NCBI GenBank assembly: GCA_035388785.1
Contig: DAOOQN010000003.1
Location: 16,497 to 80,496, forward strand
Direction of reading: 5' to 3'
Length of the DNA stretch: 64,000 bases
From: a bacterium
Lineage (GTDB): Bacteria > Patescibacteriota > Patescibacteriia > UBA2196
Shown: positions 1 through 64,000 of the stretch, in pieces
Layout of the letters: each line of letters starts with the position of its first letter
How positions within the stretch are numbered: position 1 is the stretch's first letter
The notes under the pieces: generated by a model
Databases searched by the model: none
Told to the model about the DNA's origin: nothing
Seen by the model: only the letters and a program-made list of their open reading frames with translations
Made by a program: the position numbers and the translations under genes

Positions 1-62
1 TCAGACTGGCTACAAATTGTCTGACTCAAGCAGGAATACAAACGAGCCTGCTGTAAATCATC

Positions 63-1355
63 TCACCGCTCATGATACTCGTCAGCGACGAGATGTTTGA
101 ACCCTCGTGGACTTTGGTCCAAAGGATTCGTTTCGCCACCACCGCGATCCCACGCGGCTTCGATCACGTTGCCGTCTCGATCCCAGTCGAGGTTGAGGTG
201 AAACACCTCTTCCTCACCATCCACCATTTCCACGGCATGGAAATGATGAACGTCAAAAGAAATTGGTTCTCTCCGGAGCCATTGGATAAGCTCCCGAAAA
301 GTTTTTTTGCTTGTCTTCGTCACGTCGAATCTGTGACGTAAAACAAACAAATTATTTGGGATTGGGTCGCCGGGCTGTAGAAAAATTTCCCGTACCCCGC
401 CGTCAACAATAATTTTGACGGCCTTTTTTTGCTTCAGAGTCTCCTCGATAAAAGGAAGAGCCTCTTCGGCAAAACCAAATCCCATCCAGCGGCCGGGGAT
501 GGAGAATCCACCGCCGTGGACATATGGGTCATCACCAAGCCAGTTACCGGAGGTATGGTAGGAAACCTCCACCACCGGCTGATCCACCCATGTTTTTTTC
601 CCGTCAGAGAAGAAGGGGAATTGCGCTTGGATGGCTTCGGCCCATGTAAACGGCAATAAGTCGCCGTTTTCATTTTTTTTGGCCGCCTCGTTCGGATTTA
701 GCATCTGGCCATCAGCCAAGATGTTTTGTCCAAAACGATAGGCTTGAATTTGAAACGTTTCACCCCCGAAATGCAAGAAAGGGTGTACCGACACCAGGTC
801 GTACAGCTTTGATTTTATCTGTACATATCTGGTCAAACCACCCGGTGTGCCGATTTCACCCAAGGCATCACCAAACCTGACAATCTCTTCACAGAGATTC
901 ACCAGGTTTCCGGAGTATTTTCCGGTCACCCCATATTCCCCTTTGAGGTCAAACTTCCCCTCAAGGGTTTCGGGGTTGAACTCGCCGTTTACCACCCTGA
1001 TTCGCAGGTGGTACTCTCCCGAAGAACTGAAGTGGGGCGAGCCACCCTCTTCAGTTTCGGAAAAGCCAGGGATGCAAATATTATATGCAATCCCGACTTC
1101 CCCGACATTATCAGGGCAAAAATCCCTGATTTCGGAGAAAAAGATCTGGGTTGCGAGCCATGTCCGCTCGCTCCCCGGCAAAACAACATCAACTGCGAGA
1201 GATCTCATTTGCTCCCTCAGTTGACTTTCATGCCAGCCCCCATAGGGCTCGACATGAAACAGCTGACCGGCAACGAGCGATTTGCTCGAGTTGCCGAATG
1301 CCCCTTGGTAAAAGGTACCAAAGGGGTCTTTGGTGAAAATTAAATACGCTTGCAT
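63..1355 (-). CDS. hypothetical protein, 430 aa, last gene of the high-GC island; no motif recognised by eye
   Basis: Long minus-strand ORF in the high-GC block. RBS-like GGGAGGAAAT precedes the ATG at 1355. Two hairpins lie downstream of the stop (1-60). Same strand as the MoxR/vWA genes. Confidence 0.45.
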   Translation of the reverse strand: MQAYLIFTKDPFGTFYQGAFGNSSKSLVAGQLFHVEPYGGWHESQLREQMRSLAVDVVLPGSERTWLATQIFFSEIRDFCPDNVGEVGIAYNICIPGFSETEEGGSPHFSSSGEYHLRIRVVNGEFNPETLEGKFDLKGEYGVTGKYSGNLVNLCEEIVRFGDALGEIGTPGGLTRYVQIKSKLYDLVSVHPFLHFGGETFQIQAYRFGQNILADGQMLNPNEAAKKNENGDLLPFTWAEAIQAQFPFFSDGKKTWVDQPVVEVSYHTSGNWLGDDPYVHGGGFSIPGRWMGFGFAEEALPFIEETLKQKKAVKIIVDGGVREIFLQPGDPIPNNLFVLRHRFDVTKTSKKTFRELIQWLRREPISFDVHHFHAVEMVDGEEEVFHLNLDWDRDGNVIEAAWDRGGGETNPLDQSPRGFKHLVADEYHER

Positions 1356-1424
1356 ATTTCCTCCCTCTGCCTCTCGGCAAAAAGATTTTTCCGGAATCCG
1401 TCCGGTACGGTCCGCTTAGCGGGA

Positions 1425-1504
1425 TTTTTTAGTTGGTTCTTTTAATTCCTTTGAATTAGAGATCCTGAAATAAATTCAGGATGACAAACAAACTAAAAGA
1501 ACCA
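1425..1504. repeat. nested inverted repeat: 15-bp arms TAGTTGGTTCTTTTA / TAAAAGAACCAACTA enclosing the 8-bp-arm palindrome ATCCTGAA-ATAAA-TTCAGGAT
   Basis: Read directly from the sequence. It sits in the AT-rich spacer upstream of the 430-aa ORF. The motif TTTAAAGAACTATTTTT nearby (1508-1527) recurs at 2239-2262. Confidence 0.6.
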
Positions 1505-1755
1505 ACTAAAGATTTTTAAAGAACTATTTTTTTATTTTATTTATGCATTTTTAAAAACGCATTTTTTATTTTTTTATTCTTCTAAACCTTCCATAAAAAA
1601 AATATGAAAAGCTTGGAAAAATGGTCAGGAGTTTGTGAAAACTCCCGACCGTAGATTTTTTGAGGCGCTTTTGTGACAGGTGCGCCTCGGTGGGATTTAC
1701 CTGTCGGATAATAGATCGTCAGTTTTAACAGCAAACTGACGTGCATTAGACCATT

Positions 1756-2103
1756 CTACCGGTCCCATTCCGACGGTGGGGTGGTAATCTCCCGCCCGTC
1801 GCATTCGTAGCCGTAGAAACCCTCTTCAGTCGGCCCGAAGAAGTTGGAAACGGCCACCTGAAAGTGCCCCGGTCGGGCTGACCGTGGCTCCTGGGCAAAC
1901 AGGGGCTTCTCCCGCCGGACAAACTTCGTCCAGCGCGTGTAGCCCCTCGCCTCCCAGGCCGTGGGTTTTGAATCGCACAGACACACACCTGCAGCGTGGT
2001 CTGTTCCCCACCAGACCTCGTCGGCGGCATTAAGCGCCGCAACTTCCGCCTCATCCATCACGGAGAGGCGGTACAAGGTCCCAACATAGGTCCCTATTCT
2101 CAT
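1756..2103 (-). CDS. hypothetical protein, 115 aa
   Basis: Minus-strand ORF with RBS AAGGAGAAAC 6 nt before the ATG at 2103. A hairpin GTCAGTTT-N7-AAACTGAC (1721-1743) lies just past its stop. High-GC coding composition. Confidence 0.4.
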   Translation of the reverse strand: MRIGTYVGTLYRLSVMDEAEVAALNAADEVWWGTDHAAGVCLCDSKPTAWEARGYTRWTKFVRREKPLFAQEPRSARPGHFQVAVSNFFGPTEEGFYGYECDGREITTPPSEWDR

Positions 2104-2382
2104 TTTGTTTCTCCTTGTTTTGCCTTGGCAGAATTGCCTCAGCTAATCCAGTATATCCTGGAGGAGAATCTGGTGACGATATTTTGCCACCGCTTCTAAA
2201 TTTTAATTTAATAAATATTTCAAAAGTGGTGACAAAAAATAAATTTTAAAAGAACTATTTTTGTTTTCTTTCATCCGCCTACTGCTGTATTGCGCACCGG
2301 AGAGTTGGTTCACAAATCAAGCTATGAGCGAGTGAAAGAAAGGAAATCAACAAAAAGCGCAGAGTTGATTTCCTTTCCAGTT

Positions 2383-2859
2383 TTACCAGGGGCACCGGTC
2401 AGTGACAGTGCCGTCGATGACCGGTTCGCATCCCCAGATCAGGGCATGGTTCGCCCAAAAATCTGTGGACGCGGGGGTAGCGTTCCGATCCCATGGTTCA
2501 GGTTCGGACAGCTCACCCACGAAGGCGGTGATCAGGATATACCCGCCGACATCATCCGCCCTCTTGAGGATGACGACGACGCTCTGGCACTCTTCCGGTT
2601 GGCGATTGATCACGAACCGGGAGAGGCCAAAGCGCTTTGGCCTCTGGGCAAAGATGATCTGGTCGCCAGGCCCGGTGACGACACAGATCGAGTGACCGAC
2701 GGGGTGGCCAAACTCGACTACCTCCTTGAGAAAGTTGCGCTTGCCAGAGCTGATTTTTCCCAGTGCCTCCGGCAAAACCGCGACAACATCCTCGTGGAGG
2801 TGGGAGTTATGCCTGTCGTAGACAGGCTCGCCACTCCCTAAACTTCCAACCCGATCCAT
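2383..2859 (-). CDS. hypothetical protein, ~158 aa (start taken at the internal Met preceded by GGAGACCAGG)
   Basis: Minus-strand ORF 2383..2919. The internal ATG at 2859 has a strong RBS and carries the shared leader CAAAAACTAACCAGAAAGGAGA. An opposite-strand ORF 2290..2841 overlaps it. Strand chosen by RBS and operon polarity. Confidence 0.35.
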   Translation of the reverse strand: MDRVGSLGSGEPVYDRHNSHLHEDVVAVLPEALGKISSGKRNFLKEVVEFGHPVGHSICVVTGPGDQIIFAQRPKRFGLSRFVINRQPEECQSVVVILKRADDVGGYILITAFVGELSEPEPWDRNATPASTDFWANHALIWGCEPVIDGTVTDRCPW

Positions 2860-2919
2860 CCTGGTCTCCTTTCTGGTTAGTTTTTGTTTTGGTTTATTTA
2901 AATTCCTCTCTAAAATCAT

Positions 2920-3694
2920 CTAATAAAATATTAAATAATTTTAGAGAACAGAGAACGTGAGAGTTGCATTAACACGTTCTCTTAAAGTAAAGCGCGGGGG
3001 ATCCCGCATGGTACACCTCCTTTTTTCTTGCCACCCGCCTAGATATCAGCCAATTATTTGGCTGATACCCAGAACTCCCGGGACCAAGCCGAGAAAAGAC
3101 AACAAGGTGGATTTGACCCTCGCCTGCACCGAAAAGGGAAATTGCAGGAACAGCCCCAGACCACAATTCAAAGGGCTGTCGTTGACTTCTTTCCGCCAGT
3201 GCCAGACAGATATTGCGAAGTCAAAAGATATCTGTCTGGCGCACGGTGGGATGTGAATTGACCAGGACATTGAGCGCCGCTCCCAAACGGTCTTTTTTTA
3301 TCTCAATGTCGTCTGAATAGCGATTAGTAATTTCGGCTCGTCCGTACCAGAACCGAATATAATCCACTATCCTTGGCGTTTTATTAGCGCGCCACCGCCA
3401 GCTTTTTCGGAGCAACCCGTCTGCCCATCCCAAAGGATTTTTGTCGCCTCGGCAGCTAGCGCCACAAGCTTATGACCGCAAAAAAATACAGCAGAGCGGT
3501 ACTTGTGGTTGCGCAGGTTTTTGGCTATGCCACCATGGGTTTTATAGCCAAGGCGGTGATTTATTCATTACACACTCTCCTTTCTGGTTGGTGTTTGTTT
3601 TTATATTTATTTCTTAAAAACCATCAATTAAAAATTAATAGCTTTTAAGATGAGACGAGCAAGTAATGTGCATTACCGCTCATCTCAAATAGTG
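2920..3694 (-). pseudogene. probable degraded ORF between the vWA gene and the 158-aa gene: intact leader/RBS, an 8-codon mini-ORF (MNKSPPWL, 3542..3568), then several out-of-frame ORF fragments (70 aa and 74 aa)
   Basis: The leader AAACACCAACCAGAAAGGAGAG (3577-3600, minus strand) duplicates the leader of the 2859 start. Reading frames break repeatedly. Hairpins at 3042-3068, 3201-3238 and 3522-3548. Confidence 0.3.
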
Positions 3695-5101
3695 CTAGAA
3701 CTTCTCGACCCCGACTCCGCCCGTGCTTTGGGCGAATTTGACGAGTCCGGGATTGGCGACTTCCATCGCGAATCCATGAACTCGAGTGCCAGGGATTTCC
3801 GACGCCTTCAATCCGTTGATCGAGGTGTCCTCGTCGGTCAGGACTACGATCTCGGGGCGATACAGAGCTTCGCCAGCCTTGATCTTTTCCTCGATCATCT
3901 TATGCGCAGACCGGACAGCCGCGGCAATATCTGTGCCGCCACCAGAAAAGTTTTTACTCGTGAACTTTTTGATGAGCTCGCGAGCTTCTTCTGACGTGGC
4001 GGCATGATCTGCTTTGGTCAGGTCGGTGTCAAAGACACTCAGCCAGACTTCAGCATCACCGGATATTACTGCCTTGAGGCGGTTCATCACTACCCCAGAG
4101 GCCTTCCAGTGTTTTTTGCCGTTCATTGATCCAGAGCCGTCGAGCAGGATGAAAATCGCCTGCTTTTTTTCATTCCTCGTGACGCGCTCACGGACCGGCA
4201 ACTGTCCCGTTACGGCCTTATAAAGAAAAAAGGACGGATTTTCCTGCCGCAATGCCCAGGCCGTTTTGGGCACGCGTTGGAGCTCACCGAGGTGGCGGAT
4301 GGGTCTTTGGTGGACCTCATCACCAGTCGGGTCAGGTTCGATCTCACGACGCTTTCTGACCTGCATCTTGGTGAATTGATCCAACTTGCGGGAGATATCC
4401 AGCATGACCCGCTTATCTGACCCGGCGACCAGGTCTTCGGCAATTTTCAGGCTTTTCAGTCCTTGGTTGCCTTGACGCTGGCCGTCTTGCTCCTTTACCA
4501 CGTCATGGTTTTCTCCTTGCGGGTCGAGCATGTCCAGCTCTTCCTCGCTCAAGGAGTCCACCATTTCCATGGTGTCCTGGAGCTCTTCCGCCACTCCCTC
4601 GGGGCGGTCGGTCTCGGAAAAAATCGGCAAGGGCTCACCACCCTCGCCGCCACCCTGCCCACCTTGCTTTTTTGACAAAAGCTTTAGCAGGCTCATGGTT
4701 TGCTCTAAGGGGGAGCCGCCCGGAAACTGGTTGAGGTCAATCGCCTGCAAAAAATCGCAGACGTTTTGGTGATACCTCAATTGCTCCCGGGTTCTGCCTT
4801 CGACCGCCTCGAAGCGGTTCTTGGTCGCGAACTCTTTCTTCTTCCCCTGGCTGTCGCGGCCGACATATTTCCAGTAGCCAGAGGAGTCAGCGGCGGGCAA
4901 ACTTTCTTCCACCTTTTGCCGCACCACCTGTTGATAGTGCGAAGGGGGATTGATCGTCCCACCCGCTGCCAAGTTGCAGAGGTCGGCCACTAGATCTCTA
5001 GAGAAGCCGCTCAAGCCGACCTTTTGAGCTGCTTCTTTCATCTCCTCCCCAGAAGGAGGAATGTACGTCGCCGGGGGCGACGTGCGGAATGTGTAATGCA
5101 T
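3695..5101 (-). CDS. von Willebrand factor A domain protein (MIDAS motif), ~468 aa; C-terminal vWA domain preceded by a long acidic low-complexity N-terminal region
   Basis: MIDAS DxSxS in ILLDGSGSM, the conserved Thr in GGGTDIAAAV and the distal Asp in IVVLTDEDT. Start chosen at the Met preceded by AAAAAAGGAGG (ATG at 5101). A hairpin plus AT tract follows the stop (3620-3690). Confidence 0.75.
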   Translation of the reverse strand: MHYTFRTSPPATYIPPSGEEMKEAAQKVGLSGFSRDLVADLCNLAAGGTINPPSHYQQVVRQKVEESLPAADSSGYWKYVGRDSQGKKKEFATKNRFEAVEGRTREQLRYHQNVCDFLQAIDLNQFPGGSPLEQTMSLLKLLSKKQGGQGGGEGGEPLPIFSETDRPEGVAEELQDTMEMVDSLSEEELDMLDPQGENHDVVKEQDGQRQGNQGLKSLKIAEDLVAGSDKRVMLDISRKLDQFTKMQVRKRREIEPDPTGDEVHQRPIRHLGELQRVPKTAWALRQENPSFFLYKAVTGQLPVRERVTRNEKKQAIFILLDGSGSMNGKKHWKASGVVMNRLKAVISGDAEVWLSVFDTDLTKADHAATSEEARELIKKFTSKNFSGGGTDIAAAVRSAHKMIEEKIKAGEALYRPEIVVLTDEDTSINGLKASEIPGTRVHGFAMEVANPGLVKFAQSTGGVGVEKF

Positions 5102-5123
5102 TGTCGCCTCCTTTTTTGGGGGG

Positions 5124-6209
5124 TTAAATTCTTGTCGCATTCAAGGCCGCAGTTTGGGCCTCGGTGATCTTTTGGGCCACCGATTCCCGCAACTGCTTCC
5201 GACGCTCGGACAGGCCATCGGTGATCTTCAAACCGGCTACCCTGTCCTGTAACCCGGTCAGCCGTTTTGCCATCTGCAGGAGCTTGATTGGCGACGAAGA
5301 AATCTCGTCCCACTCCTGCATCAGGCCACGCATTTCGGCCTCGGCCTCGGCCAGCCGTTTTTCAGCGGCGGCGCGCTCATAAGCGGCCTCGAGTTCCTGA
5401 CGGATATTCTCCGCCAGTCCTTCAAGACCATCAATGAACTTCAGGTCGATCAGGTCTTCCTTCTCGACCTTCTGTCCACCGCGCAGAGCGGCCGCGGATT
5501 TCACGACCGACAAAGCATACACCGCCGACCGCGGGGAAATCGGCTGATCACCCTCGCCCGCCTTGGCCATTATCTCGGCCAGGACTCCCATGGAGCCGTT
5601 CAGGTCTGCCCCAGACAAAAACGGGGTGACCTTATTAAACAGGGCCAGATAGTCCTTAGCCGAATATGACTCCCACTTTATATTGAGCTGAAGTGGAAAT
5701 CTTTCGATCAGGGCTTTGGAGGCGGGTCCCAGATCCTCAATTTCTTGGGGATCTTTGTTGGTGATCGCGATGATCACTTTCGTTTTCATCGCGAAGACCT
5801 GTGACCCTTTCCGCAGTTTGCGGGCGGTCAGGGTATCCTTTAGAGCGAGGAGAACCGACGCTGGCGCGTCGAACATTTCCTCGAAAACCGCGAACGGTTT
5901 TGCGAGGAAACTGTTCTCCGGGTGGTACAGGAGGACTTTGTCGCGGTCCAGGGCCGCAAAATCCAAACCACCCCAGAGAGTAGCCTCATCCATTCCCTCA
6001 CCAAAACTCTGGACAAACATATCCAGCTCCTCGGCGACGACGGCCAGGGCCGCTTGAACCATTTCGCTCTTGCCGTGACCCCCGGGTCCCCAGAGGAGCA
6101 CGTTCTTACCCGACTCGATGGCGAGCGCGAGGACCCGGGCAATTTCCTCGCACCTGACGAACCGCTCGGACAGAGCGGTCAATATTTTTTCATACAAATT
6201 GGTGGCCAT
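5124..6209 (-). CDS. AAA+ ATPase of the MoxR/RavA-like family, 361 aa, with a C-terminal coiled-coil
   Basis: Walker A LLWGPGGHGKSE. Walker B-like hydrophobic stretch DKVLLYHPE. RBS AAAGGAGG before the ATG at 6209. Immediately upstream of and on the same strand as the vWA gene (the classic MoxR-vWA pairing). Confidence 0.65.
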   Translation of the reverse strand: MATNLYEKILTALSERFVRCEEIARVLALAIESGKNVLLWGPGGHGKSEMVQAALAVVAEELDMFVQSFGEGMDEATLWGGLDFAALDRDKVLLYHPENSFLAKPFAVFEEMFDAPASVLLALKDTLTARKLRKGSQVFAMKTKVIIAITNKDPQEIEDLGPASKALIERFPLQLNIKWESYSAKDYLALFNKVTPFLSGADLNGSMGVLAEIMAKAGEGDQPISPRSAVYALSVVKSAAALRGGQKVEKEDLIDLKFIDGLEGLAENIRQELEAAYERAAAEKRLAEAEAEMRGLMQEWDEISSSPIKLLQMAKRLTGLQDRVAGLKITDGLSERRKQLRESVAQKITEAQTAALNATRI

Positions 6210-6737
6210 TGCTGGCCTCCTTTCTTTTCTTTCTTTGAGTTTGAGCGCTTGGCCTCGACTTCATTAGGAGCCGATCCAACCCTGCACTCCTCGCAGTCTT
6301 GTTGGTCGCGAATCGCCCAGGAATTATTTGCGCCTATCCACAAATTTCCTGATTTTCTTTCCAAGCCAGATTAGGTGGCTGTTATTAAATTCCTCTATTA
6401 AGGTTTCGAAGATGTTTTTCTCTCTCCTCGAAACCGGTTAGAGGAATTTATTTTATTTTTTCTCCTAATTTAATATTCAGTTTTCAACGAACGCGCTTTT
6501 CTCTTTCTCTATAAAATTCCCCTTTGACGGGGACAAAATTTCCTATTCAATTTGTTAAGAAATTTTAGAAAGATATAGCGAGAAAGTTGTTTATTTAGCT
6601 ACAAGCATGGCAGCTAAATAAACAAATATTCCAGCTGTATCACATAGGCATTTTAATTTTAACTTCTCTCCTCTTTTGGTTTTTAGGCCAAAGGCCTATT
6701 TAGAAAATTTCCAATTTCAAATTTCAAATTTCTAAAC

Positions 6738-6766
6738 GGGCCTTCGGCCATTTTTCGTTTTAAGGC
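6738..6766 (+). terminator. GGCC-UUCG-GGCC tetraloop hairpin followed by ATTTTTCGTTTT
   Basis: cgGGCCTTCGGCCatttttcgtttt read directly. Lies in the long non-coding spacer. No plus-strand gene upstream, so its function is unclear. Confidence 0.35.
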
Positions 6767-7246
6767 GAAAAACTGTCGAAGGGCACTCTTAAGCGATTAG
6801 AGTGAAAATTTTCCGCTAAACCGACGAGCCGAATTTTAGCGGCCAAATTCATCGCTCCCTAATTGCTTTTGAAATTAATACTAAGGACTAGAAATCTCTC
6901 TTCTCTTGGGGCCATGTTGGCCAGTCCACAATATTAATATATTTCAGGCATTACCCCATAAAATCATTTATGATAATTATGGAATTAACGCTATGAAATT
7001 TAATTTAGTGTATGAAAGATCTTGTGTTCTCGTTTTTGATCTCTTCTTTAACTTTTGTTCACTAAGGAACTGGGCTAAAGAAGGTGATGGGGACAAGGGC
7101 TGTTTTATTGGTGACAGGTCAATTATTAATATAAATATTACCTGTGTAATAAAAGCTTTAGTCTCTCTCTCCATCACTCTCCTTAGCTGTACCCTATAGT
7201 CAGTAACATAACTTTACGAAGTTGCTCCTTATACAAACTACAAACA

Positions 7247-7290
7247 AAAAGATTCTCTGCCTATATAATAAGAGAGAATCTTTTTTTAAA
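7247..7290. terminator. bidirectional rho-independent terminator-like hairpin: GATTCTCT-N14-AGAGAATC, T-run on plus and A-run upstream
   Basis: aaaaagattctctgcctatataataagagagaatctttttttaaaaa. Confidence 0.5.
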
Positions 7291-7630
7291 AATAAAATAA
7301 TTAATAGGGTAGTTAACAAACTAGCACTATTTTAGGCCTTTACGGCGCCTAATGCCGTCTCTCTTCATTTACACCCCGGACTCCTTAGACCAAGGTTGCT
7401 GTTGACCGCGTCTTCATTCGCTTTCACCAGCATTTATATAATTAGATTTTTAAAGATTTGTGGTTACTTTTAATCTTTGCCTTTTAGCTTACACACAAAT
7501 AATAACATAACCAGTTGAATATGTCAATAGCCGTCGTCTTGAATTTCTATATAATCTAGACAATTGGCTGATATAAAAATATATTTAGGCTATAATTATT
7601 ATTAAATATCAATCTTTTTGACGAAAGTGT

Positions 7631-7660
7631 TTGACAGATTACCAAAAAACATGCTATAAT
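7631..7660 (+). promoter_or_regulatory. consensus sigma70-type promoter: TTGACA, 18-bp spacer, TATAAT
   Basis: TTGACA at 7631-7636 and TATAAT at 7655-7660, about 66 nt upstream of the ATG at 7727. Confidence 0.55.
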
Positions 7661-7726
7661 TAAGATAATAAATTAAAAGTTATACACTCCACATCGCACG
7701 TCTTTTAAAAAATTATCCACCACACT

Positions 7727-8533
7727 ATGACTGAATCTACTTTACTCACTCAAATCGGCCTGTCTGAAAAAGAGGCTGAAATCTATCAAATTCTCTTAAA
7801 AATTGGCAAAGCTCCTGCCAACAAGGTTTTACCACTAACCCAGCTCAAACGCACCACTGTTTATAGTGTTTTAGAAGAATTAGCCCAGAAAGAAATAGTG
7901 GAAAAGGATGAATCTAGCGCCATTATCGAGTTTCGCGCCAAACACCCGTATGCTTTAAAGGAGTATTTGGAAACACGTGTATCTCAAATTAAAGAATCTG
8001 AAGGAAAATTAGACGCTGCACTCCCCAATTTAATTACTTTATATAGTGAGGCGCAAGAGAGACCGGGTGTGCGTTATTTGGAAAGTATTGGTGGTTTTAA
8101 AAAGGTTTATGAAGATATTTTGCAGACAAAAAAAGAGCTTGTTATTTTTACCTCCGCCCACGACCAAACAAGGGCTGATATGAGTGTAGTAATAAATGAA
8201 AATATTAATAAACAAAAAAAGCTTGGAATTAATACCAAAGCCATTTGGATGCTTGATGAAAAAATTACAAAAGCAACAATTGATGAATTGAAATTAAATA
8301 ATGTGGCTATCAGACTGACAAAAAATCCTTTATTTGCTTTGCCAGCGCAAATCATTATTTACGGCCAAAAAATAGCTATAACTTCGTTAAAAAATGAGAT
8401 TGTTACAACGTTAATTGAAAATGAAAATATTGCTACTAGTTTAAAAAATATTTTTGATTTTGTCTGGAGTGTTTTAGAAACTGAATCAGCTGAGCTTTAT
8501 TCCACACTGCCCACATCTTTACCAACTAAATAA
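7727..8533 (+). CDS. TrmB-family transcriptional regulator (N-terminal winged HTH), 268 aa
   Basis: N-terminal segment LSEKEAEIYQILLKIGKAPANKV is typical of TrmB-type HTH. Consensus promoter upstream. Confidence 0.55.
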   Translation: MTESTLLTQIGLSEKEAEIYQILLKIGKAPANKVLPLTQLKRTTVYSVLEELAQKEIVEKDESSAIIEFRAKHPYALKEYLETRVSQIKESEGKLDAALPNLITLYSEAQERPGVRYLESIGGFKKVYEDILQTKKELVIFTSAHDQTRADMSVVINENINKQKKLGINTKAIWMLDEKITKATIDELKLNNVAIRLTKNPLFALPAQIIIYGQKIAITSLKNEIVTTLIENENIATSLKNIFDFVWSVLETESAELYSTLPTSLPTK

Positions 8534-10944
8534 ATATTTAACAGCTGTGCTAATTCAGCAAAAAGATTTTCTTCAGCATAGGACTGGTCAAATGACCTGA
8601 CATTATGAGAACCAATTTCTGTGGTAGCACAAAGCAAATTACCCAGCCTATCTCCAGACCGCACCATTTTTTCATCTTGATATTTATTTCGCCCAAGATC
8701 TAGAGAAATACGAGCTGATTCTTCTCGAGTATCACGGTCAATGCGAATGGAAAATTCGCTTTTTTGTTTTTTTGATTTTTGACCTGCATAAGCGACATCT
8801 TGAGCGAAAAAATTTTTCATTTTTTTATCTTCTTTTTTTATTCCATCACCTTCAAAAGCAAGAGTAAACGCCACACGGGCTTCACCGCGAGCACTGGCTT
8901 GGGGCCGAATAAAATAACGCAAGCGATACTGTTTGGTCGTCTTTTTGTCCTCCACTAAATATTGGTAATTATATTCTTGTTCATCTCCTACATTTTGTTC
9001 CTGTTGAAAATTGTAAATATTTTGGCTATTAAAATCAGAGATAATGGAAAGAAAAAGTCGCATCGCTTGTAAAGAAGTAGTTACATCTTCAAAATTAAAT
9101 TCTGTATTCTTTTCGTTTAATAGATGGTGAGTACTCAAGAAAAGATCAGCACTGCGCCGACGAATGGCTTCTTCTAGTTGCACTGGAAATTGGCGCATTT
9201 CCACGCGCTGGCTTTGTTCAAATTTTAATGCCATAGATCCACTCATTCTTTGGATTTCATCCAAAGTCAAATTATATTCACTAAATAAAGCCTGGGCATC
9301 TTTCTTGGACAACCGGTCAGCTATATCTAAAATTATACTACCGTTGCTAAAACCATTTTCTAAAGCCAAAAAAGTCCTAATACCTTGTTCGCTAAAATCT
9401 GAAGCAAATTTTTTTATCCGATTTTTTTCTCCCAGACTTGCCCTTTTATAATAAACCACAAACCAGCCTTGTTCGTGACGAGAAAGATTGGTGAGATCGA
9501 CACCGGTTTCTTTAAAAGCTATATCAATAATTTCATACAAAGATGACTTATATTCGGCTAAAATTTTTTCTCTTTCCGTTCGTTCGGCCGGTGTCTCGTC
9601 AAAACGAGAAATAAAAAGATGTTCATAAGTGAAATCCAACACTTTAGCTTTGGCTTTTTTTTCTGGTTCTGATAGACCTTCCAATTTAAAAAATTTAATC
9701 AGTTCTCTTTCTTGATTAAAAATACCAATTTCACCATCACAAGAGATCCGGCGTGCATGATAAGCCGGGTTGTTTAACGTTTCCAGATCATACCTCTTTT
9801 CTAAATATTTTACCCCTTGTTCTGAAATTCCAATTCGACCAAATTCTAGACGATACAAAACCGCTGAAGCATCCCGTCGAGTAAACTCATTAGTTGATTT
9901 TAATAAGCCTAGTAGCCCACCAACTGCTCGTTCTGGTGAAGCTTGATTAATGATATCACTAATTTGTCTTAAAAAAAGACTAGCATTTTCGTCGTTAACT
10001 ATAAAATTAATCAAATTACCAATCACTTTCTCATCTTTTGTACCAGTAATAACATCCAGCAAATCACGCTTACTCATTGATCCAAAATCAAAATCGATTG
10101 TATCAGAATCAAAATTAATGTTTGTCTTTTCTGTGTTTTGAGCTAAATATCTACGTGTTTCTTCAAACTCCGGAAGATATTGTTCGTCTGTTTCTATTTC
10201 TTTACCATCCGTATCATCAACTGACAGTAACATCTGATAATTTTCTTCATCCAAAATATCTTCCTTTTTTTCTTGTGTTCGTCGTTGATCTAAACTTTTG
10301 GGTTTTAAAGAATAAAAAGCAATAATTTTTTTATCCCAATTAGCTAACATTAAAGAAATAAATTCAGCCGCCCGAGGATTTTTGGTTTTTAATATAGCCC
10401 TTGCAATCTTATAATAATAGGAAGAAACATTGTTTTCATCATTATCTGACAAATCTATCGAGGTTAAAACAGCGTTCGAAATTTTATCTTCTGTAAAAAG
10501 AGATAAAAGATAAAAAGCATTTTCTTCTTTTGTTGCAATTTTTTCCAAACATTTGTCAAAAAAAACACTGGCAAATCCATCCAATTCAAAACTATCATCT
10601 TGTGTAAATTTATAATCAATTATAAAGTCATTGAGTTGAATATAAAAATCAGTGGTTAAGTTATTTTTTTCTTGCTCAATTTTTTCCAGTCGCTCAAAAG
10701 CCATCATCCATTGGTTGTTTTTTAACAGATTAGTAATTTCCAAAAAAACCAAATTTTCTTCCTCCATTTTTTTCTCTTCATCCTCTTGGTTTGTTGACAT
10801 TTCTGTCGTCACAACTGGATCATCATAATCAATAGAAGTACCTTTAACCAAAGCAGCTATCTTTCTAGATTTTTGAGGTCTAGTTTCAGCAAACCGATCT
10901 TGATGTTGTTTAAGCAATGACGCAAATCTTTCTCGACTGCTCAT
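8497..10944 (-). CDS. large hypothetical protein, 815 aa, acidic; has a HEAT/armadillo-like repeat stretch but no catalytic motif recognised
   Basis: Uninterrupted 2.4-kb ORF with host-like codon composition. Segment VIGNLINFIVND...AVGGLLGLLKSTNEFTRRDASAVLYRL resembles HEAT repeats. Converges on the TrmB gene with a 37-nt 3-prime overlap. Confidence 0.6.
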   Translation of the reverse strand: MSSRERFASLLKQHQDRFAETRPQKSRKIAALVKGTSIDYDDPVVTTEMSTNQEDEEKKMEEENLVFLEITNLLKNNQWMMAFERLEKIEQEKNNLTTDFYIQLNDFIIDYKFTQDDSFELDGFASVFFDKCLEKIATKEENAFYLLSLFTEDKISNAVLTSIDLSDNDENNVSSYYYKIARAILKTKNPRAAEFISLMLANWDKKIIAFYSLKPKSLDQRRTQEKKEDILDEENYQMLLSVDDTDGKEIETDEQYLPEFEETRRYLAQNTEKTNINFDSDTIDFDFGSMSKRDLLDVITGTKDEKVIGNLINFIVNDENASLFLRQISDIINQASPERAVGGLLGLLKSTNEFTRRDASAVLYRLEFGRIGISEQGVKYLEKRYDLETLNNPAYHARRISCDGEIGIFNQERELIKFFKLEGLSEPEKKAKAKVLDFTYEHLFISRFDETPAERTEREKILAEYKSSLYEIIDIAFKETGVDLTNLSRHEQGWFVVYYKRASLGEKNRIKKFASDFSEQGIRTFLALENGFSNGSIILDIADRLSKKDAQALFSEYNLTLDEIQRMSGSMALKFEQSQRVEMRQFPVQLEEAIRRRSADLFLSTHHLLNEKNTEFNFEDVTTSLQAMRLFLSIISDFNSQNIYNFQQEQNVGDEQEYNYQYLVEDKKTTKQYRLRYFIRPQASARGEARVAFTLAFEGDGIKKEDKKMKNFFAQDVAYAGQKSKKQKSEFSIRIDRDTREESARISLDLGRNKYQDEKMVRSGDRLGNLLCATTEIGSHNVRSFDQSYAEENLFAELAQLLNIYLVGKDVGSVE

Positions 10945-11028
10945 ATAATTATAGATATTAATTTTATTATTATTTCCTTCATCTTATGCATCTTTATCTT
11001 ATACTTTCCTTTCAAAAATTACAAACTA

Positions 11029-11062
11029 AAAATCCGCCTCGTGTAAGAGGCGGATTAAATTT
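11029..11062 (-). terminator. rho-independent terminator downstream of efp: AATCCGCCTC-N6-GAGGCGGATT plus T-run on the minus strand
   Basis: Read directly from the sequence. Confidence 0.6.
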
Positions 11063-11064
11063 TA

Positions 11065-11628
11065 TTAAATATTAACCCTTTCCACATATTCACCTGTTTC
11101 AGTATTAATTTTAACTGTCTCACCTTCGCTGATAAACAATGGTGCATTAATTACAGCACCAGTTTCTAAAGTCACCGCTTTGACACCACCTGTAGCAGTA
11201 TCGCCCTTAATACCGGGGGGTGCGGAAACTACTTTTAAGTTAACCTTGGGTGGCAATTGCACACCAATTACCCGTTCTTCATAAACCACCAGATCAACCT
11301 CTTGCGATTCTTTTAAAAATTTAGCGCCATCACCCACTAACTCTGGCTCAAGATAATACTGCTCATAATTTTCCTGCTCCATAAAACAAAACTTGTCCTT
11401 CTCTTTATATAAAAAATTAGCACGTTGTCTGGCTATGTCGGCTAATTCTACGTTTTCACCTTGTTTAAAACTGTATTCCATTACTTGGCCGGTGCGTACA
11501 TTTTTTAGCTTAGTCTGCATAACTGGCTTTCTTTGCTGCATACGCAAAAACTTGGCATCCACCACCACAAAGGGATCATTGTTGTATTTTATAACAATAC
11601 CTTTTTTAATATCTGTTAAAGAAGACAT
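11065..11628 (-). CDS. efp: elongation factor P
   Basis: Full-length similarity to EF-P recognised by eye (KGIVIKYNNDPFVVVD..., three OB-like domains), 187 aa. Confidence 0.9.
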   Translation of the reverse strand: MSSLTDIKKGIVIKYNNDPFVVVDAKFLRMQQRKPVMQTKLKNVRTGQVMEYSFKQGENVELADIARQRANFLYKEKDKFCFMEQENYEQYYLEPELVGDGAKFLKESQEVDLVVYEERVIGVQLPPKVNLKVVSAPPGIKGDTATGGVKAVTLETGAVINAPLFISEGETVKINTETGEYVERVNI

Positions 11629-11633
11629 GCAGT

Positions 11634-11855
11634 TTATTGTTTTATAAAGGGCATCAAACCCATGACCCGCGCACGTTTAATAGCCCGTGCCACCTGACGT
11701 TGATGTTTGGCACATAGACCGGTGCTGCGAGCTGGCACAATACGTGCGTAATGTGAAAAAAATCTTTGTAAATTTTGTGTGTCCTGCCAATCGACTGCTA
11801 CATCACCATTAGCACAATAATAACAATGTTTTTCAATTTGGTTGTTGTTGATCAT
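11634..11855 (-). CDS. rpsR: 30S ribosomal protein S18
   Basis: CYYC...TGLCAKHQRQVARAIKRARVMGL is the S18 signature. Part of the S6-SSB-S18 arrangement. Confidence 0.9.
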   Translation of the reverse strand: MINNNQIEKHCYYCANGDVAVDWQDTQNLQRFFSHYARIVPARSTGLCAKHQRQVARAIKRARVMGLMPFIKQ

Positions 11856-11869
11856 AAAATGTTAGATAT

Positions 11870-12400
<531 letters not shown>

Positions 12401-12403
12401 TTA

Positions 12404-12871
12404 TTAAATTGATTCTTCTTCAAGAATTTCGTCCAATTTTTTATCCAAGTCTTCCATGCTTATTTTTTTGCTGGCTTCTTTTACAGGGGGTTTTTCCGGT
12501 TGCACGGACTCAAAGAGTGGCGCAAGTGGTTCTTTGTTTAACTCTTTTTTAATTTCTACTGGGCGCGAGATTGATTTAAGTTTAACTGGTTGTTGTTTTA
12601 AAATCTGAAAACGCATGATTTCTAGGTTCAACTTTAATTCCTTTTCCAGCTTTGGTAAAACTTTTTCGTCTAAAGAAAAAACAACGTCTACATAGACACC
12701 ATTTCTAATTTTTTTGATTACATAAGCCAAGCGTCGCCGGGCAGGTTCGCTCATTGAGATTAGTGTGCCACCCAAACTTTTTACTAACGCGCTGACTTTT
12801 TCATTAACTTCTTTGATTTGCTCATCCAAAAAAGTTCCTGATACCAAAACATTCAAAACGTAATTCGTCAT
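12404..12871 (-). CDS. rpsF: 30S ribosomal protein S6
   Basis: Position upstream of ssb-rpsR, S6-like N-terminal domain and acidic C-terminus. Confidence 0.8.
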   Translation of the reverse strand: MTNYVLNVLVSGTFLDEQIKEVNEKVSALVKSLGGTLISMSEPARRRLAYVIKKIRNGVYVDVVFSLDEKVLPKLEKELKLNLEIMRFQILKQQPVKLKSISRPVEIKKELNKEPLAPLFESVQPEKPPVKEASKKISMEDLDKKLDEILEEESI

Positions 12872-12939
12872 ATTCCAAAATTTCTATTAATTTTAATTAA
12901 TCACATCTTAACACATCCTTTTTGATTTGGCAAGGATTT

Positions 12940-14007
12940 TTAGGTGCTCACTCTAAAGTAAATAGTGTCACCATCCTGGATCACATAATCTTTCCCCTCC
13001 AAACGCATTAAACCCTTTTCTTTGACACCAACTTCACCACCATAAGTGACAAAATCTTGCCAGGCACAAATTTCGGCCCGAATAAAACCCTTAATAAAGT
13101 CTGTGTGAATGACCCCAGCTGCCTCCGGCGCCTTGGTACCGCGACAAACTGTCCAGGCACGTGTCTCCTTTGGACCAGAGGTCAAAAAAGTTATCAAATT
13201 TAAAATACGATAACTTTCTATAATAAGTTTATCCAAGCCAGTGGAACTGATATTTAGTTCTTTCAAATAATCAGCCACATCTGCGGCTGGTAAATCAGCC
13301 AATTCCGCCTCCAGTTTGGCGTTAATTTTTATAACCTGACTGCCGAATTTTTGTTCCAGCACCGCGGACTGGCAGTTTTCATCAACATTCAAAACAAAAA
13401 TGAGTGGTTTGGTGGTGAGTAGATTTAATTCTTTGATAACTTTTTTGTCATCAACACTGCACATAAATTCGCGGGCTAAGTTACCTTGTTCTAGGTGCGC
13501 TTTTAGACCTTCAAACAAAAGCATATTTTTCTGAATTTCCTTATTACCAGACTTAACTTCTTTATGTAGACTGGCCATTTTTTTATTAGCTGTCTCCAAG
13601 TCAGCCATGACTAATTCCAGACTAATGATATCGCGATCACGTTCTGGATCCACCGTGCCCTCCACATGAATGATATTTTTGTCAGCAAAATCACGCACCA
13701 CTTCAATGATGGCATCCACCTCACGAATATGCGCTAGAAATTGATTGCCCAAACCCTCGCCCTTGTGAGCATTTTTGACCAAACCAGCAATATCCACAAA
13801 TTCAATGGTGGTAGGAATTATTTCTTGTGAATGTGAAATGAGCGCCAATTTTTCTAGACGCGTGTCTGGAACGGCGACCACCCCCACATTGGGATCAATG
13901 GTACAAAAAGGATAATTGGCCACGTCAACTTGTTTTTTGGTCAAAGCTTTAAAAAGTGTTGATTTGCCGACGTTGGGTAAACCAACAATACCAATTTGGA
14001 AAGACAT
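12940..14007 (-). CDS. ychF: ribosome-binding ATPase YchF (Obg-family GTPase)
   Basis: G1 motif GIVGLPNVGKSTLF, TGS-like C-terminal domain, 355 aa. Confidence 0.9.
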   Translation of the reverse strand: MSFQIGIVGLPNVGKSTLFKALTKKQVDVANYPFCTIDPNVGVVAVPDTRLEKLALISHSQEIIPTTIEFVDIAGLVKNAHKGEGLGNQFLAHIREVDAIIEVVRDFADKNIIHVEGTVDPERDRDIISLELVMADLETANKKMASLHKEVKSGNKEIQKNMLLFEGLKAHLEQGNLAREFMCSVDDKKVIKELNLLTTKPLIFVLNVDENCQSAVLEQKFGSQVIKINAKLEAELADLPAADVADYLKELNISSTGLDKLIIESYRILNLITFLTSGPKETRAWTVCRGTKAPEAAGVIHTDFIKGFIRAEICAWQDFVTYGGEVGVKEKGLMRLEGKDYVIQDGDTIYFRVST

Positions 14008-14147
14008 AATTTTTAACTTTAAAAATACTGCGCTAATAAAAACTTATTACCATCTTTATCTTAGGTTAAAACATGTATTCTGGCAAGCAAAAACAAAACC
14101 GCTCCGATATGCATCGAAACGGTTTTGGGTGATATTGAAAAATTAAA

Positions 14148-14480
14148 TTAAATCTTCAAATCATCTACAGCCGAGGTATCAATGTTTTCTGTTCTTGATT
14201 CATCTTTGGGAGCTCGGTTTCTTTGTGAACCTTCTGGTTCAGCAATCTTTAAATTAACTCTGGCGTTGTTACGAGCGCCCACCACTCTAAGTAAAGTTCT
14301 TAAAGCTTGCGCGTTCTGCCCACGACGACCAATGACATAACCCATATCACTAGGATTAAGATTGAGTGTCAAAAGTACGCCCATTTCATCAACCGTGCGT
14401 TCCACTTTTACATCCTGTGGATTGTCCACGATTTGTTTGACAACAAATTCTACAAATTCTAAATCTTTATGATTTTCCAT
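14148..14480 (-). CDS. KH-domain RNA-binding protein (KhpA/YlqC-like)
   Basis: GYVIGRRGQNAQALRTLL is a KH GXXG-loop motif. 110 aa. Confidence 0.65.
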   Translation of the reverse strand: MENHKDLEFVEFVVKQIVDNPQDVKVERTVDEMGVLLTLNLNPSDMGYVIGRRGQNAQALRTLLRVVGARNNARVNLKIAEPEGSQRNRAPKDESRTENIDTSAVDDLKI

Positions 14481-14653
14481 ATTCAGTTTTGATTTATAAA
14501 TTTTATAACTAAAATTTATAAATTATTTGTCCAGTAACATAATCCGACCTTTTCAACAACTCTCTTTACTTAAAAAAATAAAAACGAGTTTTAATATAAA
14601 AAGCTTACTGGTTATTTTAAATTTAGCATTCCCAAATGCTTTTGTCAAACATT

Positions 14654-14737
14654 TGCCCGGGGCGGGGGTCGAACCCGCATGGTCTTGCGACCGCAGGATT
14701 TTAAGTCCTGAGTGTATACCAGTTTCACCACCCGGGC
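14654..14737 (-). tRNA. tRNA-Leu (anticodon UAA), long variable arm
   Basis: Manual cloverleaf: acceptor GCCCGGG/CCCGGGC, anticodon stem CAGGA/TCCTG, loop CTTAAAA, variable arm CGGTCGCAAGACCATG. CCA not encoded. Confidence 0.8.
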
Positions 14738-14826
14738 GGAATAGAAAAAATAACTTTATAAAAATAGTATAATTTTTTTTCATTCATCTGTCAAACAAAA
14801 AAACATCTTAACAGTAGATGATTTTT

Positions 14827-14901
14827 TGGAGCGGGTAACGGGAATCGCACCCGTTTCTCCACCTTGGCAAGGTGGCATAATAGCTGTTATACGATACCCG
14901 C
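14827..14901 (-). tRNA. tRNA-Gly (anticodon GCC), CCA encoded
   Basis: Manual cloverleaf: acceptor GCGGGTA/TACCCGC, anticodon stem CCACC/GGTGG, loop TTGCCAA, discriminator U. The T-loop reads TGCGATT (G at position 55, unusual). Confidence 0.75.
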
Positions 14902-15150
14902 AAGTGTGCTATACAGTTGTTTTTTTATAACTTCTCGGCCACGACCTGATTTTAAAAATATTTCTCTAACTCTTGCATCGTGCTCATTAATATAACTTTC
15001 AGCATATAGTAATTTTATAGGCCCTCGTTCCCTGGTTGTCTTTGTTTTGCCACCGTTATGATACTGAAGCCTTTGTCTTAAATCTGTGGTAAAGCCAACA
15101 TATAGACTATTATTCTTCTGACACAATAAAATGTAAACGTAAAAAAACAT
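14887..15150 (-). CDS. GIY-YIG nuclease family protein (small YhbQ/UPF0213-like), 87 aa
   Basis: YVYILLC...YVGFTTDLRQRLQYHN is a GIY-YIG motif. Its 5-prime end overlaps the tRNA-Gly 5-prime end by 15 nt as annotated. Sits between two tRNA-Gly-derived copies. Confidence 0.7.
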   Translation of the reverse strand: MFFYVYILLCQKNNSLYVGFTTDLRQRLQYHNGGKTKTTRERGPIKLLYAESYINEHDARVREIFLKSGRGREVIKKQLYSTLAGIV

Positions 15151-15163
15151 ACCATTCTATTTT

Positions 15164-15258
15164 TGGGCGGGTAATCCGCCGAATCGGCGGATTTCTCCAC
15201 CTTGCCTGTCCGCCTTTGGAGGAGCAAGGTGGCATAATAGCTGTTATACGATACCCGC
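15164..15258 (-). tRNA. tRNA-Gly-like duplicate with a 19-nt insertion between anticodon nucleotides 35 and 36 and a divergent T-arm and acceptor 3-prime strand; probable pseudo-tRNA
   Basis: Matches tRNA-Gly(GCC) from the 5-prime end through CCACCTTGC. It then carries TCCTCCAAAGGCGGACAGG before CAAGGTGGAGAAA, followed by a different T-arm CCGCCGATTCGGCGG. The 36-nt run caaggtggcataatagctgttatacgatacccgcaa is shared with 14866-14903. Confidence 0.5.
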
Positions 15259-15379
15259 AAAAAATATTTATAATAACATATTAACAAAACTGTTTTCTTC
15301 TGTCAAAAATAAAAAGAGGTGCACGCTTGACGTGCCACCTCTTGGAGGCTATAACTTAATTTATAAAAAAGTAGTCAAA

Positions 15380-15634
15380 TTAATTGACTACATCGATTTT
15401 GACAAACTTATCTGGAATAGTAAAACCACTTAAAATTTCAACTTGATATTTTTTGACTTTAAAATATTCAGCCAAAACTTCACACACCTTTTCATTGGCC
15501 CGTCCGTGTTCGGCTGCGGGAATAACTTTAACTTTATAATGCCCGCTATCAAGTTTAACCACTTGATTAATTTTTGATCTTGGAATTACTTTTATTTGTA
15601 TTGTCATGCTGTTTAAAAATAAATTAGGCGTCAC
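15380..15634 (-). CDS. DUF167/YggU-family protein
   Basis: IKVIPRSK...VKVIPAAEHGRANEKVCEVLAEYFKV matches the YggU (UPF0235) pattern. 84 aa. Confidence 0.65.
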   Translation of the reverse strand: MTPNLFLNSMTIQIKVIPRSKINQVVKLDSGHYKVKVIPAAEHGRANEKVCEVLAEYFKVKKYQVEILSGFTIPDKFVKIDVVN

Positions 15635-16466
15635 GCATCTTTTTAAGCCACATGATGTCTTTAAGCATGCCGGCTTCGGTTGGAGTTTCTAAAATATAGT
15701 TAATTTTTTGTAGTCGTTTATCTTCTATTAAAGCTTTAAAACCAGCCAGGCCAATTTGACCATCACCCAAATGCGCGTGCCGATCAGTGTGCGAGCTCAA
15801 CCCAGCTTTGGAATCATTCAGATGAATAAGTTTTAGTTTTTTTAAACCAATTGTTTTATCAAATAAATTCAAGACCTGGCTGACTGCCTTTTTGTCGCGT
15901 AAATCATAGCCTGAGGCAAAAGCGTGCGCTGTGTCAAAACAGATACCAATTTTTTTGCTGGCTGCCAAATTAATATTATCTAAAATTAATTTTATTTCTT
16001 CAAAGCTATCACCCATAATTTTTCCAGCCCCGGCCGAAATTTCAATTAAAAATTCTGTTTTACCACCGTAGCCAGTTAAAATCTTTTCTATACCCTGGGC
16101 TACCTTTTTTATGGCTAGCGTGGTTTCCATTTCTTTAGCCGAACCCAGGTGGGTCATTAAATATTGCGCGCCCAAAACAGAGCCGCGCTCTAGCTCCTCT
16201 TTTAAAACACCGACGGAGCCATAATAAATTTTATTATCCAAAGAAGCCAGATTGATATAATAGGGCGCGTGAATATAAAAATCTTTAAAATTATATTTTT
16301 TATTATTGGCTTTAAATTTTTGAATTACCTCGGTCGTTAACTCTGGAGCTTTGCCACCCTGCGGTGAACGAGAAAAAAACTGATAGCATTCACACAAAAA
16401 TTTATGCGCATTAAGCGGCGCTTTATCAACTCCGCCAGCAGCTGAAATATGGGTTCCAAAAAGCAT
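15624..16466 (-). CDS. nfo: endonuclease IV (AP endonuclease, TIM barrel)
   Basis: MLFGTHISAAGG...HAPYYINL...HLND motifs. Start taken at the internal Met of ORF 15624..16517. Confidence 0.85.
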   Translation of the reverse strand: MLFGTHISAAGGVDKAPLNAHKFLCECYQFFSRSPQGGKAPELTTEVIQKFKANNKKYNFKDFYIHAPYYINLASLDNKIYYGSVGVLKEELERGSVLGAQYLMTHLGSAKEMETTLAIKKVAQGIEKILTGYGGKTEFLIEISAGAGKIMGDSFEEIKLILDNINLAASKKIGICFDTAHAFASGYDLRDKKAVSQVLNLFDKTIGLKKLKLIHLNDSKAGLSSHTDRHAHLGDGQIGLAGFKALIEDKRLQKINYILETPTEAGMLKDIMWLKKMRDA

Positions 16467-16519
16467 AAAATTATTCTTATTTATTTTAATTTTAACAAAC
16501 TTTCTGGCTTTAAACAAAT

Positions 16520-16558
16520 AAAAACACTCCCCTGATTTTAACTTGGGGAGTGTTTTTA
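16520..16558. terminator. bidirectional terminator: AACACTCCCC-N12-GGGGAGTGTT flanked by A and T runs
   Basis: Read directly. Lies downstream of nusA on the minus strand. Confidence 0.55.
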
Positions 16559-16579
16559 AAATGATTTAAAATTTATTAT

Positions 16580-17911
16580 TTATTCCAAGACCTCATCTTT
16601 AAACGCTTCAACAACTGGCTGTTCCTCGATGGTTTGTTCTTCTGGCGCAATTGGTGATTTTTCATCGACTACGGTTTCTGAATTCTCAACCACTGTGTCA
16701 GCCACAGTTTCGCTTGATTCTGCTAAACCACCATCAGCCACAATATCAATCCGCCAGCCGGTCAGTTTGGCTGCCAAACGCACGTTTTGACCAGCCTTAC
16801 CAATGGCCAAAGAATATTGATCCTCTTTGACCGTGGCTTTGGCTACGTGGTTTTCTTCATCCAACTCAACATTGGTAATTTTTGCCGGCGATAAGGCTTT
16901 ACTAATAAAATCTTTAAAGTCTTCGTGCCATTCAATGATGTCCACCTTTTCTCCACCCAATTCATTGATAATGGTTTGAACTCTGGTCCCGCGCTGGCCA
17001 ACACAAGCGCCAATTGGATCTACGCCTTCGTCTTTTGACCAGACAGCCACCTTGGAGCGTGAACCAGCCTCGCGCGCCACAGATTTAATTTGTACAGTTC
17101 CATTGCCAATTTCTGGAACTTCCAATTTAAAAAGTTTACGGACCATTTCAGCTGCTGAACGGGAGACAATAACTTCCGGACCTTTTTGTGTCTGTTCCAC
17201 AGCTCTTAAATAAAATTTAAATCGCGCGCCAGGTTTATAATTTTCTCTTTCCACCTGATCTTGCGGTGGCATAATACCCATAGCGCTACCCAAATCAACC
17301 AAAACCACCCGTCCTTCGCGCCGTTGAATAGTACCGTTAATCAATTCGCCTTGTTTATCTTTAAATTCACTAAAGACATTATCTCTTTCTGCTTCACGTA
17401 TCTTTTGAATAATCACCTGCTTGGCAGTCTGAGCGGCCATACGACCAAATTCAGCTGGTACCACCAGCTCTTGCACCAATTCTTCACCTATAGCAATGGT
17501 GAGTTGAATAGCCTGAGCTTCAGATAAAGAAACCATGGTGCGAGGATTAAATCTTTTTTCTTCCTCTGCGCCTTCTGCAATTTCTTCGCTTTCTTTTTTC
17601 ATTTCACTTAATGTTTTACTTAAAAGTTCGTGATTACCAGTCCGTTCGGCCTCAGCTTTTAAAGATTCTATGCGTTCGCGCATAACATCATATTCAGCTT
17701 TTAATTCATCTTCAACTACAGTTTTTATATCATAAACTTTAAATAAACCACTTTCCAAATTAAAATTGACTTTTAAATTTTGTAATTTATTACCAAAATC
17801 TTTACGAAAAGCCGAAGCTAAAGCCGCTTCAATGGTTTGTTTGACAGCTTCGATGGATAATTTTTTTTCTTCACAAACTTGCTGTATGGCAAGCGCTAAT
17901 TCACTGGGCAT
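16580..17911 (-). CDS. nusA: transcription termination/antitermination factor NusA
   Basis: N-terminal domain, S1 and two KH domains recognisable. Acidic C-terminal extension. 443 aa. Confidence 0.9.
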   Translation of the reverse strand: MPSELALAIQQVCEEKKLSIEAVKQTIEAALASAFRKDFGNKLQNLKVNFNLESGLFKVYDIKTVVEDELKAEYDVMRERIESLKAEAERTGNHELLSKTLSEMKKESEEIAEGAEEEKRFNPRTMVSLSEAQAIQLTIAIGEELVQELVVPAEFGRMAAQTAKQVIIQKIREAERDNVFSEFKDKQGELINGTIQRREGRVVLVDLGSAMGIMPPQDQVERENYKPGARFKFYLRAVEQTQKGPEVIVSRSAAEMVRKLFKLEVPEIGNGTVQIKSVAREAGSRSKVAVWSKDEGVDPIGACVGQRGTRVQTIINELGGEKVDIIEWHEDFKDFISKALSPAKITNVELDEENHVAKATVKEDQYSLAIGKAGQNVRLAAKLTGWRIDIVADGGLAESSETVADTVVENSETVVDEKSPIAPEEQTIEEQPVVEAFKDEVLE

Positions 17912-18027
17912 AGTATTAATTTAATTTTATTTAATTTGAGCATTAAAAAGATGAAAACTCGGAAAACCAATCCCGAGTTTCAAACTTTATCTAGCATTAA
18001 ATTTATTATAGTCTAAAAAAAGAAAAA

Positions 18028-18058
18028 AGTCAAGCCCCTAACAATTTGTTAAGGGCTG
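18028..18058 (-). terminator. terminator hairpin downstream of the 18075..18731 ORF: AGCCCTTAACAA-ATT-GTTAGGGGCT plus T-run on the minus strand
   Basis: Read directly from the sequence. Confidence 0.5.
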
Positions 18059-18074
18059 AAACAAAGAAATATCG

Positions 18075-18731
18075 TTAGAATTTACGTAATGTGGCCGCCA
18101 CTCCGACCAAGGGATGACTTCTGTTGGGCGTGGCGCTTATAATTATACCGCTATTGGAATCCACGCCCACGATGATGTGGTGCACATCACTGCACGGAAC
18201 CGTGGTTGTTATATTACTGCATCTAGCAAATAAACCGCGACTCATGAAAGACCTCGTTTTCTCATGAGCTAAAAAAATCTGCATATATCTTGCAACAGTG
18301 GATGAGACCTCATATCCTCTGTCTATGAGCAACTGCTCTTGCTCATTAAAAGTCTGGTTTAAAAAAACTGGGCTATTATGAACCAGGTGCCACCCAAACA
18401 TTAGAGTTTCCCCAACGCACGCTTCTTTCTCGTGCCAGCGAGGGGAAAAATGCAACTGATTTGGCTCAGTACGTTGTAATGTCGAAAGATGGAGGATATC
18501 AAGAGGCACACCATCCAGTGTCTCCAACCCCAAAAAGGCAGAATGACAACTCCACAAACCCTTATTTCCACACAGACGACAAGTGGACCGTAAAATATCC
18601 ACACCCCAAGGAAGCTGAGATATTTGGTCAAGCTGTTCCAGAGAGAAAGTGACCCTAAAAATAGTTCGCCAATCCTCCGGACCAAAAAAAAGAAATGATT
18701 TCCAACACATAGGCGTCCTCCTTGTATACAA
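18075..18731 (-). CDS. hypothetical Cys/His/Trp-rich protein, 218 aa, GC-atypical (~45%); weak papain-fold-like motif order (CGNKGLWSCHSAF ... VHHIIVGVD)
   Basis: Only long ORF in an otherwise gene-free 0.8 kb. Flanked by intergenic DNA with its own terminator hairpin. Composition differs from neighbouring genes. The peptidase assignment is tentative. Confidence 0.4.
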   Translation of the reverse strand: MYTRRTPMCWKSFLFFGPEDWRTIFRVTFSLEQLDQISQLPWGVDILRSTCRLCGNKGLWSCHSAFLGLETLDGVPLDILHLSTLQRTEPNQLHFSPRWHEKEACVGETLMFGWHLVHNSPVFLNQTFNEQEQLLIDRGYEVSSTVARYMQIFLAHEKTRSFMSRGLFARCSNITTTVPCSDVHHIIVGVDSNSGIIISATPNRSHPLVGVAATLRKF

Positions 18732-18860
18732 TAAATTTTACCCCTTTACTAGGGTAGTACTTAGTTCTATTTGTAGGACAAATGTTAAATACCTTTTAAC
18801 TATTTCTATCCCCAATAGTTTATTTACTGTAGCAGAATATGCATAAAAACAAAAGCTAAC

Positions 18861-20390
18861 CTATTCAATTTTTGTACGGTATTGCAAAGCCTCAGCCACG
18901 TGATTGATTTGAATATTTTCTACGCCGGCCAAATCGGCAATGGTGCGTGCGGTTTTTAAAACCCGATGATAACCGCGGGCGGAAAGATTGAGTTGTTGCA
19001 CAGCGTTTTTTAGTAATTCTTTAGTTGCTTCATTGACAACACAAAAACTTTTTATCTCTCTGGGACCCATTTCAGCATTAGTACAAATTGCCAAATCAAA
19101 AAAACGATTGGACTGAATTTTGCGCGCCGCTTGCACACGCTGCCGAATAGCAGCCGAACTTTCAGTCGGAAGGTTGGAAGTTAATTTTTCAAAATTTACC
19201 CGCGGCACTTCAATATGTAAATCAATACGATCGAGTAGTGGACCAGAAATTCTTTTTTGATATTTTAAAATCTGCCCGACACTACAGGTACATTTTTTAT
19301 CCGGATCAGAATAATAACCACACGGACAAGGGTTTTGCGAGGCCACCAAAGTAAAGCGGGCAGGAAATGTCACCGTGCCCTGCGCGCGCGAAACCGTGAC
19401 TACCCCATCTTCTAAAGGCTGACGTAAATTTTCCAAAACCTGGCGAGTAAATTCTGGGAATTCATCCAAAAAAAGCACGCCTCTGTGAGCTAAACTGATT
19501 TCACCTGGCCGCGGAAAAGTTCCCCCACCCACCAAGGCTACACCGGAAGAGGTGTGGTGTGGACTACGAAAAGGCCGCTCCAATATTAAAGGTTTTTCTT
19601 TTGTTAATTTACCAGCGACTGAATAAATTTTGGTGACTTCCAAAATTTCATCGTGTGTCAAGGGTGGTAAAATGGAAGCCATAGCGCGGGCTAATAAAGT
19701 TTTACCTGAACCCGGTGGTCCAGATAATAAAACGTTATGGCCAGCTGCGGCTGCAATTTCTAAAGCCCTCTTGGCCTGTTCCTGACCTTTAACAAAAGAC
19801 ATATCCACCCCACCAGCAACCTTATTTTGAATTTCTAATGCTATGGGTTTGGCTTGGTAAGGAGTGATGTTTTTTTCTCCCCTCAAATGTAAAATTAATT
19901 CGGCTAAAGATTTGACCGGCATAATTTCTACCTCAGCCACAAAAGAAGCTTCCTCAACATTGGCCTCCGGTACAAAAATTCTTTGAATACCTTTTTCTTT
20001 GGCTAGAATGGCAATCGGCAATACACCACTAACCCCGCGCAAATGTCCATCCAAAGAAAGCTCACCTAAAAAAATAGCATTTTTATCTTCAGATAAAATT
20101 CGTACCCCACCGGCTGCAACTAATAAACTTAAAGCAATTGGTAAATCATATGAAGGACCCTCCTTGCGCACATCAGCTGGCGCTAGATTGACTACAATTT
20201 TGGCCCGCGCAAAATCCAAACCAGAATTTTTTATGGCGGACCAGACACGTTCTTTTGATTCTTGCACAGCCACATCTGGCAAGCCAACGATAATAAACAA
20301 ACCACCCTGACCACCACCAATATCAGCTTCTACCTCAATTAATTGCGAATCCAACCCAATGGTAGTGGCAGAAAAAATTTTTGCCGACAT
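18861..20390 (-). CDS. comM: YifB/ComM-family Mg-chelatase-like AAA+ ATPase
   Basis: N-terminal Lon-like domain, Walker A LLSGPPGSGKTLLA, C-terminal ChlI-like domain. 509 aa. Confidence 0.85.
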   Translation of the reverse strand: MSAKIFSATTIGLDSQLIEVEADIGGGQGGLFIIVGLPDVAVQESKERVWSAIKNSGLDFARAKIVVNLAPADVRKEGPSYDLPIALSLLVAAGGVRILSEDKNAIFLGELSLDGHLRGVSGVLPIAILAKEKGIQRIFVPEANVEEASFVAEVEIMPVKSLAELILHLRGEKNITPYQAKPIALEIQNKVAGGVDMSFVKGQEQAKRALEIAAAAGHNVLLSGPPGSGKTLLARAMASILPPLTHDEILEVTKIYSVAGKLTKEKPLILERPFRSPHHTSSGVALVGGGTFPRPGEISLAHRGVLFLDEFPEFTRQVLENLRQPLEDGVVTVSRAQGTVTFPARFTLVASQNPCPCGYYSDPDKKCTCSVGQILKYQKRISGPLLDRIDLHIEVPRVNFEKLTSNLPTESSAAIRQRVQAARKIQSNRFFDLAICTNAEMGPREIKSFCVVNEATKELLKNAVQQLNLSARGYHRVLKTARTIADLAGVENIQINHVAEALQYRTKIE

Positions 20391-20405
20391 ATATTCTTTA
20401 AATAT

Positions 20406-20852
20406 TTATTTTTTGTGATACCAAACCCCAATAATTATCAATGAAAAACCCAGCCAAATCAAGATATCAGCCAGGTTGTTATAAAAAAAATAAAAATTAA
20501 GGTAGTCAATTACATAACCAAACTTTAAACGATCAAAAATGTTGGACAAAGCACCCATTAATAACCAAAGCCAACCAGCAGTCGCTAAAAGAAATTTTTG
20601 TCTATAACTATATGCACCATAATAAATTACACCAATAACCAACACCCCAACCAAAGCATAAAAAAACAAATTCTGTGTTGAAAAAAAATCAAATGATAAG
20701 GCTAATTGATAATTTTTTTGCCAAAATATTTTTTCACTCAACGCTAAAGCCTTAAAAATTCTGTCACTAATTAAAAGAATCAGCCCCAAAAAGCTGATTC
20801 CTAAAAAAAACTCATGCTGAATAAAAAAAACTTTTTGGCCACGATCTGACAT
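20406..20852 (-). CDS. lspA: lipoprotein signal peptidase II
   Basis: Four TM segments. LspA motifs GALSNIFDRL and YVIDYLNF. Confidence 0.75.
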   Translation of the reverse strand: MSDRGQKVFFIQHEFFLGISFLGLILLISDRIFKALALSEKIFWQKNYQLALSFDFFSTQNLFFYALVGVLVIGVIYYGAYSYRQKFLLATAGWLWLLMGALSNIFDRLKFGYVIDYLNFYFFYNNLADILIWLGFSLIIIGVWYHKK

Positions 20853-20887
20853 ACAGACAAGTATTACTTTTTAATGTTTTTGAAAAT

Positions 20888-21265
20888 CTAAACTTCACCC
20901 TTAAATTTTTTCTTACATTCCACACAGGCCGAAGACGTGGGACGAATTTTTAGACGATCCTCATCAATTTTTTTACCGCAATATTTACAGACACCATATA
21001 TACCAGCGGCCATTCTTTTAAGCGCATCTTCAATGTCCTGCAATTCTTTTTCTAAAGTACCCTCAACCGCCTTGCGATCAATATACTCTGATACTTCACG
21101 CGCGTTATCATCCTCACAATCACCATAATCAGGCATAGTAGATATGTAATCGTTTTTGGCTTGCGGATTATTAAAAGTAAAATCAGCCAAAGAATTTTTT
21201 AATTCTTGGGCTTTTTTCTCTAACATTAGCTTAAATTCATTATATTGCTGTTTACCAGAAACCAT
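20888..21265 (-). CDS. DksA/TraR-family C4 zinc-finger protein
   Basis: C-terminal CKYCGKKI...ACVECK four-Cys finger after a coiled-coil region. Confidence 0.6.
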   Translation of the reverse strand: MVSGKQQYNEFKLMLEKKAQELKNSLADFTFNNPQAKNDYISTMPDYGDCEDDNAREVSEYIDRKAVEGTLEKELQDIEDALKRMAAGIYGVCKYCGKKIDEDRLKIRPTSSACVECKKKFKGEV

Positions 21266-21654
21266 AACTTTAGACTAATTTATAGCTTTTAATGTTTTCT
21301 ATTTTATAATTATAGCTTAAATAGCAAAGAAATCAACAGATAAGTAAAAAGGCACCAATGATGAACCAATTATTAAAATAACTTTTAGTCCATAGAGGTG
21401 CCTGCTTCCATTAGACCAGCAGGTGCAGGCACTCCTCTTAAGCCTACCAAATAAGCTTGAAAGGTGTGCCTGTTTCCTGCATTTTGTATCTTATGGAATT
21501 TTTGAAATACTTTTTGTTTCGACTGCCAAAAAGTTGTTTAATGCCATTCTTTAGTGTTGTCTCTATTATAAAATAATAAGGATACACTTTTTTATTTTTG
21601 TTTTTTAAAATTTTTTCCAGGTCGAAACTGGTTTTTAAGAATAGCAATAAATTT

Positions 21655-21700
21655 ACTTCCTAAATAAGGAAGTATGCGCATACTTCTTTTGTTTTTGTTT
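21655..21700 (+). terminator. terminator-like hairpin GAAGTATGC/GCATACTTC followed by TTTTGTTTTTG, preceded by a second hairpin ACTTCCT-AAATA-AGGAAGT
   Basis: Read directly. Lies within the 720-bp intergenic region between dksA-like and trmD. Confidence 0.4.
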
Positions 21701-21984
21701 TATGAAAGAACAAGACGACGAGCAAAGAACTATGATTAACAACTTTATTATAGCACTTTTTTTAGCTATCGTCAAAGCCAAAAACGTTATAAATTGTCTA
21801 TTTTAATTATTTTTTTTGTTCTAATTTTTAATATTTTTTAAAGGCTAATTCTGGCTATTAAAAAATTAGCTAAATTCCAAATTAAATTTTATTTTTTTAT
21901 TCAGCCTTATTAGTTATCCACTACCACACCAGACATCTTTATTTTATTATTTTAAAATATTAAAAAATACAGCTAGTTATCCAC

Positions 21985-22644
21985 TTATATTTTTCTTCTG
22001 TGTCTTTGGCGCCAAGCCACAATTTTTTGATGATCTCCAGACAACAAAACCCGGGGCACTGTGTGTTCTTTACCATCCGCGAGCAAACTTTCTGGTCTTG
22101 TGTACTGAGGATACTCATACAAATTCTGTTCAAATGTTTCTTCTTTTAGTGAAGCTGGGTTGCTCATGTAACCCGGCACCAACCTAACTACTGCTTCCAT
22201 AACTACCATCGCTGCCACCTCACCGCCTGATAGAACATATGGTCCAATGGAAATTTTTTCATCTATAATTTTTTCTACCCGTGCATCAACACCCTCATAA
22301 CGGCCACAGATTAGAATAATTTGATCAACTTCAAGCCATTTCTTAGCCATAGGTTGGCTGAACTGATGTCCAGCGGGTGCCAATAGAATGACTTTGGTTT
22401 TATTTTTTTTACTTCTACTCTTTAGTGCTTTAATGGCTTTAAACAGTGGCTCTGGCTTTAATATCATACCAGCCCCACCACCAAATGGCCGGTCATCAAC
22501 TTTTTTGTGTTTATCAGATGCCCAATCTCTCAAATTATGGATTTTAAAATGACTGATTTTTTTATCAGTCGCTTTCTTAATTAAACTGGCGTTTAAAAAA
22601 GAATCAAAGAGTTGGGGAAAAATTGTAATAATATCAAAACGCAT
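21985..22644 (-). CDS. trmD: tRNA (guanine37-N1)-methyltransferase
   Basis: MRFDIITIFP...GGGAGMILKPEP is the TrmD signature. 219 aa. Confidence 0.9.
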   Translation of the reverse strand: MRFDIITIFPQLFDSFLNASLIKKATDKKISHFKIHNLRDWASDKHKKVDDRPFGGGAGMILKPEPLFKAIKALKSRSKKNKTKVILLAPAGHQFSQPMAKKWLEVDQIILICGRYEGVDARVEKIIDEKISIGPYVLSGGEVAAMVVMEAVVRLVPGYMSNPASLKEETFEQNLYEYPQYTRPESLLADGKEHTVPRVLLSGDHQKIVAWRQRHRRKI

Positions 22645-22675
22645 AAATTATATATGGACTAAAAAACAAAAAAAG

Positions 22676-24988
22676 TCAATCCTGCTCCAAGTCTGGCAAA
22701 CGGGCTGTCTTTTTCCGCGCCCTTAAAAACAACAGTATACCGATTAATAAAATAGTGACCAATGTGGCAATAACATAGTCTTTCCAAGCAGTATTCTTTG
22801 GTGTTGTAACGGCACTGGCTCTCAAAACACGTTCAATTTTTAGATCCAACATGGATCGTGGCAAGAGGCGCAACTCTGCATTACTGGGCGATAAAATACC
22901 CACAACGGTTACTTGGTCGCCGATTTTTAAATTTAATTCATCAAATTTAATGTCGGTAGTATTTTTAATATAAACGCGCACCTCACCCATGTTATCATCT
23001 AACCAAAAATTGCCACCCTGTATGGCTGTGACTTCACCTTTAATTTCAACCAAAGAACCAACCCATTCTTCTATCTCGCTTAAATCAATAACATGTGGTT
23101 GGGTAATTTCTTGTTCACCTAAAATTTTAATATCACTCCTGCTGCTAATTTTAATTCTTTTTTCACCATAAGCCTGACTTATTTCACCCTTGACCTCTAT
23201 TTGATCGCCCACACTGAGTGCAGGAAAATCTTTACTGTACATATAAATTTGTATACCAGAACCAGCCACATAAAAAATGTTGGCACCCAAAACCCCGGGT
23301 TCAACCGCCACTACGCCCTGAGTACTAACTTTTTCACCCACAGCAAGTTCTTTGGCATCTTCTAGACTAACCGTTTTATATAAAACGTACTTTTGAGTAG
23401 CTGCTTTTTTGGGTGTGACTGTTTTTTTGTCTTCAGCGACCGGACTATTAACTGCGGCTTTTGCAATAACTTCTTGGCTGTACTGATCTTGGCCGGCTAA
23501 ATTATCAACTACGGCTAAGGTAATTTTATTTTTACCAGCTTGTAAAAATTTTATTTTGATAGTCGGTACGCTCAAAACAAAATTTTTTCCAACATCATTA
23601 CCAGCCATGACTTCTTGGCTAAAACTCCAAATGTATTTTTTTATTTGACCATCTTTATCATAGCTTTCACCAGCGTCAAATACTACTTCTTTGTTCACCA
23701 AAAAGTCTTCACTGGACGCTTCAAAATAAGCCAGTGGGTTAATATTTTCTGGCGGGCACTGGTTGCTTTCGCTGGGTGTAATGGTGTTTAACCAAACAAA
23801 TTGTCCGCGACAAAGATTGTAACTTTTACCTTCTTCTGTTTTCTTATAGCTAACCACCGCCACTTCTTTTTGATTATAATCAAAAAGTTTAACAGCTTCC
23901 CCACCATAATTGTTTAAGCTGATTTTATTACTCTCCAAAATTACCATTAAAAAACTACGGCCTTTGATTTTTGTATTTTTAAAAATTAGCTGTCCTAAAT
24001 TATCTTTTAAAATCCAGTTGTCCAATACAATTTCAGCAGTGGTGGTATTGTAGATTTCCAACCACTCACAGCTGTCGTCCAAACCAAAAGGATCCGGCAT
24101 AATTTCAGTTATAAAAATTTTATTTTTATACTCTGAATCATTACTTTCTTTCTGCGTTTGATTGTTTTGTTGATTATTATTGTTTTGGTTAATACTTGAG
24201 TTAGATTGACTTCCGCCACCACCACCAGTGGTTGGAGTTGGAGTTGGAACTGTAATTAAATTACTCGCATCTTTGGTTGGCGTGGTCGTCCACATATATT
24301 CACCAACTGTATTTCTAGCCCAAGCATAATCGTCTTTGGCGTCATCGCTATAATTAATTTGTTGTAGCAAATCACCATCAGGCTGAAAAAGTTTAACCAG
24401 ATCACCACCTGTGTTATTAAGAGAGATGTTGGTCATGTTTTTATCAAGAATAAAATAGCCACCCGCATTAATAATGGTGGTGGACGCCGTGCTAGTGGTG
24501 ATTGTAAAAATTTTATTACTAGCATCAGTAATCTGCCAGCCCACCAAATCAACATCCTCGGCACTGGGATTGAATAACTCAATCCACTCAAAATCATCAC
24601 TATCTAAAGGGTTGGGTAAAATTTCGTTAATAATCACAGCATCCGAATAAGTAAGGGGGGTTGTAGTGGCCGCATCATCATCATTATTATTATTTCCGAC
24701 ACTGACAGTTATAAAATCTTTTAGGTCATCAAAGGTTACCTGGCCGATACCAGGCACACTCATTAAGTCCTCAATTTTTTGAAAAACACCGTTTTGAACC
24801 CGATAAGTAATTATATCCTCGGCTTTAACTAAACCTATACCTGGCAAAGAATCCAACTCTTCTAGAGTAGCTGTATTAAGGTTAATTTTCTCGGCTGCAT
24901 TAACATAATTTAAAAAACAAAAAATCGCAAAAATTGCGACTAAAAAAACAATAAAAAAACAGACATGACCCGAAATTTTTTTGAGCAT
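22676..24988 (-). CDS. ComEA-like helix-hairpin-helix protein fused to two lamin-tail domains, an Ig/PKD-like segment and an OB-fold; signal/TM at the N-terminus and TM plus basic tail at the C-terminus; 770 aa
   Basis: NLNTATLEELDSLPGIGLVKAEDII...VPGIGQVTFDDL is a ComEA-type tandem HhH. INEILPNP...FEWIELFNP and ITEIMPDP...EWLEIYNT are lamin-tail signatures. Thr/Pro/Gly/Asn-rich linkers. Confidence 0.7.
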   Translation of the reverse strand: MLKKISGHVCFFIVFLVAIFAIFCFLNYVNAAEKINLNTATLEELDSLPGIGLVKAEDIITYRVQNGVFQKIEDLMSVPGIGQVTFDDLKDFITVSVGNNNNDDDAATTTPLTYSDAVIINEILPNPLDSDDFEWIELFNPSAEDVDLVGWQITDASNKIFTITTSTASTTIINAGGYFILDKNMTNISLNNTGGDLVKLFQPDGDLLQQINYSDDAKDDYAWARNTVGEYMWTTTPTKDASNLITVPTPTPTTGGGGGSQSNSSINQNNNNQQNNQTQKESNDSEYKNKIFITEIMPDPFGLDDSCEWLEIYNTTTAEIVLDNWILKDNLGQLIFKNTKIKGRSFLMVILESNKISLNNYGGEAVKLFDYNQKEVAVVSYKKTEEGKSYNLCRGQFVWLNTITPSESNQCPPENINPLAYFEASSEDFLVNKEVVFDAGESYDKDGQIKKYIWSFSQEVMAGNDVGKNFVLSVPTIKIKFLQAGKNKITLAVVDNLAGQDQYSQEVIAKAAVNSPVAEDKKTVTPKKAATQKYVLYKTVSLEDAKELAVGEKVSTQGVVAVEPGVLGANIFYVAGSGIQIYMYSKDFPALSVGDQIEVKGEISQAYGEKRIKISSRSDIKILGEQEITQPHVIDLSEIEEWVGSLVEIKGEVTAIQGGNFWLDDNMGEVRVYIKNTTDIKFDELNLKIGDQVTVVGILSPSNAELRLLPRSMLDLKIERVLRASAVTTPKNTAWKDYVIATLVTILLIGILLFLRARKKTARLPDLEQD

Positions 24989-24997
24989 AGGAAAAAA

Positions 24998-25414
24998 TTA
25001 CGGCAAATACTTCTTAAGTTCTTTTTTTAAAGCAATCTCTTGCTGCAGCTTGGGTACTTTTATTAAAATGTAACGTAAGACAAAAAATAACCAAACTAAA
25101 AAAACGAGCAGCCAAATTAAAAACCAAAAAGGCGCACCCAAAAACAGAACCCGCTGTTGGCGAAAAAACATCAATATTAAACCAATCACGGCCAGAGTGG
25201 AAAAAAGATAATACAATTTTTCGTAAGTTTTCTTTACCGGTACGTTTTGATTATTTTTTCGCGCCAATACACGTAATACTATACCAGTCAACAAAAGCAT
25301 ACCAAAAAATACGTATAAAATTTTCAATACCACACCCAAAAATGGCTCGGGATGTAGATTGAACCAATAACTAAAGGTTAATAAATTACTTAAATTTTGC
25401 CAAAGTATATACAT
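24998..25414 (-). CDS. hypothetical integral membrane protein (4 predicted TM segments)
   Basis: Hydrophobic segments. 138 aa. Confidence 0.45.
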   Translation of the reverse strand: MYILWQNLSNLLTFSYWFNLHPEPFLGVVLKILYVFFGMLLLTGIVLRVLARKNNQNVPVKKTYEKLYYLFSTLAVIGLILMFFRQQRVLFLGAPFWFLIWLLVFLVWLFFVLRYILIKVPKLQQEIALKKELKKYLP

Positions 25415-25458
25415 AGCTAATACATTTTATTATCAAGCGCACTTATTTGTCAATGAAG

Positions 25459-26019
25459 CTATTTTTTAAAAATAACACCATAGTGGTATTGACCAGCTTC
25501 AAATTTTTTATCCAACCTAATTCCCACCAAATCAGCCAAACCAACTAATTCCTGTAAAGTCATACGATTTTCCGGTCGTGGGCCAATTGGAAAACGTCCT
25601 TCTCTCCAATCAATCACCAAAATTTTTCCGCCCGGCTTAATCATACGCACGACTTCTTTCAACAAGCCAGCTCGATTTTTGTTTTGAAACATGACGTTGA
25701 TTAATAAACCGTAATCAAGACTGTTGTTATTAATTTTACAAGCACCAAATTTTTCCAAATTTGACCACAGGGTGTCTATATTTTTTAAGTTTAACTCCTT
25801 AGAGCGTCTTTTGATGTTGTCCAGAACACTTTTTAAAACATCCACAGCGTAAACAAAACCACCTTCACCGACCTGGCGAGCTGTCTCAAAAGTAAAATAA
25901 GCCGCACCACCACAACCAAAATCACCCACCCAAGACCCTGGAACAAGTTGTAATTCATCCTTTAAAATTTTTTCCGGATCTAGCAGGCCAGTGCCGCCAG
26001 AAATTTTTTGTGAGTTCAT
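25459..26019 (-). CDS. class I SAM-dependent methyltransferase
   Basis: Motif I VGDFGCGGAAY. 186 aa. Confidence 0.6.
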   Translation of the reverse strand: MNSQKISGGTGLLDPEKILKDELQLVPGSWVGDFGCGGAAYFTFETARQVGEGGFVYAVDVLKSVLDNIKRRSKELNLKNIDTLWSNLEKFGACKINNNSLDYGLLINVMFQNKNRAGLLKEVVRMIKPGGKILVIDWREGRFPIGPRPENRMTLQELVGLADLVGIRLDKKFEAGQYHYGVIFKK

Positions 26020-26030
26020 ATAATAAAAAA

Positions 26031-26642
26031 TTAAAATTCTTGCATTATTATTTCTTCCATAGGCCGAAAACTTAAACGATGAATTTCTGACAAACCGTGC
26101 TCTTGCAGGGCTTGGCGATGTTCTGCTGTACCATAACCCTTATGCTGCTGCAGATTATAATGCGGATAAAGATGGTGAAGTTGATTTAGAATTTGATCGC
26201 GTACAACCTTGGCTACAATGGAAGCGGCGGCGATCGACATTATCTTACTATCACCACTAATGATAAATTCATGCGGTGTTGAAGGTTCAAAATTTTTTAT
26301 CCCATCAACCAAAATATATTGCGGTGCGGGATTAATTTTTTCCAAAGCTTGTATAAAAGCCATTTTATTAGCTTGTAAAATCCCCACCTCATCAATGGTT
26401 TTTTGCGATACAATACCCAAGCCCCAACTCAAAGCTATTTTAACAATATCTAAAAAAACACGCTCTCTTTTTTGTGGGGTAAGTTTTTTAGAATCATCTA
26501 CACCAGCAATTTTTGCGCCATGCGGTAAAACCACAGCCGCTGCCACCAAAGGTCCGGCCCACGAACCACGTCCTGCTTCATCCAAGCCAACAACGTGATC
26601 ATAGCCAGAGCGCCATAAATTATTTTCAAATTTTAAATTCAT
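26031..26642 (-). CDS. rnhB: ribonuclease HII
   Basis: VGLDEAGRGSWAGPLVAAAVVL and DDSKKLTPQKRE motifs. 203 aa. Confidence 0.9.
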   Translation of the reverse strand: MNLKFENNLWRSGYDHVVGLDEAGRGSWAGPLVAAAVVLPHGAKIAGVDDSKKLTPQKRERVFLDIVKIALSWGLGIVSQKTIDEVGILQANKMAFIQALEKINPAPQYILVDGIKNFEPSTPHEFIISGDSKIMSIAAASIVAKVVRDQILNQLHHLYPHYNLQQHKGYGTAEHRQALQEHGLSEIHRLSFRPMEEIIMQEF

Positions 26643-26733
26643 TTTATTATAACTAACTTATTTTTAATTATACTACTTTACACAAAAATTAAAAAGCCAA
26701 AACGTGTTTCAATTTTGGCTAGTCTCTTTTGTT

Positions 26734-27639
26734 TTATTTTTGGTTAAGAATAAATTTGTACGCTTCTAAAGCTGCTATGGCACCCATACCCTCTGCAACC
26801 ACAATTTGTTTGTAGTGATTTTTTGTCACATCACCGGCAGCAAAAATTCCCGGACAACTTGTGTGCCCCAATTCATCAACTTTAATCTGCCCCAAACTAT
26901 CTAAATTCAAAACTTCTTTCAACCACTCTGTTTGTGCCTGATAGCCAATTTCCACAAACACACCCTGGGTATTTTTTTCTAAAACTGCCCCGTTTTTATC
27001 AATTGTAATACTAGAAAGCATACCATCACCGTTTAAAGCTGTAACTTTTGTTTGTAACAATATTTCAACGTTACTCATTTTTTTTATTATATCTAACAAC
27101 ACAGCGTCTGCACGCAACTGATCAGTAATTTCCAACCAATAAATCTGTGGACAAATTTTGGCCAAAAATTCTACTGCTTCGGCGCCAGAATTGCCGCCAC
27201 CAACCACAGCAACTGTTTTATCTTTAAATAAAGGTCCGTCACAATTAATGCAGTATGAAAGTCCGCGGCCATCGTACTTTTCTTCATTTAGCACGCCCAA
27301 TTTTTTTTTGACCAAACCAGTAGCAATAATAATTGTTTTTGCTAAATAATGTTTTTCCGCACTGGTAACTTCAAAACCACCTGTGATTATTTTCTCTATC
27401 TTTTCTACCACGCCTGTCACAATTTCCACACCCAAACTTTCCACTTGGGCCTTCATGGCAAAAACTAGTTCTACTCCATCCACACTTTTTAAGCCTGGAT
27501 AATTTTCAATCAAAAAAGTTTTAGCCGCCTGCCCACCCATTTCTTTACTAACAACCAAAACCTTCATAGCCCGTCTGGCACAGTAAATAGCCGCGGTCAT
27601 GCCCGCTGGACCAGCACCAATAATAATTACATCATACAT
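26734..27639 (-). CDS. trxB: thioredoxin-disulfide reductase
   Basis: FAD site IIGAGPAGMTAA, redox-active CINCDG, NADPH site GGGNSGAEAV. 301 aa. Confidence 0.9.
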   Translation of the reverse strand: MYDVIIIGAGPAGMTAAIYCARRAMKVLVVSKEMGGQAAKTFLIENYPGLKSVDGVELVFAMKAQVESLGVEIVTGVVEKIEKIITGGFEVTSAEKHYLAKTIIIATGLVKKKLGVLNEEKYDGRGLSYCINCDGPLFKDKTVAVVGGGNSGAEAVEFLAKICPQIYWLEITDQLRADAVLLDIIKKMSNVEILLQTKVTALNGDGMLSSITIDKNGAVLEKNTQGVFVEIGYQAQTEWLKEVLNLDSLGQIKVDELGHTSCPGIFAAGDVTKNHYKQIVVAEGMGAIAALEAYKFILNQK

Positions 27640-27693
27640 AGAGTTTAATTTTATTATTTTTATATTTTTTATACTATCATTTTTGTTCGATCC

Positions 27694-27924
27694 CTACAAT
27701 TTGAAATTTTCTTCATCCACGGTTTCAAATCGGCCTCTGGTCTCTTGGACCTTCTTTTCAATTATAGTAAAAATTTTGCTTACATCATCTTCGTTATAAT
27801 CATAAAGATTCTGGTTGGCACAGTTACTAAGTACTTTTAGAGCCTTAAGTACATTAATAGTACGAGATTCAGCAGATTTTTTAAATCTTTCTTTTTTTGT
27901 TTTTTCATTTTCGAACAAATCCAT
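27694..27924 (-). CDS. hypothetical small protein (~76 aa, start taken at the internal Met)
   Basis: ORF 27694..27981. The N-terminal 19 codons are low-complexity. Adjacent to the DnaA-box/palindrome region. Confidence 0.35.
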   Translation of the reverse strand: MDLFENEKTKKERFKKSAESRTINVLKALKVLSNCANQNLYDYNEDDVSKIFTIIEKKVQETRGRFETVDEENFKL

Positions 27925-28142
27925 ATTTTTTGTATATATTGTATATAGTCTATGTATATGTATATACATTAAGTATAGCATATATATTTAGAATGTGTAA
28001 ACTTAAATATCTTGTTTTAGTTATTTTTAAAAATTACAACCCAGACTTCTTAGTAAAATCAAAGGCGTCTAAAATAGATTCTGTAGAAAATTTTTGATTA
28101 TAAAATCAACTTAGGCATGCTTTTATCACCCAAAAGCATGTT

Positions 28143-28430
28143 TTTGTATGTCTTATACACATATTGTCTACATTAGTGTAGACAAAAGACCATATTTTAA
28201 AATTGTTCCACATGGAACAATTTTAAAATTATCAAAGTTATACCCTAAAATGGCCTTTTTTGACTACTTATACACACTTTGTCTACACTAGTCTAGACAT
28301 CCGAACACTTCTTCACTTTTATACATATGACTAAGAAAATAATTTGGCTAAAAATGGACAAAAAACGGTATATATTATAAGTATGTGTATCAAGGATGGG
28401 TATATTTTGTATTGTTCCATGTGGAACAAA
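28143..28430. promoter_or_regulatory. cluster of DnaA-box and palindromic operator-like sites: two perfect TTATACACA boxes (28153-28161, 28268-28276), each followed by a TGTCTACA-N4-TGTAGACA-type palindrome (28165-28184, 28280-28299); two TTGTTCCA-NN-TGGAACAA palindromes (28203-28220, 28402-28419)
   Basis: Read directly. Sits in a 720-bp gene-free, very AT-rich region between the small ORF and the tRNA cluster. Confidence 0.45.
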
Positions 28431-28679
28431 TAAATTTCATCACTAAATAGCATAAAATATATCTAAAACGGTTTTCCAAAAAAAGCTGATTAAAATTTAA
28501 AACTACCTATTTTTTACTTTTATGGCTAATATTAGATAAAATACACTTTTACACGGAATAAACCTGCTTGGGACTTAAAAACGTACTTTTTTTGTGTTTA
28601 TGTTTTGTATTAGCCAAAAGTTGTATTATATCAAAATTAGACAGATTTTTGGTGATTATGTCAAATTGTGTTGTAATAT

Positions 28680-28708
28680 AAAAACCACTCTGCTTCGGTG
28701 GTTTTTAT
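28680..28708. terminator. bidirectional terminator AAAACCAC-N9-GTGGTTTT with flanking T and A runs, downstream of the minus-strand tRNA cluster
   Basis: aaaaccactctgcttcggtggtttttat. Confidence 0.55.
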
Positions 28709-28711
28709 ATT

Positions 28712-28784
28712 TGGACCCTAGGGGGATCGAACCCCTCACCTCTTCCATGCCATGGAAGCGCTCTACCAAATGAGCTAAGGGCCC
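28712..28784 (-). tRNA. tRNA-Ala (anticodon GGC)
   Basis: Manual cloverleaf with the G3:U70 Ala identity pair. Anticodon loop ATGGCAT. CCA not encoded. Confidence 0.75.
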
Positions 28785-28844
28785 ACATAACTATGGTTAG
28801 ATTTTAATAACAGAATATCAAAATAAAATAAATTTATCAAATTT

Positions 28845-28915
28845 TGGACTTAGCGAGAATCGAACTCGCGTCTCCGCAATGCGAATGCGGCATATTACCA
28901 CTATACTATAAGCCC
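28845..28915 (-). tRNA. tRNA-Ala (anticodon CGC)
   Basis: Manual cloverleaf: acceptor GGGCTTA with G3:U70. Anticodon stem CCGCA/TGCGG, loop TTCGCAT. Confidence 0.75.
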
Positions 28916-28955
28916 AAACAAAAGAATGGGTTTGCTTAATTACCTGCCATCACCC

Positions 28956-29037
28956 ATGCCCCCGACAGGAATTGGACCTATATCTAAGGCTTAGGAGTCC
29001 CTTGTTCTATCCATTGAACTACGGGGGCTTGGGTTAT
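28956..29037 (-). tRNA. tRNA, probably Arg (anticodon CCU); weak anticodon stem and atypical T-loop TCCAATT
   Basis: Acceptor GCCCCCG/CGGGGGC. Canonical D-arm GTTCAATGGATAGAAC. Anticodon loop CTCCTAA by manual folding. Isotype needs covariance-model confirmation. Confidence 0.5.
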
Positions 29038-29188
29038 AGCAGGGGTGCGCGTACATTAAACCAAACGTTTAAAAGTATTCTATAAAAAATACACTTCTTT
29101 ATATTTATCTTAACAATTTATAGGTATCTTTACAACTTTAAAAAATACAGTTAAGCTTACCTATATAAATAATTAATTTACAACACCT

Positions 29189-29542
29189 ATGTCTAAAGAA
29201 TTTAAAGATGTGGAAACAATTATTGGCTCCACCGTTAAAATTGAAGGTAACTTTAAAGGCGACGGTGATGTGGTGGTAGAGGGCGAGGTGGCAGGTAAAC
29301 TATCCACCAAAAAAAACTTAACTGTGGGAGAAAATGCCAAGATCGCAGCTGATGTGGAGGCGATCAACGCTTTGGTGGCCGGACAAATTGTGGGAAATTT
29401 AAAAATAACTGAAAGTTTGGAACTAACTGCCACTGCTAAAATAACCGGGGATGTATCAGCTAAGATTTTAACAGTAGCCACGGGTGCTCGTCTAGATGGA
29501 AAAATTAGCATGGGGGACTCTGTTTTAATAGAAAAAGAATAA
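29189..29542 (+). CDS. bactofilin-family cytoskeletal protein
   Basis: Repetitive beta-helical pattern (KIEGNFKGDGDVVVEGEVAGKL...ITGDVSAKIL) typical of DUF583/bactofilin. 117 aa. Confidence 0.75.
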   Translation: MSKEFKDVETIIGSTVKIEGNFKGDGDVVVEGEVAGKLSTKKNLTVGENAKIAADVEAINALVAGQIVGNLKITESLELTATAKITGDVSAKILTVATGARLDGKISMGDSVLIEKE

Positions 29543-29559
29543 AAAAATAAACACAGAGA

Positions 29560-30342
29560 GTGACAAGAAATATTTTTTATAATATGTATCAATATATTTA
29601 CGATGGTTTTCTGTCTGACAAAAAATATGACAAAGTTTTAACACGTATTGAAAATAGGTTACTAGATTTGGGTATTAATGGAAAAGTAAACAAAATAACA
29701 GTGCTAAAAAATTTTGAATCCTACATTAAAGAGCTGGTGGACAAAAAACCGGATGTAATAATTATTGTTGGTAATGATAAAACTTTAGCAAAGACTTTAA
29801 ATATTGTAGCGGATAAAGAAATCATACTCGGTATTATTCCGATTGGAAATGAAAATACAATAGCCGATTTTTTCGGGATAAGTAGAGAAGAACAGGCTTG
29901 CGACATTATCGCGGCCAGAAGAATTGAGGAAATTGATTTAGGTAATGTGAATGGTCAATATTTTCTATCCTCAGTGGAAATTTTTGGTGCAGGAACTACC
30001 ATAATTTGTAATGATAGTTATGAAATTAAAGCTTTGGAAAATACGGAAAAAATTGGTATCTATAATTTATGTTTAAAGGATAATATGGAGATTATGTTTA
30101 ATCCACAAGATAAAAATTTAGAAATTATATCTACCCCTAAAATAAGTAATGGTTTTTTTAATTTTAATAAAAATAAACCCTTAAAAAAGAGCTTGATTAG
30201 AGTACTAAAGGCTAGAATTTTGTCTTCTCGTGAAAATAATTCTGTTTTGGTTGATGCTCATAAAATAATGAAGACACCAGCGGAAGTGACAGTTTCCAAT
30301 CGAAAATTAAAAATTATTGTCGGAAAAAATAGAAAATTTTAA
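29560..30342 (+). CDS. diacylglycerol-kinase catalytic-domain (YegS/DAGK-like) lipid kinase family protein
   Basis: IIIVGNDKT and GIIPIGNENT match the DAGK_cat glycine-rich motifs. 260 aa. Confidence 0.6.
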   Translation: MTRNIFYNMYQYIYDGFLSDKKYDKVLTRIENRLLDLGINGKVNKITVLKNFESYIKELVDKKPDVIIIVGNDKTLAKTLNIVADKEIILGIIPIGNENTIADFFGISREEQACDIIAARRIEEIDLGNVNGQYFLSSVEIFGAGTTIICNDSYEIKALENTEKIGIYNLCLKDNMEIMFNPQDKNLEIISTPKISNGFFNFNKNKPLKKSLIRVLKARILSSRENNSVLVDAHKIMKTPAEVTVSNRKLKIIVGKNRKF

Positions 30343-30348
30343 GATATA

Positions 30349-30380
30349 AAAACAACCCCAAACAAGGGGTTGTTTTTATA
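30349..30380. terminator. bidirectional terminator AACAACCCC-N7-GGGGTTGTT plus T-run
   Basis: Read directly. Lies between convergent genes. Confidence 0.6.
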
Positions 30381-30395
30381 TTACATAATAGTATT

Positions 30396-30707
30396 TTAAT
30401 CTTCAATTTCTTTCATGGCTGCACCTTGTGCAATTTTTTGTTTAGCTATCTTTTTTTTGGTTTTTTCTTTTTCACCTATTACTAAATCATCCACAATGAG
30501 TTTTTCTTCATTAATATCTACGACCTGACCACGAGAAATTACTAATTTATTGGTTACTATTTTTTGAACTAGGTTAGATGATTTGACAATGTATTCCAAA
30601 ATACTCTGTGAATCAATGTCCACTACAAAACTCTCTACCCACCCCAACTGATGACCCCCCACGGTTTCAACTGGTAAATTAATTATTTTTTGAGAAGATA
30701 TTTTCAT
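30396..30707 (-). CDS. PRC-barrel domain protein
   Basis: Small protein (103 aa) with a PRC-barrel-like N-terminal segment and a Lys-rich tail. Confidence 0.5.
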   Translation of the reverse strand: MKISSQKIINLPVETVGGHQLGWVESFVVDIDSQSILEYIVKSSNLVQKIVTNKLVISRGQVVDINEEKLIVDDLVIGEKEKTKKKIAKQKIAQGAAMKEIED

Positions 30708-30719
30708 ACACCTAAAAAT

Positions 30720-31451
30720 TTAAACATTAGACATAGTGGTTGTTTTTTTCTTAAAAAAATACAACTGTTGCACACCAGTTAGTAGGGTGGTGATAAACCA
30801 ATACAAAGTCAAGCCAGCTGGTAAGGAGAGACCAATAAAAATAGTAATAATTGGCATAAACAAAGTCATTTGTTTATTCATAATGGAAGTCATATCCTCA
30901 TCTTTAGCACCCGGCACTTGGGGTTGTTTTTTTGACACCAACATCTTTGAAACCCAGTATTGGGCTGCACCAGCTAGAACTGCTAGAATAATATTAGCTT
31001 TGGCCATATCAAAAAAACCAAACGCGATGGCGCTAATATTACCTGGGTTATGTACAAAAGGATACAAAATATCAAACCCTTGTTTATTACTAAGTCCGTT
31101 GCGGAAAACACTATAGACTGCAATTAGAAAAGGAAATTGTATTAATAAAGGTAAACAAGATGAAAAAGGTGAAACTTTTTCTTTTTTATATAACTCCATG
31201 GTGGCTTTAGCTAAACCAGGTTGATCATCTTTATATTGCTTTTTTAGGTCGTCTGTTTTGGGTTGTAAATCTTGTAGTGCTTTTTGGGCTTTAATACCTT
31301 GTAAGGAAAAAGGATATAAAACTATTTTGATGATAATAGTAACAAAGATAATAGCTAAACCTATATCATGACCAGGAACAATATTATAAAACCATATTAA
31401 TAAATTAAAAATGGGTTGATAAAAAATAATGTGGTAAAGCTGTCCAAGCAT
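30720..31451 (-). CDS. yidC: membrane protein insertase YidC (short form)
   Basis: Multi-TM with YidC/Oxa1 conserved core. Position next to yidD-rnpA-rpmH. Confidence 0.85.
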   Translation of the reverse strand: MLGQLYHIIFYQPIFNLLIWFYNIVPGHDIGLAIIFVTIIIKIVLYPFSLQGIKAQKALQDLQPKTDDLKKQYKDDQPGLAKATMELYKKEKVSPFSSCLPLLIQFPFLIAVYSVFRNGLSNKQGFDILYPFVHNPGNISAIAFGFFDMAKANIILAVLAGAAQYWVSKMLVSKKQPQVPGAKDEDMTSIMNKQMTLFMPIITIFIGLSLPAGLTLYWFITTLLTGVQQLYFFKKKTTTMSNV

Positions 31452-31507
31452 ATTTTATATTTTAATAATTTATTACTAATAAAAAGAGTTAGAAAACTAC
31501 TTTACAC

Positions 31508-31747
31508 CTACAAAAGTGGGTCAAAACCACCCTGATTAAAAGGGTTACAACGCAAAATTCTTTTAAAACCTAAATACATCCCCTTAACAACACCATATTT
31601 TTTCACCGCTTGATACGCATATTCAGAACAAGTTGGTCTAAAACGACATAAACCCAACGGTTTAAAGTATCGCATCCAACCATGATCAAAAGAAAGTGTG
31701 TGTTGATATATTTTTATAACCCTTAATAATATTTTTTTTAACATCAC
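31508..31747 (-). CDS. yidD: membrane protein insertion efficiency factor YidD
   Basis: Conserved CRFRPTCSEY motif. 79 aa. Confidence 0.8.
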   Translation of the reverse strand: MMLKKILLRVIKIYQHTLSFDHGWMRYFKPLGLCRFRPTCSEYAYQAVKKYGVVKGMYLGFKRILRCNPFNQGGFDPLL

Positions 31748-32079
31748 TTTTTTAACAAATTAGCTCGCTGTAATAAAAATCCTAAATCTTGTTTGTTTTG
31801 ACTATAAGGTGTGTTTTTTATAACATCTTTGGCTAATATTATAATATCATAACCTTGTTTTATTTTTAAATCATTTAAACGCAAAATTTCATTAAAGCGA
31901 CGACGAATCTTGTTTCTTACCACCGCCTTTTTATCTACCTTTAAAGAAATCATAATACCATAACGATTATTAGCAAGATTATTCTTTAAAACCTTAATAT
32001 AAAAACTCTCTACAAAAAAACGCTGGCCCAACTTCATAACTTGATTAAAATCATATTTTTTAGTTAGTTTTACCAGCAT
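31744..32079 (-). CDS. rnpA: ribonuclease P protein component
   Basis: Basic small protein with an RNR-like motif (VVRNKIRRRFNE). Position between rpmH and yidD. Confidence 0.8.
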   Translation of the reverse strand: MLVKLTKKYDFNQVMKLGQRFFVESFYIKVLKNNLANNRYGIMISLKVDKKAVVRNKIRRRFNEILRLNDLKIKQGYDIIILAKDVIKNTPYSQNKQDLGFLLQRANLLKK

Positions 32080-32113
32080 ATTACGCTTATTTATTGGCTT
32101 ATATTAGCCAAAA

Positions 32114-32251
32114 TTATACATTTATTTTCTTTCTACCCTTGTTTATGCGAGCTTTGATGATTTTTCTACCGTTTTTTGTACTCATACGTGCTCTAAAACC
32201 ATGGGTTCTATTCTTTTTTATAACTGACGGCTGATAGGTTCGTTTAGGCAT
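32114..32251 (-). CDS. rpmH: 50S ribosomal protein L34
   Basis: Translates to [41 protein letters not shown]... Not in the ORF track because it is under 60 aa. Found by manual translation. Confidence 0.85.
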
Positions 32252-32450
32252 ATTGTTTAAATTTTTATTATTCTGTGTACTATATTATAAGTAATATTTG
32301 TTTTTTTGTCAATTTATTCTCTATTTTTAATTATTTTTTATCTTTTTTTATTACTATACACATTAAATCCACTTCTTATACACTTTACCCCTGTTTTTAC
32401 TTATAGATAATCGTGCTAAAATATAAATACAAAGACTAAACAAAACAAAA
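32252..32450. other. candidate oriC segment 1 (rpmH-dnaA spacer): AT-rich, DnaA-box-like TTATACACT
   Basis: Classical origin gene order rnpA-rpmH | dnaA-dnaN. One 8/9 DnaA box at about 32376-32384. Confidence 0.35.
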
Positions 32451-33821
32451 ATGACTAACGAACAACTTTGGCAAGCTATTTTGGGTGAATTAGAATTAAC
32501 TTTAAGTAAAGCTAATTTTACAACCTGGTTTAAAAGTACTTTTATTATTTCACAAGAAGCTAATTGTATTATTGTGGGTGTACCGAATGGTTTTACTAAA
32601 ACTTGGTTGGAAAATAAATATCAAAATGAGATTATTACAGCTTTAAAACACATTACTAATAACACCATTAACCAAGTTTTTTATAAAGTTGAAATAAATA
32701 ATAAGCCAACAAATTTAGCTAATCTAAAGGAAAAAATAAATAATATTAATCATAATTCAAATACAGAAGAGAAGGAAGAAAATTATCCCAAAAATCAATT
32801 TGGTTTAAATCCAAAATACACTTTTGATAAATTTATTGTGGGAAAGAATAATGAATTAGCCCACGCAGCCGCCAAAGCAGTGTCCAAGGCTCCTGGTAAT
32901 GCTTATAACCCACTATATATCTATGGGCAAGCTGGTTTGGGTAAAACACACCTCTTACAAGCTATAGGGCATGAAATACTTAATAATAAACCAAATACAA
33001 AATTACTTTATTTAACATGTGAAAAGTTTACTAACGAGTTTATTAACACACTTAGAACAAATCGAGCAAATGAATTTCAGCAGAAATATCGCAATATTGA
33101 TGTTTTAATTATTGATGATATACAATTTATAGCCGGTAAAGAACAAACTCAAGAACAATTTTTTCACACTTTTAATGATCTTTATCAAAAAGATAAACAA
33201 TTAATTATTTCTTCAGATAGACCCCCTAAAGCTATTCAAAATTTAGAACAAAGATTACAATCACGCTTTGAGTGGGGGATGACGGCTGACATTTCAGCAC
33301 CTGATTATGAAACTCGGGTGGCTATTTTAGAGCAAAAAGCTATAGATAAAAATTTTAGTTTAGAAAAAAATATTATAAATTATCTAGCAGAAAATATACA
33401 GAGTAATATTAGAGAATTAGAGGGTGCTTTAAATCATTTATATGCTCGTTTTCAATTAAATAACCATAAATTAACATTAGACGAAGTAAAAAGTATTTTA
33501 CAAAGCATTAATACTATTATTCCAAAAAGTGCTCTTTCTAATAAATCTATTATTCAAACTGTATCTGAATTTTTTAACATTTCCACAGCTGAAATAGTTG
33601 GTACATCGCGTAAAAAAGAATTAGTCGTACCTCGACAAATTGCCATGTATTTAATGCGTGAGGAATTAGAAACTTCATTTATTAAAATTGGACATGAATT
33701 GGGTGACCGTGATCACACCACAGCTATACATGCTTATACTAAAATCAAAGAAGAACTTAATAATGATGGAAAAATTAAACAAAACATCTTACTTATTAAA
33801 CAAAAACTATATAATAAATAG
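32451..33821 (+). CDS. dnaA: chromosomal replication initiator DnaA
   Basis: Walker A GQAGLGKTHLLQAIG, sensor and box VII, C-terminal DNA-binding domain. 456 aa. Confidence 0.95.
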   Translation: MTNEQLWQAILGELELTLSKANFTTWFKSTFIISQEANCIIVGVPNGFTKTWLENKYQNEIITALKHITNNTINQVFYKVEINNKPTNLANLKEKINNINHNSNTEEKEENYPKNQFGLNPKYTFDKFIVGKNNELAHAAAKAVSKAPGNAYNPLYIYGQAGLGKTHLLQAIGHEILNNKPNTKLLYLTCEKFTNEFINTLRTNRANEFQQKYRNIDVLIIDDIQFIAGKEQTQEQFFHTFNDLYQKDKQLIISSDRPPKAIQNLEQRLQSRFEWGMTADISAPDYETRVAILEQKAIDKNFSLEKNIINYLAENIQSNIRELEGALNHLYARFQLNNHKLTLDEVKSILQSINTIIPKSALSNKSIIQTVSEFFNISTAEIVGTSRKKELVVPRQIAMYLMREELETSFIKIGHELGDRDHTTAIHAYTKIKEELNNDGKIKQNILLIKQKLYNK

Positions 33822-34079
33822 TGTATAAATAGGTGTATAAAAAAGCATAAATTAGCATTTTATCAACTTAAAACAAAAAAATAAAAAGAATTATTTTATA
33901 TTCACACATTATTTTAAATATAAATCTATAGTATCCACCTTAGGTGTTAGTTAAAATATGGTCTCTAGATGAAATAAAATCAATCTGTGGGGCAAAGTAC
34001 ATTTTTATACACTTTTACACCCTCATTACTATGTATTATTAAAGTATTTAAATATTCTAATATTATAATATAAAAAAAT
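33822..34079. other. candidate oriC segment 2 (dnaA-dnaN spacer): inverted DnaA-box-like repeats AGTGTATAA and GGTGTATAAAA versus TTTTTATACAC, plus GTATCCACC
   Basis: Boxes with 8/9 matches to TTATNCACA / TGTGNATAA at about 33822-33840 and 33993-34004. Very AT-rich. Confidence 0.4.
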
Positions 34080-35183
34080 ATGAAAATAATTTGTAAACAA
34101 GAAAATTTAATTTTGGGCTTACTAAAGGTTTCTCACCTAACTGGTAAAAATTTTAATTTACCTATTTTAAATAATATATTAATTAAAGCTGAGGGTGGGG
34201 TAATAGAGCTTTCGGCTACTAATTTAGAAATGGGGGTTAGGACGATTATAAGAGGTAAAATAGAACAAGAGGGAAAAATAACCATGCCCGCTAAAATAAT
34301 TACAGATTATATAAGTTTAATTAATAGTGATAAAAATATAACTTTAGAAACACAAGAAGGGGAGGTGTTGATAAACAGTGATGGATGGCAGACGAAAATT
34401 AAAACTAATCCAGCTGAGGATTATCCGTTAACTCCAGAAGTAAAGGGTTTAAAAAAATATCATATTAAAACTATTGATTTAAAAAATAGTTTAAATAATG
34501 TAATTTTTGCAACTTCTTATGATGAAACTAAACCAGAATTAACCGGAGTTTTGTTTTGGTTTAAAGATAAAAATTTGATTTTAGCGGCTACTAATAGTTA
34601 TCGTTTAGCTGAAAAGAAGATAGAATTAGAGCAGGAAGTAAAAACAGAAGAGAAAATAATCATTCCCTTAAAATCAATGCAAGAATTAGTACGTATTATT
34701 AATGACACAACTAAGGAATATTTTACACTTGATTTTGAAGAAAATCAGATTAAATTTGATTTTGAAGAAACTATAATAATTTCACGTCTAATTGAGGGTG
34801 AATATCCTGATTATCAACAAATTATACCGCGTGAATTTGGTATTGAAATTGAAATTGATAATACAGAGTTAATCAAAGCAATTAAAGCGGCAAGTTTATT
34901 TACAAAAAGCGGTATTTTTGATGTGACTTTGGAATTTATTAAAGATGTGGTTATTGTTCGATCAATTAATTCACAATTAGGAGAAAATGTTATTAAAATA
35001 AATATAAATCATAAAGGTGGAGATGAAACTGTAATTTTTAATTATAAATTTTTATTAGACGGTTTAAATAATATAAACTCCTTAAAAACTAAAATTTTAA
35101 TTAACTCACCTGTAAATCCGATAGTATTTAAGTCTACTACGAATAATGATTTTATGTACCTAGTGATGCCAATTAGACAGTAA
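34080..35183 (+). CDS. dnaN: DNA polymerase III beta sliding clamp
   Basis: Three-domain clamp pattern. Position immediately after dnaA. 367 aa. Confidence 0.9.
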   Translation: MKIICKQENLILGLLKVSHLTGKNFNLPILNNILIKAEGGVIELSATNLEMGVRTIIRGKIEQEGKITMPAKIITDYISLINSDKNITLETQEGEVLINSDGWQTKIKTNPAEDYPLTPEVKGLKKYHIKTIDLKNSLNNVIFATSYDETKPELTGVLFWFKDKNLILAATNSYRLAEKKIELEQEVKTEEKIIIPLKSMQELVRIINDTTKEYFTLDFEENQIKFDFEETIIISRLIEGEYPDYQQIIPREFGIEIEIDNTELIKAIKAASLFTKSGIFDVTLEFIKDVVIVRSINSQLGENVIKININHKGGDETVIFNYKFLLDGLNNINSLKTKILINSPVNPIVFKSTTNNDFMYLVMPIRQ

Positions 35184-35197
35184 AAATCTTGTAAACA

Positions 35198-35228
35198 AAA
35201 AACCTACTTTTTAGTAGGTTTTTTGTTT
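35198..35228. terminator. bidirectional terminator AACCTACT-TTTT-AGTAGGTT with T and A runs
   Basis: Read directly. Lies between the convergent dnaN and PBP genes. Confidence 0.6.
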
Positions 35229-35237
35229 GTATAATAA

Positions 35238-37511
35238 TTATTTTACAATATTTTCATAGCCATTTTCTTGCGCCCACTTTTCTACTACCAACTCCCAATT
35301 AGTGTAATTCTCATCATTCCAAGGTGTTTCTGGAATAGGCCCCAGGGGATTATTTTTGTTAATATAATGTAAAATATTATGAACTTGTTTTATTGTTTTA
35401 TCTTCAATTAAATCTAATGGAGTTGTTTCATCAACTAAGAGCCCTGTTGTTTTATTAATTTTAATAATTTTAGTGTCAATATATTGACCATTTAACATAA
35501 GTTTACTGGGTAGTGTGGAGGTGGCAGCTTGAGTAAAATTTTCTACAGGTGTATTTTTTAAGACTTCTTGTAAAAATCCTTGCCAAATAGGAGCAGCTAC
35601 CATTGAACCATCAGAGGAAGCTGACATTTTTTCACCACGTGTGTTACCCACCCATACACCAACAGATAAAGATGGGGTGTAACCCATAGTCCAAGCATCT
35701 TTATAATCATTAGTGGTACCAGTTTTAGCTGCCACTGGACGGTCACTTAGAGTTAAATAATTTTTTTCACCAAAAATATAAGCGCGGGCAGAGTTATCAC
35801 TTAATATACTAGTTATTTGACGAGTTATTTCAGTGTCTAAAACCTTTTTAGTTTTGATTTTAGTGGTGTCTATTTCCTCCAAAATATCACCATTTTTATT
35901 TTCAATTTTTAAAATAGAGATGGGTTCGTGATATTCACCCTCATTTGCTAAGGTGGTATAAGCTAGTGTGTGTTCTAGTAATTTAACCTCGCCACCACCC
36001 AATACTAAAGATAAACCAAATCGTGAGCGATCAGAAAAAGTTGTATAACCCATTTTTTCAGCTAAATTTAGTACATTATCAATTCCAGTTAAGTAAAGTA
36101 ATTTAACCGCTGGTACATTTAAAGAGCCAGCCAGAGCTTTTTTTAAGGTGACAGGGCCAAAATAATGATCATTATAATTATGAGGTTCAAAATCTTTAGG
36201 TGTAGTTTTAAAAGTAGTGAGTAAATCAAAAACAATAGTGTTGGGTGAAAAACCTTTTTGAAAAGCGGCACTATAAACAATGGGTTTAAAAGATGAACCA
36301 GGTTGACGTGGACTTATAGCGATATTAACCGCACCATCTATGGTTTCATCAAAATAATTTAACGAACCAACCATAGTAGTAATCTCTCCAGTTTTATTAT
36401 TAATAGCCACCAAAGAAGCATTGTTGGCATTGTTTTTTTCTTTGTTTTTGGGCGCTATTTTAGCAATTACATTTTCAGCGATTTTTTGTTGGGTTAGATC
36501 AAGGGTGGTGGTTATTTTTAAACCATCTTCTAGGAGTGTTTTTTCATCATATTTTGCGGTTAATAAATCTTTTACATAAAAAACAAAATGTGGTGCTATT
36601 ATAGCATTAGAAATTTTGGAAAAATTAAGCTCCTCTTTTTTGGTCACATCAGCTTTTTCTTGGGTAATATAACCCTCACTAGCCAGTGAGTCTAAAATCC
36701 AATCCTTACGCGCCATTAGATCATTTTTATTTGGACCATAAGGTGAAAGTAGTGATGGTGCTTGAGGTAAGGCTGCTAATAAAGCACCCTCAGCTAAGCT
36801 TAAATCTTTAGCATTTTTACCAAAATATTTTTTAGCTGCTGCTTCAATACCATAAGTAACCCCACCATAAGGTATTTCATTAAAATACATTTCTAAAATT
36901 TGATCTTTGGAAAAACGACGCTCCATTTGCCAAGCTAAAATAATCTCCTTAATTTTTCTTGAGTAGGTTTTTTCTTGTGTTAAAAGTGCATTTTTTACGT
37001 ACTGTTGTGTGATAGATGAACCACCCTGTGTCTTTTCACCACCTCGTATAATTAATAAAAAAAGCGCTCGAGTTAGGCCCTTAAAATTTAGTCCATGATG
37101 GGAATAAAAGGCACGATCTTCGGCCACAATAGTGGACCATTTAATATAATCCGGTAGAGTATCTAAAGAAATTTTTGTACGCATGACCTCACCACCACTA
37201 AAATCATAAAGTAAATTTTGACCAGTGCGATCATAAATTTTTGCGCTAGCAGTTTCTTTACGATCTAATAAATCAGTGGATACTGGTAAGTCGCGTGAAT
37301 ACCATAAAATAACACCCGCAAAAGAAATAATAAGCAGAACTATTAAAATAATAAAAAGTTTTAAAACTTTTTTGAATATTTTTTTTGTAAATTTTTCATT
37401 TTTAAAACCGGTCACTGAATTTTTTTTCTGGTAGGTTTTGAAGATTTCTTTACGACGTGCAGCAATATTTTTTTCCCACGAGCGGTTTGAATTAGGTGAA
37501 CGATAAAGCAT
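35238..37511 (-). CDS. class A penicillin-binding protein (PBP1A-type glycosyltransferase-transpeptidase)
   Basis: GT51 motifs (ITQQYVKN), SSFKP (SxxK) and KTGTTND (KTG). N-terminal TM. 757 aa. Confidence 0.85.
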   Translation of the reverse strand: MLYRSPNSNRSWEKNIAARRKEIFKTYQKKNSVTGFKNEKFTKKIFKKVLKLFIILIVLLIISFAGVILWYSRDLPVSTDLLDRKETASAKIYDRTGQNLLYDFSGGEVMRTKISLDTLPDYIKWSTIVAEDRAFYSHHGLNFKGLTRALFLLIIRGGEKTQGGSSITQQYVKNALLTQEKTYSRKIKEIILAWQMERRFSKDQILEMYFNEIPYGGVTYGIEAAAKKYFGKNAKDLSLAEGALLAALPQAPSLLSPYGPNKNDLMARKDWILDSLASEGYITQEKADVTKKEELNFSKISNAIIAPHFVFYVKDLLTAKYDEKTLLEDGLKITTTLDLTQQKIAENVIAKIAPKNKEKNNANNASLVAINNKTGEITTMVGSLNYFDETIDGAVNIAISPRQPGSSFKPIVYSAAFQKGFSPNTIVFDLLTTFKTTPKDFEPHNYNDHYFGPVTLKKALAGSLNVPAVKLLYLTGIDNVLNLAEKMGYTTFSDRSRFGLSLVLGGGEVKLLEHTLAYTTLANEGEYHEPISILKIENKNGDILEEIDTTKIKTKKVLDTEITRQITSILSDNSARAYIFGEKNYLTLSDRPVAAKTGTTNDYKDAWTMGYTPSLSVGVWVGNTRGEKMSASSDGSMVAAPIWQGFLQEVLKNTPVENFTQAATSTLPSKLMLNGQYIDTKIIKINKTTGLLVDETTPLDLIEDKTIKQVHNILHYINKNNPLGPIPETPWNDENYTNWELVVEKWAQENGYENIVK

Positions 37512-37515
37512 ATTT

Positions 37516-38355
37516 TTATTTTTTAATTAAAGACCCCAAAAGTATAGCATTATCACCTAGGGTGGGTTTGTAAAATTTTATTTTTCTATAGATGGTGATG
37601 TGGGTGTTTGAGTAAAATTCCTTTTTTATATTTTCTAATATTTTGGGGTGGTCTAAAAGTCCACCACCAATTACAAAAGCCTGTGGGTTAAAAATTGTAG
37701 CTAAATTATAAAGGCCAATAACTAAGTTGGGGATAATAATTTTATCAGCTATTGTGGTGCTGTGTTTTCTAGCTATTTTTTGCCAAGCACGCCCAGAGGC
37801 TAGAGTTTCCCAACAATATTTTTTACCACAACCGCAGATGGGTGCAGGGCCAATCCACTTACCACAGATACGCATATGTCCAAATTCACCAGCAAGATTA
37901 TCTTGACCACGATAAAGCTCATGATTGAATATTAGAGCGCCACCAATTCCTGTACCAAAAGTGAGAGCAATAAAATTTTTATAATTTTTACCAACACCAT
38001 AAAGATTTTCAGCTAAGCCAAAACACTTAACATCATTATCAACCAAAACAGGTACTTTAAATTCGCGTTGCAAGATTTCTCTTAAATTAATATGTGAAAA
38101 TTTATGGTTGAAATTAGTGGTGGAGATAACTTCACCAGTGTGAAAATCAATCTGTCCAGCTAATCCAATGCCAATTTCTTTAATATTAGAGAGCCATAAA
38201 TCATGAATAATTTTTTTTACATTTGATAAAATTTTATCTTTTTCATTTTTAGCCCCAGTATCTTTTTTAATTTTTTTAATAACTTTATTATCAACAATTA
38301 ACCCACCTAAAATTTTGGTGGCACCAATGTCTAAAGCGATTTGATGTGTGGACAT
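37516..38355 (-). CDS. ROK-family sugar kinase/regulator-like protein
   Basis: N-terminal ALDIGATKILGGLI ATPase motif. ROK zinc motif GHMRICGKWIGPAPICGCGKKYCWE. Confidence 0.65.
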   Translation of the reverse strand: MSTHQIALDIGATKILGGLIVDNKVIKKIKKDTGAKNEKDKILSNVKKIIHDLWLSNIKEIGIGLAGQIDFHTGEVISTTNFNHKFSHINLREILQREFKVPVLVDNDVKCFGLAENLYGVGKNYKNFIALTFGTGIGGALIFNHELYRGQDNLAGEFGHMRICGKWIGPAPICGCGKKYCWETLASGRAWQKIARKHSTTIADKIIIPNLVIGLYNLATIFNPQAFVIGGGLLDHPKILENIKKEFYSNTHITIYRKIKFYKPTLGDNAILLGSLIKK

Positions 38356-38419
38356 ATTTTTATAATTTACAGATAATTTAATAAGTATATTATAACAAAA
38401 ATGGTGTTATTTTTTAAGT

Positions 38420-38902
38420 TCATAGACTGTGCGCGCAGGTAACTGCAATAGCCATGGCATCAGCTATGTCGTCAGGTTCAGGGATTGTTTTAAGTTGGAA
38501 GATTATTTTTACCATGTGTTGAATTTGTTTTTTTTCTGCGCGGCCGTAACCAACTAAAGCTTGCTTAATTTGTAAGGGTGTATATTCTTTAATCTCTAAA
38601 TTTTGTTCAATAGCGCTTAAAAGAATTACACCACGAGCCTCAGCAACCTTTAGAGCTGTTTTTAAATTTTTAAAGAAGAAGAGCTCCTCAATAGCTAAAG
38701 TATTGGGTTTGTGTCTTTTAATAATTTCTTTTAATTTTAAACTTAATACTTTTAAACGCTCAGCGTGTGGCATGTTTTTGTTGGTTGTGATGGCACCATA
38801 AGCCAATAAAGCAAGCTGTGATTGTTTCTTTTCTACAATTGCCCAACCAGTAATAGCATAACCTGGATCAACAGCTAAGATTTTAAGCTGGTTTCTTGGC
38901 AT
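38420..38902 (-). CDS. ruvC: crossover junction endodeoxyribonuclease RuvC
   Basis: ILAVDPGYAITGWAIV and the C-terminal catalytic region. 160 aa. Confidence 0.85.
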   Translation of the reverse strand: MPRNQLKILAVDPGYAITGWAIVEKKQSQLALLAYGAITTNKNMPHAERLKVLSLKLKEIIKRHKPNTLAIEELFFFKNLKTALKVAEARGVILLSAIEQNLEIKEYTPLQIKQALVGYGRAEKKQIQHMVKIIFQLKTIPEPDDIADAMAIAVTCAHSL

Positions 38903-38903
38903 T

Positions 38904-39647
38904 TTATTTTAAATTAGTATAATAGTTTATAATATCTTGGTTTTCATCCAAGATGGTAAAAAAGTTTTGTACCTTAACACCCTGTTCATCCAAGAGATCT
39001 ATTTTTTCTTTTGCCACATACTCAAGCGCGGCAGATTCAATTTTAATATTTTCCTTTTCTAGCGCTTCCTTGAGGCGTTTAAGATTTTCAACAGGTGAAT
39101 AAATTAATATTTCATCTTCCTTACTTTCCAAATCACTAGCACCCAAATCAATTAGATGTAACTCAAGGGTTTCTAAATCATTATTTAATATTTCTTGTTT
39201 GTTTATTGCAATGACTGCTTTTTTTTCAAACATCCAAACTACAGCACCTGGTCCAGCCAGTGAGCCAGCATGATCGCTAAAAAGATGTTTTAATTCATTG
39301 ACTGTACGATTGGTGTTATCAGTTAGACATTCCAAAATTATAGCTACCTGTGTGGAACCAGTTGGAGATGGAAGTGAAAGTAAACCCTCATAGGTAACTT
39401 CTTCTAAGTGAACACCCTCGCCTGCACCAGTACCGCGTTGAATAGCACGATCAATGTTTTCTTTGGGTACACTAGCTTGTTTGGCGCGTTCAACAGCTAA
39501 TCTTAAATTAAAATTTGTATTTATATCACCACCACTTCTAGCCGCCACAGTGATATTATTAGCTAGTTTGGTGAATAAAATACCACGTTTTTGGTCAATG
39601 GCATTTTTTTTGTGTTTGGTGGTTGCCCACTTGGAATGTCCTGACAT
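38904..39647 (-). CDS. YebC/PmpR-family DNA-binding regulator
   Basis: MSGHSKWATTKHKK N-terminus is diagnostic. 247 aa. Confidence 0.85.
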   Translation of the reverse strand: MSGHSKWATTKHKKNAIDQKRGILFTKLANNITVAARSGGDINTNFNLRLAVERAKQASVPKENIDRAIQRGTGAGEGVHLEEVTYEGLLSLPSPTGSTQVAIILECLTDNTNRTVNELKHLFSDHAGSLAGPGAVVWMFEKKAVIAINKQEILNNDLETLELHLIDLGASDLESKEDEILIYSPVENLKRLKEALEKENIKIESAALEYVAKEKIDLLDEQGVKVQNFFTILDENQDIINYYTNLK

Positions 39648-39749
39648 AGATTAAAAATTAAGGATTAACTGTTTTTATGGTAGCATTTTGGGCTTTTTTA
39701 GACAATTTTTTTAAAAGTGTTAGAATTTAAAGAGTAAATGTATAAAAAT

Positions 39750-39831
39750 GCCTTGGTGGCGGAATTGGTATACGCGCATGGTTTAGGACCATGTGGGGTA
39801 ACCCTTGAGAGTTCGAGTCTCTCCCAAGGCA
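39750..39831 (+). tRNA. tRNA-Leu (anticodon UAG)
   Basis: Manual cloverleaf: acceptor GCCTTGG/CCAAGGC. Anticodon stem CATGG/CCATG, loop TTTAGGA. Long variable arm. Confidence 0.8.
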
Positions 39832-39845
39832 ATAAACTTAAAACA

Positions 39846-40220
39846 ATGTATAATTCTGGCTATAAAAAAGAGCTTGGTAATTTGGGTGAAAAAATAGCTG
39901 AAAAATTTTTACAAAAAAATAAGTATAGGATTTTAGAACATAACTATTATGGACGACATGGTGAGATTGATATAATTGTGTGGGATCAAAAGACGCATGA
40001 GCTTGTATTTGCGGAAGTTAAAACCAGGAGCAGTGAGCTTTACGGTCGGCCAGAACAAGCGGTTGATTCTAGAAAAAAAAACCGCATGGAAAATGCAGCT
40101 GAAAAATATTTAAAATTCAAAGGTTTTGGTTGGCAGCAGAATTATCGTTTTGATATTTTGGCGGTGGAACTTGATTTTAACACTCGACAAGCCAAGATAA
40201 AACAGTTCAAATATGTCTAA
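39846..40220 (+). CDS. YraN-family (UPF0102) endonuclease
   Basis: GE.AE..A..YL...RHGEIDIIVWD...LVFAEVKTR pattern. Start moved to an internal Met because the upstream ORF portion overlaps tRNA-Leu. Confidence 0.65.
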   Translation: MYNSGYKKELGNLGEKIAEKFLQKNKYRILEHNYYGRHGEIDIIVWDQKTHELVFAEVKTRSSELYGRPEQAVDSRKKNRMENAAEKYLKFKGFGWQQNYRFDILAVELDFNTRQAKIKQFKYV

Positions 40221-40265
40221 CAAAGCATCGTAATAAAAAGAAAGTGCCTTTTAAAACCCCATATA

Positions 40266-40712
40266 TTAATTGTGGGGTTTTTGTATAATTATTTTGCGTG
40301 TGTCTGGTAGTTTGCCATATTCAAAATTAATAAATACGGCCTTGAGTGGCAAAATGTCTTTTATTTTATCGGCCCACTCAATTATGACCAAGTTGTCTTT
40401 GTTAGCTAAAATTTCTTGGAAGCCCAAATCCAAAAGTTCCTGTGGGTTTTGTAGACGATAACAGTCAATATGAACTAGGGTTTTTATCGCGGCTGGTTGA
40501 GCAATCGCATATAATTTGATTAAAACAAAGGTGGGAGAATTAATTGGTTTTTTAGTTTTAAAATATTCACCTACGCCTTTAGCGAATTGGGTTTTACCAC
40601 TACCCAGATTACCTATTAAACCCAAAACCATACCACTCGTGAAATTGGCTGCAATTTTTTTAGCAATGTTTTTTGTTTCCTTTTCAGAAGATGAGATATA
40701 TTTTTTTTGCAT
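40266..40712 (-). CDS. tsaE: tRNA threonylcarbamoyladenosine biosynthesis protein TsaE
   Basis: P-loop LIGNLGSGKTQFAKG. 148 aa. Adjacent to tsaD. Confidence 0.8.
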   Translation of the reverse strand: MQKKYISSSEKETKNIAKKIAANFTSGMVLGLIGNLGSGKTQFAKGVGEYFKTKKPINSPTFVLIKLYAIAQPAAIKTLVHIDCYRLQNPQELLDLGFQEILANKDNLVIIEWADKIKDILPLKAVFINFEYGKLPDTRKIIIQKPHN

Positions 40713-40720
40713 AGGGTTGA

Positions 40721-41770
40721 TTATAAACTTAAATGTGGGTTGGCTTTTAAGTTTTTAATGTTGGCAAATTGTTTTTTTAAAATTTTAAAATAGGCAGCCA
40801 CAGAAATCATGGCGGCATTGTCACCCGTAAATTTAATTTCTGGTAATAAAATTTTAATTTTTGGCGCAGTCAGTGCAATTTTTTCTTGCAGGGTTGTCCG
40901 TAGGGCTTGATTGGCCGACACTCCACCGCCCAATAAAAATGTTTGGGGTTTATATTTTTTGATGGCACGCAACGTTTTGGTAACCAAGACTTCAACGCAA
41001 GCAGCTTGGAAAGCAGCGCAGATATTATTGATTGTTTTTGTGCCCAATGTTTTTAATGGTGAGACCGCGGTTACATCATTAATTAGATAGAGGACAGCGG
41101 TTTTTAAACCAGAAAAAGAAAAATCAAAATTTTGGTTATTTAAGAGGGGGCGCGGTAATTTAAAAACAGAGCTGTCGCCAGCCATAGCTAATTTATCTAT
41201 GATCGGTCCGCCGGGATAGCCGAGGTTTAGAATTTGAGCGGTTTTATCATAAGCTTCACCAACTGCATCATCTAATGTGTCGCCAATTATTTTCCAGCTG
41301 TAGAAATTTTTCATTAAGATCAAAAGAGTGTGTCCACCACTAACCACAAGCGCCAAGGCAGGAAAAATTATTTTTTTTGGACTCATACTAGGTGATAAAA
41401 GACCTGCCAAAGCATGGCCAGCTAGATGGTTGACGGTTATTAGGGGTTTTTGGGTTACAAAAGCTAGACTTTTGGCTGTTTCTAACCCGACGTTAAGAGC
41501 AGTTACAAGTCCGGGGCCTTGTGTGGCGGCTATATAATTAATATCGCGTGTTAGATTTAAACCTGATTTTTTGACAGCTTCAGCAACGACGGGTATCACC
41601 ATCTCTATTTGTTTCCTGGCGGCCACTTCTGGCACAACACCACCAAAGCGGGCATGAATTTTTATTTGGGAAGAAACCATATTACTTAACAAAGTAAAAG
41701 GACCGTTTGTGATATGCAAAACAGCAGCTGCAGTTTCATCGCAGGATGTTTCAATGGCTAATATATTCAT
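40721..41770 (-). CDS. tsaD: tRNA N6-adenosine threonylcarbamoyltransferase TsaD
   Basis: MNILAIETSCDETAAAV N-terminus and Kae1/Gcp fold motifs. 349 aa. Confidence 0.9.
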   Translation of the reverse strand: MNILAIETSCDETAAAVLHITNGPFTLLSNMVSSQIKIHARFGGVVPEVAARKQIEMVIPVVAEAVKKSGLNLTRDINYIAATQGPGLVTALNVGLETAKSLAFVTQKPLITVNHLAGHALAGLLSPSMSPKKIIFPALALVVSGGHTLLILMKNFYSWKIIGDTLDDAVGEAYDKTAQILNLGYPGGPIIDKLAMAGDSSVFKLPRPLLNNQNFDFSFSGLKTAVLYLINDVTAVSPLKTLGTKTINNICAAFQAACVEVLVTKTLRAIKKYKPQTFLLGGGVSANQALRTTLQEKIALTAPKIKILLPEIKFTGDNAAMISVAAYFKILKKQFANIKNLKANPHLSL

Positions 41771-41904
41771 AAAAGGATAATAACATAATTTTTTTGAATA
41801 GCAAACATAAGAGCTGGCTTGCCTTATAGATTAAAAAAACATATAATAGAGTTAAGAAAAATAATTTTACGAAGATAAAAAATCTTTTTAAAAACAAAAA
41901 ACAT

Positions 41905-42387
41905 ATGGCTCTTTTTACTAGAGTAAAAAAAGATGAAGACGAAAATTTGAATCAAAATTATAATCATATTGCAGATGGCACAATGATGCCCAATAATAAT
42001 TTGGGCAGTGCTGTAGAGGAAGTTGCTAACTTAATAGCGGAAGAGACTGCTTTGGGTGAAGGACAGTTAGCGGTCGATGTTTATCAAAACGAAGATAAAA
42101 TAGTTATTAAAGCCACTATTGCTGGAGTAAAACCAGAAGATTTAGACATTGCTGTGAATAATGAAAATGTGACTATTCGGGGGACACGGCACCTTGATGA
42201 AACAATCAGTCAGGAAGATTATTTTTATCAGGAGTGTTATTGGGGCGATTTTTCGCGTTCTATTATTTTACCCACAGAAGTGAGAGCAGAGGAAGCTGAA
42301 GCAATTTTAAAAAACGGAGTCTTAACACTAACACTACCCAAGAACAGCAAAACACAAGCTGTGGCGGTCAAGGTTAAGGGTGAGTAA
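41905..42387 (+). CDS. Hsp20/alpha-crystallin family small heat-shock protein
   Basis: Alpha-crystallin domain pattern (AVDVYQNEDKIVIKATIAGVKPEDLDI...GVLTLTLPK). 160 aa. Confidence 0.75.
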   Translation: MALFTRVKKDEDENLNQNYNHIADGTMMPNNNLGSAVEEVANLIAEETALGEGQLAVDVYQNEDKIVIKATIAGVKPEDLDIAVNNENVTIRGTRHLDETISQEDYFYQECYWGDFSRSIILPTEVRAEEAEAILKNGVLTLTLPKNSKTQAVAVKVKGE

Positions 42388-42393
42388 ATTTAT

Positions 42394-42621
42394 ATGCCAA
42401 AAAAAAATATTAAAGCAGTGATTGATCGCTTTGAGGGAACTTGGGCTGTTTTGGTTTTTGATGATGGGCAAACACTTAATTGGTCGATAAAAAATTTACC
42501 CAATGGATTACAAGAGGGGGCTGTATTAAGGTTTACCATTTCAGTTGATAGTGATGAAGAATTGGAACGGCAACAAACTGCTAAAGACTTACTTAATGAA
42601 ATTTTAAAAAACAGTGTTTAA
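42394..42621 (+). CDS. DUF3006-like small protein
   Basis: 75 aa. Overlaps the start of the VanW gene (co-occurring pair). Confidence 0.45.
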   Translation: MPKKNIKAVIDRFEGTWAVLVFDDGQTLNWSIKNLPNGLQEGAVLRFTISVDSDEELERQQTAKDLLNEILKNSV

Positions 42622-44503
42622 TAATTTGTTGACTATCAAAGAGAGAATAAAAATTCCGCACTGGTTAGTGATTAGCCTAACCGTTTTTTTTGTTTTAGTG
42701 GTATTGTGGGCACTGACTGTGACCATAATTTATCAGCTTTATGGGGGGCGTTTTTTCCCTAATATTAAAATTGGCGATGTTAATGTGGGTGGCATGACAT
42801 ACGAGCAGGCAGCCAAAGAGTTAAATACCAAAACTGAGTTGATGCAGCAACAAGGTTTTGTGTTTAGGTTGGATAACCAAGAGATAATTATTTATCCCGT
42901 TTCTTTTGCTAAGAATGATCCTGATTTGGCGCGAGAAGTTTATAGTTTAGAAACCAAAAATCAAATTGAGCAAGCGTTTAGTTTTGGACGTAATCAAAAT
43001 TTTTTAGGTAATTCCTTTGCGCAACTTAAGAGTTTATTTATTGGGCAATCTTATGTAATGGGTGTTAAAATTAACAAGATTGAGTTTAAAAAGATTTTGA
43101 CAGCAAATTTTGACGAATTTTTGAAAAAGGCTGAAGAAACTCATTTAACTTTTGACGCCTTTGGTGAACCATCTATTATCAATGGAGTGGCTGGTGAGGT
43201 TATTGACTATGAGGGGGCGGTGGTAGATTTTACATACAAATTGGGTAGGGGTGATTTTAGTGCTGTGGAATTAAAAAAGAAAGAATTTAGTCCTCAAGTG
43301 TCTTTTGTTGAAGCAGAAAAATTACTACCTCAAATTAAAGAAATATTACAACGTGGTGATTTTTTCTTAAAGGCCACCACGACGGATGAAAAAAAACAAT
43401 CCATACAGAAAAAGCGATTGATTACAAAAGATGAAATTAAGAAGGGTTTAATTTTTAGATGGGATGAAGTTGATAAAAAAGCTAAACTGAGTTTTAAAGA
43501 AGATGTTTTTGCTGAAATTTTGCAATTTTTTACCACTGAAGTTGAGGTAGCTGCTAAAGAAGCACGTTTTAAAATGGAAAATGGACGCGTGGTGGAATTT
43601 CAAGCTCCCCAGGTTGGTGTTTTAATAGATGTTGAAAAAACAAAAAAAGAGTTTGAGAACAATTTAATTAATTTGGGTTACAGTGAAACCTGGATTTATA
43701 CCAAAGATGAACCGGCACAAACCAATATTGGCGAATTAAATAATGTGGGCATAAAAGAGCTGGTGGCTGAGGGTCGTTCCAATTTTGTTGGTTCGCCACC
43801 TAATAGAATTCATAATATAAAAACAGGTATCCAGGCTTTGAATGGTTTAATTATTTTACCAGGGGAAGAATTTTCTCTGGTCAAAGCTTTGGGAGAAATT
43901 AGTGCTCAAACTGGTTATCTGCCAGAGTTGGTGATTAAAGGTAATAAAACCTTACCTGAATATGGCGGTGGGCTGTGCCAGGTGGCGACGACCATGTTTC
44001 GATTAGGGTTAAACAGTGGTTTAGAAGTTTTGGAGCGTAAAAGTCACGCTTATCGTGTTTCTTATTATGAACCAGCTGGCAGTGACGCAACAATTTATTT
44101 ACCACAACCGGATTTAAAATTAAAAAATAATTATAGTACTAATTTATTATTACAAACACGCATTGAGAAAAACGAAGTTATTTTTGAGTTTTGGGGACAA
44201 AAAGATGGACGCAGTGTTGAAGTGCAAAAACCAACAATTTATAACATTACTTCGCCCGGACCAACACAGTATATTGAAACCACAGACATCAAACCCGGTG
44301 AAACTAAATGTACTGAAAAAGCTCACAATGGTGCTGAAACTGATTTAAAAAGAATAATTACTTTTGCTGATGGTGTGGTAAAAGAAGAAGTTTGGCATTC
44401 AAAATATAGACCATGGCAGGCGGTTTGTTTGGTGGGAATTGATCCGAACAAGGTAGCCACCAGCACGGATGCAAGTATTATATCAACTCAAGGGACTGAT
44501 TAG
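42614..44503 (+). CDS. VanW-family protein with N-terminal TM
   Basis: C-terminal GGGLCQVATTMFRLGLNSGLEVLERKSHAYRVSYYEP matches the VanW domain. 629 aa. Confidence 0.75.
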   Translation: MFNNLLTIKERIKIPHWLVISLTVFFVLVVLWALTVTIIYQLYGGRFFPNIKIGDVNVGGMTYEQAAKELNTKTELMQQQGFVFRLDNQEIIIYPVSFAKNDPDLAREVYSLETKNQIEQAFSFGRNQNFLGNSFAQLKSLFIGQSYVMGVKINKIEFKKILTANFDEFLKKAEETHLTFDAFGEPSIINGVAGEVIDYEGAVVDFTYKLGRGDFSAVELKKKEFSPQVSFVEAEKLLPQIKEILQRGDFFLKATTTDEKKQSIQKKRLITKDEIKKGLIFRWDEVDKKAKLSFKEDVFAEILQFFTTEVEVAAKEARFKMENGRVVEFQAPQVGVLIDVEKTKKEFENNLINLGYSETWIYTKDEPAQTNIGELNNVGIKELVAEGRSNFVGSPPNRIHNIKTGIQALNGLIILPGEEFSLVKALGEISAQTGYLPELVIKGNKTLPEYGGGLCQVATTMFRLGLNSGLEVLERKSHAYRVSYYEPAGSDATIYLPQPDLKLKNNYSTNLLLQTRIEKNEVIFEFWGQKDGRSVEVQKPTIYNITSPGPTQYIETTDIKPGETKCTEKAHNGAETDLKRIITFADGVVKEEVWHSKYRPWQAVCLVGIDPNKVATSTDASIISTQGTD

Positions 44504-44612
44504 GTTTTGTAAGGCAGCCTTTAATTAAAAGACTGTTTTTGTTTTTATAAAAACTTGCCAAATCTTTTATTTTTTGTTAGAGTATACATATAAAATTTAA
44601 ATAAAAAACATT

Positions 44613-44846
44613 ATGGCTTTACCTAGTAAACGACATTCTAAAACAGTTAAACGTATCAGACGCGCGGCAATTAAAATGAAGACACCCACCTTAAGTGTTT
44701 GCCCGCAATGTAAAAAAACAGTCCGACCACATACAGCCTGCGCTTTTTGTGGAACCTATCGTGGCCGTCAGATTTTAAAAATTAAGCTAACAAAAAAAGA
44801 AAAAAAGTTACGTAAAAAAGAAGATAAAGAGAAAAAAGAAAAATAA
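44613..44846 (+). CDS. rpmF: 50S ribosomal protein L32 with Lys-rich C-terminal extension
   Basis: [11 protein letters not shown]...CPQC...C..CG zinc ribbon. Confidence 0.85.
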
Positions 44847-44850
44847 AAAA

Positions 44851-45303
44851 ATGCCCAATCGCCACCTTTCCAGAACTATCGCCATGCAAACACTCTATGA
44901 GTGGGATTTTAATCATCGTTCACAAAAACTCGTTGATGTTTTGAATTATAATTTATACGGACAAGCCCATGGTTTGGAAGATGTGGGTTTTATAGAATCA
45001 TTGGTCAAGGGAGTGACCAAGAATTTGGCTGTCATCGATGAAGTAATGATTAAGTACGCGCCCGGCTGGCCATTAGACAAAATTACCGTAATTGATCGTA
45101 ATGTTTTACGACTGGGGATTTTTGAATTAAAGTTTGCTGGAGCGTTAACACCACCCAAAGTGGTGATTAATGAAGCCATTGAAACAGCTAAAACTTTTGG
45201 TGGTGAGTCTTCGGGACGTTTTGTAAATGGAGTTTTGGGTGCTATCTATAAAGACATGCAGGCGAGTGGCGAGATAAAAGAAGAAGTTGTAGCCGAAAAA
45301 TAA
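44851..45303 (+). CDS. nusB: transcription antitermination factor NusB
   Basis: [14 protein letters not shown]-terminus. 150 aa. Confidence 0.85.
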
Positions 45304-45375
45304 AGAATTAATAATTAATTTTAAGCATTATTGTATATTAATGAATACAGAATAATGTTTGAAATAGATTTAATT

Positions 45376-46065
45376 ATGAAAGATATATCACACCTAGAAG
45401 AAATCTTGGGTGTTAAGTTTAAAGAAACTGATATTTTACAAAGAGCATTAATACACCGTTCATATTTAAATGAACACCCTTCGTTTAGTAAAGAACATAA
45501 CGAACGTTTAGAGTTTTTAGGTGATGCAGTTTTGGAGTTGGCAGTGACTGAATATCTTTATCAAAATTATACTAATCCCGAAGGTGATTTAACTAACTGG
45601 CGAGCGGCTTTGGTAAACGCTAAAATGTTGGGTGAGGTGGCAAAAAAACTGGCCATTGAAGAATTTCTTTTTTTATCACGCGGCGAGGCTAAGGATAAAA
45701 ATACAAAAGCCAGAGGGTATATTTTAGCCAATGCAATGGAAGCGATTATTGGCGCTATCTATGTGGATCAGGGGTTTGCGGTGGTGAAAGAATTTATTCA
45801 AAAAAATGTTTTAGTATATTTGGAAGATATTTTGACCAATAAATTATATATTGATGCCAAGTCGCGTTTTCAGGAAGAGTCACAGGATAAGATTGGTATT
45901 ACGCCCTCTTATGTCGTAATTTCTGAATCAGGACCCGATCATGCAAAAAAATTTGTGATTGGTGTTTATCTGGAAGAAGAATTGGTGGCACAAGGTGAAG
46001 GCACTTCCAAACAGGAAGCACAAATGGATGCAGCTGAGAAAGCCTTAGTGGCCAAGAAATGGTAG
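45376..46065 (+). CDS. rnc: ribonuclease III
   Basis: ERLEFLGDAVLELAVTEYLY catalytic signature plus C-terminal dsRBD. Start at the internal Met of ORF 45331..46065. Confidence 0.9.
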   Translation: MKDISHLEEILGVKFKETDILQRALIHRSYLNEHPSFSKEHNERLEFLGDAVLELAVTEYLYQNYTNPEGDLTNWRAALVNAKMLGEVAKKLAIEEFLFLSRGEAKDKNTKARGYILANAMEAIIGAIYVDQGFAVVKEFIQKNVLVYLEDILTNKLYIDAKSRFQEESQDKIGITPSYVVISESGPDHAKKFVIGVYLEEELVAQGEGTSKQEAQMDAAEKALVAKKW

Positions 46066-46098
46066 GTTTTAAGAAATAATAAATCGTCAAATAAAGGA

Positions 46099-46350
46099 GT
46101 GGACGATCCGGAAGCTATAAAACTTATGACTAGATGGATAGAAGAACAACAAAGGTTGGTTGAAGCTTCAGATCCAAAAGATGCTAAGCCGTCAATTCTG
46201 CTTAATCTTCAGCGGGCACGTCTATATTTAGCAGCTGGGTGTAAGGAAGAAGCAAGAAAAGATTTTGAAGATGCCTTGTATCAAGCTCAGCTTGAAAAAC
46301 AAAATGAGCTTTGGGAGGCGATTATGCAAGAGATGCGGCAAATATCATAA
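46099..46350 (+). CDS. hypothetical small protein (83 aa)
   Basis: ORF followed by a strong terminator. Slightly GC-elevated. Confidence 0.4.
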   Translation: MDDPEAIKLMTRWIEEQQRLVEASDPKDAKPSILLNLQRARLYLAAGCKEEARKDFEDALYQAQLEKQNELWEAIMQEMRQIS

Positions 46351-46365
46351 ACTTTTGATAAAGTA

Positions 46366-46396
46366 ATAAAAAAATACCACCGAATTATGGGTGGTA
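46366..46396. terminator. bidirectional terminator ACCACC-N8-GGTGGT plus T8
   Basis: accaccgaattatgggtggtattttttt. Confidence 0.6.
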
Positions 46397-46401
46397 TTTT
46401 T

Positions 46402-47556
46402 TTAGTTTGTTTGTCTTCTTATTTCGTTTATAATTATTTTTTCAGCTTCTAAAAGAGAGGTGTTAGTTAAAGTAAAACGCGCTGCATTTGAGTTGCCTTG
46501 AGGGTGGAAAACACGAGTTATAGATAAGGCATCATGACCGGGTGAGGTGAATAATTCAGCCGCGGTGGTTGATTCTTTAGCATTATGATCAAAAGCTGTG
46601 TTTTCATAAATAATTAAAATTAGAGCCGCACCAGGAATAGAGCTTATTAGTTCATCAACTGCCTGCTTAATGTCTTTGGGTTCAGCACCAGATTTAACAA
46701 AATCTTGCTGTGATAAAACTGACCACACTAATTTGAGTGTTTTGTCTTGTTGTAGACGAGCTAACATGCGACCCCACAGACGCAGGGTGGATAAGGTTTG
46801 CGACTGGTAAAGATGGGCGACTATCTTTTGTCTTTGCGCACCATGATTAATTAATTGAGAAGCAACACTCAAAGACTGTGGCGTGACATTTATAGATTTA
46901 AAAATTTGTGTTTTGGTCATGATGCCAGTCAATAAACAAGTGGCGATATTTTCATCTAAACCACCAGGATCTAAGGTGAATATAAAATTATAAACTATTT
47001 CGGCAGTGGCGACGGCACGCAAATCTAGCAGATTAATTTGGCCAAAGTTTGTATTTAAGGGAGAGTGGTCAAAGTTAATTAGAGGGGTTTGATAAAAAAA
47101 GTCAGTTTGGTTGATAAAAATTTCACCCAAACTGTCAAGACTATGCGTATCTAGTGTGATAATTAAGTCGTGGCCAAAAGCGGAGGTGCTGGTTTTAATG
47201 TCGCGGTGATTAAATTGGCCCGTGGTTGGAAGAATTGAAATTTCTAGATAATTATTTTTAACTTCATAACTTAATTCAGCTACTTTATTGGTGGTTAAGT
47301 CTAAACTAATTATAAACTTTTGTGGATTGGTTAATATATTTTGTATGTGTTCTGTGTCTGGTAAAAATTTAAGCTGGTTTTTAATGATAAAATCAGCACA
47401 AACCAAGGTGACTGTTTTATTATTTTTCTTAAGCCAGATATAAAGCGCTAAGGCAGAAGCTAACGAATCAGGGTGATACTCTTTTTTAAAAACAATAAGA
47501 ATATTTTTTGATTTTTCAATTAATTGTTTGGCGGCTGTGGTTGTTTCAGCTAACAT
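46402..47556 (-). CDS. DHH-family phosphoesterase-like protein (degenerate motifs), 384 aa
   Basis: N-terminal KEYHPDSLASALALY and FDHSP resemble DHH motifs I and III. No clear GGGH DHHA1 motif. A true nrnA lies at 50020. Confidence 0.45.
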   Translation of the reverse strand: MLAETTTAAKQLIEKSKNILIVFKKEYHPDSLASALALYIWLKKNNKTVTLVCADFIIKNQLKFLPDTEHIQNILTNPQKFIISLDLTTNKVAELSYEVKNNYLEISILPTTGQFNHRDIKTSTSAFGHDLIITLDTHSLDSLGEIFINQTDFFYQTPLINFDHSPLNTNFGQINLLDLRAVATAEIVYNFIFTLDPGGLDENIATCLLTGIMTKTQIFKSINVTPQSLSVASQLINHGAQRQKIVAHLYQSQTLSTLRLWGRMLARLQQDKTLKLVWSVLSQQDFVKSGAEPKDIKQAVDELISSIPGAALILIIYENTAFDHNAKESTTAAELFTSPGHDALSITRVFHPQGNSNAARFTLTNTSLLEAEKIIINEIRRQTN

Positions 47557-47663
47557 AACAAATGGATCATTTAGAGTTAGTAAATTATATTAGTATAGTT
47601 GATTTTTTAAAATAGGTCAACTGTTTTTGAGTTGACTTAGAATGATTTTTGGGGTAGACTTAA

Positions 47664-49667
47664 TTGAAATTTATGAATATTACCGAATTGGCCCGTCAAG
47701 TTAATATGCCAACAGAAAAACTGCGCGACCTTTTGCCGCAGCTTGGTTTTGATGTGGGTCGTAAAGCCATTAAGGTGGATGATGTAGTGGCCTCAGAGAT
47801 TGTTGTAAAAATTAATGCTTATAGAAAAAAAGAAGATCTGGAAGAAAAAAATATTAATTTAAATACTGTTGAGCTGACACACAAGGAACTTGTCTCTGAG
47901 GAACACATCGTGGCTATTGGTGATATGATAATTGTTAAAGACTTGGCTCAAAAAATGAATTTACCAATTACACGCCTAGTTTTGGAATTAATGAAGAATG
48001 GAGTGATGGCTTCTTTAAATGATCACATTGATTATGAAACTGCGGCTATCATTGCCAACGATTTGGGTTGGCAGGTTGTTAAAGAGAATAAAGGAGAAAA
48101 TATTGATTGGGAAAAAATTAAAGAAGAACGGGAAATGTATTTTAAAGATGATCAGAAAAATTTAAAACCGCGACCGCCAGTGGTGGTTATTATGGGGCAT
48201 GTGGATCATGGAAAAACAAAACTTTTGGATGCTATTAGAGAGACCAATGTGGTGGCACAAGAAGCGGGTGGAATTACGCAACACATTGGTGCTTATCAGG
48301 TAGAAAAAAACGGGCAACCAATTACATTTATTGATACACCAGGCCATGAAGCTTTCTCTGCCATGCGTTCACGTGGAGCACAGGTGGCTGATTTGGCTAT
48401 TTTGGTGGTGGCGGCCGATGATGGAGTCCAGCCGCAGACTATTGAAGCAGTGTCGCATATCCGTTCGGCCGGTTTACCAATGGTAGTAGCAATTAATAAG
48501 GTGGATAAACCAGACATTAATATTGATAAAATTAAATCAGAATTGGCTGACATTGGTTTAACTCCAGAGGATTGGGGTGGTAAAACCATCTGTGTTAAAG
48601 TTTCAGCTAAAGACAAGATAAATATTGACGGCTTGTTAGAGACCTTGCTTTTGGTCTATGAGATGGAGAAAGATAAAATTCAAGGTAATCCCAATCGCGC
48701 GGCAGTGGGAACAATTATTGAAGCGCGGGTGGACAAGGGAGCTGGACCAGTGGCAACTTGTTTGGTCCAAACGGGCACTTTAAATTCTGATGATGTGATT
48801 AGGATTGGTAGTACAGTTAGTAAGGTGCGTGCCCTAAAAAATTGGCGCGGAGAAATGGTTATCGCAGCCGGGCCATCCATGCCAGTGCTGATCATGGGTT
48901 TAAAAACAGTTCCACAGGTGGGCGATATTTTATGTGAAGTGAGTGATAAAAAAGAAATTCGTCGATTGGGAAAAATTTCTGATCAACAAAAATATAAACT
49001 AATTTATAGTGAGCCAATTAAATTGACAACCGAGACAACTCAGGAAGAGGACACAGAAGATGGTGTAAAAAAGATTAATATTATTTTGAAGGCTGATTTT
49101 TTTGGTTCGGTGGAAGCAATTTTGGAGGCATTACAAAAAATGCAATATAAAAAAATTAAGATTGATGTGATTAAGAAGGGTTTGGGCAATATTAATGAAA
49201 GTGATATAGAAGAAGCTATGAATTTGAATGCTTTTTTAATTGGTTTTCATATTAAGATTGCACCCACAGCGACTATTTCTGCCGCTAACAACAAAACGAC
49301 AGTGTGTGTTTTTGACGTCATCTATGATTTAATAAATTTCGTTAAAGAACGAGCTGAAGAATTAGTGGTTCCAGAAATAACAATCAAACATTTAGGAAAG
49401 GCTAAAGTGTTAAAAATTTTCGTGACAGAAAAGAACCACCAGGTTTTGGGCGCCAAAGTTTTAGGCGGTAAAATTGTTACCAACGCAGAAGTAAATGTTT
49501 TTCATAATGATCAAATGGTGGCCAATGGGCAGGTGGCTGAATTACAATGCGGACGTCAGATTGTAACAGAAGCAGTTATTGACGAAGAATGTGGTTTAAA
49601 AATAAAGGGTTTAAAAAATATTCAAGCGGGTGATATATTGGAATTTTATCAGCAAGAAAAGAAATAG
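47664..49667 (+). CDS. infB: translation initiation factor IF-2
   Basis: G domain VVIMGHVDHGKTKLLDAIR, DTPGHEAF and NKVDK. 667 aa. Confidence 0.95.
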   Translation: MKFMNITELARQVNMPTEKLRDLLPQLGFDVGRKAIKVDDVVASEIVVKINAYRKKEDLEEKNINLNTVELTHKELVSEEHIVAIGDMIIVKDLAQKMNLPITRLVLELMKNGVMASLNDHIDYETAAIIANDLGWQVVKENKGENIDWEKIKEEREMYFKDDQKNLKPRPPVVVIMGHVDHGKTKLLDAIRETNVVAQEAGGITQHIGAYQVEKNGQPITFIDTPGHEAFSAMRSRGAQVADLAILVVAADDGVQPQTIEAVSHIRSAGLPMVVAINKVDKPDINIDKIKSELADIGLTPEDWGGKTICVKVSAKDKINIDGLLETLLLVYEMEKDKIQGNPNRAAVGTIIEARVDKGAGPVATCLVQTGTLNSDDVIRIGSTVSKVRALKNWRGEMVIAAGPSMPVLIMGLKTVPQVGDILCEVSDKKEIRRLGKISDQQKYKLIYSEPIKLTTETTQEEDTEDGVKKINIILKADFFGSVEAILEALQKMQYKKIKIDVIKKGLGNINESDIEEAMNLNAFLIGFHIKIAPTATISAANNKTTVCVFDVIYDLINFVKERAEELVVPEITIKHLGKAKVLKIFVTEKNHQVLGAKVLGGKIVTNAEVNVFHNDQMVANGQVAELQCGRQIVTEAVIDEECGLKIKGLKNIQAGDILEFYQQEKK

Positions 49668-49668
49668 T

Positions 49669-50007
49669 ATGCCTTATCGTCAGGAAAAATTGAATAGTAT
49701 TTTTGGTACACTTTTGCCGCAATTAATTGCGGAAGAAATTGAATTTCCAGCTAATTTATTAGTGACTATTAGCCGAGTGGATGTGGCACCAAATTTGCGT
49801 TCAGCTAAAGTTTGGGTTTCTTGCTGGCCTTTTGAAAAGTCTACTTTGGCCATAGAAATTTTACAAGCTAAACATCAATTTTTAATTGAACATTTAAATA
49901 GAAAAATTAAATTAAGAAAAATTCCATTATTATTATTTCGAATTGATGATAGTGAAGAGCTGGCAGAAAAAATTGAAAAAACAGTTGATATGTTAAAATT
50001 GTCATAA
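49669..50007 (+). CDS. rbfA: ribosome-binding factor A
   Basis: ANLLVTISRVDVAPNLRSAKVWVS matches RbfA. Start at the internal Met of ORF 49630..50007. Confidence 0.8.
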   Translation: MPYRQEKLNSIFGTLLPQLIAEEIEFPANLLVTISRVDVAPNLRSAKVWVSCWPFEKSTLAIEILQAKHQFLIEHLNRKIKLRKIPLLLFRIDDSEELAEKIEKTVDMLKLS

Positions 50008-50019
50008 GATCAAAATAAT

Positions 50020-50982
50020 ATGGACAAGTTTACGGGTCAAAAAATTTATAGAGAGATACAAAAGGCCAAGAATATTTTAGTAACGACACATGTGAGTAGT
50101 GATGGTGATGCGGTGGGAGTAACTTGGGCAATGGCTTATTTTTTAAAACAACTACAAAAAAAAAATACAGTTTTACTGCACGAAAAGATAAAAGATGAGT
50201 TTGATTTCTTGCCTTTTTTTGATGAAATAATCAATGCACCAAAAAAAATAATTATTGATGATTATGATTTAATTATAGTTTTAGATTGCGCTGATTTTAC
50301 TCGTTCAAATTTAGGTAGATATTTAAATTTTGATATCGATCATCCGTTAATTATCAATATTGATCATCATCCTAATAACCCTGAGTTTGGTGAAATAAAT
50401 TTAGTAATTAAGCAAGCATCCTCAACAGCAGAAATTGTTTTTGATTGGTTTAAACAGATTGATTTTAAGGTTGATAAAGCAGTTTCGGAAATGCTATTAT
50501 GTGGGATGGTCAGTGATACAGAAAGTTTTTCTAATGCTGCCACTAACCAAAATGTTTTACAACAAGCTAGTGAGTTGATGCAAAAGGGAGCCAATTTGAA
50601 TTTGATTGTAACTAAGGTTTTAAAAAATAAAAAACTAAGGCCGCTAAATTTTTTGGGCAAAGTCTTAACTAATATAAAATTTAACACTAATTTTAAACTG
50701 GCCAGCGCATTAATTACCAATCAAGACCTTGAAGATTTTGGTTTAAAAGAGGAAGAACTGAGTGGAGTGGCAAATTTTTTAAAGAATACAGAAGAAGGTG
50801 AAATATTTTTAGTGCTTAAAGAAACGGCTGATGGTTATATTAAAGGTAGTTTAAGGAGTAAGAAAGTTAATATTGAACCATTGGCTCAAGCTTTGGGTGG
50901 TGGAGGACACGAAAAATCCTCTGGATTTATACTTAAAGGAAAGTTAACACAGTTAGAGGATAAAAGTTGGCGAGTTGAATAA
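50020..50982 (+). CDS. nrnA: bifunctional oligoribonuclease / pAp phosphatase NrnA (DHH-DHHA1)
   Basis: [16 protein letters not shown] (DHH) and C-terminal [10 protein letters not shown] (DHHA1 GGGH). Confidence 0.8.
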
Positions 50983-51583
50983 AATATTATTAACTAATAA
51001 TCATATGCATTTAATTCCAACAGTTATTGAAAAATCTAGTTTTGGTGAGCGAGCTTATGATATCTATTCGCGTCTTTTAAAAGAAAGAATAATTTTTTTG
51101 GGCGGAGAAATTACCGATGATGTGGCCAATACTATTATTGCACAAATTCTTTTTTTGGAGTCAGAAGACAGTAAGAAAGATATTAAACTGTATATTAATT
51201 CCCCGGGTGGTTCGGTGACGGCTGGTTTGGCTATTTATGATACGATGCAATATGTAAAATGTAATGTACAGACAATCTGTGTGGGTATTGCCGCCTCTAT
51301 GGGTGCGGTGCTTTTAACAGCTGGTGAGCCAGGCAAAAGATTTTCTTTGCCCAATAGTGAAATTATGCTGCATCAGGTGATGGGTGGGGCAGAGGGACAG
51401 GCAATTGATATAAAAATACGAGCTGAACATATTTTAAAAATTAAAGACAAATTAAATAGAATTTTGGCCACACATACTGGTCAAACACTGGAAAAAATTG
51501 AAAAAGACTCAGATCGTGACTATTTTATGACGGCCGAGGAGGCAAAAAAATATGGTTTGGTGGATAAAATAGTTAAAAAATAG
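50975..51583 (+). CDS. clpP: ATP-dependent Clp protease proteolytic subunit
   Basis: [22 protein letters not shown]..., catalytic region [18 protein letters not shown], and ASMGAVLL. The true start may be the Met at about 51005. Confidence 0.9.
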
Positions 51584-51935
51584 TTAAAAGTGTATTGATA
51601 AAACCCGCTTACCGGCGGGTTTTATGTTTGCCAAAAAAACTAAAGTGTGCTATCATTAAGATATCAAAATTAATTATTTATGATCCTAAAAGGAAGTTGT
51701 TTGGTAATAGAAGCAAGAGGATTGAAGTGAGTAAAAAACGGCTAAAGTTAAAATAAATTTTTGTGACTGAAAAATTAAAGACAATTTATTTTAAAAATAA
51801 TACTAAAAAATATTAAATTTAGTGTTTTTTGGTAGGCCAAAATTTGGCCTTTTTATAAAACGTTTTTTGCTCTAGTAAAACTCCTCTTTTAGCCATAATT
51901 TTCTTTTAAGAATTATAGTTTAACGGGGAGTTTTT

Positions 51936-53447
51936 ATGTTTTTTTATTTATTTTTAGGGTTGGTGGTTGGTGTAGGCGCTGGTTATTTAATCCGGCGTTT
52001 AATTGCGACACAGATGGCACGTAATGCCGAAACCAAGGCTCAGCGAATTATTGAAGAAGCCAAGCAAAAATACCAAGATACTTTACTTAACGCACGCGAC
52101 AAAGCGTTAAAAATTATTGATGAAGCAAAACAGGAGGAACAAGAAAGACGACATGAACTGACTAGTATACAAAAAAGATTAGAAAAAAGAGAGTCCCTTT
52201 TTGATCAAAAGATCTTGGAATTTGAAGACAAAAAGCAACAACTTTTAGAAAAAGGCGAGAAGTTGGAGGCGGCCAAAAATGAAGTTTTAAAAATTAAAGA
52301 AGAACAATACGAAAAATTACAAAAAATTGCAGTTTTAACCAAAGAAGAAGCTCAGCAGGTTTTGTTAAATAACACTGAAAAAGATGTTAAAGAAGAGCTT
52401 TTATCTAGGGTAAGAAAAATTCAAAATCAGGCTAAAGAAGATTTGGAACAACAAGCCAAACATATTTTAAGCCAAGTGATTGAGCGGTGTGCTTCCAGCC
52501 ACGCGGCCGAGACCACCACCTCAACCATTACCTTACCAAGTGATGAAATGAAGGGACGTATTATTGGTCGTGAGGGTAGAAATATTAAGACTTTGGAAAA
52601 TCTTTTGGGTGTTGATATTGTGATTGATGACACTCCGGAGACTATTGTTGTTTCTGGTTTTTCACCTATCAGACGACAGGTGGCTAAAGTGGCGTTGGAA
52701 AAACTGATTGCTGACGGTCGTATTCATCCAGGCAGAATTGAAGAAACCATTGAACAGGCTAAAAAGGATATTGCTTTGGTTATAAAGAAGGCCGGAGAAG
52801 ACGCAGCTTATGAGGTGGGAGTGGCTGGACTCGATCCAAAGTTGATACAAATTTTGGGGCGTTTGAAATTTAGAACTTCTTATGGCCAAAATGTTTTACA
52901 ACATTCAATAGAAGTGGCACATTTATCAGCTTTATTGGCCACAGAGTTGGGTGCCAGCGTACCTTTGGCCAAAAAGGCCGGTTTATTACACGATATTGGT
53001 AAGGCAGTTGACCATGAGATGGAGGGCACACATCCTGAAATTGGTTATAATATCATGAAAAAGTTTGGGTTATCAGAGGAATTGGCCAGGGTTTCTTTGG
53101 AACACCATCAAGACCAACCAGAATCACTTTTGGGGGTAATTGCCAAGGTAGCTGATGCTATTTCTGGGGCCAGACCAGGTGCACGTAAAGACACCTATGA
53201 AAACTATATTCAACGTTTGTCTGAATTAGAAGATACAGCAAAAACTTTTGAAGGCGTGGAACGAGTTTATGCTATTCAGGCTGGTCGCGAGGTGCGGGTG
53301 TTTGTGGAACCACAAAAGATTGATGATTGGGCTGCGCAAAAATTAGCACGTGCAATTGCCAACAAGATTGAACAGGAATTGAAATATCCGGGTGAAATTA
53401 AGGTTAATGTTATTCGTGAGACCCGGGTAATTGAGTATGCCAGATAA
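51936..53447 (+). CDS. rny: ribonuclease Y
   Basis: N-terminal TM, coiled-coil, KH domain (GRIIGREGRNI) and HD domain (LLHDIGKA). 503 aa. Confidence 0.9.
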   Translation: MFFYLFLGLVVGVGAGYLIRRLIATQMARNAETKAQRIIEEAKQKYQDTLLNARDKALKIIDEAKQEEQERRHELTSIQKRLEKRESLFDQKILEFEDKKQQLLEKGEKLEAAKNEVLKIKEEQYEKLQKIAVLTKEEAQQVLLNNTEKDVKEELLSRVRKIQNQAKEDLEQQAKHILSQVIERCASSHAAETTTSTITLPSDEMKGRIIGREGRNIKTLENLLGVDIVIDDTPETIVVSGFSPIRRQVAKVALEKLIADGRIHPGRIEETIEQAKKDIALVIKKAGEDAAYEVGVAGLDPKLIQILGRLKFRTSYGQNVLQHSIEVAHLSALLATELGASVPLAKKAGLLHDIGKAVDHEMEGTHPEIGYNIMKKFGLSEELARVSLEHHQDQPESLLGVIAKVADAISGARPGARKDTYENYIQRLSELEDTAKTFEGVERVYAIQAGREVRVFVEPQKIDDWAAQKLARAIANKIEQELKYPGEIKVNVIRETRVIEYAR

Positions 53448-53558
53448 AAAATTGGCTATTTTAAATCAATTCTGCTATAATAAAGTTAAGATTAAAAATA
53501 ATTTATGAAATTCACTCTCTAATTTTTGGGGAGCAATTTCCTAAAAAAAGTTGAATTT

Positions 53559-53837
53559 ATGAATAAACCAGATATCATCAGCAATCTTGCTGAAAAACTC
53601 GCAGTGGAAAAAACCGCTGTGGAGAGAGTTTTAAGCGCCTTTGAGGAGTTGGTTATTGAAACATTGAAAAAGGGCGAAGAAATTTCATTAACTGGGTTTG
53701 GTACGTTTTCAGCTAAACACAGATCAGCGCGCATGGGCGTTAATCCTCAGAATCCAAGTGTAAAAATTGAAATTAAAGCAGTTACAGTACCAAAGTTTAA
53801 AGCTGGTAAGACCTTAAAGGATTCTTTGAAGAAATAA
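53559..53837 (+). CDS. hup: HU-family DNA-binding protein
   Basis: MNKPDII...GFGTFSAKHRSARMGVNPQN arm motif. Start at the internal Met of ORF 53526..53837. Confidence 0.85.
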   Translation: MNKPDIISNLAEKLAVEKTAVERVLSAFEELVIETLKKGEEISLTGFGTFSAKHRSARMGVNPQNPSVKIEIKAVTVPKFKAGKTLKDSLKK

Positions 53838-53854
53838 AATTTAAGTTAAGCAAT

Positions 53855-53888
53855 AAAAAATCTCGCTTTTAGGCGAGATTTTTTATTT
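53855..53888 (+). terminator. terminator TCTCGC-TTTTAG-GCGAGA plus T-run after hup
   Basis: Read directly from the sequence. Confidence 0.6.
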
Positions 53889-53960
53889 GCCCCGTGTAGG
53901 ATTCGAACCTACGACCACGTGCTTAAGAGGCACTTGCTCTACCAACTGAGCTAACGGGGC
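53888..53960 (-). tRNA. tRNA-Lys (anticodon CUU)
   Basis: Manual cloverleaf: acceptor GCCCCGT/ACGGGGC. Anticodon loop CTCTTAA. Confidence 0.75.
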
Positions 53961-54064
53961 GGGAATAACAGAAAGGAATAAGTTTTTGATAGCTGATCAA
54001 ATTCTAACTACTAAAGATATTTTACGTTAAAAAATAAAAAAAGCAAGACCAAAATTCGTAGGTA

Positions 54065-54136
54065 TGCCCCCGTCAGGATTTGAACCTAAAATTCTTGGTC
54101 CGAAGCCAAACGTGATATCCATTTCACTACGGGGGC
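54065..54136 (-). tRNA. tRNA-Arg (anticodon UCG)
   Basis: Manual cloverleaf: acceptor GCCCCCG/CGGGGGC. Anticodon stem TTTGG/CCAAG, loop CTTCGGA. Confidence 0.7.
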
Positions 54137-54158
54137 TGGGCCGGTGATAGATGGAAAA

Positions 54159-55193
54159 TTAGTCTTCCTTATCTTCAAGAAAACTTTTATAAATTTCTTT
54201 AGTAATTAGTTCTTGTTGCAATAGCTTTTTTAAAGCCTGATCGTTAGTTAACATACCCTCTTCACCCGAAGTTTGAATAACTGATTTTATTTGAGGAACT
54301 TTATTTTCACGAATTAGATTAGCAATGGCTGGATTATTGAGCATAATTTCCCTAACTGCGATGCGTTTACCATCGGGAGTGGGAATTAGGTGTTGGGAGA
54401 TAACAGCTTTGAGGGATAAAGAAAGTTGTAAACGTACCTGTTCCTGTTGGTGAGGGGGGAAAATATCAATAATACGATCAATAGTTTGGCCGGCATTGTG
54501 AGTGTGCAGAGTGGCAAAAACCAAGTGTCCAGTTTCAGCTAACGTTATGGTTGTAGCGATGGTTTCCAGATCGCGCATCTCACCCACCAAAAGCACGTTG
54601 GGGTCTTGTCTTAAGGCATGTTTTAAACCCTCAGCAAAAGATAACATGTCGCGTCCAAGCTGTCGTTGGGAGATAATTGACTTTTTGGGAGCGTAAACAA
54701 ATTCTATAGGATCTTCTAGGGTGACAATATTTTCTGAGCGTTCATTATTAATAAGTTCGATCATGGCAGCTAATGAGGTTGATTTGCCACAACCAGTGGG
54801 ACCAGTGACTAAAACTAAGCCTTGTTTGAGACGGGTTAAGTCATAAACAACTTCAGGCATGGCCAGGTCTTTCATATTAGGCGTGGTGGCTGGAATAATT
54901 CTGGCGGCTAAGGCTAGTTCATTTTTTTCAAAATAGCAATTGACCCGGAAACGTGAACCGTCACTAATTTCATAAGATGAATCTAATTCTTTTTCTTGGT
55001 TTAGACGTTCTTTTTGTGGCTCATTTAAAATTTTGTAAATTAAATCTTCTATTGTTTTTGAGTTTAATGTTTCCGCATCTTTGACCTGTTTTAACTCACC
55101 TTGGATTCTGAGGATAGGTGGCAGGTTGGTAATAAGATGAATATCGGAAGCACCTTTTTTTATGGCAAGAGAAAAAATTTGATCTAAATTCAT
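54159..55193 (-). CDS. pilT: type IV pilus retraction ATPase PilT
   Basis: Walker A VLVTGPTGCGKSTSLAAMI. PilT-type Asp and His boxes. 344 aa. Confidence 0.85.
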   Translation of the reverse strand: MNLDQIFSLAIKKGASDIHLITNLPPILRIQGELKQVKDAETLNSKTIEDLIYKILNEPQKERLNQEKELDSSYEISDGSRFRVNCYFEKNELALAARIIPATTPNMKDLAMPEVVYDLTRLKQGLVLVTGPTGCGKSTSLAAMIELINNERSENIVTLEDPIEFVYAPKKSIISQRQLGRDMLSFAEGLKHALRQDPNVLLVGEMRDLETIATTITLAETGHLVFATLHTHNAGQTIDRIIDIFPPHQQEQVRLQLSLSLKAVISQHLIPTPDGKRIAVREIMLNNPAIANLIRENKVPQIKSVIQTSGEEGMLTNDQALKKLLQQELITKEIYKSFLEDKED

Positions 55194-55377
55194 AGAATGT
55201 TAATTTAATATTTCCATCTCTATTATAACACAAATTTTAAATTGTGAGACAAATTTTTTATTTATAACGAATGCAGGTTATTTTTTTGCCAGCTTTTTTG
55301 TGATGTTTTTTTTGAGCCATTTTTTTCTTTTTATACATGCTGTTTTTTAATTAATAAATTTTGTCTGGTGGATTATC

Positions 55378-55450
55378 AGGTGTAGGTGGGAATCGAACCC
55401 ACGAATAACGGTTTTGCAGACCGTTGCCTTACCACTTGGCTACTACACCA
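55378..55450 (-). tRNA. tRNA-Cys (anticodon GCA)
   Basis: Manual cloverleaf: acceptor GGTGTAG/CTACACC. Anticodon stem ACGGT/ACCGT, loop CTGCAAA. Discriminator U. Confidence 0.8.
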
Positions 55451-55569
55451 GACAATCCAGCAAACATCGCTTATAGATTAGCAAAAATTTTTGTCTTTGA
55501 CAAATTAAAAATCGCTCAGTTTATTTTAGAGCGATTTTTAAATAGTTATATATTTATTGTAACAAGATG

Positions 55570-56073
55570 TTAATAGATTTCTATTTTTATATATTTGGAA
55601 CCAAAAATAATGGCACTTTCGCGATCTGGCATCCAAACATCGATACGATAATGATATTTTGAGTTCATGCGGTCTTCAACACTGAATATTTTGTCACCAT
55701 AGAGTTCTGGAATTTTTACCTTAGTACCAAAAGGTAAAAAATTAGCGGCAATAATACCATCGCGCACATGACTGCCATTAGCGGTGATAAAAGGTGTATC
55801 ATCACACTGATCAACTGTAGAGGAATAGGCGGTGGCGGTTATGTAGCGCACAATGCGTGGTTTTTTTTCTAAACTGGTGGGTAGTGTTGGATTAAGATTT
55901 TCTGAAACGTTTTTTGTACTGGTTAAAATGTATTGAACCGGACCGTCAGTGTTTGTTTTATAAAGCTCGGCAGCTAATAGGCTGTGAGGAAGGGTGCACT
56001 CAATAACAAAAATAAACAGGGCTGCCAAAAGCACCTTTTCAGCTATTCTTAGTTGTTTTATATAAAAATTCAT
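55570..56073 (-). CDS. 3D-domain (MltA/RlpA-like) cell-wall associated protein with N-terminal TM/signal
   Basis: YITATAYSSTVDQCDDTPFITANG is typical of the 3D domain. 167 aa. Confidence 0.6.
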   Translation of the reverse strand: MNFYIKQLRIAEKVLLAALFIFVIECTLPHSLLAAELYKTNTDGPVQYILTSTKNVSENLNPTLPTSLEKKPRIVRYITATAYSSTVDQCDDTPFITANGSHVRDGIIAANFLPFGTKVKIPELYGDKIFSVEDRMNSKYHYRIDVWMPDRESAIIFGSKYIKIEIY

Positions 56074-56187
56074 AGTATTAGATGTGCCTTATTATAGTAT
56101 GGAAATTTAAAAATCCTCTCTAGTCTAGGAGGATTTGCTTTCTCTACTTATAGAATTATTATAGCATAGGTGGCTAAAAAAGTCAAA

Positions 56188-57213
56188 TTAGGTTATCCAC
56201 ATAGCATCACCGAAACTATAAAAACGATAATGATTTTTTATGGCTTCGTTGTAGGTTTTTAGGATAGATTTTCTTCCGACTAGTGCCGAAACTAACATTA
56301 AAAGTGAAGATTTGGGTAAATGAAAATTAGTTATCAAGCTATTAATAAATTTAAATTTATAGCCTGGATAAATAAAGATATTTATTTCTTTGTGCGCCGA
56401 TTTTAAATAACCTTTTTTGTCACTCAATGCCTCTAGTGCCCGACAGCTGGTTGTCCCAACTGCTATAATACGCTGACACTCTTTTTTATATTTATTTAAT
56501 CTTTTGGCAGTGGCTTTATCTATGGCTACGTATTCTTTATGCATCTGATGTTCTTTAATGTTTTTTGTCTTGACTGGTTGAAAGGTTCCCAGACCAACGT
56601 GCAGGGTTATAAATTCTAATTGGACACCTTTTTTCTTTAAATTGGTTAGCAACTTGTGGGTGAAATGCAATCCGGCTGTGGGCGCTGCCACAGAGCCTTC
56701 TTTTTTGGCAAAAACAGTTTGATAAGCCTGTCTGGTTTTTTGTGTATCCTTGGTTTTTATGTAGGGTGGTAAGGGTGTTTGACCGTGGTGGTTTAAAAAA
56801 TTAGTTAATTTTTTACCATTTAAAACAAAATCCACTAAGCACTGACCATTAGCAAGTTTTTTTATAATTTTACCAACAGGGCCGTAATTAGCCAGAGTGA
56901 GGCTGGTATTTTCTGATATTTTGCCTTTAACCAAACAGCGCCAAGTATTTTTAGTAAATGGTTTTAATAAAAATATTTCTATTTTACCACCACTGGGTTT
57001 GGTTAAAATAAGACGCGCTGGAATGACTTTGGTGTTATTAAAAACTAGTACGTCATGAGGACCGAGGTAGTTTGGTAGATGATAAAAAAAATCAGACTGG
57101 GTGGTTTGATTTTGACGATTATAAATTAACAAACGTGAATGATCACGTGGCGTGGCTGGTTTTTGAGCAATTAATTCTTTGGGTAAATTGTAGTCAAAAG
57201 AAGACAACCTCAT
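56188..57213 (-). CDS. queA: S-adenosylmethionine:tRNA ribosyltransferase-isomerase
   Basis: MRLSSFDYNLPKELIAQKPATPRDHSRLL N-terminus is diagnostic. 341 aa. Confidence 0.9.
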   Translation of the reverse strand: MRLSSFDYNLPKELIAQKPATPRDHSRLLIYNRQNQTTQSDFFYHLPNYLGPHDVLVFNNTKVIPARLILTKPSGGKIEIFLLKPFTKNTWRCLVKGKISENTSLTLANYGPVGKIIKKLANGQCLVDFVLNGKKLTNFLNHHGQTPLPPYIKTKDTQKTRQAYQTVFAKKEGSVAAPTAGLHFTHKLLTNLKKKGVQLEFITLHVGLGTFQPVKTKNIKEHQMHKEYVAIDKATAKRLNKYKKECQRIIAVGTTSCRALEALSDKKGYLKSAHKEINIFIYPGYKFKFINSLITNFHLPKSSLLMLVSALVGRKSILKTYNEAIKNHYRFYSFGDAMWIT

Positions 57214-57806
57214 GTGTTTGCAACGTTTTCATTTATTTCTTCCTCTTCTTCTAGATCCGGATTGATACCCATGGCAATCATTTTGTGTTTTTTTTGTTGG
57301 ACTAGTTCCAAGATGTTTTTGCTGGTTTCATAGGGATTAGCAATTTCATCAAAAATAAAACGTGGGACTGAGCCAGCTGTCTGGACTGAGACGGTACCAA
57401 AATGTAATAAGGTGGGTAAAAAGCCCCTGACCTGTGAAGCAACATCTTGAACACGATACAAACGTAAAGCTGAGATGTTGCGAGAAAAGAGACCATTTTG
57501 TTCAATATCAACGATGCGTTCATTGGTGATGACTCCCACATCAAAATAATAGTCAATCCAGGCACGGAAAAAAAATGTTAAAATATAAATATAGTAAATA
57601 CTGGTTAAAAGATTAAGAATGATAGTAAGCGTACCGGCAGCTAAAAGTTCGGTGTACTGTTGTATTAAATAGTGTGCTAGCCAGGGTAGCAGTGAAAGCA
57701 CAAGATAGAAAAAAACAATTTTTAAAAAAACCCAACCATGCTTTCTTAAGATTAAAATAATTTTTTCGTTGGGTTCTTGGCCGGGAAAAAGAGTTTTGTA
57801 AGGCAT
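57210..57806 (-). CDS. membrane protein with bacterial PH-like (DUF304/YdbS-like) domain
   Basis: Two TM segments followed by a ~110-aa soluble domain. 198 aa. Confidence 0.4.
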   Translation of the reverse strand: MPYKTLFPGQEPNEKIILILRKHGWVFLKIVFFYLVLSLLPWLAHYLIQQYTELLAAGTLTIILNLLTSIYYIYILTFFFRAWIDYYFDVGVITNERIVDIEQNGLFSRNISALRLYRVQDVASQVRGFLPTLLHFGTVSVQTAGSVPRFIFDEIANPYETSKNILELVQQKKHKMIAMGINPDLEEEEEINENVANT

Positions 57807-57823
57807 ATAAAATTAATTAAAAT

Positions 57824-58042
57824 TTATAAAAGAGGCTGTGACCAATCTACCGAACTGGCATAGTGCCAAGAAGCTGTGATAACCACGACCAGAAGTATAA
57901 AATATAATCCCATCATAAAATAATTAGTACTTTCATCAAGACCAAAACGCCAGAGGTGATAAAAATTGAAAGTACTAAAGATTAGAAACATAAACATGAT
58001 GAGAAGATAGATGATTAGGATAACATAAAGTGAAATATTCAT
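57824..58042 (-). CDS. hypothetical small membrane protein (72 aa)
   Basis: Two hydrophobic segments. Weak evidence. Confidence 0.3.
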   Translation of the reverse strand: MNISLYVILIIYLLIMFMFLIFSTFNFYHLWRFGLDESTNYFMMGLYFILLVVVITASWHYASSVDWSQPLL

Positions 58043-58054
58043 GATATTTAAAAT

Positions 58055-59077
58055 TTAAAATATTTTTTCTTGTTTTATGGGTGGATTTTTACCTAAATGG
58101 CGATAACCCAAATCAGTGGCGACACGACCACGGGGAGTGCGTGAGATAAAACCCATTTGCATTAAATATGGTTCATAAATATCTTCAATGGTGGACATTT
58201 CTTCAGACGTGGCAGCGGCTAAAGTGTTGAGGCCAACCGGACCACCATTAAATTTTTCAATAATTGCGCTAAGTAGTGCTCGATCGACATCGTCCAAACC
58301 TAAATTGTCAATACGCATTAACTCTAAAGCTTTGGCACACAAATCAGCAGTAATTTTTCCATCACTTTTGACTTGCGCATAATCGCGGACTCTTTTTAGT
58401 AGACGATTGGCAATACGTGGTGTGCGCCTTCCGCGACTGGCAATCAGTCCGGTGGCAGAAGTGTTAATTTCACAATTTAAAATTTGGGCTGAACGGTTGA
58501 TTATTTTTTCCATTTCGCTACCTTCATAGTAATCAATGCGATAAGTGGAGCCAAAGCGGTCGCGCAAGGGCGATGAGAGCAGACTGAGGCGGGTGGTGGC
58601 GCCAATGAGGGTAAATTTTGGTAAATCAATACGTAGAGTTCTGGCCGAAGGACCCTTACCAATTACAATATCTAGAGCATAATCTTCCATGGCTGGATAA
58701 AGTATTTCTTCAACCAAACGATTTAAACGATGTATTTCATCAATAAATAACACATCACCGGCTTCTAGATTGGTTAAAATGGCAGCTAGGTCGCCAGCTC
58801 TTTCGATGGCTGGTCCAGAAGTAATGCGAATGTTGGCGCCCATTTCTTTGGCAATAATGTGTGATAGGGTTGTTTTACCTAAACCTGGTGGACCGTAAAG
58901 CAGGGTGTGCTCCAAGGCCTCGTTTCTTTGTTTGGCCGCTTGCATAAAAATTGTCAGGCTTTGTTTGATTTTTTCTTGGCCAATAAACTCGGTTAAATTT
59001 TTGGGACGCAAAGAAATATCAAGGGTTTTGTCCTCGTTTTGTTCGGTATCGGTAATAACTCTAGATAAATCTTCCAT
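58055..59077 (-). CDS. ruvB: Holliday junction branch migration helicase RuvB
   Basis: Walker [19 protein letters not shown], sensor motifs and C-terminal winged helix. Start moved to the internal Met MEDLSRV because the upstream ORF part overlaps tRNA-Ile. Confidence 0.9.
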
Positions 59078-59208
59078 AAATTTAATTCTAGCATTGCAAA
59101 GTTTGTTTGACAAATTAGAAAATATTAAATTATAGCCATATTTTAAGGATATTTTCTTGTTTACAAAATAGTAAAACCTGTTATAATTTGAATAGATTTT
59201 TGTTTTAA

Positions 59209-59281
59209 GCGCCTGTAGCTCAGCGGTTAGAGCGCCGCCCTTATAAGACGGATGTCGATGGTTCGATTCCATCCAGGCGCA
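59209..59281 (+). tRNA. tRNA-Ile (anticodon UAU)
   Basis: Manual cloverleaf with standard numbering gives the loop CTTATAA. Acceptor GCGCCTG/CAGGCGC. One C:A mismatch in the anticodon stem. Confidence 0.65.
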
Positions 59282-59332
59282 TTTTGGCTTGAATATTTGA
59301 TTTTAAATTGATAATATAGTTAGCAAGAGTGA

Positions 59333-59345
59333 GGGCAATTAGCTC
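59333..59345 (+). repeat. 13-nt copy of the tRNA-Val 5-prime end (GGGCAATTAGCTC), followed by the hairpin CCGAATG-TGTT-CATTCGG
   Basis: Exact match to 59446-59458. Confidence 0.55.
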
Positions 59346-59445
59346 CCGCCCCGAATGTGTTCATTCGGTTCGGGCGAGGAAGCGAGAAAAAGAGAATTGT
59401 ATTTTAAAACCGCTGCGGGTAGAAAATTTTTAAAAAATAAGATCC

Positions 59446-59519
59446 GGGCAATTAGCTCAGCTGGTTAGAGCGCTACATTGACATTGTAGAGGTCACTGGT
59501 TCAAGTCCAGTATTGCCCA
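59446..59519 (+). tRNA. tRNA-Val (anticodon GAC)
   Basis: Manual cloverleaf: acceptor GGGCAAT/ATTGCCC. Anticodon stem CTACA/TGTAG, loop TTGACAT. Confidence 0.8.
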
Positions 59520-59583
59520 TTTTTATATATTTTTTTATTTTAAATAAATGTAAGGTTTCCGCTCAGCACCTACGGTGTGAGCG

Positions 59584-59601
59584 GATTCGCCTCTGGCGGA
59601 C
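59584..59601 (+). repeat. 18-nt near-exact copy of the tRNA-Val 3-prime end (CAAGTCCAATATTGCCCA), preceded by the hairpin CCGCTCA-N12-TGAGCGG
   Basis: 17/18 identity to 59502-59519. Confidence 0.55.
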
Positions 59602-59683
59602 AAGTCCAATATTGCCCACTAGAATTAGACTTTGCAGTCTTGATTGATTGAATTTGTGTAGATAAAACTGTTTTTATAAAATT

Positions 59684-60193
59684 ATGTTTACAATCTTAGT
59701 AGTTATTTTGTTTTTAATTTTGCTGAGTTTTATTTATGCTGGTTTTCAGGGCGCACCATGGGTACCAACAAGAAAAAATGACGTTATACGTTTTTTGAAA
59801 TTAGCCGAGATAAAATCCGGACAAAAAATGTATGATTTGGGTTGTGGTGATGGCCGACTTGTGTGTGCTGCGGCCAGTGTTGGCGCTAACGCGCAAGGTC
59901 TTGAAATTTCTGTCTTACCTTATTTGTTGGCGCATATCAGAAGACTGTGTTCAAAGGATAGAGCACGAATAAAGATTTCCTATCAGAATATTTGGACGAC
60001 AAATTTAAATGACGCTGATATAATTTATGTTTGGTTGATGCCAGAGGTGATGTCTGATTTGAAAAAAAAGCTTGAAAAAGAATTAAAAAAAGGAACGAAA
60101 GTTATTGCCTATGTGTGGCCGATGGATGGTTGGCAAGCAGTACAGACCGATACTGTTCAGGGTTCGTCTAGTCTTTATCTGTATCAAATATAA
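59684..60193 (+). CDS. small class I SAM-dependent methyltransferase with N-terminal TM
   Basis: Motif I YDLGCGDGRLV. 169 aa. Confidence 0.55.
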   Translation: MFTILVVILFLILLSFIYAGFQGAPWVPTRKNDVIRFLKLAEIKSGQKMYDLGCGDGRLVCAAASVGANAQGLEISVLPYLLAHIRRLCSKDRARIKISYQNIWTTNLNDADIIYVWLMPEVMSDLKKKLEKELKKGTKVIAYVWPMDGWQAVQTDTVQGSSSLYLYQI

Positions 60194-60205
60194 AATAAAT
60201 TAATA

Positions 60206-60236
60206 TAAAATCCTCGGCTTGGCCGAGGATTTTATG
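60206..60236 (+). terminator. terminator AAATCCTCGGC-TTG-GCCGAGGATTT plus T-run
   Basis: Read directly from the sequence. Confidence 0.6.
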
Positions 60237-60285
60237 ATTTAAAGAACCTTGAAAAAAAGACTTAAATGAGGTAAGCTGTAGCTAC

Positions 60286-61899
60286 ATGGAATTAAGTCAA
60301 CAACAACAAAAACGAGTGAATGATTTTATAGCCGAGGCAAAAAAACTCGGTGTTTTGGAGTGGGTGAAAAAAATAAAAAAAGAATATTCAAAAGCTGAAG
60401 TCTATTTGGTGGGTGGCGCGGTGCGCGATGCATTATTGAAGCGAAAAACTAAAGATTATGATTTTGTGGTACGTGGATTGCCAGCCAAACAGTTGCAGAA
60501 TTTTTTGAGCCAGTTGGGTTGGGTGGATTTGGTGGGTAAAGGGTTTGGTGTTTTTAAATTTATTCCAAAAAATATAAAAAAAAGTAATGAGAAATTTGAT
60601 GCGTTGGATATTGCTTTGCCACGGACTGAATATTCAATTAACATGACTGGTGGTTATCACGATTTTAAAATTCAATCAGACCACAGGTTGCCATTGGTTG
60701 ATGATTTAAAGAGACGGGATTTTACTATTAATGCCTTGGCAATTAGAATTGATGATGCAAGTGGCAAAATTAAATTAGTAGATGAATTTTTTGGACTTGA
60801 TGATTTAAATAAAAAAATTATCCGCACCGTGGGTAAACCAGAAGAACGTTTTAGGGAGGATTATTCACGTTTATTGCGCGCTATCCGTTTTACTTGTCAG
60901 TTGGGTTTTGCTGTAGAAAACAAAACAGCCACAGTAATCAAAAAAATGATTACGCATCTGAAGGATAAGAAAAAAAATAACCCCAGCGAATATGTGGTAC
61001 CGCGCGAAACAGTGGCCAAAGAAATTTTAAAAACTTTTTTAGCTTCGCCAGTTAAGGCCTTTGATTCGTGTGATGAGTTTGGTATTTTTAAAAATTTAAT
61101 GCCAGAGATAATGGCTATGAAAGGTTGTCAGCAACCAACCAATTATCATTCGGAGGGTGATGTGTGGACACATACACGTTTGGGCCTGGAATATTTGGAT
61201 TCCAAACTTTTTAGTAATCAGTTTAAAAAGTCAATTACAAAAAATACAACTGCACAAGAGATGGTTAAATATGACAGTGAATTAATTTTGGCGGTGTTGC
61301 TACATGATATTGCCAAACCAATTGTTATGAAAACACCAGAAAAAGATGGAGTTAAAAAAATACAGTATTATGATCATGATGTGGTAGGTGGCAAGGTGGC
61401 GCAGGCTATTTGTGAGCGTTTAAAATTTTCTGCGCCGGATAAAATTGGAGCAAAAGCGGAGATGATCAATTGGTTGGTAGCCAAACACATGATGCTGGTG
61501 CACGGTAAGATTGACCAGATGAAACCGACCAAAATTGAAAAATATTTTTTATCGAATGTTTATCCGGGTGAAAATCTTTTGAAACTGGCGTTTATTGATG
61601 CGGTAGCCACGGTGCCGGCCGGTCGACACAAACCAGTTATAAAAAAAGATTTAGATAAATGGATTTCAATGGAAGGTTTTTTGATTGCCCTCGACAGAAT
61701 TCGAGCGATCCAAAAAATGGCTGGTCAAAGAAAAATTAAACCAAAGCCTTTTTTGAATGGCCAGGAAATTATGCAAATTTTAAGAATTTCAGCTGGCAAA
61801 CGGGTGGGTGAAGTTTTGGAAATTTTACGTGAAGCCCAATTAGCTGGTCAGATAAAAAATAAAAAAGAGGCACAGAATTTAATTGCGAAGTTAGTTTAA
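60286..61899 (+). CDS. cca: CCA-adding tRNA nucleotidyltransferase (pol beta head plus HD domain)
   Basis: VYLVGGAVRDALL...DYDF head-domain motif. C-terminal HD (LLHDIAK). 537 aa. Confidence 0.8.
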   Translation: MELSQQQQKRVNDFIAEAKKLGVLEWVKKIKKEYSKAEVYLVGGAVRDALLKRKTKDYDFVVRGLPAKQLQNFLSQLGWVDLVGKGFGVFKFIPKNIKKSNEKFDALDIALPRTEYSINMTGGYHDFKIQSDHRLPLVDDLKRRDFTINALAIRIDDASGKIKLVDEFFGLDDLNKKIIRTVGKPEERFREDYSRLLRAIRFTCQLGFAVENKTATVIKKMITHLKDKKKNNPSEYVVPRETVAKEILKTFLASPVKAFDSCDEFGIFKNLMPEIMAMKGCQQPTNYHSEGDVWTHTRLGLEYLDSKLFSNQFKKSITKNTTAQEMVKYDSELILAVLLHDIAKPIVMKTPEKDGVKKIQYYDHDVVGGKVAQAICERLKFSAPDKIGAKAEMINWLVAKHMMLVHGKIDQMKPTKIEKYFLSNVYPGENLLKLAFIDAVATVPAGRHKPVIKKDLDKWISMEGFLIALDRIRAIQKMAGQRKIKPKPFLNGQEIMQILRISAGKRVGEVLEILREAQLAGQIKNKKEAQNLIAKLV

Positions 61900-61924
61900 A
61901 ACTAAAATATGATTTAGTTGAAGA

Positions 61925-62100
61925 TGAATAGTGTCCTCTCCTTAATAAGGAGGGGTTGCCCTGATTACTATCGGGGCGGGGAGGTAATATCGTCGATAGG
62001 CGAATCTAAATTTTTTTAGTATGATGTGCTTAATGGTGAGTTTACCTCCTCCGGTCCGACAGTAGCCGGCCCGACTCCCCCTTTTTAAGGGGTAGATAAC
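61925..62100 (+). ncRNA. candidate structured RNA of unknown class (GC-rich, nested hairpins, long-range complementarity GGAGGTAA / TTACCTCC)
   Basis: Hairpins CCTCTCCTT/AAGGAGGGG, CTATCG/CGATAG, CCGG/CCGG and CCCCTT-TTT-AAGGGG, in a 220-nt GC-rich patch between cca and the RluA gene. Strand uncertain. Confidence 0.25.
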
Positions 62101-62120
62101 GCACTGAATGATAAAAAATT

Positions 62121-63077
62121 ATGAAATACATTATTACGCCCGAACACGCAAAAGAGCGTTTGGATAAATTTTTGACAGCTAAAATGTCAAAATTTTCGCG
62201 TTCACAAATTCAGAAAATGATTAAAACTGGTGAGTTTAAAATTAACGGGGAAAAAGCAGCTGTGCATTGTTTTTTAAGAGAAAACGACAAAGTAGAATTT
62301 AAAAAAAATAAAACTGAAAAAAAGACGGTGGCACAAAAAAATAGTTTTAAAATTAAGGTGGTTAAAGAAACCAAAGATTATTTGGTTATTAATAAACCAG
62401 CTGGTCTGTTGGTACATGCGGCGCCAGGCTTAAAAGAAAAAACATTGGTGGATTGGTTATTAAAAAAATATCCACGTATAAAAAATGTGGTAGACGATTA
62501 CCCACAACCAATACGGAATGTTTTTGTGGATATACCCAGACCGGGCATTGTACACCGCTTGGACCGTGATGTCTCGGGATTGATGGTGGTGGCGCTTGAT
62601 AAAAAGTTTTTTTATCATATTAAAGAACAGTTTAAAACTAGAAAAATAAAAAAAGTTTATTGGGCCTTGGTAAATGGCTATATGAGTCAAGATGAGGGTG
62701 TCATCAACACCGCGTTGGTGAAAGGCCGAGCGGGTGTGATGAGAGTTGCAATTAAAGAAAAAAATAATGAAGCCAAGGAGGCTGTGACTGAATTTAGAGC
62801 GCTAAATAAGTTTAAAAATTATACATTGTTGGAAATTAATTTGCATACCGGACGTACACACCAAATTCGCGCGCATTTGAAAAGCATTGGGCATTCTATC
62901 GTGGGCGATGAATTGTATCAAACCAAAGATGTTAAGAAAAAGAAAAAGAAGGATAACCTCGGACGTTTGTTTTTGTTTGCGGAAGAGTTGGGTTTTTTTG
63001 ATTTAAATAACCAATGGCAAGAATTTAAGCTTAAAATACCCAGTGAGTTGGCTAAGTTTTTGAAGACATTAAAATAG
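62121..63077 (+). CDS. RluA-family 23S rRNA pseudouridine synthase (RluD-like, N-terminal S4 domain)
   Basis: GIVHRLDRDVSGLMVVA catalytic Asp motif and HTGRTHQIRAHL. 318 aa. Confidence 0.85.
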   Translation: MKYIITPEHAKERLDKFLTAKMSKFSRSQIQKMIKTGEFKINGEKAAVHCFLRENDKVEFKKNKTEKKTVAQKNSFKIKVVKETKDYLVINKPAGLLVHAAPGLKEKTLVDWLLKKYPRIKNVVDDYPQPIRNVFVDIPRPGIVHRLDRDVSGLMVVALDKKFFYHIKEQFKTRKIKKVYWALVNGYMSQDEGVINTALVKGRAGVMRVAIKEKNNEAKEAVTEFRALNKFKNYTLLEINLHTGRTHQIRAHLKSIGHSIVGDELYQTKDVKKKKKKDNLGRLFLFAEELGFFDLNNQWQEFKLKIPSELAKFLKTLK

Positions 63078-63141
63078 TTGACGAATTTTATAAAGAGTGT
63101 TAAGATAGGAATAAATAAATTAATAAAAATAAGCAAATATA

Positions 63142-63470
63142 TGGCAGACACTGAACAAATTAAAACTGAAATTAAACCTGGTATGACCGTTAAGGTGTAT
63201 GAGAAAATCAAGGAAATGGACACCAAAGGCAAAGAAAAAGATAGAATCCAGATTTTTGAAGGTATGGTGATTGCATTACGTAGTCCGCATACAGCTTCGG
63301 GGACGATGACAGTACGTAAAATTTCTAATGGTGTGGGGGTGGAGAAAATTTTTCCTTTGAATTCCCCATTGATAGAAAAAATTGTGCCAACTAAGCAAGC
63401 GCAAGTGCGACGCGCCAAACTGTATTATCTGCGTTCTTACGGTAAAAAGATGAAAGAGAAGAAGATTTAA
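63142..63470 (+). CDS. rplS: 50S ribosomal protein L19
   Basis: IKPGMTVKVY...RIQIFEGMVIA...TVRKISNGVGVEKIF matches L19. Start at the internal Met of ORF 63078..63470. Confidence 0.9.
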
Positions 63471-63544
63471 TTAATTTGATTTTTTAAGTTATTTTGCTAT
63501 AATAAAGACGATTTTAAAGGATCGTTTTTATTTTGTTAAGTAGC

Positions 63545-63628
63545 GCGGGCGTGGCGGAATTGGTATACGCGCAGCCTTGAGGTGGCTGTGGTCGCAAGGC
63601 CTTGGAGGTTCAAGTCCTCTCGCCCGCA
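63545..63628 (+). tRNA. tRNA-Leu (anticodon GAG)
   Basis: Manual cloverleaf: acceptor GCGGGCG/CGCCCGC. Anticodon stem CAGCC/GGCTG, loop TTGAGGT. Long variable arm. Confidence 0.8.
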
Positions 63629-63642
63629 AATAATCAAAATTT

Positions 63643-64000
63643 ATGCAAACTGTATTTATTATTCCAGGCTATGGTATTCCCAAAGATATTTTAGAAGATG
63701 AGCCTTATAAAAGATATTTGGGCTGGGTGTTTAATCATATCTACCAAGTTTGTTTGGACAAAAAGGAAAGTAAACCAGTCATAATTTTTTGTGGTGGTAA
63801 GACAGATATTTTTAAGCCTTATAAAAGGACAGAATCTGCAGAAATGAAAAAATTATTTTTATGGTTTGCCAAAAGAGATTTTGTTAAAAAATATACAAAA
63901 GATTGGCAATATAGGATTGAAAATAAATCTTTATCCACGGTTGAAAATTTGTTGTTTGCTAAAAAGATAATAGATCATTTGGGCGGACAAAAAGATATTT
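63643..64000 (+). CDS. hypothetical protein, 5-prime partial (runs off window end)
   Basis: ATG at 63643 opens a frame (MQTVFIIPGYGIPKD...IIFCGGKTD...) that continues to the window edge. Confidence 0.4.
   Translation, partial: MQTVFIIPGYGIPKDILEDEPYKRYLGWVFNHIYQVCLDKKESKPVIIFCGGKTDIFKPYKRTESAEMKKLFLWFAKRDFVKKYTKDWQYRIENKSLSTVENLLFAKKIIDHLGGQKDI

What the first reader, a model, noticed from the sequence alone, without database searches (positions are those of the whole stretch)
1..6350. High-GC island encoding a coupled MoxR-like AAA+ ATPase and vWA protein plus three unknown ORFs, in a low-GC chromosome
Seen: spot counts give 53% GC inside the ORFs of this block versus 23% in a dnaA segment, and the change is abrupt at about 6350. 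Seen: five minus-strand ORFs form one polarity group: MoxR-like ATPase (Walker A GPGGHGKS), then a vWA protein (MIDAS DGSGSM, GGGTD, LTDED) overlapping by a few codons, a degraded ORF, and three ORFs (158, 115, 430 aa) with no motif I can recognise. Established: MoxR-vWA pairs act either as metal-cofactor and enzyme-maturation chaperones (CbbQ/CbbO, NorQ/NorD, CoxD/CoxE, CobS/CobT-like) or as the core of ternary vWA-MoxR conflict/defence systems with variable effector partners. Inference: this is a horizontally acquired MoxR-vWA system whose client or effector is one of the uncharacterised ORFs. The block is cut by the window edge, so more components may lie beyond coordinate 1. Unusually, the spacers between the GC-rich ORFs are AT-rich like the host and carry host-like RBS and leader sequences. 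That argues for domestication or gene-by-gene assembly rather than a fresh block transfer.
Basis: partly seen in the sequence, partly recalled or inferred. Interest (0 to 1): 0.8.

Follow-up and report, generated by a model that had tools for sequence, protein, structure and literature searches.

The report
GC-rich MoxR-vWA operon with RNA leader
The GC-rich block is real. It is one copy of an operon shared by many candidate-phyla-radiation (Patescibacteria) bacteria: a small unknown protein, a previously undescribed structured RNA, a MoxR ATPase and a vWA protein. The operon stays GC-rich whatever the host genome and is exchanged between lineages.

Summary
Window 1-6350 has ORF GC of 0.50-0.62 and GC3 of 0.55-0.72, against host GC3 of 0.17-0.38. 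It carries an intact MoxR ATPase and an intact MIDAS vWA gene. Independent assemblies span both junctions, so it is not a chimera. Only about 350-450 nt of the island lie beyond coordinate 1, then recA.

The interpretation needs revision. This is not a one-off import. About 25 genome loci and about 20 metagenome contigs of Patescibacteria type carry the same module, usually beside a divergent TrmB-like regulator. MoxR GC3 is 0.61-0.84 in hosts of GC 0.35-0.54.

The conserved third partner is the 158-aa protein, not the 430-aa ORF, which has 15 relatives among 1.84 billion representative proteins. A roughly 130-nt structured RNA with strong covariation and no Rfam match sits directly 5' of moxR (window 6237-6365, minus strand).

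The island was recently exchanged with a Kuenenbacteria-like lineage: dS is 0.45-0.60 while host genes are saturated. It is also mosaic between otherwise identical strains.

Function is inferred. The best guess is an accessory, RNA-linked MoxR-vWA remodelling or conflict module, with the small protein as client or effector.

The parts
6237..6365 (-). Structured RNA element ('moxR leader', type 1) of about 130 nt, ending 28 nt before the moxR ATG
   Evidence: The covariance model R1 hits here at 116.7 bits, E 1e-26. On 18 loci, 92.9% of cells pair, against 68% in shuffles and 31-56% with slid partners. The covariation score is 0.676 against 0.237, reached by 0 of 500 shuffles. On an independent metagenome set, 96.8% of cells pair. 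There is no Rfam 15 match.
5124..6209 (-). MoxR-class AAA+ ATPase, 361 aa, with a C-terminal coiled-coil-like tail of about 100 aa
   Evidence: Pfam bpMoxR scores 2.9e-14 (53.1 bits), and AAA_5 also matches. Walker A, Walker B, sensor and Arg residues are invariant in 30 homologues. Homologues number 435 or more, the top 120 at 63-75% identity, and those that carry a name are named as Patescibacteria lineages. dN/dS against L006 is 0.085.
3695..5101 (-). vWA/MIDAS protein, probably 468 aa from the ATG at 5101 (the longest ORF starts at 5140). It has a conserved N-terminal region of about 310 aa of unknown fold, followed by the vWA domain
   Evidence: VWA_CoxE scores 4.5e-9 and VWA_2 1.2e-7. 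The MIDAS residues D.SGSM, GG.T and TD are at least 90% conserved in 26 sequences, and the N-terminal region is as conserved as the vWA domain. An RBS precedes the ATG at 5101. dN/dS is 0.057-0.076.
3168..3572 (-). Frameshifted remnant of a 134-aa ORF that is intact in sister strain L002. It carries the duplicated leader at 3576-3601
   Evidence: The leader repeat is family D4. The intact L002 ORF has no Pfam hit.
2383..2859 (-). p158, the conserved small partner protein (phrog_23674). In most loci it lies upstream of the RNA and moxR; here it has been relocated downstream of vWA
1756..2103 (-). p115, a lineage-specific GC-rich ORF (GC 0.62) of unknown function
   Evidence: It is found only in L001 and L002 by tblastn. 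It has no Pfam, PHROG, PADLOC or NCBIfam hit. Its coding status is not tested.
63..1355 (-). p430, a rare two-part accessory protein: an N-terminal domain (about 1-268) and a C-terminal domain of about 90 aa (340-430) that also occurs as stand-alone small proteins
   Evidence: It has 15 hits among 1.84e9 representative proteins, and one full-length homologue, in L006. dN/dS is 0.21. The model has pLDDT 69.5 and gives no convincing fold match. Relatives in L095 and L101 are also GC-rich and TrmB-adjacent.
7727..8533 (+). TrmB-family regulator at host GC, transcribed divergently. It is a conserved neighbour of the module and a candidate transcriptional regulator of it
   Evidence: Pfam TrmB is recorded for this gene. 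It lies upstream on the opposite strand in at least 14 genome loci and 3 metagenome loci. Divergent promoter-like sites lie at 7631-7660 (+) and 7527-7499 (-).

Best explanation
What it is.
The block is one copy of a Patescibacteria (CPR) accessory operon with four conserved parts. These are a 158-aa protein (p158), a structured RNA of about 130 nt, a MoxR AAA+ ATPase and a vWA/MIDAS protein. The operon sits next to a divergently transcribed TrmB-like regulator.

In this genome the operon was replaced or imported recently by recombination with a Kuenenbacteria-like allele. Here p158 has been moved behind vWA. Three lineage-specific GC-rich ORFs have accreted downstream, each with its own AT-rich leader and terminator: the 134-aa pseudogene, p115 and p430.

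The module keeps GC3 of about 0.6-0.8 in hosts of any GC. The most likely reason (inferred) is that it is repeatedly overwritten by homologous exchange among lineages. Selection on its own codons is the alternative.

How it most likely works (inferred).
- The MoxR hexamer uses the vWA protein as a MIDAS adaptor to remodel or release a client.
- The only conserved candidate client or effector is p158, a small protein with a weak RelE/CdiA-CT-like (RNase-toxin-like) fold.
- The RNA lies between p158 and moxR and ends just before the moxR RBS. It probably gates translation of MoxR-vWA, by binding either a ligand or p158 itself.
- I read the whole as an accessory stress or conflict module acting on RNA, not as a metal-cofactor chaperone.
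For: Shown:
- Module synteny p158-RNA-MoxR-vWA holds in about 25 genome loci and about 20 metagenome contigs.
- Contigs fished with only a 23-nt RNA core pattern carry moxR directly downstream in 20 of 21 model-positive cases. The remaining one is cut by the contig end.
- RNA covariation is strong.
- MoxR GC3 is 0.61-0.84, against 0.23-0.47 for the adjacent TrmB and 815-aa genes in most loci.
- Recent exchange: identity to L006 is 87.5% at the nucleotide level over 4.26 kb including spacers. MoxR is 96% and vWA 95% identical, while TrmB is 46% and EF-P 72%. Island dS is 0.45-0.60, while host pS of 0.77 is saturated. The nearest TrmB (L008, 61%) has a MoxR of only 73%.
- Mosaicism: 186 differences between L001 and L002 all fall inside 2341-4934 and 6505-6603, with identical flanks. 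vWA dS there is 0.25.
- Purifying selection acts on all tested genes, with dN/dS 0.06-0.21.
- The ATPase and MIDAS motifs are conserved.
- The host encodes ComEA-like and ComM competence proteins.

Suggestive:
- The p158 fold list is dominated by RNase toxins.
- p158 homologues in jumbo phages lie within tRNA gene clusters.
- Distribution looks patchy: only a few dozen loci among 185,579 species genomes.
- The genes downstream of the core are variable.
Against: Nothing here tests function.
- There are no PADLOC hits and no antitoxin-like partner.
- Core proteins are 63-75% identical across phyla. MoxR and vWA divergence correlates positively with TrmB divergence, with Spearman 0.38 and 0.54. 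Both facts also fit an old, vertically inherited, strongly constrained cellular function.
- The module's GC3 exceeds even the GC-richest sampled hosts. The AT-rich spacers are not GC-enriched. Donor composition or biased gene conversion alone therefore does not explain the GC; selection on the coding sequence may be needed.
- Three loci have the RNA but no detectable p158 (L013, L027, L030), and one has p158 with a different leader (L019).
Confidence: 0.55

Rival explanations
1. This is a privately acquired island in which one of the 430-, 115- or 158-aa ORFs is the client or effector, with more parts beyond coordinate 1.
For: The composition is foreign. HGT is supported. The 158-aa ORF does turn out to be the conserved partner.
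Against: The module is widespread at a conserved locus. p430 occurs in two lineages and p115 in one. Nothing but about 400 nt and recA lies beyond coordinate 1.
Confidence: 0.1
2. A vertically inherited, non-conflict chaperone system. MoxR-vWA matures or remodels a Patescibacteria-specific complex (for example an RNP or ribosome-related particle, by analogy with Rea1/Midasin, or a metal-dependent protein). p158 is a cofactor or client and the RNA is a riboswitch-like leader. GC-richness reflects selection on these genes.
For: Protein conservation is very high (63-75%) across phyla. Synteny with the TrmB and 815-aa genes is conserved. Divergence correlates positively with TrmB. dN/dS is low. 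GC3 is above every sampled host and confined to coding sequence. Weak similarities to RavA/ViaA and CobS/CobT exist.
Against: Only a few dozen loci turned up among 185,579 species genomes with invariant peptide patterns. There is clear recent replacement and intrapopulation mosaicism. The cargo next to it is variable. No client enzyme appears in any neighbourhood. NCBIfam equivalog scores are far below their cut-offs.
Confidence: 0.3
3. A remnant or cargo of a phage or other mobile element, such as a virion-assembly MoxR-vWA chaperone pair, integrated beside TrmB.
For: p158 belongs to a PHROG and occurs in jumbo phages. MoxR-vWA relatives at 48-54% identity lie on IMG/VR contigs whose GC matches them, and one of these contigs has tail genes. 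MoxR-vWA roles in virion assembly are described in PMC7824862.
Against: There is no integrase, no structural gene, no flanking tRNA and no convincing att repeats. The RNA core pattern has 0 hits in 2.9 million viral contigs. tblastn of MoxR finds nothing in 50,697 GenBank phage records at 1e-10. The phage p158 genes are not next to MoxR-vWA.
Confidence: 0.1
4. An assembly or binning chimera that joins GC-rich foreign DNA to an AT-rich contig.
For: The GC steps are abrupt. Several homologous contigs are binned into implausible taxa such as Gammaproteobacteria and Thermoplasmata.
Against: Both junctions are reproduced in independent assemblies (JGI, NCBI, ENA), including a 98.3% variant. The sister lineage has the same arrangement. 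The same host-module junction recurs in more than 15 other lineages.
Confidence: 0.02

Closest known systems
beta-propeller-type MoxR-vWA ternary conflict systems (Kaur, Burroughs, Iyer & Aravind 2020, PMC7159879; Pfam PF20030 bpMoxR)
   Same: bpMoxR is the best Pfam match of the ATPase. The ATPase and vWA genes are adjacent. The vWA protein has a long N-terminal region. Variable neighbouring genes and horizontal exchange are typical of conflict systems.
   Different: No third component with TPR or beta-propeller, and no beta-propeller on the vWA protein. [quoted passage not shown] Here the partner is a 158-aa protein plus a structured RNA.
MoxR-vWA chaperone pairs: RavA-ViaA, CoxD-CoxE, NorQ-NorD, CbbQ-CbbO, CobS-CobT
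   Same: An AAA+ MoxR hexamer-type ATPase with an intact MIDAS vWA partner encoded just downstream. There are weak hits to VWA_CoxE, ViaA, RavA and a CobS-like PHROG.
   Different: No client enzyme gene in any of about 45 neighbourhoods. Equivalog scores are far below their cut-offs, for example ViaA at 23.9 bits against 500. The PDB match to RavA reaches only E 1e-4.
Ro60 (TROVE + vWA) / Y RNA ribonucleoproteins and their RNA-repair contexts
   Same: A vWA/MIDAS protein encoded next to a conserved structured RNA. The link to RNA biology is hinted by the p158 fold and by the phage tRNA-cluster context.
   Different: No TROVE domain is detected in the vWA protein. The RNA matches no Y RNA or any other Rfam family. 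Its position directly before the RBS looks cis-regulatory.
RelE/ParE and CdiA-CT (BECR-fold) RNase toxins

Membership tests
MoxR-class AAA+ ATPase (AAA_5 / bpMoxR) | Walker A, Walker B, sensor 1 and arginine residues intact; Pfam model above its gathering score | tested here: met
   GPGGHGKS, the E110/E111 and D114 acidic residues, T150/N151, and R170, R227 and R243 are invariant in 30 sequences. bpMoxR scores 53.1 bits against 27, and AAA_5 31.5 against 22.
vWA / MIDAS partner of MoxR | DxSxS...T...D metal-ion-dependent adhesion site; gene adjacent to the ATPase | tested here: met
   DGSGSM, GGGTD and LTDED are present in the window and at least 90% conserved in 26 homologues. VWA_CoxE and VWA_2 score above cut-off. 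The gene starts 22 nt after the moxR stop.
beta-propeller MoxR-vWA ternary system (Kaur et al. 2020) | [quoted passage not shown] | tested here: not met
   No WD40, TPR or propeller hit in any island ORF. The p430 model is not a propeller. The vWA protein ends about 40 residues after the vWA domain.
Classical VMAP / iSTAND / FtsH ternary systems | A VMAP-C, inactive-STAND or FtsH component encoded with the MoxR-vWA pair, and effector domains fused to the vWA protein | tested here: not met
   Pfam scans of all island ORFs give none of these. None appears in the neighbourhoods recorded.
Metal-cofactor / enzyme-maturation pairs (CobST, NorQD, CbbQO, CoxDE, RavA-ViaA) | Equivalog-level similarity and a client enzyme gene in the neighbourhood | tested here: not met
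   NCBIfam scores are 21-24 bits against cut-offs of 500-780. Neighbours are TrmB, an unknown 815-aa protein, EF-P, RecA and FtsK.
Known anti-phage defence systems (PADLOC-DB 2.0) | A match of any component to a catalogued defence protein model | tested here: not met
   There were 0 families for all five island proteins at E up to 0.01.
RelE/ParE / BECR-fold RNase toxins (for p158) | Fold match plus the catalytic constellation and a cognate antitoxin or immunity gene | tested here: inconclusive
Any described RNA family (Rfam 15) for the moxR leader | A covariance-model match | tested here: not met
   No hit at E up to 1 over the element in the window or in four other loci.
Integrase-type genomic island / prophage | Integrase or recombinase, flanking direct repeats, tRNA or tmRNA target, phage structural genes | tested here: not met
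   No such ORF. The nearest tRNA is at 14654. Only short, chance-level repeats lie at the edges.

The most novel reading that the evidence does not exclude
The module is a self-contained RNA-centred conflict system new to the MoxR-vWA world. In this reading the 130-nt RNA is not just a leader but a cofactor or decoy bound by p158. MoxR-vWA releases p158 as an RNase upon a trigger such as phage infection. The module's unusual, lineage-independent GC-rich coding sequence is maintained by selection, because it makes its own mRNAs poor substrates for an effector that cuts the AU-rich transcripts of host and phage.
Probability: 0.1. Interest if true: 0.85.

Novelty: new variant of a known kind. Interest (0 to 1): 0.66.

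Why it matters
Patescibacteria form a large share of bacterial diversity, yet most of their conserved genes have no known role. Four leads follow from this locus.

- It is a recognisable, widely shared operon with a testable architecture: a small protein, a structured RNA, an AAA+ motor and a MIDAS adaptor.
- It gives a new RNA motif with strong covariation and a strict gene association. That makes it a candidate riboswitch or protein-binding leader in a group with few known regulatory RNAs.
- It gives a clean natural example of a gene set that holds a GC3 of 0.6-0.8 across hosts ranging from 31% to 54% GC. This bears on how composition is maintained: recurrent replacement by natural transformation, biased conversion or codon-level selection.
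- It warns that 'GC island means recent foreign import' can be the wrong reading in these genomes.

Tried and rejected
- DNA similarity of the island to GenBank phages and PLSDB plasmids: no match.
- tblastn of MoxR against GenBank phages at 1e-10: no match.
- PADLOC: nothing.
- NCBIfam: only sub-threshold hits.
- PDB sequence searches: MoxR gives weak RavA only, vWA nothing, p158 nothing.
- p158 against BFVD: nothing. The afdb50 library was unavailable.
- Integron or cassette idea for the AT-rich spacers with hairpins: no attC-like repeated structure. The hairpins look like ordinary terminators.
- DGR idea, prompted by the strain-variable tract and an Avd-like gene in L006. The substitutions are balanced transitions, many at 3-nt spacing, and not A-specific. 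There is no reverse transcriptase.
- att-site search: only a 17-nt imperfect inverted repeat at both edges and loosely related junction segments of about 100 nt. Both are judged not significant.
- GAP32 genes next to the phage p158 homologue are not MoxR or vWA.
- Helix P1 of the RNA (CAGGA/UCCUG) is invariant where present and has no covariation support.
- Literature searches found no description of this operon or RNA.


Full report
1. THE OBSERVATION

The window is a low-GC chromosome. GC is 0.26-0.43 per kb, the GC-skew switch lies near 29-34 kb, and dnaA and dnaN sit at 32451-35183. Positions 1-6350 stand out at 0.48-0.56 per kb. At 200-nt resolution the ORFs reach 0.51-0.63, the spacers fall to 0.27-0.40, and GC drops between 6200 and 6500. 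GC3 is 0.55-0.72 in the five ORFs, against 0.17-0.38 in 14 host ORFs.

MoxR (5124-6209) has GPGGHGKS, and its best Pfam hit is bpMoxR at 53 bits. The vWA protein has an intact MIDAS site and matches VWA_CoxE and VWA_2. The '158-aa' ORF is the 178-aa ORF read from M21, which is where its homologues start. The reported MoxR/vWA overlap is probably not real. A strong RBS precedes the ATG at 5101, 22 nt after the moxR stop.

2. NOT A CHIMERA, AND NOT CUT

An exact-protein look-up found the parent contigs. One is a JGI digester contig identical to the window. Another is an NCBI MAG contig 98.3% identical over 11.4 kb. Beyond coordinate 1 there are about 350-450 nt of elevated GC with one 74-aa ORF, then recA, an HTH gene, ftsK, uvrA, uvrC and secG at host GC. 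The island is therefore closed. It spans about 6.7 kb and lies between a TrmB-like gene and recA.

3. ONE COPY OF A WIDESPREAD MODULE

MoxR has 435 or more relatives. The best 120 are 63-75% identical, and those that carry a name are named as Patescibacteria lineages: Kaiser-, Doudna-, Kuenenbacteria and others. A scan of 185,579 species genomes with two invariant peptides returned 64 loci. About 25 of them are of the Patescibacteria type at 45-74% identity. The rest are distant Pirellulaceae paralogue pairs at about 40%.

tblastn mapping and ORF clustering show a recurrent order:
- a large protein of 750-1100 aa, at host GC;
- TrmB on the opposite strand, at host GC;
- 1-2.5 kb without long ORFs;
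- p158, MoxR and vWA, all GC-rich;
- variable small GC-rich ORFs, then host genes.

In the window and its closest relative L006, p158 lies after vWA instead. MoxR GC3 is 0.61-0.84 in most of these loci, whatever the host GC (0.35-0.54). The adjacent TrmB and large-protein genes have GC3 of 0.23-0.47 in most loci. The main exceptions are L008 (0.32 against 0.15-0.17, still doubled) and L027. The anomaly is therefore a property of the module, not of this genome.

4. THE CONSERVED PARTNER IS p158; THE OTHER ORFs ARE LOCAL CARGO

p158 has 119 homologues of about 155-160 aa with invariant H20, G55, T62, D66, R73, R81, R86, K99, E121, W123, D124 and W135. It accompanies MoxR-vWA in most loci.

p430 has a single full-length homologue, at 59% identity in L006. 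It has 15 hits among 1.84 billion representatives. It is modular: an N-terminal domain, and a C-terminal domain of about 90 aa that also occurs as stand-alone small proteins. Two relatives on other contigs are again GC-rich genes beside a divergent TrmB, with no MoxR in view. The TrmB-adjacent site may therefore be a general slot for such cargo.

p115 is seen only in this lineage. The 'degraded ORF' is an intact 134-aa ORF in strain L002. None of these has a family match.

5. A STRUCTURED RNA BELONGS TO THE MODULE

Comparing the TrmB-moxR intergenic regions revealed a conserved block just 5' of moxR. An 18-locus alignment gives four helices with 21 pairs, 16-17 of them with compensatory double changes. 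Examples are UUCGCG/UGCGAG against UUCCCC/GGGGAG, and GAGU...ACUC against CCCC...GGGG. Between the helices lie invariant single-stranded stretches: GGYGAYYC, a CCAACAAGAC loop, and GCGCUCAA.

On this alignment 92.9% of cells pair, against 68% in shuffles and 31-56% with slid partners. The covariation score is 0.676 against 0.237, reached by 0 of 500 shuffles. A covariance model finds exactly one copy per locus. The window copy is at 6237-6365 on the minus strand, at 116.7 bits. The model also finds a copy in L027, which was not in the seed.

As an independent test, a 23-nt core pattern was scanned over 241 million metagenome records and gave 22 contigs.
- 21 of them have a full-length model hit.
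- 20 of those 21 have moxR directly downstream, and the remaining one ends at the contig edge.
- Pairing on this set is 96.8%.
- The same pattern has no hit in 2.9 million viral contigs.

No Rfam 15 family matches, and the literature searches found no description. The element ends 4-28 nt before the moxR RBS. Where p158 is upstream, the element starts shortly after the p158 stop. That placement fits a cis-acting leader, although a processed stable RNA is not excluded.

Six loci carry a different leader, called type 2 here. It shares only the last hairpin, and its predicted structure pairs the Shine-Dalgarno sequence (only six sequences). Five of these six lack an adjacent p158.

6. EVOLUTION

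Against the Kuenenbacteria locus L006, the island aligns at 87.5% nucleotide identity over 4.26 kb, spacers included. Host flanks align at 68-70% or not at all.

| Gene | Identity to L006 | dS | dN/dS |
|---|---|---|---|
| MoxR | 96% | 0.45 | 0.085 |
| vWA | 95% | 0.60 | 0.057 |
| p158 | 84% | 0.52 | 0.18 |
| TrmB (host) | 46% | saturated (pS 0.77) | - |
| EF-P (host) | 72% | saturated (pS 0.77) | - |

The genome with the closest TrmB (L008, 61%) has a MoxR of only 73%. The island therefore shares a much more recent ancestor with L006 than the two chromosomes do.

Within the population, L001 and L002 have identical flanks. They differ at 186 positions confined to 2341-4934 and 6505-6603, many at 3-nt spacing. 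vWA dS there is 0.25 and dN/dS 0.076. This is a recombination mosaic.

Across 11 loci, MoxR and vWA identities correlate only moderately with TrmB identity, with Spearman 0.38 and 0.54. That points to a mix of descent and replacement. The host encodes ComEA-like and ComM proteins, so uptake and homologous replacement are plausible; this step is inferred.

There is no integrase, no att site and no flanking tRNA.

The AT-rich spacers are conserved with L006, so they are island sequence. Each accreted ORF has its own leader, RBS and terminator. One 26-nt leader is duplicated at 92% identity (2865-2890 and 3576-3601). An AAAAATAGTTCTTT(A/T)AAAAT motif recurs before p430 and p115.

7. WHAT IT DOES (INFERRED)

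The ATPase and MIDAS residues are invariant, and all tested genes are under purifying selection. The system is therefore active.

It is not a member of any named MoxR-vWA system:
- no client enzyme in any neighbourhood;
- equivalog scores far below their cut-offs;
- only a weak RavA match in the PDB;
- no VMAP, iSTAND, FtsH or beta-propeller partner;
- no PADLOC hit.

My best reading is an accessory, exchangeable module. MoxR, through the vWA adaptor, remodels or releases p158, a putative RNA-acting protein. The leader RNA and the neighbouring TrmB-like regulator would control expression.

The main rival is a conserved non-conflict chaperone for a Patescibacteria-specific complex. It draws on the very high protein conservation and on the fact that GC-richness is confined to coding sequence and exceeds every sampled host.

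8. VERDICT

It is wrong about the module's uniqueness, its boundaries and the candidate partner.

The finding points to three things not described in the held literature:
- a Patescibacteria-wide p158-RNA-MoxR-vWA operon;
- a new structured RNA motif;
- a gene set whose GC-richness is independent of its host.

I class it as a new variant of a known kind.

Noticed in passing
L016, L019, L021, L024, L029 and L031, about 150 nt 5' of moxR: A second leader type replaces the type-1 RNA: GGGGACCCAAAC...GGGCAAGCCCAAUCC...hairpin with a CAACAAUCG loop...GGAGGUUUG. Its predicted fold pairs the Shine-Dalgarno sequence, and the last hairpin shows compensatory changes. Only six sequences are available. 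Five of the six loci lack an adjacent p158.
   Followed up: partly
window 7243-7527, minus strand: A near-consensus promoter (TTGACA-17-TATTAT, 7527-7499) faces the module. About 250 nt later comes a long hairpin with a T-run (about 7284-7243). Between them lies a GC-rich core (7330-7440) with no ORF and no Rfam hit. This is a candidate small RNA between TrmB and the module.
   Followed up: partly
window 6505-6603: An 18-difference patch between otherwise identical strains L001 and L002, in non-coding DNA around a perfect 14-bp hairpin at 6587-6625.
   Followed up: no
L006 4233-4604; L010 12261-12662: A 123-133-aa gene with bAvd / 23S-rRNA-IVP family hits (the accessory protein family of diversity-generating retroelements). 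In L006 it sits between TrmB and the module, and in L010 beside recA. No reverse transcriptase was seen.
   Followed up: no
L095 8001-9359; L101 2464-3231; L099 409-1343: Relatives of the two p430 domains are also GC-rich genes (GC3 0.64-0.75). In L095 and L101 they lie directly beside a divergent TrmB gene without MoxR-vWA in view. The TrmB-adjacent site may be a general slot for GC-rich cargo.
   Followed up: partly
window 8497-10944, minus strand: An 815-aa protein with no Pfam, NCBIfam or PADLOC match. It is nevertheless a conserved neighbour (750-1100 aa, host GC) of TrmB and the module in at least 11 lineages.
   Followed up: no
Cronobacter phage GAP32 275687-276160 (L097); Pseudomonas phage Astolliot (L098): Phage homologues of p158 (phrog_23674) lie inside tRNA gene clusters. 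In Astolliot they are next to an RNase H-like gene and 4 kb from a DUF2828/DUF7788 protein that PHROGs labels an RNA-binding protein.
   Followed up: partly
window 18861-20390 and 22676-24988: A ComM-like gene (Mg_chelatase family, 509 aa) and a 770-aa protein with ComEA-type HHH_3 domains, Lamin Tail Domain (LTD) domains and an OB fold. These are DNA-uptake and competence functions, relevant to the recombination seen in the island.
   Followed up: no
L001 4985-5001 and 11808-11824; L001 9000-9092 versus 11828-11927: A 17-nt imperfect inverted repeat lies at the two island edges. Loosely related junction segments (TTTCACTCGCTC ... GGCGGWTGAAAGAAAA) follow p158 and also occur at the recA-side end. 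This may be a trace of how the p115-p430 segment was inserted, or it may be chance.
   Followed up: partly
window 59209-59281: ARAGORN calls a tRNA-Ile with anticodon TAT that overlaps the end of the ORF at 58055-59272. Not examined.
   Followed up: no
L033-L068 (Pirellulaceae genomes): The distant relatives (about 40% identity) in Planctomycetes have two tandem MoxR paralogues followed by a vWA gene at host GC. This is a different architecture from the Patescibacteria module.
   Followed up: no

What the first reader, a model, noticed from the sequence alone, without database searches (positions are those of the whole stretch)
14827..15258. GIY-YIG nuclease gene flanked by tRNA-Gly(GCC) and a partial, insertion-bearing duplicate of the same tRNA
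Seen: tRNA-Gly at 14827-14901 is intact. A second copy at 15164-15258 shares the 5-prime half exactly, with a 36-nt identical run and a further identical anticodon-stem segment. It carries a 19-nt insertion (TCCTCCAAAGGCGGACAGG) between anticodon positions 35 and 36, plus a completely different T-arm and acceptor 3-prime strand that still pairs with the 5-prime acceptor. An 87-aa GIY-YIG (YhbQ-like) nuclease gene lies between them and overlaps the first tRNA by 15 nt. Inference: this looks like a footprint of a GIY-YIG-associated mobile or duplication event targeting a tRNA gene, leaving a pseudo-tRNA. The 35/36 insertion position is not the canonical 37/38 intron site, so a simple intron is unlikely.
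Basis: partly seen in the sequence, partly recalled or inferred. Interest (0 to 1): 0.55.

Follow-up and report, generated by a model that had tools for sequence, protein, structure and literature searches.

The report
Hairpin-nuclease cassette lodged in tRNA-Gly gene
A tiny, selfish-looking DNA cassette (a GC-rich hairpin plus an 87-residue GIY-YIG nuclease gene) sits in a glycine tRNA gene of a candidate-phyla-radiation bacterium, leaving a disabled tRNA copy upstream and an intact one downstream. The same layout recurs at many tRNA genes in other bacteria, which does not appear to have been described.

Summary
tRNA-Gly(GCC) (14901->14827) is intact. It carries a 19-nt insert between anticodon nt 35/36, and a palindrome (ATCCGCCGATTCGGCGGAT) replaces its T-arm. 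An intact 87-aa GIY-YIG ORF lies between the copies and ends inside the true tRNA.

Copy 2 is not an intron-bearing tRNA, and the locus is not a one-off footprint. The layout [tRNA fragment + hairpin]-[small GIY-YIG ORF]-[intact tRNA] recurs in Falkowbacteria, Saccharibacteria and other MAGs, at tRNA-Gly, His, Ser and Asp. A mirror-image form occurs at Glu, Leu and other tRNAs.
- 36 of 80 homologous loci abut a same-strand tRNA (about 1 expected).
- The hairpin stem covaries.
- Only 3 of 100 comparable tRNA-Gly loci carry an adjacent ORF.
- A relative with an ORF-free site shares the window's leader and trailer.
- The window holds a second, decayed cassette at tRNA-Val.

The closest known system is Ssn/SRM, single-domain GIY-YIG ssDNA nucleases with flanking hairpins. 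That paper never mentions tRNA, and its SRM pattern does not match here.

Verdict: a new variant of a known kind, probably a tRNA-gene-resident and at least formerly mobile hairpin-nuclease cassette. The mechanism is inferred.

The parts
15278..15306 (-). Sigma-70-like promoter (TTGACA-17-TAATAT, TG-extended), about 20 nt upstream of copy 2. It is the presumed original tRNA-Gly promoter and now drives tRNA'-ORF-tRNA.
   Evidence: 10 of 12 matches. The leader 15269-15259 plus the tRNA 5' half aligns with the leader of the ORF-free relative L190.
15164..15258 (-). tRNA-Gly' (copy 2), the disabled promoter-proximal duplicate of tRNA-Gly.
   Evidence: Alignment. No tRNA call by Rfam or ARAGORN. 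Cloverleaf-like fold with elongated anticodon and T arms.
15224..15258 (-). Exact copy of tRNA-Gly nt 1-35.
15205..15223 (-). 19-nt insert between anticodon nt 35 and 36. It consists of the hairpin TCCTCC-AAA-GGCGGA (one stem mismatch) plus CAGG and is a short-loop member of the cassette hairpin family.
   Evidence: It has 1 mismatch to TCCGCCNNNGGCGGA, with 0.03 such matches expected per window. The same hairpin, TCCGCCCAAGGCGGA, occurs in the L024 and L045 cassettes. The same 35/36 position is used in L001, L017, L021 and L068.
15192..15204 (-). Exact copy of tRNA-Gly nt 36-48.
15173..15193 (-). Perfect palindromic hairpin AATCCGCCGATTCGGCGGATT that replaces the T-arm. It is the presumed recognition motif of the nuclease (SRM-like).
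   Evidence: It is conserved 17-45 nt upstream of the ORF start in the closest homologues. Stem covariation is shown.
15167..15174 (-). Copy of the acceptor 3' strand TTACCCGC, followed by CCAAAAAT, which resembles the true trailer.
14887..15150 (-). Intact 87-aa single-domain GIY-YIG nuclease gene. Its stop codon lies in the D-arm of the downstream tRNA.
   Evidence: PF01541, E=2.8e-15. All family-invariant residues are present: Y6, Y17, G19, R27, H31, E51, R62, E63. Homologues end in AG[IMV]V.
14827..14901 (-). Intact tRNA-Gly(GCC), the functional copy, followed by the ancestral trailer.
   Evidence: The trailer 14826-14793 aligns with the L190 trailer.
59333..59379 (+). Second, decayed cassette, left end: a copy of tRNA-Val nt 1-13 (59333-59345) followed by a GC-rich hairpin (59346-59379).
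59376..59468 (+). Remnant of the C-terminal third of a GIY-YIG ORF. It reads into tRNA-Val, with its stop (TAG) in the D-loop.
   Evidence: Family HMM E=6.1e-6, profile positions 55-81. BLASTP to residues 57-79 of the window protein, E=5e-5. Translation.
59446..59519 (+). Intact tRNA-Val(GAC).
59558..59619 (+). Second cassette, right end: two hairpins (59558-59585 and 59586-59600, the latter TTCGCCTCTGGCGGA) followed by a copy of the tRNA-Val 3' end (59601-59619).

Best explanation
Copy 2 is a by-product and component of a very small cassette lodged in the tRNA-Gly gene. The repeat unit is 357 bp and consists of a GC-rich hairpin, a short spacer, and an 87-aa single-domain GIY-YIG nuclease ORF that runs into the tRNA 5' end.

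**Shown by sequence comparison.**
- An ancestral single tRNA-Gly (leader-tRNA-trailer, as in relative L190) now reads: leader, tRNA' (nt 1-35, hairpin insert, nt 36-48, hairpin in place of the T-arm, acceptor 3' strand), 16 nt, ORF, intact tRNA, trailer.
- The same module recurs at other tRNA genes and in other phyla.
- Its presence is patchy.
- It decays. A relic sits at tRNA-Val in this same window.

**Inferred.**
- The hairpins are the nuclease's own recognition motif. This parallels the Ssn/SRM system, where a ~94-aa GIY-YIG enzyme binds a hairpin in single-stranded DNA and cuts next to it.
- tRNA genes are targets because their heavily transcribed, hairpin-forming DNA is often single-stranded. 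The anticodon loop at 35/36 is a recurrent junction.
- The cassette enters or spreads by recombination within the tRNA sequence. Either a single crossover of a 357-bp unit carrying a hairpin-marked tRNA copy, or repair of a nuclease-induced break from a cassette-bearing template, would do this. Both routes automatically leave the disrupted copy next to the promoter and regenerate an intact tRNA downstream.
- The nuclease is transcribed from the tRNA promoter through tRNA'. tRNA' cannot function as a tRNA.
For: **Architecture in the window.** (357-nt period).

**Same architecture elsewhere.**
- L003/L137 (Falkowbacteria, 75% protein identity), L009 (Saccharibacteria), L150 and L002 have a tRNA-Gly' whose T-arm is the same palindrome, followed by the ORF and then the true tRNA-Gly.
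- tRNA-His loci L008, L011, L012, L015 and L016 have tRNA nt 1-22, the hairpin, the anticodon loop, and then the ORF.
- tRNA-Ser loci L017, L021 and L068 have nt 1-35/36, hairpins, and then the ORF. This is the same anticodon 35/36 junction as in the window.
- Tandem ORF-tRNA'-ORF arrays occur in L002 and L068.

**Statistics.**
- A same-strand tRNA is adjacent in 36 of 80 genome loci. It lies downstream in 17 (0.36 expected) and upstream in 19 (0.72 expected).
- Flanking direct repeats of at least 12 nt occur in 25 of 83 loci, against 1.75 in mismatched controls.
- Perfect GC-rich hairpins occur at 2.17 per kb at ORF ends and 0.25 per kb elsewhere.
- In the hairpin stem, 96% of cells are paired and 5 of 8 pairs show double changes. 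None of 500 shuffles reaches this.

**Insertion and patchiness.**
- Only 3 of 100 tRNA-Gly(GCC) loci with the same 3' sequence have an adjacent ORF. Five of 120 have an intact or relic ORF within 600 nt.
- L190 has DUF167, then 67 nt, then tRNA-Gly, with the same unusual T-loop and a matching leader and trailer, but no ORF.
- The GIY-YIG protein is 77% identical in L001, whereas the neighbouring DUF167 is 38% identical.

**Discrete unit.** L024 and L045 share a 287-bp block (from 1 nt before the ATG to 13 nt past the stop, 79% identity) with unrelated flanks. It follows tRNA-Glu in one and tRNA-Leu in the other. The trailing tRNA fragment in L045 does not match its neighbouring tRNA.

**Decay.** L150 has a truncated ORF, and the window has the tRNA-Val relic.

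**Precedent.** PMC11893778.
Against: - No cut site, activity or mobility has been observed. Everything rests on comparative sequence.
- The published SRM search pattern has 0 hits in the window and 0 near any of the 82 ORFs.
- Membership of the Ssn clade (CDD cd10448) could not be tested. The only solved relatives are UPF0213 proteins.
- GIY-YIG enzymes hydrolyse DNA and cannot join strands, so host recombination must be invoked for integration.
- The core hairpin is a perfect palindrome. It could equally be a dsDNA site for a dimer, or an element of the mRNA leader.
- In this locus the hairpins lie on one side only.
- L190 is not pristine. It carries a partial tRNA-Gly copy with a different hairpin downstream.
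- Closely related cassettes sit at the same tRNA-Gly site in several lineages. Long vertical persistence with occasional loss could therefore explain part of the patchiness.
- All comparison data are MAGs and metagenome contigs.
Confidence: 0.6

Rival explanations
1. The tRNA-like leader is primarily a functional cis-RNA. Copy 2 would keep its acceptor stem and a T-arm-like helix so that RNase P/Z process the tRNA-promoter transcript and release a short-leader nuclease mRNA. The hairpins would serve to destroy tRNA function or to set mRNA stability. This reading is compatible with a mobile origin.
For: - Copy 2 keeps perfect acceptor pairing and a very stable cloverleaf-like fold.
- The ORF has no evident promoter of its own and lies 16 nt after tRNA'.
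- In L024 the ATG follows the tRNA 3' end directly.
- The hairpin lies at a fairly constant 17-45 nt before the start codon.
Against: - In the His- and Ser-type loci the upstream copy lacks the whole 3' half, so no cloverleaf or acceptor stem can form.
- In L001 and L006 tRNA' is heavily truncated.
- In L003 tRNA' has a C·A mismatch in the anticodon stem.
- Only the hairpin is conserved, not the tRNA shape.
Confidence: 0.2
2. The system is a domesticated, non-mobile host system. An Ssn-type ssDNA nuclease with its hairpins would be kept at tRNA loci to modulate natural transformation or recombination, as proposed for Neisseria SsnA/NTS. It would be inherited vertically and frequently lost.
For: - SsnA modulates transformation in N. 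meningitidis (PMC11893778).
- CPR Saccharibacteria are naturally competent (PMC10187176 abstract).
- The ORF is intact, with all conserved residues.
- Related cassettes occupy the same tRNA-Gly site in several lineages.
Against: - Occupancy is only about 3-4% of comparable tRNA-Gly loci.
- Homologous cassettes with sharp boundaries sit at different tRNAs.
- The nuclease is far more similar between genomes than the neighbouring host gene.
- Decayed copies exist.
- The window has only 2-3 hairpins of this family, all at the two cassettes, so there is no genome-wide motif to act on.
Confidence: 0.15
3. The arrangement is an ordinary tandem duplication of tRNA-Gly followed by random decay of one copy, with an unrelated gene lying between the copies by chance.
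For: Tandem tRNA duplications and pseudo-tRNAs are common, and the two copies are identical over 57 nt.
Against: - The same ORF + hairpin + tRNA-fragment combination recurs in dozens of independent loci and at several tRNA species.
- The 'decay' consists of two insertions or replacements by one specific covarying hairpin family.
- The rest of the copy has no point substitutions at all.
Confidence: 0.03
4. Copy 2 is a functional tRNA-Gly with a short non-canonical intron.
For: It has a cloverleaf-like fold with an intact acceptor stem, D-arm and anticodon stem.
Against: - There is no Rfam tRNA hit at E<=10.
- ARAGORN fails even when the insert is removed and the threshold relaxed.
- The T-loop consensus is absent.
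- The insert closes the anticodon loop into a continuous helix with no bulge-helix-bulge.
- The surrounding genes are bacterial (NusA and others), and bacteria are not known to have the archaeal-type splicing endonuclease (general knowledge).
- Homologous upstream copies in other loci are truncated.
Confidence: 0.02

Closest known systems
Ssn nucleases with NTS/SRM hairpin repeats (Chenal et al., Nat Commun 2025, PMC11893778)
   Same: Both have a single-domain GIY-YIG protein of about 90 aa. In both, the gene is accompanied by GC-rich hairpin-forming repeats 20-50 nt long, often on both sides. The authors themselves note an insertion-sequence-like layout. Some homologues retrieved here carry NTS-like hairpins, for example L115 (TCCCGCAATGCGGGA) and L075 (GGTCACCCCGCTAAGCGGGGTGA on both sides).
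   Different: The published SRM pattern does not match here. The hairpins here are embedded in duplicated tRNA fragments, and the gene abuts a tRNA gene; that paper contains no occurrence of 'tRNA'. There is no genome-wide expansion of the motif in this window. Clade membership (cd10448) and ssDNA specificity are untested.
Free-standing GIY-YIG homing endonucleases, e.g. phage T4 SegB in the tRNA gene cluster (PMC2330249)
   Same: Both have a GIY-YIG catalytic domain, lie among tRNA genes, show patchy presence, and are expected to spread by break-induced recombination with co-conversion of flanks.
   Different: Seg and I-TevI-type enzymes carry a separate DNA-binding domain and are more than 200 aa long (general knowledge). 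The protein here is the bare 87-aa catalytic domain with a cis hairpin. It also duplicates part of the target tRNA and is chromosomal in bacteria rather than phage-borne.
Non-intron insertion sequences with GIY-YIG ORFs in rRNA genes of CPR bacteria (Tsurumaki et al., J Bacteriol 2024, PMC11270868)
   Same: The host group is the same, and both involve GIY-YIG ORFs in genes for structured RNAs. In both, insertions lie at the tips or bases of stem-loops, and the elements are not group I or II introns.
   Different: Those elements interrupt rRNA genes. tRNA genes are not mentioned, and neither a hairpin motif nor target duplication is described in the passages read.
IS200/IS605 and REP/RAYT systems (hairpin-recognising single-strand DNA transposases)
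   Same: Both are very small, with hairpin motifs next to the enzyme gene and a proposed action on single-stranded DNA. This analogy is also drawn in PMC11893778.
   Different: There is no HUH/Y1 transposase here. A GIY-YIG hydrolase cannot perform strand transfer, and the target is a tRNA gene with a long duplicated segment.
tRNA-gene-integrating islands and prophages (integrase-mediated)
   Same: Both insert at a tRNA gene, flank the insert with a duplicated tRNA segment, and regenerate an intact tRNA.
   Different: The unit here has no integrase and is only 357 bp. In the 5'-type loci the 5' part of the tRNA, rather than the 3' part, is duplicated, and the disrupted copy carries hairpins.

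Membership tests
Ssn family (cd10448) + SRM hairpins | Single-domain GIY-YIG protein of about 90-100 aa | tested here: met
   The protein is 87 aa, and PF01541 covers residues 3-68 with no other domain. The family consensus and invariant residues are intact.
Ssn family (cd10448) + SRM hairpins | Placement in the Ssn clade (top CDD hit cd10448, or E<1e-10 to N. meningitidis SsnA) | not testable with these tools
   No CDD library and no SsnA sequence were available. NCBIfam gave nothing above cut-off. The best PDB relatives are UPF0213 proteins 1zg2 and 1ywl. A profile search returned only unnamed or generically named relatives.
Ssn family (cd10448) + SRM hairpins | Gene flanked by hairpin-forming repeats | tested here: met
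   In the window, the hairpins lie at 15173-15193 and 15209-15223, upstream of the ORF only. Across 82 loci, hairpins are about 9-fold enriched at ORF ends and are present in 43 of 82. The stem covaries.
Ssn family (cd10448) + SRM hairpins | Repeats match the published SRM search pattern HGTCWYN(0-2)YYVSBRHN(0-5)WNVSBRGN(0-2)RNCYNB | tested here: not met
   There are 0 matches in the window and 0 within 500 nt of any of the 82 ORFs.
Ssn family (cd10448) + SRM hairpins | Cuts only single-stranded DNA, next to its hairpin | not testable with these tools
   This needs biochemistry.
   The similarity is real but distant: 1zg2 (BH0048) E=8.6e-9, 1ywl E=1.1e-6, and B. subtilis yazA 38% identity. It covers only the shared GIY-YIG core and cannot separate UPF0213 from Ssn-type proteins.
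Intron-containing tRNA | Recognised by tRNA covariance or heuristic models | tested here: not met
   Rfam gives no hit at E<=10. ARAGORN makes no call with the intron option, at a relaxed threshold, or after removal of the insert.
Intron-containing tRNA | Canonical T-arm and an intron at 37/38 or in a bulge-helix-bulge | tested here: not met
   The T-arm is replaced by a palindrome with a 3-5 nt loop. The insert lies at 35/36 and forms a continuous helix.
Free-standing GIY-YIG homing endonuclease (Seg / I-TevI type) | GIY-YIG catalytic domain with conserved Tyr, Tyr, Arg and Glu | tested here: met
Free-standing GIY-YIG homing endonuclease (Seg / I-TevI type) | Separate C-terminal DNA-binding domain | tested here: not met
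   The protein is 87 aa in all, and the last 4 residues are encoded by the tRNA.
Free-standing GIY-YIG homing endonuclease (Seg / I-TevI type) | Presence/absence polymorphism at a conserved target, with degenerate copies | tested here: met
   Three of 100 tRNA-Gly loci are occupied. An ORF-free relative, L190, exists. Decayed copies are L150 and the window's tRNA-Val relic.
Free-standing GIY-YIG homing endonuclease (Seg / I-TevI type) | Enzyme cleaves the empty allele | not testable with these tools
   This needs biochemistry.
Integrase-mediated tRNA-integrating element | Tyrosine or serine recombinase gene within the element | tested here: not met
   The unit between the repeats is 357 bp and holds only the 87-aa ORF.
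IS200/IS605-type element | HUH (Y1) transposase TnpA | tested here: not met
   The only ORF is GIY-YIG.

The most novel reading that the evidence does not exclude
Small GIY-YIG/hairpin cassettes of about 290-360 bp are a widespread, previously unrecognised class of autonomous selfish elements. They home specifically into genes for structured RNAs (tRNA, possibly rRNA). They do so by cutting the hairpin-folded single-stranded DNA of the gene, with a preferred site in the anticodon loop at 35/36. They then use the universally conserved tRNA sequence as a portable homology arm, and they always regenerate an intact tRNA. That would make them among the smallest self-mobilising DNA elements. It would also reveal the natural life cycle of the Ssn nuclease family.
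Probability: 0.3. Interest if true: 0.85.

Novelty: new variant of a known kind. Interest (0 to 1): 0.62.

Why it matters
The Ssn family of hairpin-guided single-strand DNA nucleases was described only in 2025. Its biological role outside Neisseria, and whether the 'hairpin-gene-hairpin' unit is mobile, were left open.

The loci assembled here give natural evidence on both points. They show filled sites and an ORF-free site, sharp cassette boundaries, the same cassette type at different tRNAs, tandem arrays and decayed relics. This pattern fits the gain-decay-loss cycle of a selfish element with a defined target class (tRNA genes) and a recurrent junction (anticodon 35/36).

It also explains a class of odd 'pseudo-tRNAs' in CPR genomes, including mis-annotated ones such as a 93-nt 'tRNA-Arg' in L012 that is a hairpin-bearing tRNA-His copy. 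It links to the unexplained GIY-YIG insertions in CPR rRNA genes. Finally, it supplies many natural enzyme/hairpin pairs for groups developing Ssn enzymes as ssDNA tools.

Tried and rejected
- **SRM pattern.** The published SRM regular expression gave no hits in the window or near any ORF. I checked by hand that my implementation accepts the NTS consensus.
- **Protein classification.**
  - NCBIfam gave only sub-threshold hits.
  - PADLOC gave only weak partial hits at E of about 2e-3.
  - PHROGs gave none.
  - PDB gave only UPF0213 and SLX1.
  - tblastn against plasmids gave 11 distant yazA-like hits.
  - A profile search of 5.8 billion proteins gave at least 7995 relatives but no named Ssn or Neisseria entry among the 120 shown.
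  - Ssn-clade membership therefore stays open.
- **Supplements.** The Ssn paper's supplementary files are not held.
- **Chimera test.** The tRNA' of L003 has the anticodon-stem strands CCACC/GGTAG. This combination is absent from 118 natural tRNA-Gly genes. It is one mutation away from a natural type, so it is not proof of a recombinant junction.
- **Target-site duplications.** L001 shows TTGC on both sides of its hairpin. The window and the Ser loci do not show a clean repeat, so this is left unresolved.
- **Hairpin at 11031-11056.** Its arms resemble the motif, but it is an ordinary terminator after a gene.
- **Other GIY-YIG copies.** tblastn found no other intact GIY-YIG in the window. Only the HMM found the tRNA-Val relic.
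Full report
**1. Observation**

Everything in the finding lies on the minus strand. ARAGORN and Rfam call one tRNA-Gly(GCC) at 14827-14901.

A pairwise alignment and the repeat finder show the make-up of 15258->15164:
- It repeats tRNA nt 1-35 exactly.
- It then carries the 19-nt insert TCCTCCAAAGGCGGACAGG.
- It then repeats nt 36-48 exactly.
- It replaces the T-arm with the perfect palindrome ATCCGCCGATTCGGCGGAT.
- It then repeats the acceptor 3' strand TTACCCGC.

The 87-aa ORF between the copies (15150->14887) is a bare GIY-YIG domain (PF01541, E=2.8e-15). Its last four codons and its stop are the first 15 nt of the true tRNA.

Copy 2 folds into a very stable cloverleaf with long anticodon and T arms, both as RNA (z=-5.5) and as ssDNA (z=-5.6). 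Rfam does not recognise it as a tRNA even at E<=10. ARAGORN does not call it even after the insert is removed in silico.

A good sigma-70-type promoter sits about 20 nt upstream of copy 2. The ORF has no convincing promoter of its own.

**2. It is a recurrent module, not a scar**

The closest homologues of the protein end in AG[IMV]V, so they also read into a tRNA-Gly 5' end. Several loci show the same order of parts.

tRNA-Gly loci, with the T-arm replaced by the same palindrome, then about 10 nt, the ORF and the true tRNA-Gly:
- L003/L137 (Falkowbacteria, 75% identity).
- L009 (Saccharibacteria).
- L150.
- L002.

L003 and L001 carry extra copies of the hairpin in the D-loop. L001 also has one in the anticodon loop after C35.

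Loci at other tRNA species:
- Homologues next to tRNA-His have tRNA nt 1-22, the hairpin, the anticodon loop, and then the ORF.
- Homologues next to tRNA-Ser(CGA) have nt 1-35/36, two hairpins, and then the ORF. This is the same 35/36 junction as in the window.
- A mirror-image form also exists: intact tRNA, ORF, hairpins, then a 3' tRNA fragment (L024, L045, L051, L075).
- L002 and L068 are tandem arrays.

**3. Numbers**

- Of 80 genome loci holding a homologue, 36 have a same-strand tRNA directly adjacent. In 17 it starts at or just after the ORF end (0.36 expected). In 19 it ends within 150 nt upstream (0.72 expected).
- Exact direct repeats of at least 12 nt bracket the ORF in 25 of 83 loci, against 1.75 in mismatched controls.
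- Perfect GC-rich hairpins outside called tRNAs occur at 2.17 per kb around ORF ends and 0.25 per kb elsewhere.
- There are 19 distinct copies of the main hairpin class (nCCnnCCGAnTCGGnnGG). The inner CCGAnTCGG is fixed, although I selected on that. The outer five pairs vary by compensatory changes: 96% of cells are paired, 5 of 8 pairs show double changes, and none of 500 shuffles reaches this.
- That covariation points to a hairpin in a single strand rather than a duplex protein site.
- The window's 19-nt insert is a short-loop relative of the same family. It has one mismatch to TCCGCCNNNGGCGGA, with 0.03 such matches expected per window. It nearly matches the hairpin of the L024 and L045 cassettes.

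**4. Evidence for insertion, patchiness, transfer and decay**

- **Patchiness.** A metagenome scan for the 3' two-thirds of this tRNA-Gly returned 120 loci. Only 3 of the 100 with enough upstream sequence have an adjacent GIY-YIG ORF. Five of 120 have an intact or relic ORF within 600 nt.
- **ORF-free relative.** L190 shares the window's unusual T-loop (TGCGATT) and the DUF167 gene just upstream, but has no ORF. Its leader aligns with the sequence upstream of copy 2, and its trailer aligns with the sequence downstream of the true tRNA. This is what insertion into a single ancestral gene predicts. L190 does carry a partial tRNA-Gly copy with a different hairpin downstream, so it may be a post-loss site.
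- **Transfer.** The nuclease of L001 is 77% identical to the window's, while the adjacent DUF167 is only 38% identical.
- **Discrete unit.** L024 and L045 share a 287-bp block with sharp ends and unrelated flanks. It follows tRNA-Glu in one and tRNA-Leu in the other. The trailing tRNA fragment in L045 does not match its neighbouring tRNA, as if carried along.
- **Decay.** L150 has a 5'-truncated ORF.
- **Second cassette in the window, at tRNA-Val(GAC).**
  - It starts with a copy of tRNA-Val nt 1-13, followed by a hairpin.
  - Next comes the C-terminal third of a GIY-YIG ORF reading into the tRNA (family HMM E=6.1e-6).
  - The intact tRNA follows, then two hairpins and a copy of the tRNA 3' end.
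  - Of the 12 tRNAs in the window, only Gly and Val have self-fragments in their flanks.

**5. Comparison with what is known**

Chenal et al. (PMC11893778) showed three things about ~94-aa single-domain GIY-YIG proteins, which they call Ssn (CDD cd10448). They are site-specific nucleases of single-stranded DNA. They bind a hairpin repeat (NTS/SRM) and cut just upstream of it. Most ssn genes are flanked by such hairpins, a layout the authors compare to an insertion sequence. Their text never mentions tRNA.

The present cassettes work like that system in every feature I could test by sequence. However, their hairpins fail the published SRM pattern. I also could not test clade membership, because neither CDD nor an SsnA sequence was available.

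In CPR rRNA genes, non-intron insertion sequences encoding GIY-YIG proteins have been reported at stem-loop tips or bases (PMC11270868). T4 SegB is a free-standing GIY-YIG homing enzyme in a tRNA cluster (PMC2330249), but it is a multi-domain phage protein. No paper in the library connects small GIY-YIG genes, hairpins and duplicated tRNA fragments.

**6. Mechanism**

The architecture, recurrence, patchiness and decay are shown. The rest is inferred.

- **Unit.** The unit is 357 bp: a hairpin-marked tRNA copy, 16 nt, and the ORF.
- **Entry.** Recombination inside the shared tRNA sequence would produce exactly the observed order. This could be a single crossover of a circular or tandem unit. 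It could also be repair of a break in the tRNA gene from a cassette-bearing template. In both cases the host leader and a disrupted copy end up upstream, and an intact tRNA with the host trailer ends up downstream.
- **Why the intact copy is always distal.** The hairpin interrupts the homology, so crossovers fall on one side of it.
- **Why tRNA genes.** By analogy with Ssn, the nuclease probably recognises the hairpin in single-stranded DNA. tRNA genes are highly transcribed and hairpin-forming, so they expose such structures. The recurrent 35/36 junction suggests a preferred cut or entry point in the anticodon loop.
- **Expression.** Transcription probably starts at the tRNA promoter and runs through tRNA'. 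RNase P cleavage at the true tRNA would remove the stop codon, so expression may be limited to unprocessed transcripts.
- **Open points.** A role for tRNA' as an RNA processing signal is possible in the Gly-type loci but cannot be general. A purely domesticated, vertically inherited system is less consistent with the data but is not excluded.

**7. Verdict**

It is a new variant of the Ssn-type hairpin/mini-GIY-YIG association, resident in tRNA genes and with clear signatures of a selfish element. Confidence is 0.6 for the overall explanation. It is about 0.9 for 'component of a recurrent GIY-YIG/hairpin/tRNA module rather than an intron-bearing tRNA or a chance pseudogene'.

Noticed in passing
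window 59333-59619 (+): A second, decayed cassette of the same kind sits at tRNA-Val(GAC). It consists of a 5' tRNA fragment with a hairpin, a remnant of the GIY-YIG C-terminus reading into the tRNA, the intact tRNA, two hairpins and a 3' tRNA fragment. Among the 12 tRNAs of the window, only tRNA-Gly and tRNA-Val have self-fragments in their flanks.
   Followed up: yes
window 14839-14853 (-), T-arm of the true tRNA-Gly: The functional tRNA-Gly has the T-loop TGCGATT, with G where the near-universal second T (position 55) is expected. The same oddity occurs in relative L190, so it is probably a lineage trait and not damage.
   Followed up: partly
L095, L103, L122, L123, L153, L170, L180, L193 (about 45-215 nt downstream of tRNA-Gly): A conserved element of about 166 nt, GC-rich and lacking an ORF, follows tRNA-Gly and its terminator. 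It begins with an inverted copy of the T-arm (CGGGAATCGAAC) and ends with a direct copy of the tRNA-Gly 3' end (ATTCCCGTTACCCGCTC). It contains variable hairpins, and 13 of 34 predicted pairs show compensatory changes. It has no Rfam family at gathering score and no GIY-YIG remnant. Its nature is unknown.
   Followed up: partly
L190, about 220-306 in stored coordinates (downstream of its tRNA-Gly): The ORF-free relative carries a partial tRNA-Gly copy (nt ~24-76) after the tRNA. An AT-rich hairpin (TTCAAAAGACACCTAAGTGTCTTTTGAA) is inserted in the variable region of that copy. It may be a relic of another insertion.
   Followed up: no
L012 2834-2926: ARAGORN calls a 93-nt 'tRNA-Arg(tcg)' here. 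It is actually a third, hairpin-bearing copy of the neighbouring tRNA-His, with two inserted hairpins. This is an annotation trap for this element class.
   Followed up: partly
L023, L025, L038, L041, L044, L064, L069, L074, L079, L082 (ORF 3' ends): A large subgroup of homologues ends in RFLSLTG* and has no called tRNA nearby. In L079 these last codons are themselves part of a hairpin (GTCTCTAACGGGTGAATCCCGTTAGAGAC). In that locus the motif overlaps the ORF end rather than a tRNA fragment.
   Followed up: no
window 14783-14803 and 15295-15315: Two similar promoter-like stretches (TTCATCTGTCAAACAAAAAAA and TTCTTCTGTCAAAAATAAAAA, with TTGACA on the minus strand) precede tRNA-Leu(TAA) and copy 2 respectively. 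This looks like a shared tRNA promoter style in this genome.
   Followed up: no
window 11031-11056: The hairpin AATCCGCCTCGTGTAAGAGGCGGATT shares the arm sequence AATCCGCC/GGCGGATT with the cassette palindrome. However, it lies after a gene end and is followed by a T-run on the minus strand, so it is most likely an ordinary terminator.
   Followed up: partly

What the first reader, a model, noticed from the sequence alone, without database searches (positions are those of the whole stretch)
27982..28700. DnaA-box plus palindrome cluster 4 kb from dnaA: alternative oriC or DnaA-titration/operator region
Seen: two perfect DnaA boxes TTATACACA (28153-28161, 28268-28276). Each is immediately followed by a 20-bp palindrome of the form TGTCTACA-N4-TGTAGACA (the second copy is imperfect around an ACTAGT core). 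Two further 18-bp palindromes TTGTTCCA-NN-TGGAACAA lie at 28203-28220 and 28402-28419. The first of these extends to a 26-bp perfect palindrome. Additional 8/9 boxes are at about 28316 and 28385. All sit in a 720-bp AT-rich gene-free region next to a tRNA cluster. By contrast, the canonical rpmH-dnaA and dnaA-dnaN spacers carry only 8/9 boxes. Inference: this may be the functional origin (or a DnaA-regulated locus), with the palindromes serving as binding sites for a dimeric regulator or replication-associated protein.
Basis: partly seen in the sequence, partly recalled or inferred. Interest (0 to 1): 0.55.

Follow-up and report, generated by a model that had tools for sequence, protein, structure and literature searches.

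The report
parS centromere with DnaA-box/operator modules
This gene-free stretch is most likely the chromosome's centromere-like ParB-loading region, carrying two conserved DnaA boxes that are each fused to the operator of an uncharacterised small regulator; it is probably not the replication origin, which maps next to dnaA about 5.7 kb away.

Summary
Two TTATACACA boxes, each followed after 3 nt by a 20-bp palindrome (palA), and two 18-bp palindromes (palB) occur only here in 64 kb. One palB coordinate was off by 10.

palB is parS. Relatives carry TGTTCCACGTGGAACA or the canonical TGTTTCACGTGAAACA at the same locus.

palA is the probable operator of a conserved Patescibacteria HTH_17 ("excisionase-family") protein. 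It lies between that gene and a divergent ECF-type sigma/DUF5667 pair in 30 of 119 metagenome hits. Palindromes of the same TGTC-N12-GACA type lie there in 5 of 5 loci chosen through the protein.

The module DnaA box–N3–palA–parS beside tRNA-Ala/tRNA-Arg(CCT) is conserved across many Patescibacteria.

The origin reading is not supported:
- Strand-corrected third-codon-position GC skew puts the switch in the dnaA–dnaN spacer; the finding's spacer is 21.6 lnL worse.
- The dnaA–dnaN spacer has conserved tandem boxes followed by AT-rich triplet runs.
- The palA-linked boxes have no unwinding element.

Closest precedent: DnaA boxes in the Caulobacter parS centromere. ParB and the HTH_17 gene could not be checked in this genome. 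This is a new variant of a known kind, of moderate interest.

The parts
28153..28161 (+). DnaA box 1 (TTATACACA), perfect match to TTATNCACA
   Evidence: Conserved at the same position in L009, with variants at the same register in L040, L036, L126, L183 and L195.
28165..28184 (.). palA-1: perfect 20-bp palindrome TGTCTACATTAGTGTAGACA, probable operator of an HTH_17 regulator
   Evidence: The same motif lies in the sigma/HTH_17 intergenic region of 30 of 119 metagenome loci. The same or a same-type motif lies there in 5 of 5 loci chosen through the protein.
28194..28229 (.). parS-1: core TGTTCCACATGGAACA at 28204-28219, inside a 36-bp palindrome with 17-nt arms
   Evidence: (I7). L009 has TGTTCCACGTGGAACA at the orthologous position. 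The B. subtilis parS is TGTTCCACGTGAAACA (PMC4333373).
28268..28276 (+). DnaA box 2 (TTATACACA)
   Evidence: conserved in L009.
28280..28299 (.). palA-2: TGTCTACACTAGTCTAGACA, one mismatched pair
   Evidence: The identical 20-mer occurs in L040 at 4721. In L009 a parS follows this site; in the window that parS has decayed.
28412..28429 (.). parS-2: TTGTTCCATGTGGAACAA (core 28413-28428), the reverse complement of parS-1
   Evidence: (I3); conserved in L009 at 5960.
28113..28147 (+). Hairpin followed by a T-run (terminator-like), directly upstream of DnaA box 1
   Evidence: By my reading of the sequences, L009 has a hairpin of different sequence (CCTCTA...TAGAGG) plus a T-run at the same place, so the structure is kept rather than the sequence. 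A T-run after a short G+C patch also precedes box 2 and the boxes of L009 and L040.
28525..28536 (.). palC-like site GCTAATATTAGA (family GCTAA-N2-TTAGC). Related half-sites GGCTAA at 28346 and TTAGCCAAAA at 28610
   Evidence: The same palindrome recurs in the orthologous regions of L040, L119, L198, L096, L106 and L104. It ends 16 nt before palA in L119, L209 and L212. Binder unknown.
28635..28689 (-). 55-nt block 100% identical to L009. It contains a promoter-like TTGACA-N16-TCTAAT on the minus strand (28664-28637)
   Evidence: Alignment columns 711-765. The hexamers are read directly from the sequence. The consensus scan lists a different, overlapping minus-strand site, 28682-28655. Function unexplained.
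28675..28711 (-). Intrinsic terminator hairpin of the tRNA operon (14-nt arms)
   Evidence: I22. It lies immediately 3' of tRNA-Ala(GGC).
28711..29028 (-). tRNA-Ala(GGC), tRNA-Ala(CGC) and tRNA-Arg(CCT); conserved neighbours of the parS/palA cluster
   Evidence: The same tRNA genes flank the cluster in L009, L040, L036, L021, L035, L033, L126, L096, L106, L104, L158, L138, L198, L183, L197, L174 and L179.
34005..34079 (+). Outside the finding, for contrast. Probable unwinding module of oriC: TTATACACT, overlapping weak box TTTTACACC, short G+C spacer, T-centred triplets, then an AT-rich run up to the dnaN start
   Evidence: The module is aligned in 6 genomes. Triplet runs follow the last + box in most relatives. 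The GC3 change point falls at 33821..34080.

Best explanation
The 27925-28710 spacer is the origin-proximal centromere-like region of a Patescibacteria chromosome, combined with regulatory protein-binding sites. It is not the site of origin unwinding.

Shown:
- It holds two parS-type palindromes.
- It holds two copies of a composite module: T-run, DnaA box, 3 bp, 20-bp palindrome palA, followed in the ancestral state by a parS.
- The module and its tRNA-Ala/tRNA-Arg(CCT) neighbours are conserved in many Patescibacteria.
- palA is the same sequence that sits in front of a conserved about 95-aa HTH_17 gene, which is divergent from an ECF-type sigma factor and a DUF5667 protein.

Inferred:
- ParB dimers load at the parS sites and organise and segregate the origin region.
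- The HTH_17 protein binds palA as a dimer, both at its own promoter (autoregulation) and here.
- DnaA binds the two high-affinity boxes. The fixed 3-bp gap puts DnaA and the proximal palA half-site about one helical turn apart, so the two proteins must either touch (cooperate) or exclude each other.
- The boxes therefore bring DnaA to the centromere under control of that regulator, as DnaA boxes do in the Caulobacter parS region, or they titrate and concentrate DnaA near oriC.
- Duplex opening occurs in the dnaA-dnaN spacer about 5.7 kb away.
For: 1. parS identity.
- Window sites are TGTTCCACATGGAACA and its reverse complement.
- Orthologous sites in L009, L033 and L035 are TGTTCCACGTGGAACA; L040 has six copies.
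- More distant genomes with the same locus layout carry the canonical TGTTTCACGTGAAACA: three copies in L198 at GC 0.52, and also in L104, L106 and L041.
- Published B. subtilis parS: TGTTCCACGTGAAACA, optimal TGTTTCACGTGAAACA (PMC4333373).

2. palA as an HTH_17 operator.
- 30 of 119 palA-bearing metagenome loci, spanning GC 0.30-0.60, have palA between an HTH_17 gene (PF12728, E 5e-10 to 1e-8) and a sigma-70 r2/r4 ECF-type gene with DUF5667.
- All 5 loci fetched through the protein rather than through the motif have a TGTC-N12-GACA palindrome in that spacer. Three are palA proper (L210, L214, L216); L209 and L212 carry divergent variants.
- One MAG (CAYSSY01) has the identical 20-mer TGTCTACACTAGTGTAGACA both 24 bp upstream of its HTH_17 start (L216) and in its tRNA-adjacent region 3.4 kb from dnaA (L036).

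3. The DnaA boxes are real.
- A box with at most 1 mismatch lies exactly 12 nt before palA at 14 sites in 8 genomes. The fifth base varies A/C/T, with single changes elsewhere in some copies.
- palA sites at HTH_17 promoters lack it, so the box is a separate element.
- Perfect TTATCCACA boxes flank palA in L096, L106, L118, L198 and L204.

4. Not the unwinding site.
- The GC3 change point is at dnaA-dnaN; the finding is 21.6 lnL worse. Relatives agree.
- No T-centred triplet run or AT-rich element follows the palA-linked boxes.
- The dnaA-dnaN module is conserved.
- The tRNA genes and the rpmH operon point away from dnaA, so they are co-directional with forks coming from dnaA.

5. Precedent. 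Caulobacter DnaA binds DnaA boxes in parS, 8 kb from Cori (Mera 2014, as reviewed in PMC6399470).
Against: - No parB or parA gene was found in the window or in any fetched Patescibacteria locus (motif scans only). ParB in this genome is assumed, not shown.
- The HTH_17 gene is not in the window or within 10 kb of dnaA in relatives. I could not find it for this genome.
- The window parS copies differ from the B. subtilis parS in parB (TGTTCCACGTGAAACA) at 2 of 16 positions, including the central CG.
- The raw cumulative GC skew has its global minimum at 29187, next to the finding. L021, L036 and L158 also have raw minima near their parS/palA region.
- One lineage (L096) has 5 perfect and 7 imperfect DnaA boxes, nearly all co-oriented, in this locus. 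That looks origin-like.
- No binding has been measured for any of the three proteins.
Confidence: 0.6

Rival explanations
1. The region is the functional replication origin, or one essential part of a multipartite oriC that loops to the dnaA-flanking box clusters. DnaA bound at the two strong boxes nucleates initiation, and the HTH_17 protein acts as an origin-bound regulator, as CtrA, Spo0A or MtrA do.
For: - The only two perfect TTATACACA boxes, and 2 of the 4 perfect TTATNCACA matches in 64 kb, are here.
- They are conserved.
- The raw cumulative GC-skew minimum is at 29187. Raw minima lie near the equivalent region in L021, L036 and L158.
- L096 has 12 boxes in this locus.
- In B. subtilis, distal boxes act through DNA looping (PMC6669920).
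- It is a large conserved non-coding region in a compact genome.
Against: - The GC3 strand-corrected switch is 21.6 lnL worse here than at dnaA-dnaN. It is also clearly worse in L009, L035, L040 and L033.
- There are only two conserved boxes, each abutting a duplex-binding palindrome. No triplet run or AT-rich element follows them.
- GC is 0.26, against 0.19-0.20 for the dnaA-flanking spacers.
- With an origin here, the tRNA genes and the rpmH operon would be head-on to replication.
- The tested looping distances in B. subtilis were a few hundred bp, not 4-6 kb.
Confidence: 0.15
2. The region is mainly a transcription-control region. The palA and DnaA-box pairs are operators of promoters for unannotated small RNAs, or for the neighbouring 76-aa gene. 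The parS-like palindromes double as terminators or insulators.
For: - At HTH_17 genes, the right half of palA (T[TAG]GACA) acts as a -35-like element: in L097, TTGACA-N18-TATAAT.
- A + strand site TTGACT-N18-TACACT overlaps box 2 and palA-2.
- A conserved hairpin plus T-run sits at 28113-28147, and the extended parS-1 scores as a minus-strand terminator.
- A 55-nt fully conserved block contains TTGACA-N16-TCTAAT on the minus strand.
Against: - Promoter-like sites are no more frequent than in shuffles: 9 found against 9.2 expected.
- No Rfam family matches, even at E up to 1.
- Sequence between the motifs is poorly conserved against L009, so there is no RNA-gene-like block.
- Downstream of palA-1 the spacing to the nearest -10-like hexamer is 13 nt.
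- The 76-aa gene is absent from most relatives that keep the module.
- Canonical parS copies in distant genomes argue for ParB binding.
Confidence: 0.15
3. The region is a remnant of a mobile element or plasmid-like partition/replication cassette (iterons plus parS) integrated next to a tRNA gene.
For: - It is adjacent to tRNA genes.
- HTH_17 is the 'excisionase' family.
- It has palindromes and repeats.
Against: - The same locus, in the same gene context, is conserved across genomes whose DnaA proteins are only 55-94% identical, and in more distant Patescibacteria.
- No integrase, Rep or transposase gene is nearby.
- GC content is not atypical for intergenic DNA.
Confidence: 0.03

Closest known systems
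Chromosomal parS/ParB (Spo0J) centromere sites clustered near oriC (B. subtilis and many bacteria)
   Same: - A 16-bp palindrome of the TGTTNCACGTGNAACA type.
- Several copies within a few kb of dnaA.
- Conserved in relatives, with canonical TGTTTCACGTGAAACA in distant members of the same locus family.
   Different: - The window copies have CA/TG, and L040 has TA, in place of the central CG.
- The sites are interleaved with two other conserved motifs and tied to tRNA-Ala/tRNA-Arg genes.
- ParB itself was not found in the data available.
DnaA boxes inside the Caulobacter crescentus parS centromere (Mera, Kalogeraki and Shapiro 2014)
   Same: - DnaA boxes sit next to parS, a few kb from the origin: 8 kb in Caulobacter, about 4-6 kb here.
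- The initiator is recruited to the centromere rather than to the unwinding site (PMC6399470).
   Different: - Here each box is fused at a fixed 3-bp distance to the operator of a third protein.
- Nothing is known about DnaA-dependent segregation in Patescibacteria.
- Binding is untested.
Regulator sites abutting DnaA boxes in origins (CtrA in Cori, Spo0A boxes in B. subtilis oriC, MtrA, AdpA)
   Same: A sequence-specific regulator site lies directly beside or overlapping a DnaA box, so the regulator can gate DnaA binding. CtrA is cited from PMC6399470; the others are from my own knowledge.
   Different: - The regulator here is a small excisionase-like HTH_17 protein, not a response regulator.
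- The locus is probably not the unwinding origin.
Non-origin DnaA-box loci: E. coli datA, DARS1/2; B. subtilis DnaA-box clusters
   Same: A few high-affinity boxes outside the unwinding region, next to a site for an accessory DNA-binding protein (IHF or Fis there, the palA binder here). This comparison is from my own knowledge.
   Different: - There are only two boxes.
- There is no evidence for titration or nucleotide exchange.
- The accessory factor is unrelated.
V. cholerae chromosome II rctA/parS2 locus
   Same: A centromere locus that binds both ParB and the replication initiator, and serves as a platform for crosstalk between replication and partition (PMC6399470).
   Different: The initiator there is RctB, not DnaA, and it is a secondary chromosome of plasmid origin.
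B. subtilis incC basal unwinding system (DnaA-box 6/7, DnaA-trios, AT-rich DNA between dnaA and dnaN)
   Same: This resembles the window's dnaA-dnaN spacer (34005-34079) and its relatives, not the finding.
   Different: - The palA-linked boxes have neither trios nor an AT-rich element downstream.
- In the window itself the triplet run is imperfect: TCA TTA CTA.

Membership tests
parS (ParB-binding centromere site) | 16-bp palindrome matching TGTTNCACGTGAAACA | tested here: met
   - Window: TGTTCCACATGGAACA, 14/16 to the B. subtilis parS in parB.
- Relatives at the orthologous position: TGTTCCACGTGGAACA, 15/16.
- Distant genomes with the same locus layout: perfect TGTTTCACGTGAAACA.

parS (ParB-binding centromere site) | Several copies clustered in the origin-proximal part of the chromosome | tested here: met
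   - There are 2 copies in 64 kb, both here, 4.0-4.2 kb from the dnaA start.
- Relatives have 2-6 copies in the same place.
parS (ParB-binding centromere site) | A cognate ParB (and usually ParA) encoded in the genome | not testable with these tools
   - Only 64 kb of the genome is available.
- No GERRxRA motif or deviant Walker A motif was found in the window or in the fetched Patescibacteria loci.
parS (ParB-binding centromere site) | ParB binding and spreading in vivo or in vitro | not testable with these tools
   An experiment is needed.
oriC (DnaA-dependent chromosomal origin, unwinding region) | Cluster of DnaA boxes | tested here: inconclusive
   - Here: 2 perfect conserved boxes plus 2 non-conserved 8/9 boxes.
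- The dnaA-flanking spacers have 2 and 4 8/9 boxes, and 3-6 boxes in the closer relatives.
oriC (DnaA-dependent chromosomal origin, unwinding region) | Correctly oriented box followed within 16 nt by DnaA-trios and an AT-rich unwinding element | tested here: not met
   - No run of at least 3 T-centred triplets follows 28153 or 28268; palA occupies that position.
- The strand convention for the trios is from my recollection of the B. subtilis sequence.
oriC (DnaA-dependent chromosomal origin, unwinding region) | Strand-composition (GC skew) switch at the site | tested here: not met
   - The GC3 strand-corrected change point is at 33821..34080; the finding's spacer is -21.6 lnL.
- The raw cumulative minimum at 29187 is only 20 counts lower than at 33-34 kb.
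oriC (DnaA-dependent chromosomal origin, unwinding region) | Supports DnaA-dependent unwinding or autonomous replication | not testable with these tools
   An experiment is needed.
Non-origin DnaA-box locus (Caulobacter parS boxes, datA/DARS, DnaA-box clusters) | Consensus DnaA boxes conserved at an orthologous locus outside the unwinding region | tested here: met
   14 sites in 8 genomes at a fixed register. The locus lies away from the skew switch.
Non-origin DnaA-box locus (Caulobacter parS boxes, datA/DARS, DnaA-box clusters) | DnaA occupancy and an effect on segregation or on DnaA activity | not testable with these tools
   An experiment is needed.
Operator of the Patescibacteria HTH_17 regulator (palA) | The same 20-bp palindrome (TGTC-N12-GACA, consensus TGTCTACACTAGTGTAGACA) lies in the promoter region of the regulator gene | tested here: met
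   - 30 of 119 motif-selected loci.
- All 5 protein-selected loci have a palindrome of this type in that spacer: 3 are palA proper, 2 are divergent TGTC-N12-GACA variants.
- Pfam PF12728 is above its cut-off.
Operator of the Patescibacteria HTH_17 regulator (palA) | Regulator gene and the origin-proximal palA sites present in one genome | tested here: inconclusive
   - Met for the related MAG CAYSSY01 (L036 plus L216).
- The window's own genome could not be searched. The gene is not in the 64 kb.
Operator of the Patescibacteria HTH_17 regulator (palA) | Direct binding of the protein to palA | not testable with these tools
   - An experiment is needed.
- The adjacent ECF-type sigma factor is a formal alternative reader of the motif. 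It is disfavoured because the site is a perfect palindrome.

The most novel reading that the evidence does not exclude
The about 95-aa HTH_17 protein, encoded next to an ECF-type sigma/anti-sigma-like pair, would be a Patescibacteria-specific cell-cycle regulator. By binding palA one helical turn from a high-affinity DnaA box and next to parS, it would gate DnaA access at the centromere. That would couple an envelope or host-contact signal to chromosome segregation or replication initiation. In the stronger form, this tRNA-linked locus is a required second component of the origin. This would be the first proposed replication/segregation control circuit for the Candidate Phyla Radiation.
Probability: 0.2. 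Interest if true: 0.75.

Novelty: new variant of a known kind. Interest (0 to 1): 0.45.

Why it matters
I found no published work on how Patescibacteria (CPR) start replication or segregate their chromosomes. The literature searches returned no study of oriC, parS or ParB in this group beyond a GC-skew plot with box-like repeats.

This locus gives a concrete, widely conserved piece of cis-acting DNA with three recognisable readers: ParB, DnaA and a small HTH_17 protein. The fixed geometry between the DnaA box and palA invites direct biochemical tests.

It also extends the Caulobacter observation that the initiator is recruited to the centromere to a very distant lineage. That would suggest DnaA-centromere coupling is older or more widespread than assumed.

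Practically, parS plus palA plus tRNA-Ala/tRNA-Arg(CCT) is a useful landmark for the origin-proximal region in fragmented CPR MAGs. The analysis also warns that raw GC-skew minima a few kb from dnaA can be artefacts of gene orientation.

Tried and rejected
1. Known RNA genes. Rfam found only tRNAs at gathering thresholds and nothing credible in 27850-29250 at E up to 1.

2. A small protein gene in the spacer. The 34-codon frame at 27993-28097 loses its ATG in L009 and is poorly conserved.

3. The neighbouring 76-aa gene as the palA binder. It has no Pfam match and is absent from most relatives that keep the module.

4. TrpR-like (L036) and TrmB-like (L040, L036, L126) neighbours as binders. 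They are not consistently present. The window's TrmB homologue is 20 kb away.

5. Raw GC skew and per-gene whole-sequence skew as an origin locator. These were equivocal at this scale because gene orientation and amino-acid composition dominate. I replaced them with a third-position, strand-corrected change-point test.

6. Reading the TTATACACA as part of the palA operator. Rejected because palA sites at HTH_17 promoters lack it.

7. Reading the palA halves as degenerate DnaA boxes. They match only 5 of 8 specified positions.

8. Looking for parB or parA by motif in the window and in all loci. None was found outside Firmicutes loci.

9. Finding the HTH_17 gene of this very genome through nine protein look-ups. 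I reached other MAGs only.

10. A solved-structure relative of the HTH_17 family. The only hit is a non-significant match to 4j2n 'Gp37', E 0.42.

11. The wider palA regulon. The remaining 62 motif hits are a mix of in-ORF chance matches and scattered intergenic sites, and I did not pursue them.
Full report
**Source and setting.** The window comes from a Patescibacteria MAG (GCA_964505965.1, contig CAZDJX010000003.1). The closest genome in the collection is UBA2196, with DnaA 94% identical. Further relatives have 76, 70 and about 55-61% identical DnaA and include Kuenenbacteria and Kerfeldbacteria MAGs.

The gene order around the finding is:
- trxB(-) and a 76-aa ORF(-)
- the spacer
- tRNA-Ala(GGC), tRNA-Ala(CGC) and tRNA-Arg(CCT), all (-)
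- bactofilin(+) and a DAGK-like gene(+)
- PRC, yidC, yidD, rnpA and rpmH, all (-)
- dnaA(+) and dnaN(+)
- PBP1(-)

This order is kept in many relatives.

**The observation.**
- The two TTATACACA boxes are at 28153 and 28268.
- The two TGTCTACA-N4-TGTAGACA palindromes (palA) are at 28165 and 28280.
- The two TTGTTCCA-NN-TGGAACAA palindromes (palB) are at 28203 and 28412. The second was mis-stated by 10 nt.
- The two 8/9 boxes are at 28319 and 28384.

palA and palB occur nowhere else in 64 kb. About 0.01 palA matches are expected by chance. The box count alone is not significant. The two boxes with their palA partners form a 32-bp direct repeat 115 bp apart. The two 8/9 boxes are not conserved in UBA2196 and are probably chance.

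**palB is parS.** In UBA2196, L033 and L035 the same positions read TGTTCCACGTGGAACA. L040 has six copies with a CATATG centre. The B. subtilis parS inside parB is TGTTCCACGTGAAACA, and the optimal site is TGTTTCACGTGAAACA (PMC4333373).

More distant Patescibacteria contigs share the locus layout and carry the perfect canonical site: three copies in L198 at GC 0.52, and also L104, L106 and L041. The window copies keep the half-site TGTTCCA but have CA/TG at the centre.

I could not show a parB gene. None lies in the window or in the fetched Patescibacteria loci. The paper searches returned nothing on ParB in this group.

**palA is the probable operator of an HTH_17 regulator.** I scanned metagenome contigs for TGTCTACAYTRRTSTNGACA and got 119 loci.
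- In 30 loci the motif lies between two divergent genes. One encodes an about 95-aa protein with an HTH_17 domain (PF12728). The other encodes a sigma-70 region 2/4 ECF-type factor, followed by a DUF5667 protein. These loci span GC 0.30 to 0.60.
- The protein family is highly conserved, and its sources name it 'excisionase family DNA binding protein' or 'helix-turn-helix domain-containing protein [Patescibacteria group bacterium]'.
- Five loci chosen through the protein, not the motif, all have a TGTC-N12-GACA palindrome in that spacer. Three are palA proper and two are divergent variants.
- One MAG (CAYSSY01) has the identical TGTCTACACTAGTGTAGACA in two places: 24 bp before its HTH_17 start codon (L216), and in its tRNA-adjacent region 3.4 kb from dnaA (L036).

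A dimeric HTH protein reading a perfect palindrome is the simplest interpretation. The sigma factor is a less likely reader. The gene is not in the window, and I could not locate it for this genome.

**A conserved module.** Another 27 metagenome loci, and the relatives L009, L040, L036 and L021, have palA together with parS and/or perfect DnaA boxes. Where the contig extends far enough, tRNA-Ala and tRNA-Arg(CCT) are there too.

In the window's clade, a box with at most one mismatch lies exactly 12 nt before palA at 14 sites in 8 genomes. The variants are TTATACACA, TTATTCACA, TTATCCACA, TTATCTACA, TTATCCTCA, TTTTCCACA, TTATTAACA and ATATTCACA. Much of this variation falls on the degenerate fifth base of TTATNCACA, as expected for a real DnaA box.

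palA sites at HTH_17 promoters have no such box. A parS follows palA within 7-32 bp in most cases. In the window, the parS after palA-2 has decayed.

A third palindrome, GCTAA-N2-TTAGC (palC), recurs in these regions. It ends 16 nt before palA in L119, L209 and L212. The window has GCTAATATTAGA at 28525. Its binder is unknown.

**Is it the origin?** The raw cumulative G-C count has its minimum at 29187. That is only 20 counts below the value at 33-34 kb, and gene orientation drives the local shape.

I therefore used third codon positions converted to the + strand and fitted a single change point.
- The best position is the dnaA-dnaN spacer (33821..34080).
- The rpmH-dnaA spacer is 3.2 lnL worse.
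- The finding's spacer is 21.6 lnL worse.
- Genes between 29.2 and 33.8 kb have p(G) = 0.48, close to the left arm (0.44) and unlike the right arm (0.67).

The same test disfavours the centromere-like site in L009 (-19.4), L035 (-35, where parS is 8 kb from dnaA), L040 (-7.9) and L033 (-8.2). It is ambiguous in L021 (-1.8) and L036 (-1.5).

The dnaA-dnaN spacer is more AT-rich (GC 0.20 against 0.26). It also has a module aligned in six genomes: a + oriented box, a second box abutting it, a short G+C spacer, then TTA/CTA-type triplets and AT-rich DNA up to dnaN. [quoted passage not shown] The strand convention for the trios is from my own recollection of that sequence. In the window the run is imperfect (TCA TTA CTA).

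The palA-linked boxes have no such run, because the palindrome occupies that space. The tRNA genes and the rpmH operon are co-directional with forks coming from dnaA.

Against this, L096 has 5 perfect and 7 imperfect boxes, nearly all co-oriented, in its tRNA/palA locus. So a lineage-specific origin role cannot be excluded.

**Mechanism proposed.**
- Shown: the motifs, their conservation, their fixed geometry, and the link between palA and the HTH_17 gene.
- Inferred: ParB loads at parS. DnaA occupies the two boxes. The HTH_17 dimer occupies palA about one helical turn from the box, so it either helps or blocks DnaA there.

The nearest precedent is the Caulobacter centromere. There, DnaA binds boxes in parS 8 kb from Cori and enables segregation (Mera 2014, reviewed in PMC6399470). 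Alternatives are a datA/DARS-like DnaA control locus, or a distal box set that concentrates DnaA near oriC by looping.

**Verdict.** The origin interpretation is not supported. The 'binding sites for dimeric proteins' and 'DnaA-related locus' readings are supported.

parS clusters and centromere DnaA boxes are already known kinds. The new elements are the fixed fusion of a DnaA box to the operator of an uncharacterised regulator linked to an ECF-type sigma gene, and its conservation with tRNA-Ala/tRNA-Arg across Patescibacteria.

Noticed in passing
window 1-6500: A block with GC 0.49-0.56, against about 0.35 elsewhere, encodes a bpMoxR-type AAA protein (5124-6209, -) and a VWA/CoxE-like protein (3695-5140, -). 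This is a MoxR-vWA type module. It is possibly a horizontally acquired island or a binning or assembly chimera.
   Followed up: partly
window 28635-28689: A 55-nt block is 100% identical to UBA2196, although the rest of the spacer is about 71% identical. It contains TTGACA-N16-TCTAAT on the minus strand, just after the tRNA terminator, and a facing TAGACA on the plus strand. No transcript or function is assigned.
   Followed up: partly
window 28113-28147; L009 5660-5700: A hairpin plus T-run lies directly upstream of DnaA box 1. UBA2196 has a different stem sequence at the same place, so the structure is kept rather than the sequence. It may insulate the module from transcription of the divergent promoter region.
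   Followed up: partly
window 28346, 28525-28536, 28610; L119 140-960; L040 4532, 4801; L198 4220; L096 1733-1750: A third conserved palindrome, GCTAA-N2-TTAGC (palC), often followed by AAAA. It ends 16 nt before palA in L119 and in two sigma/HTH_17 spacers (L209, L212). It also occurs just upstream of dnaA in L040 (9614). The binder is unknown.
   Followed up: partly
L096 1059-2146: One Patescibacteria contig (GC 0.37) has 5 perfect TTATCCACA and 7 one-mismatch boxes, nearly all in one orientation. They lie among tRNA-Ala(CGC), tRNA-Arg(CCT), palA and palC. This is an origin-like box cluster at the locus that elsewhere holds only 1-2 boxes.
   Followed up: partly
L040 4880-5040; L021 5790-5990; L126 1010-1170; L119 100-260 and 780-1010: Direct repeats of about 70-80 bp lie between the parS/palA cluster and the tRNA terminator in several relatives. 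Each unit has an A/T-run, a 'GTGTTTTT' patch and a TTAGCCAAAA/palC element. In L119 the units alternate with palA-like sites. The window has only vestiges.
   Followed up: no
L035 1822-2102; L033 1749-1974; L198 4411-4857: parS copies bracket individual tRNA genes (tRNA-Ala in L035 and L033, tRNA-Ala plus tRNA-Arg in L198). The tRNA genes therefore sit inside the centromere cluster, not merely beside it.
   Followed up: no
L208/L209 3299-3892; L212 3627-4268; L218 1026-1661; L219-L223: A recO gene lies immediately downstream of, and convergent with, the HTH_17 gene in several unrelated Patescibacteria contigs.
   Followed up: no
window 32354-32384: Two co-oriented 8/9 DnaA boxes lie 22 bp apart, about 70-100 bp upstream of dnaA. 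This pair recurs with 22-bp or 11-bp spacing in L009, L019, L033, L016, L020 and L022. It fits dnaA autoregulation or the upstream half of a bipartite origin.
   Followed up: partly
L002-L004 (Logan assemblies of the same strain): Independent short-read assemblies of this strain all break inside tRNA-Ala(GGC), about 786 bp beyond the 95-aa ORF. The spacer is therefore often the end of a contig in public data.
   Followed up: no
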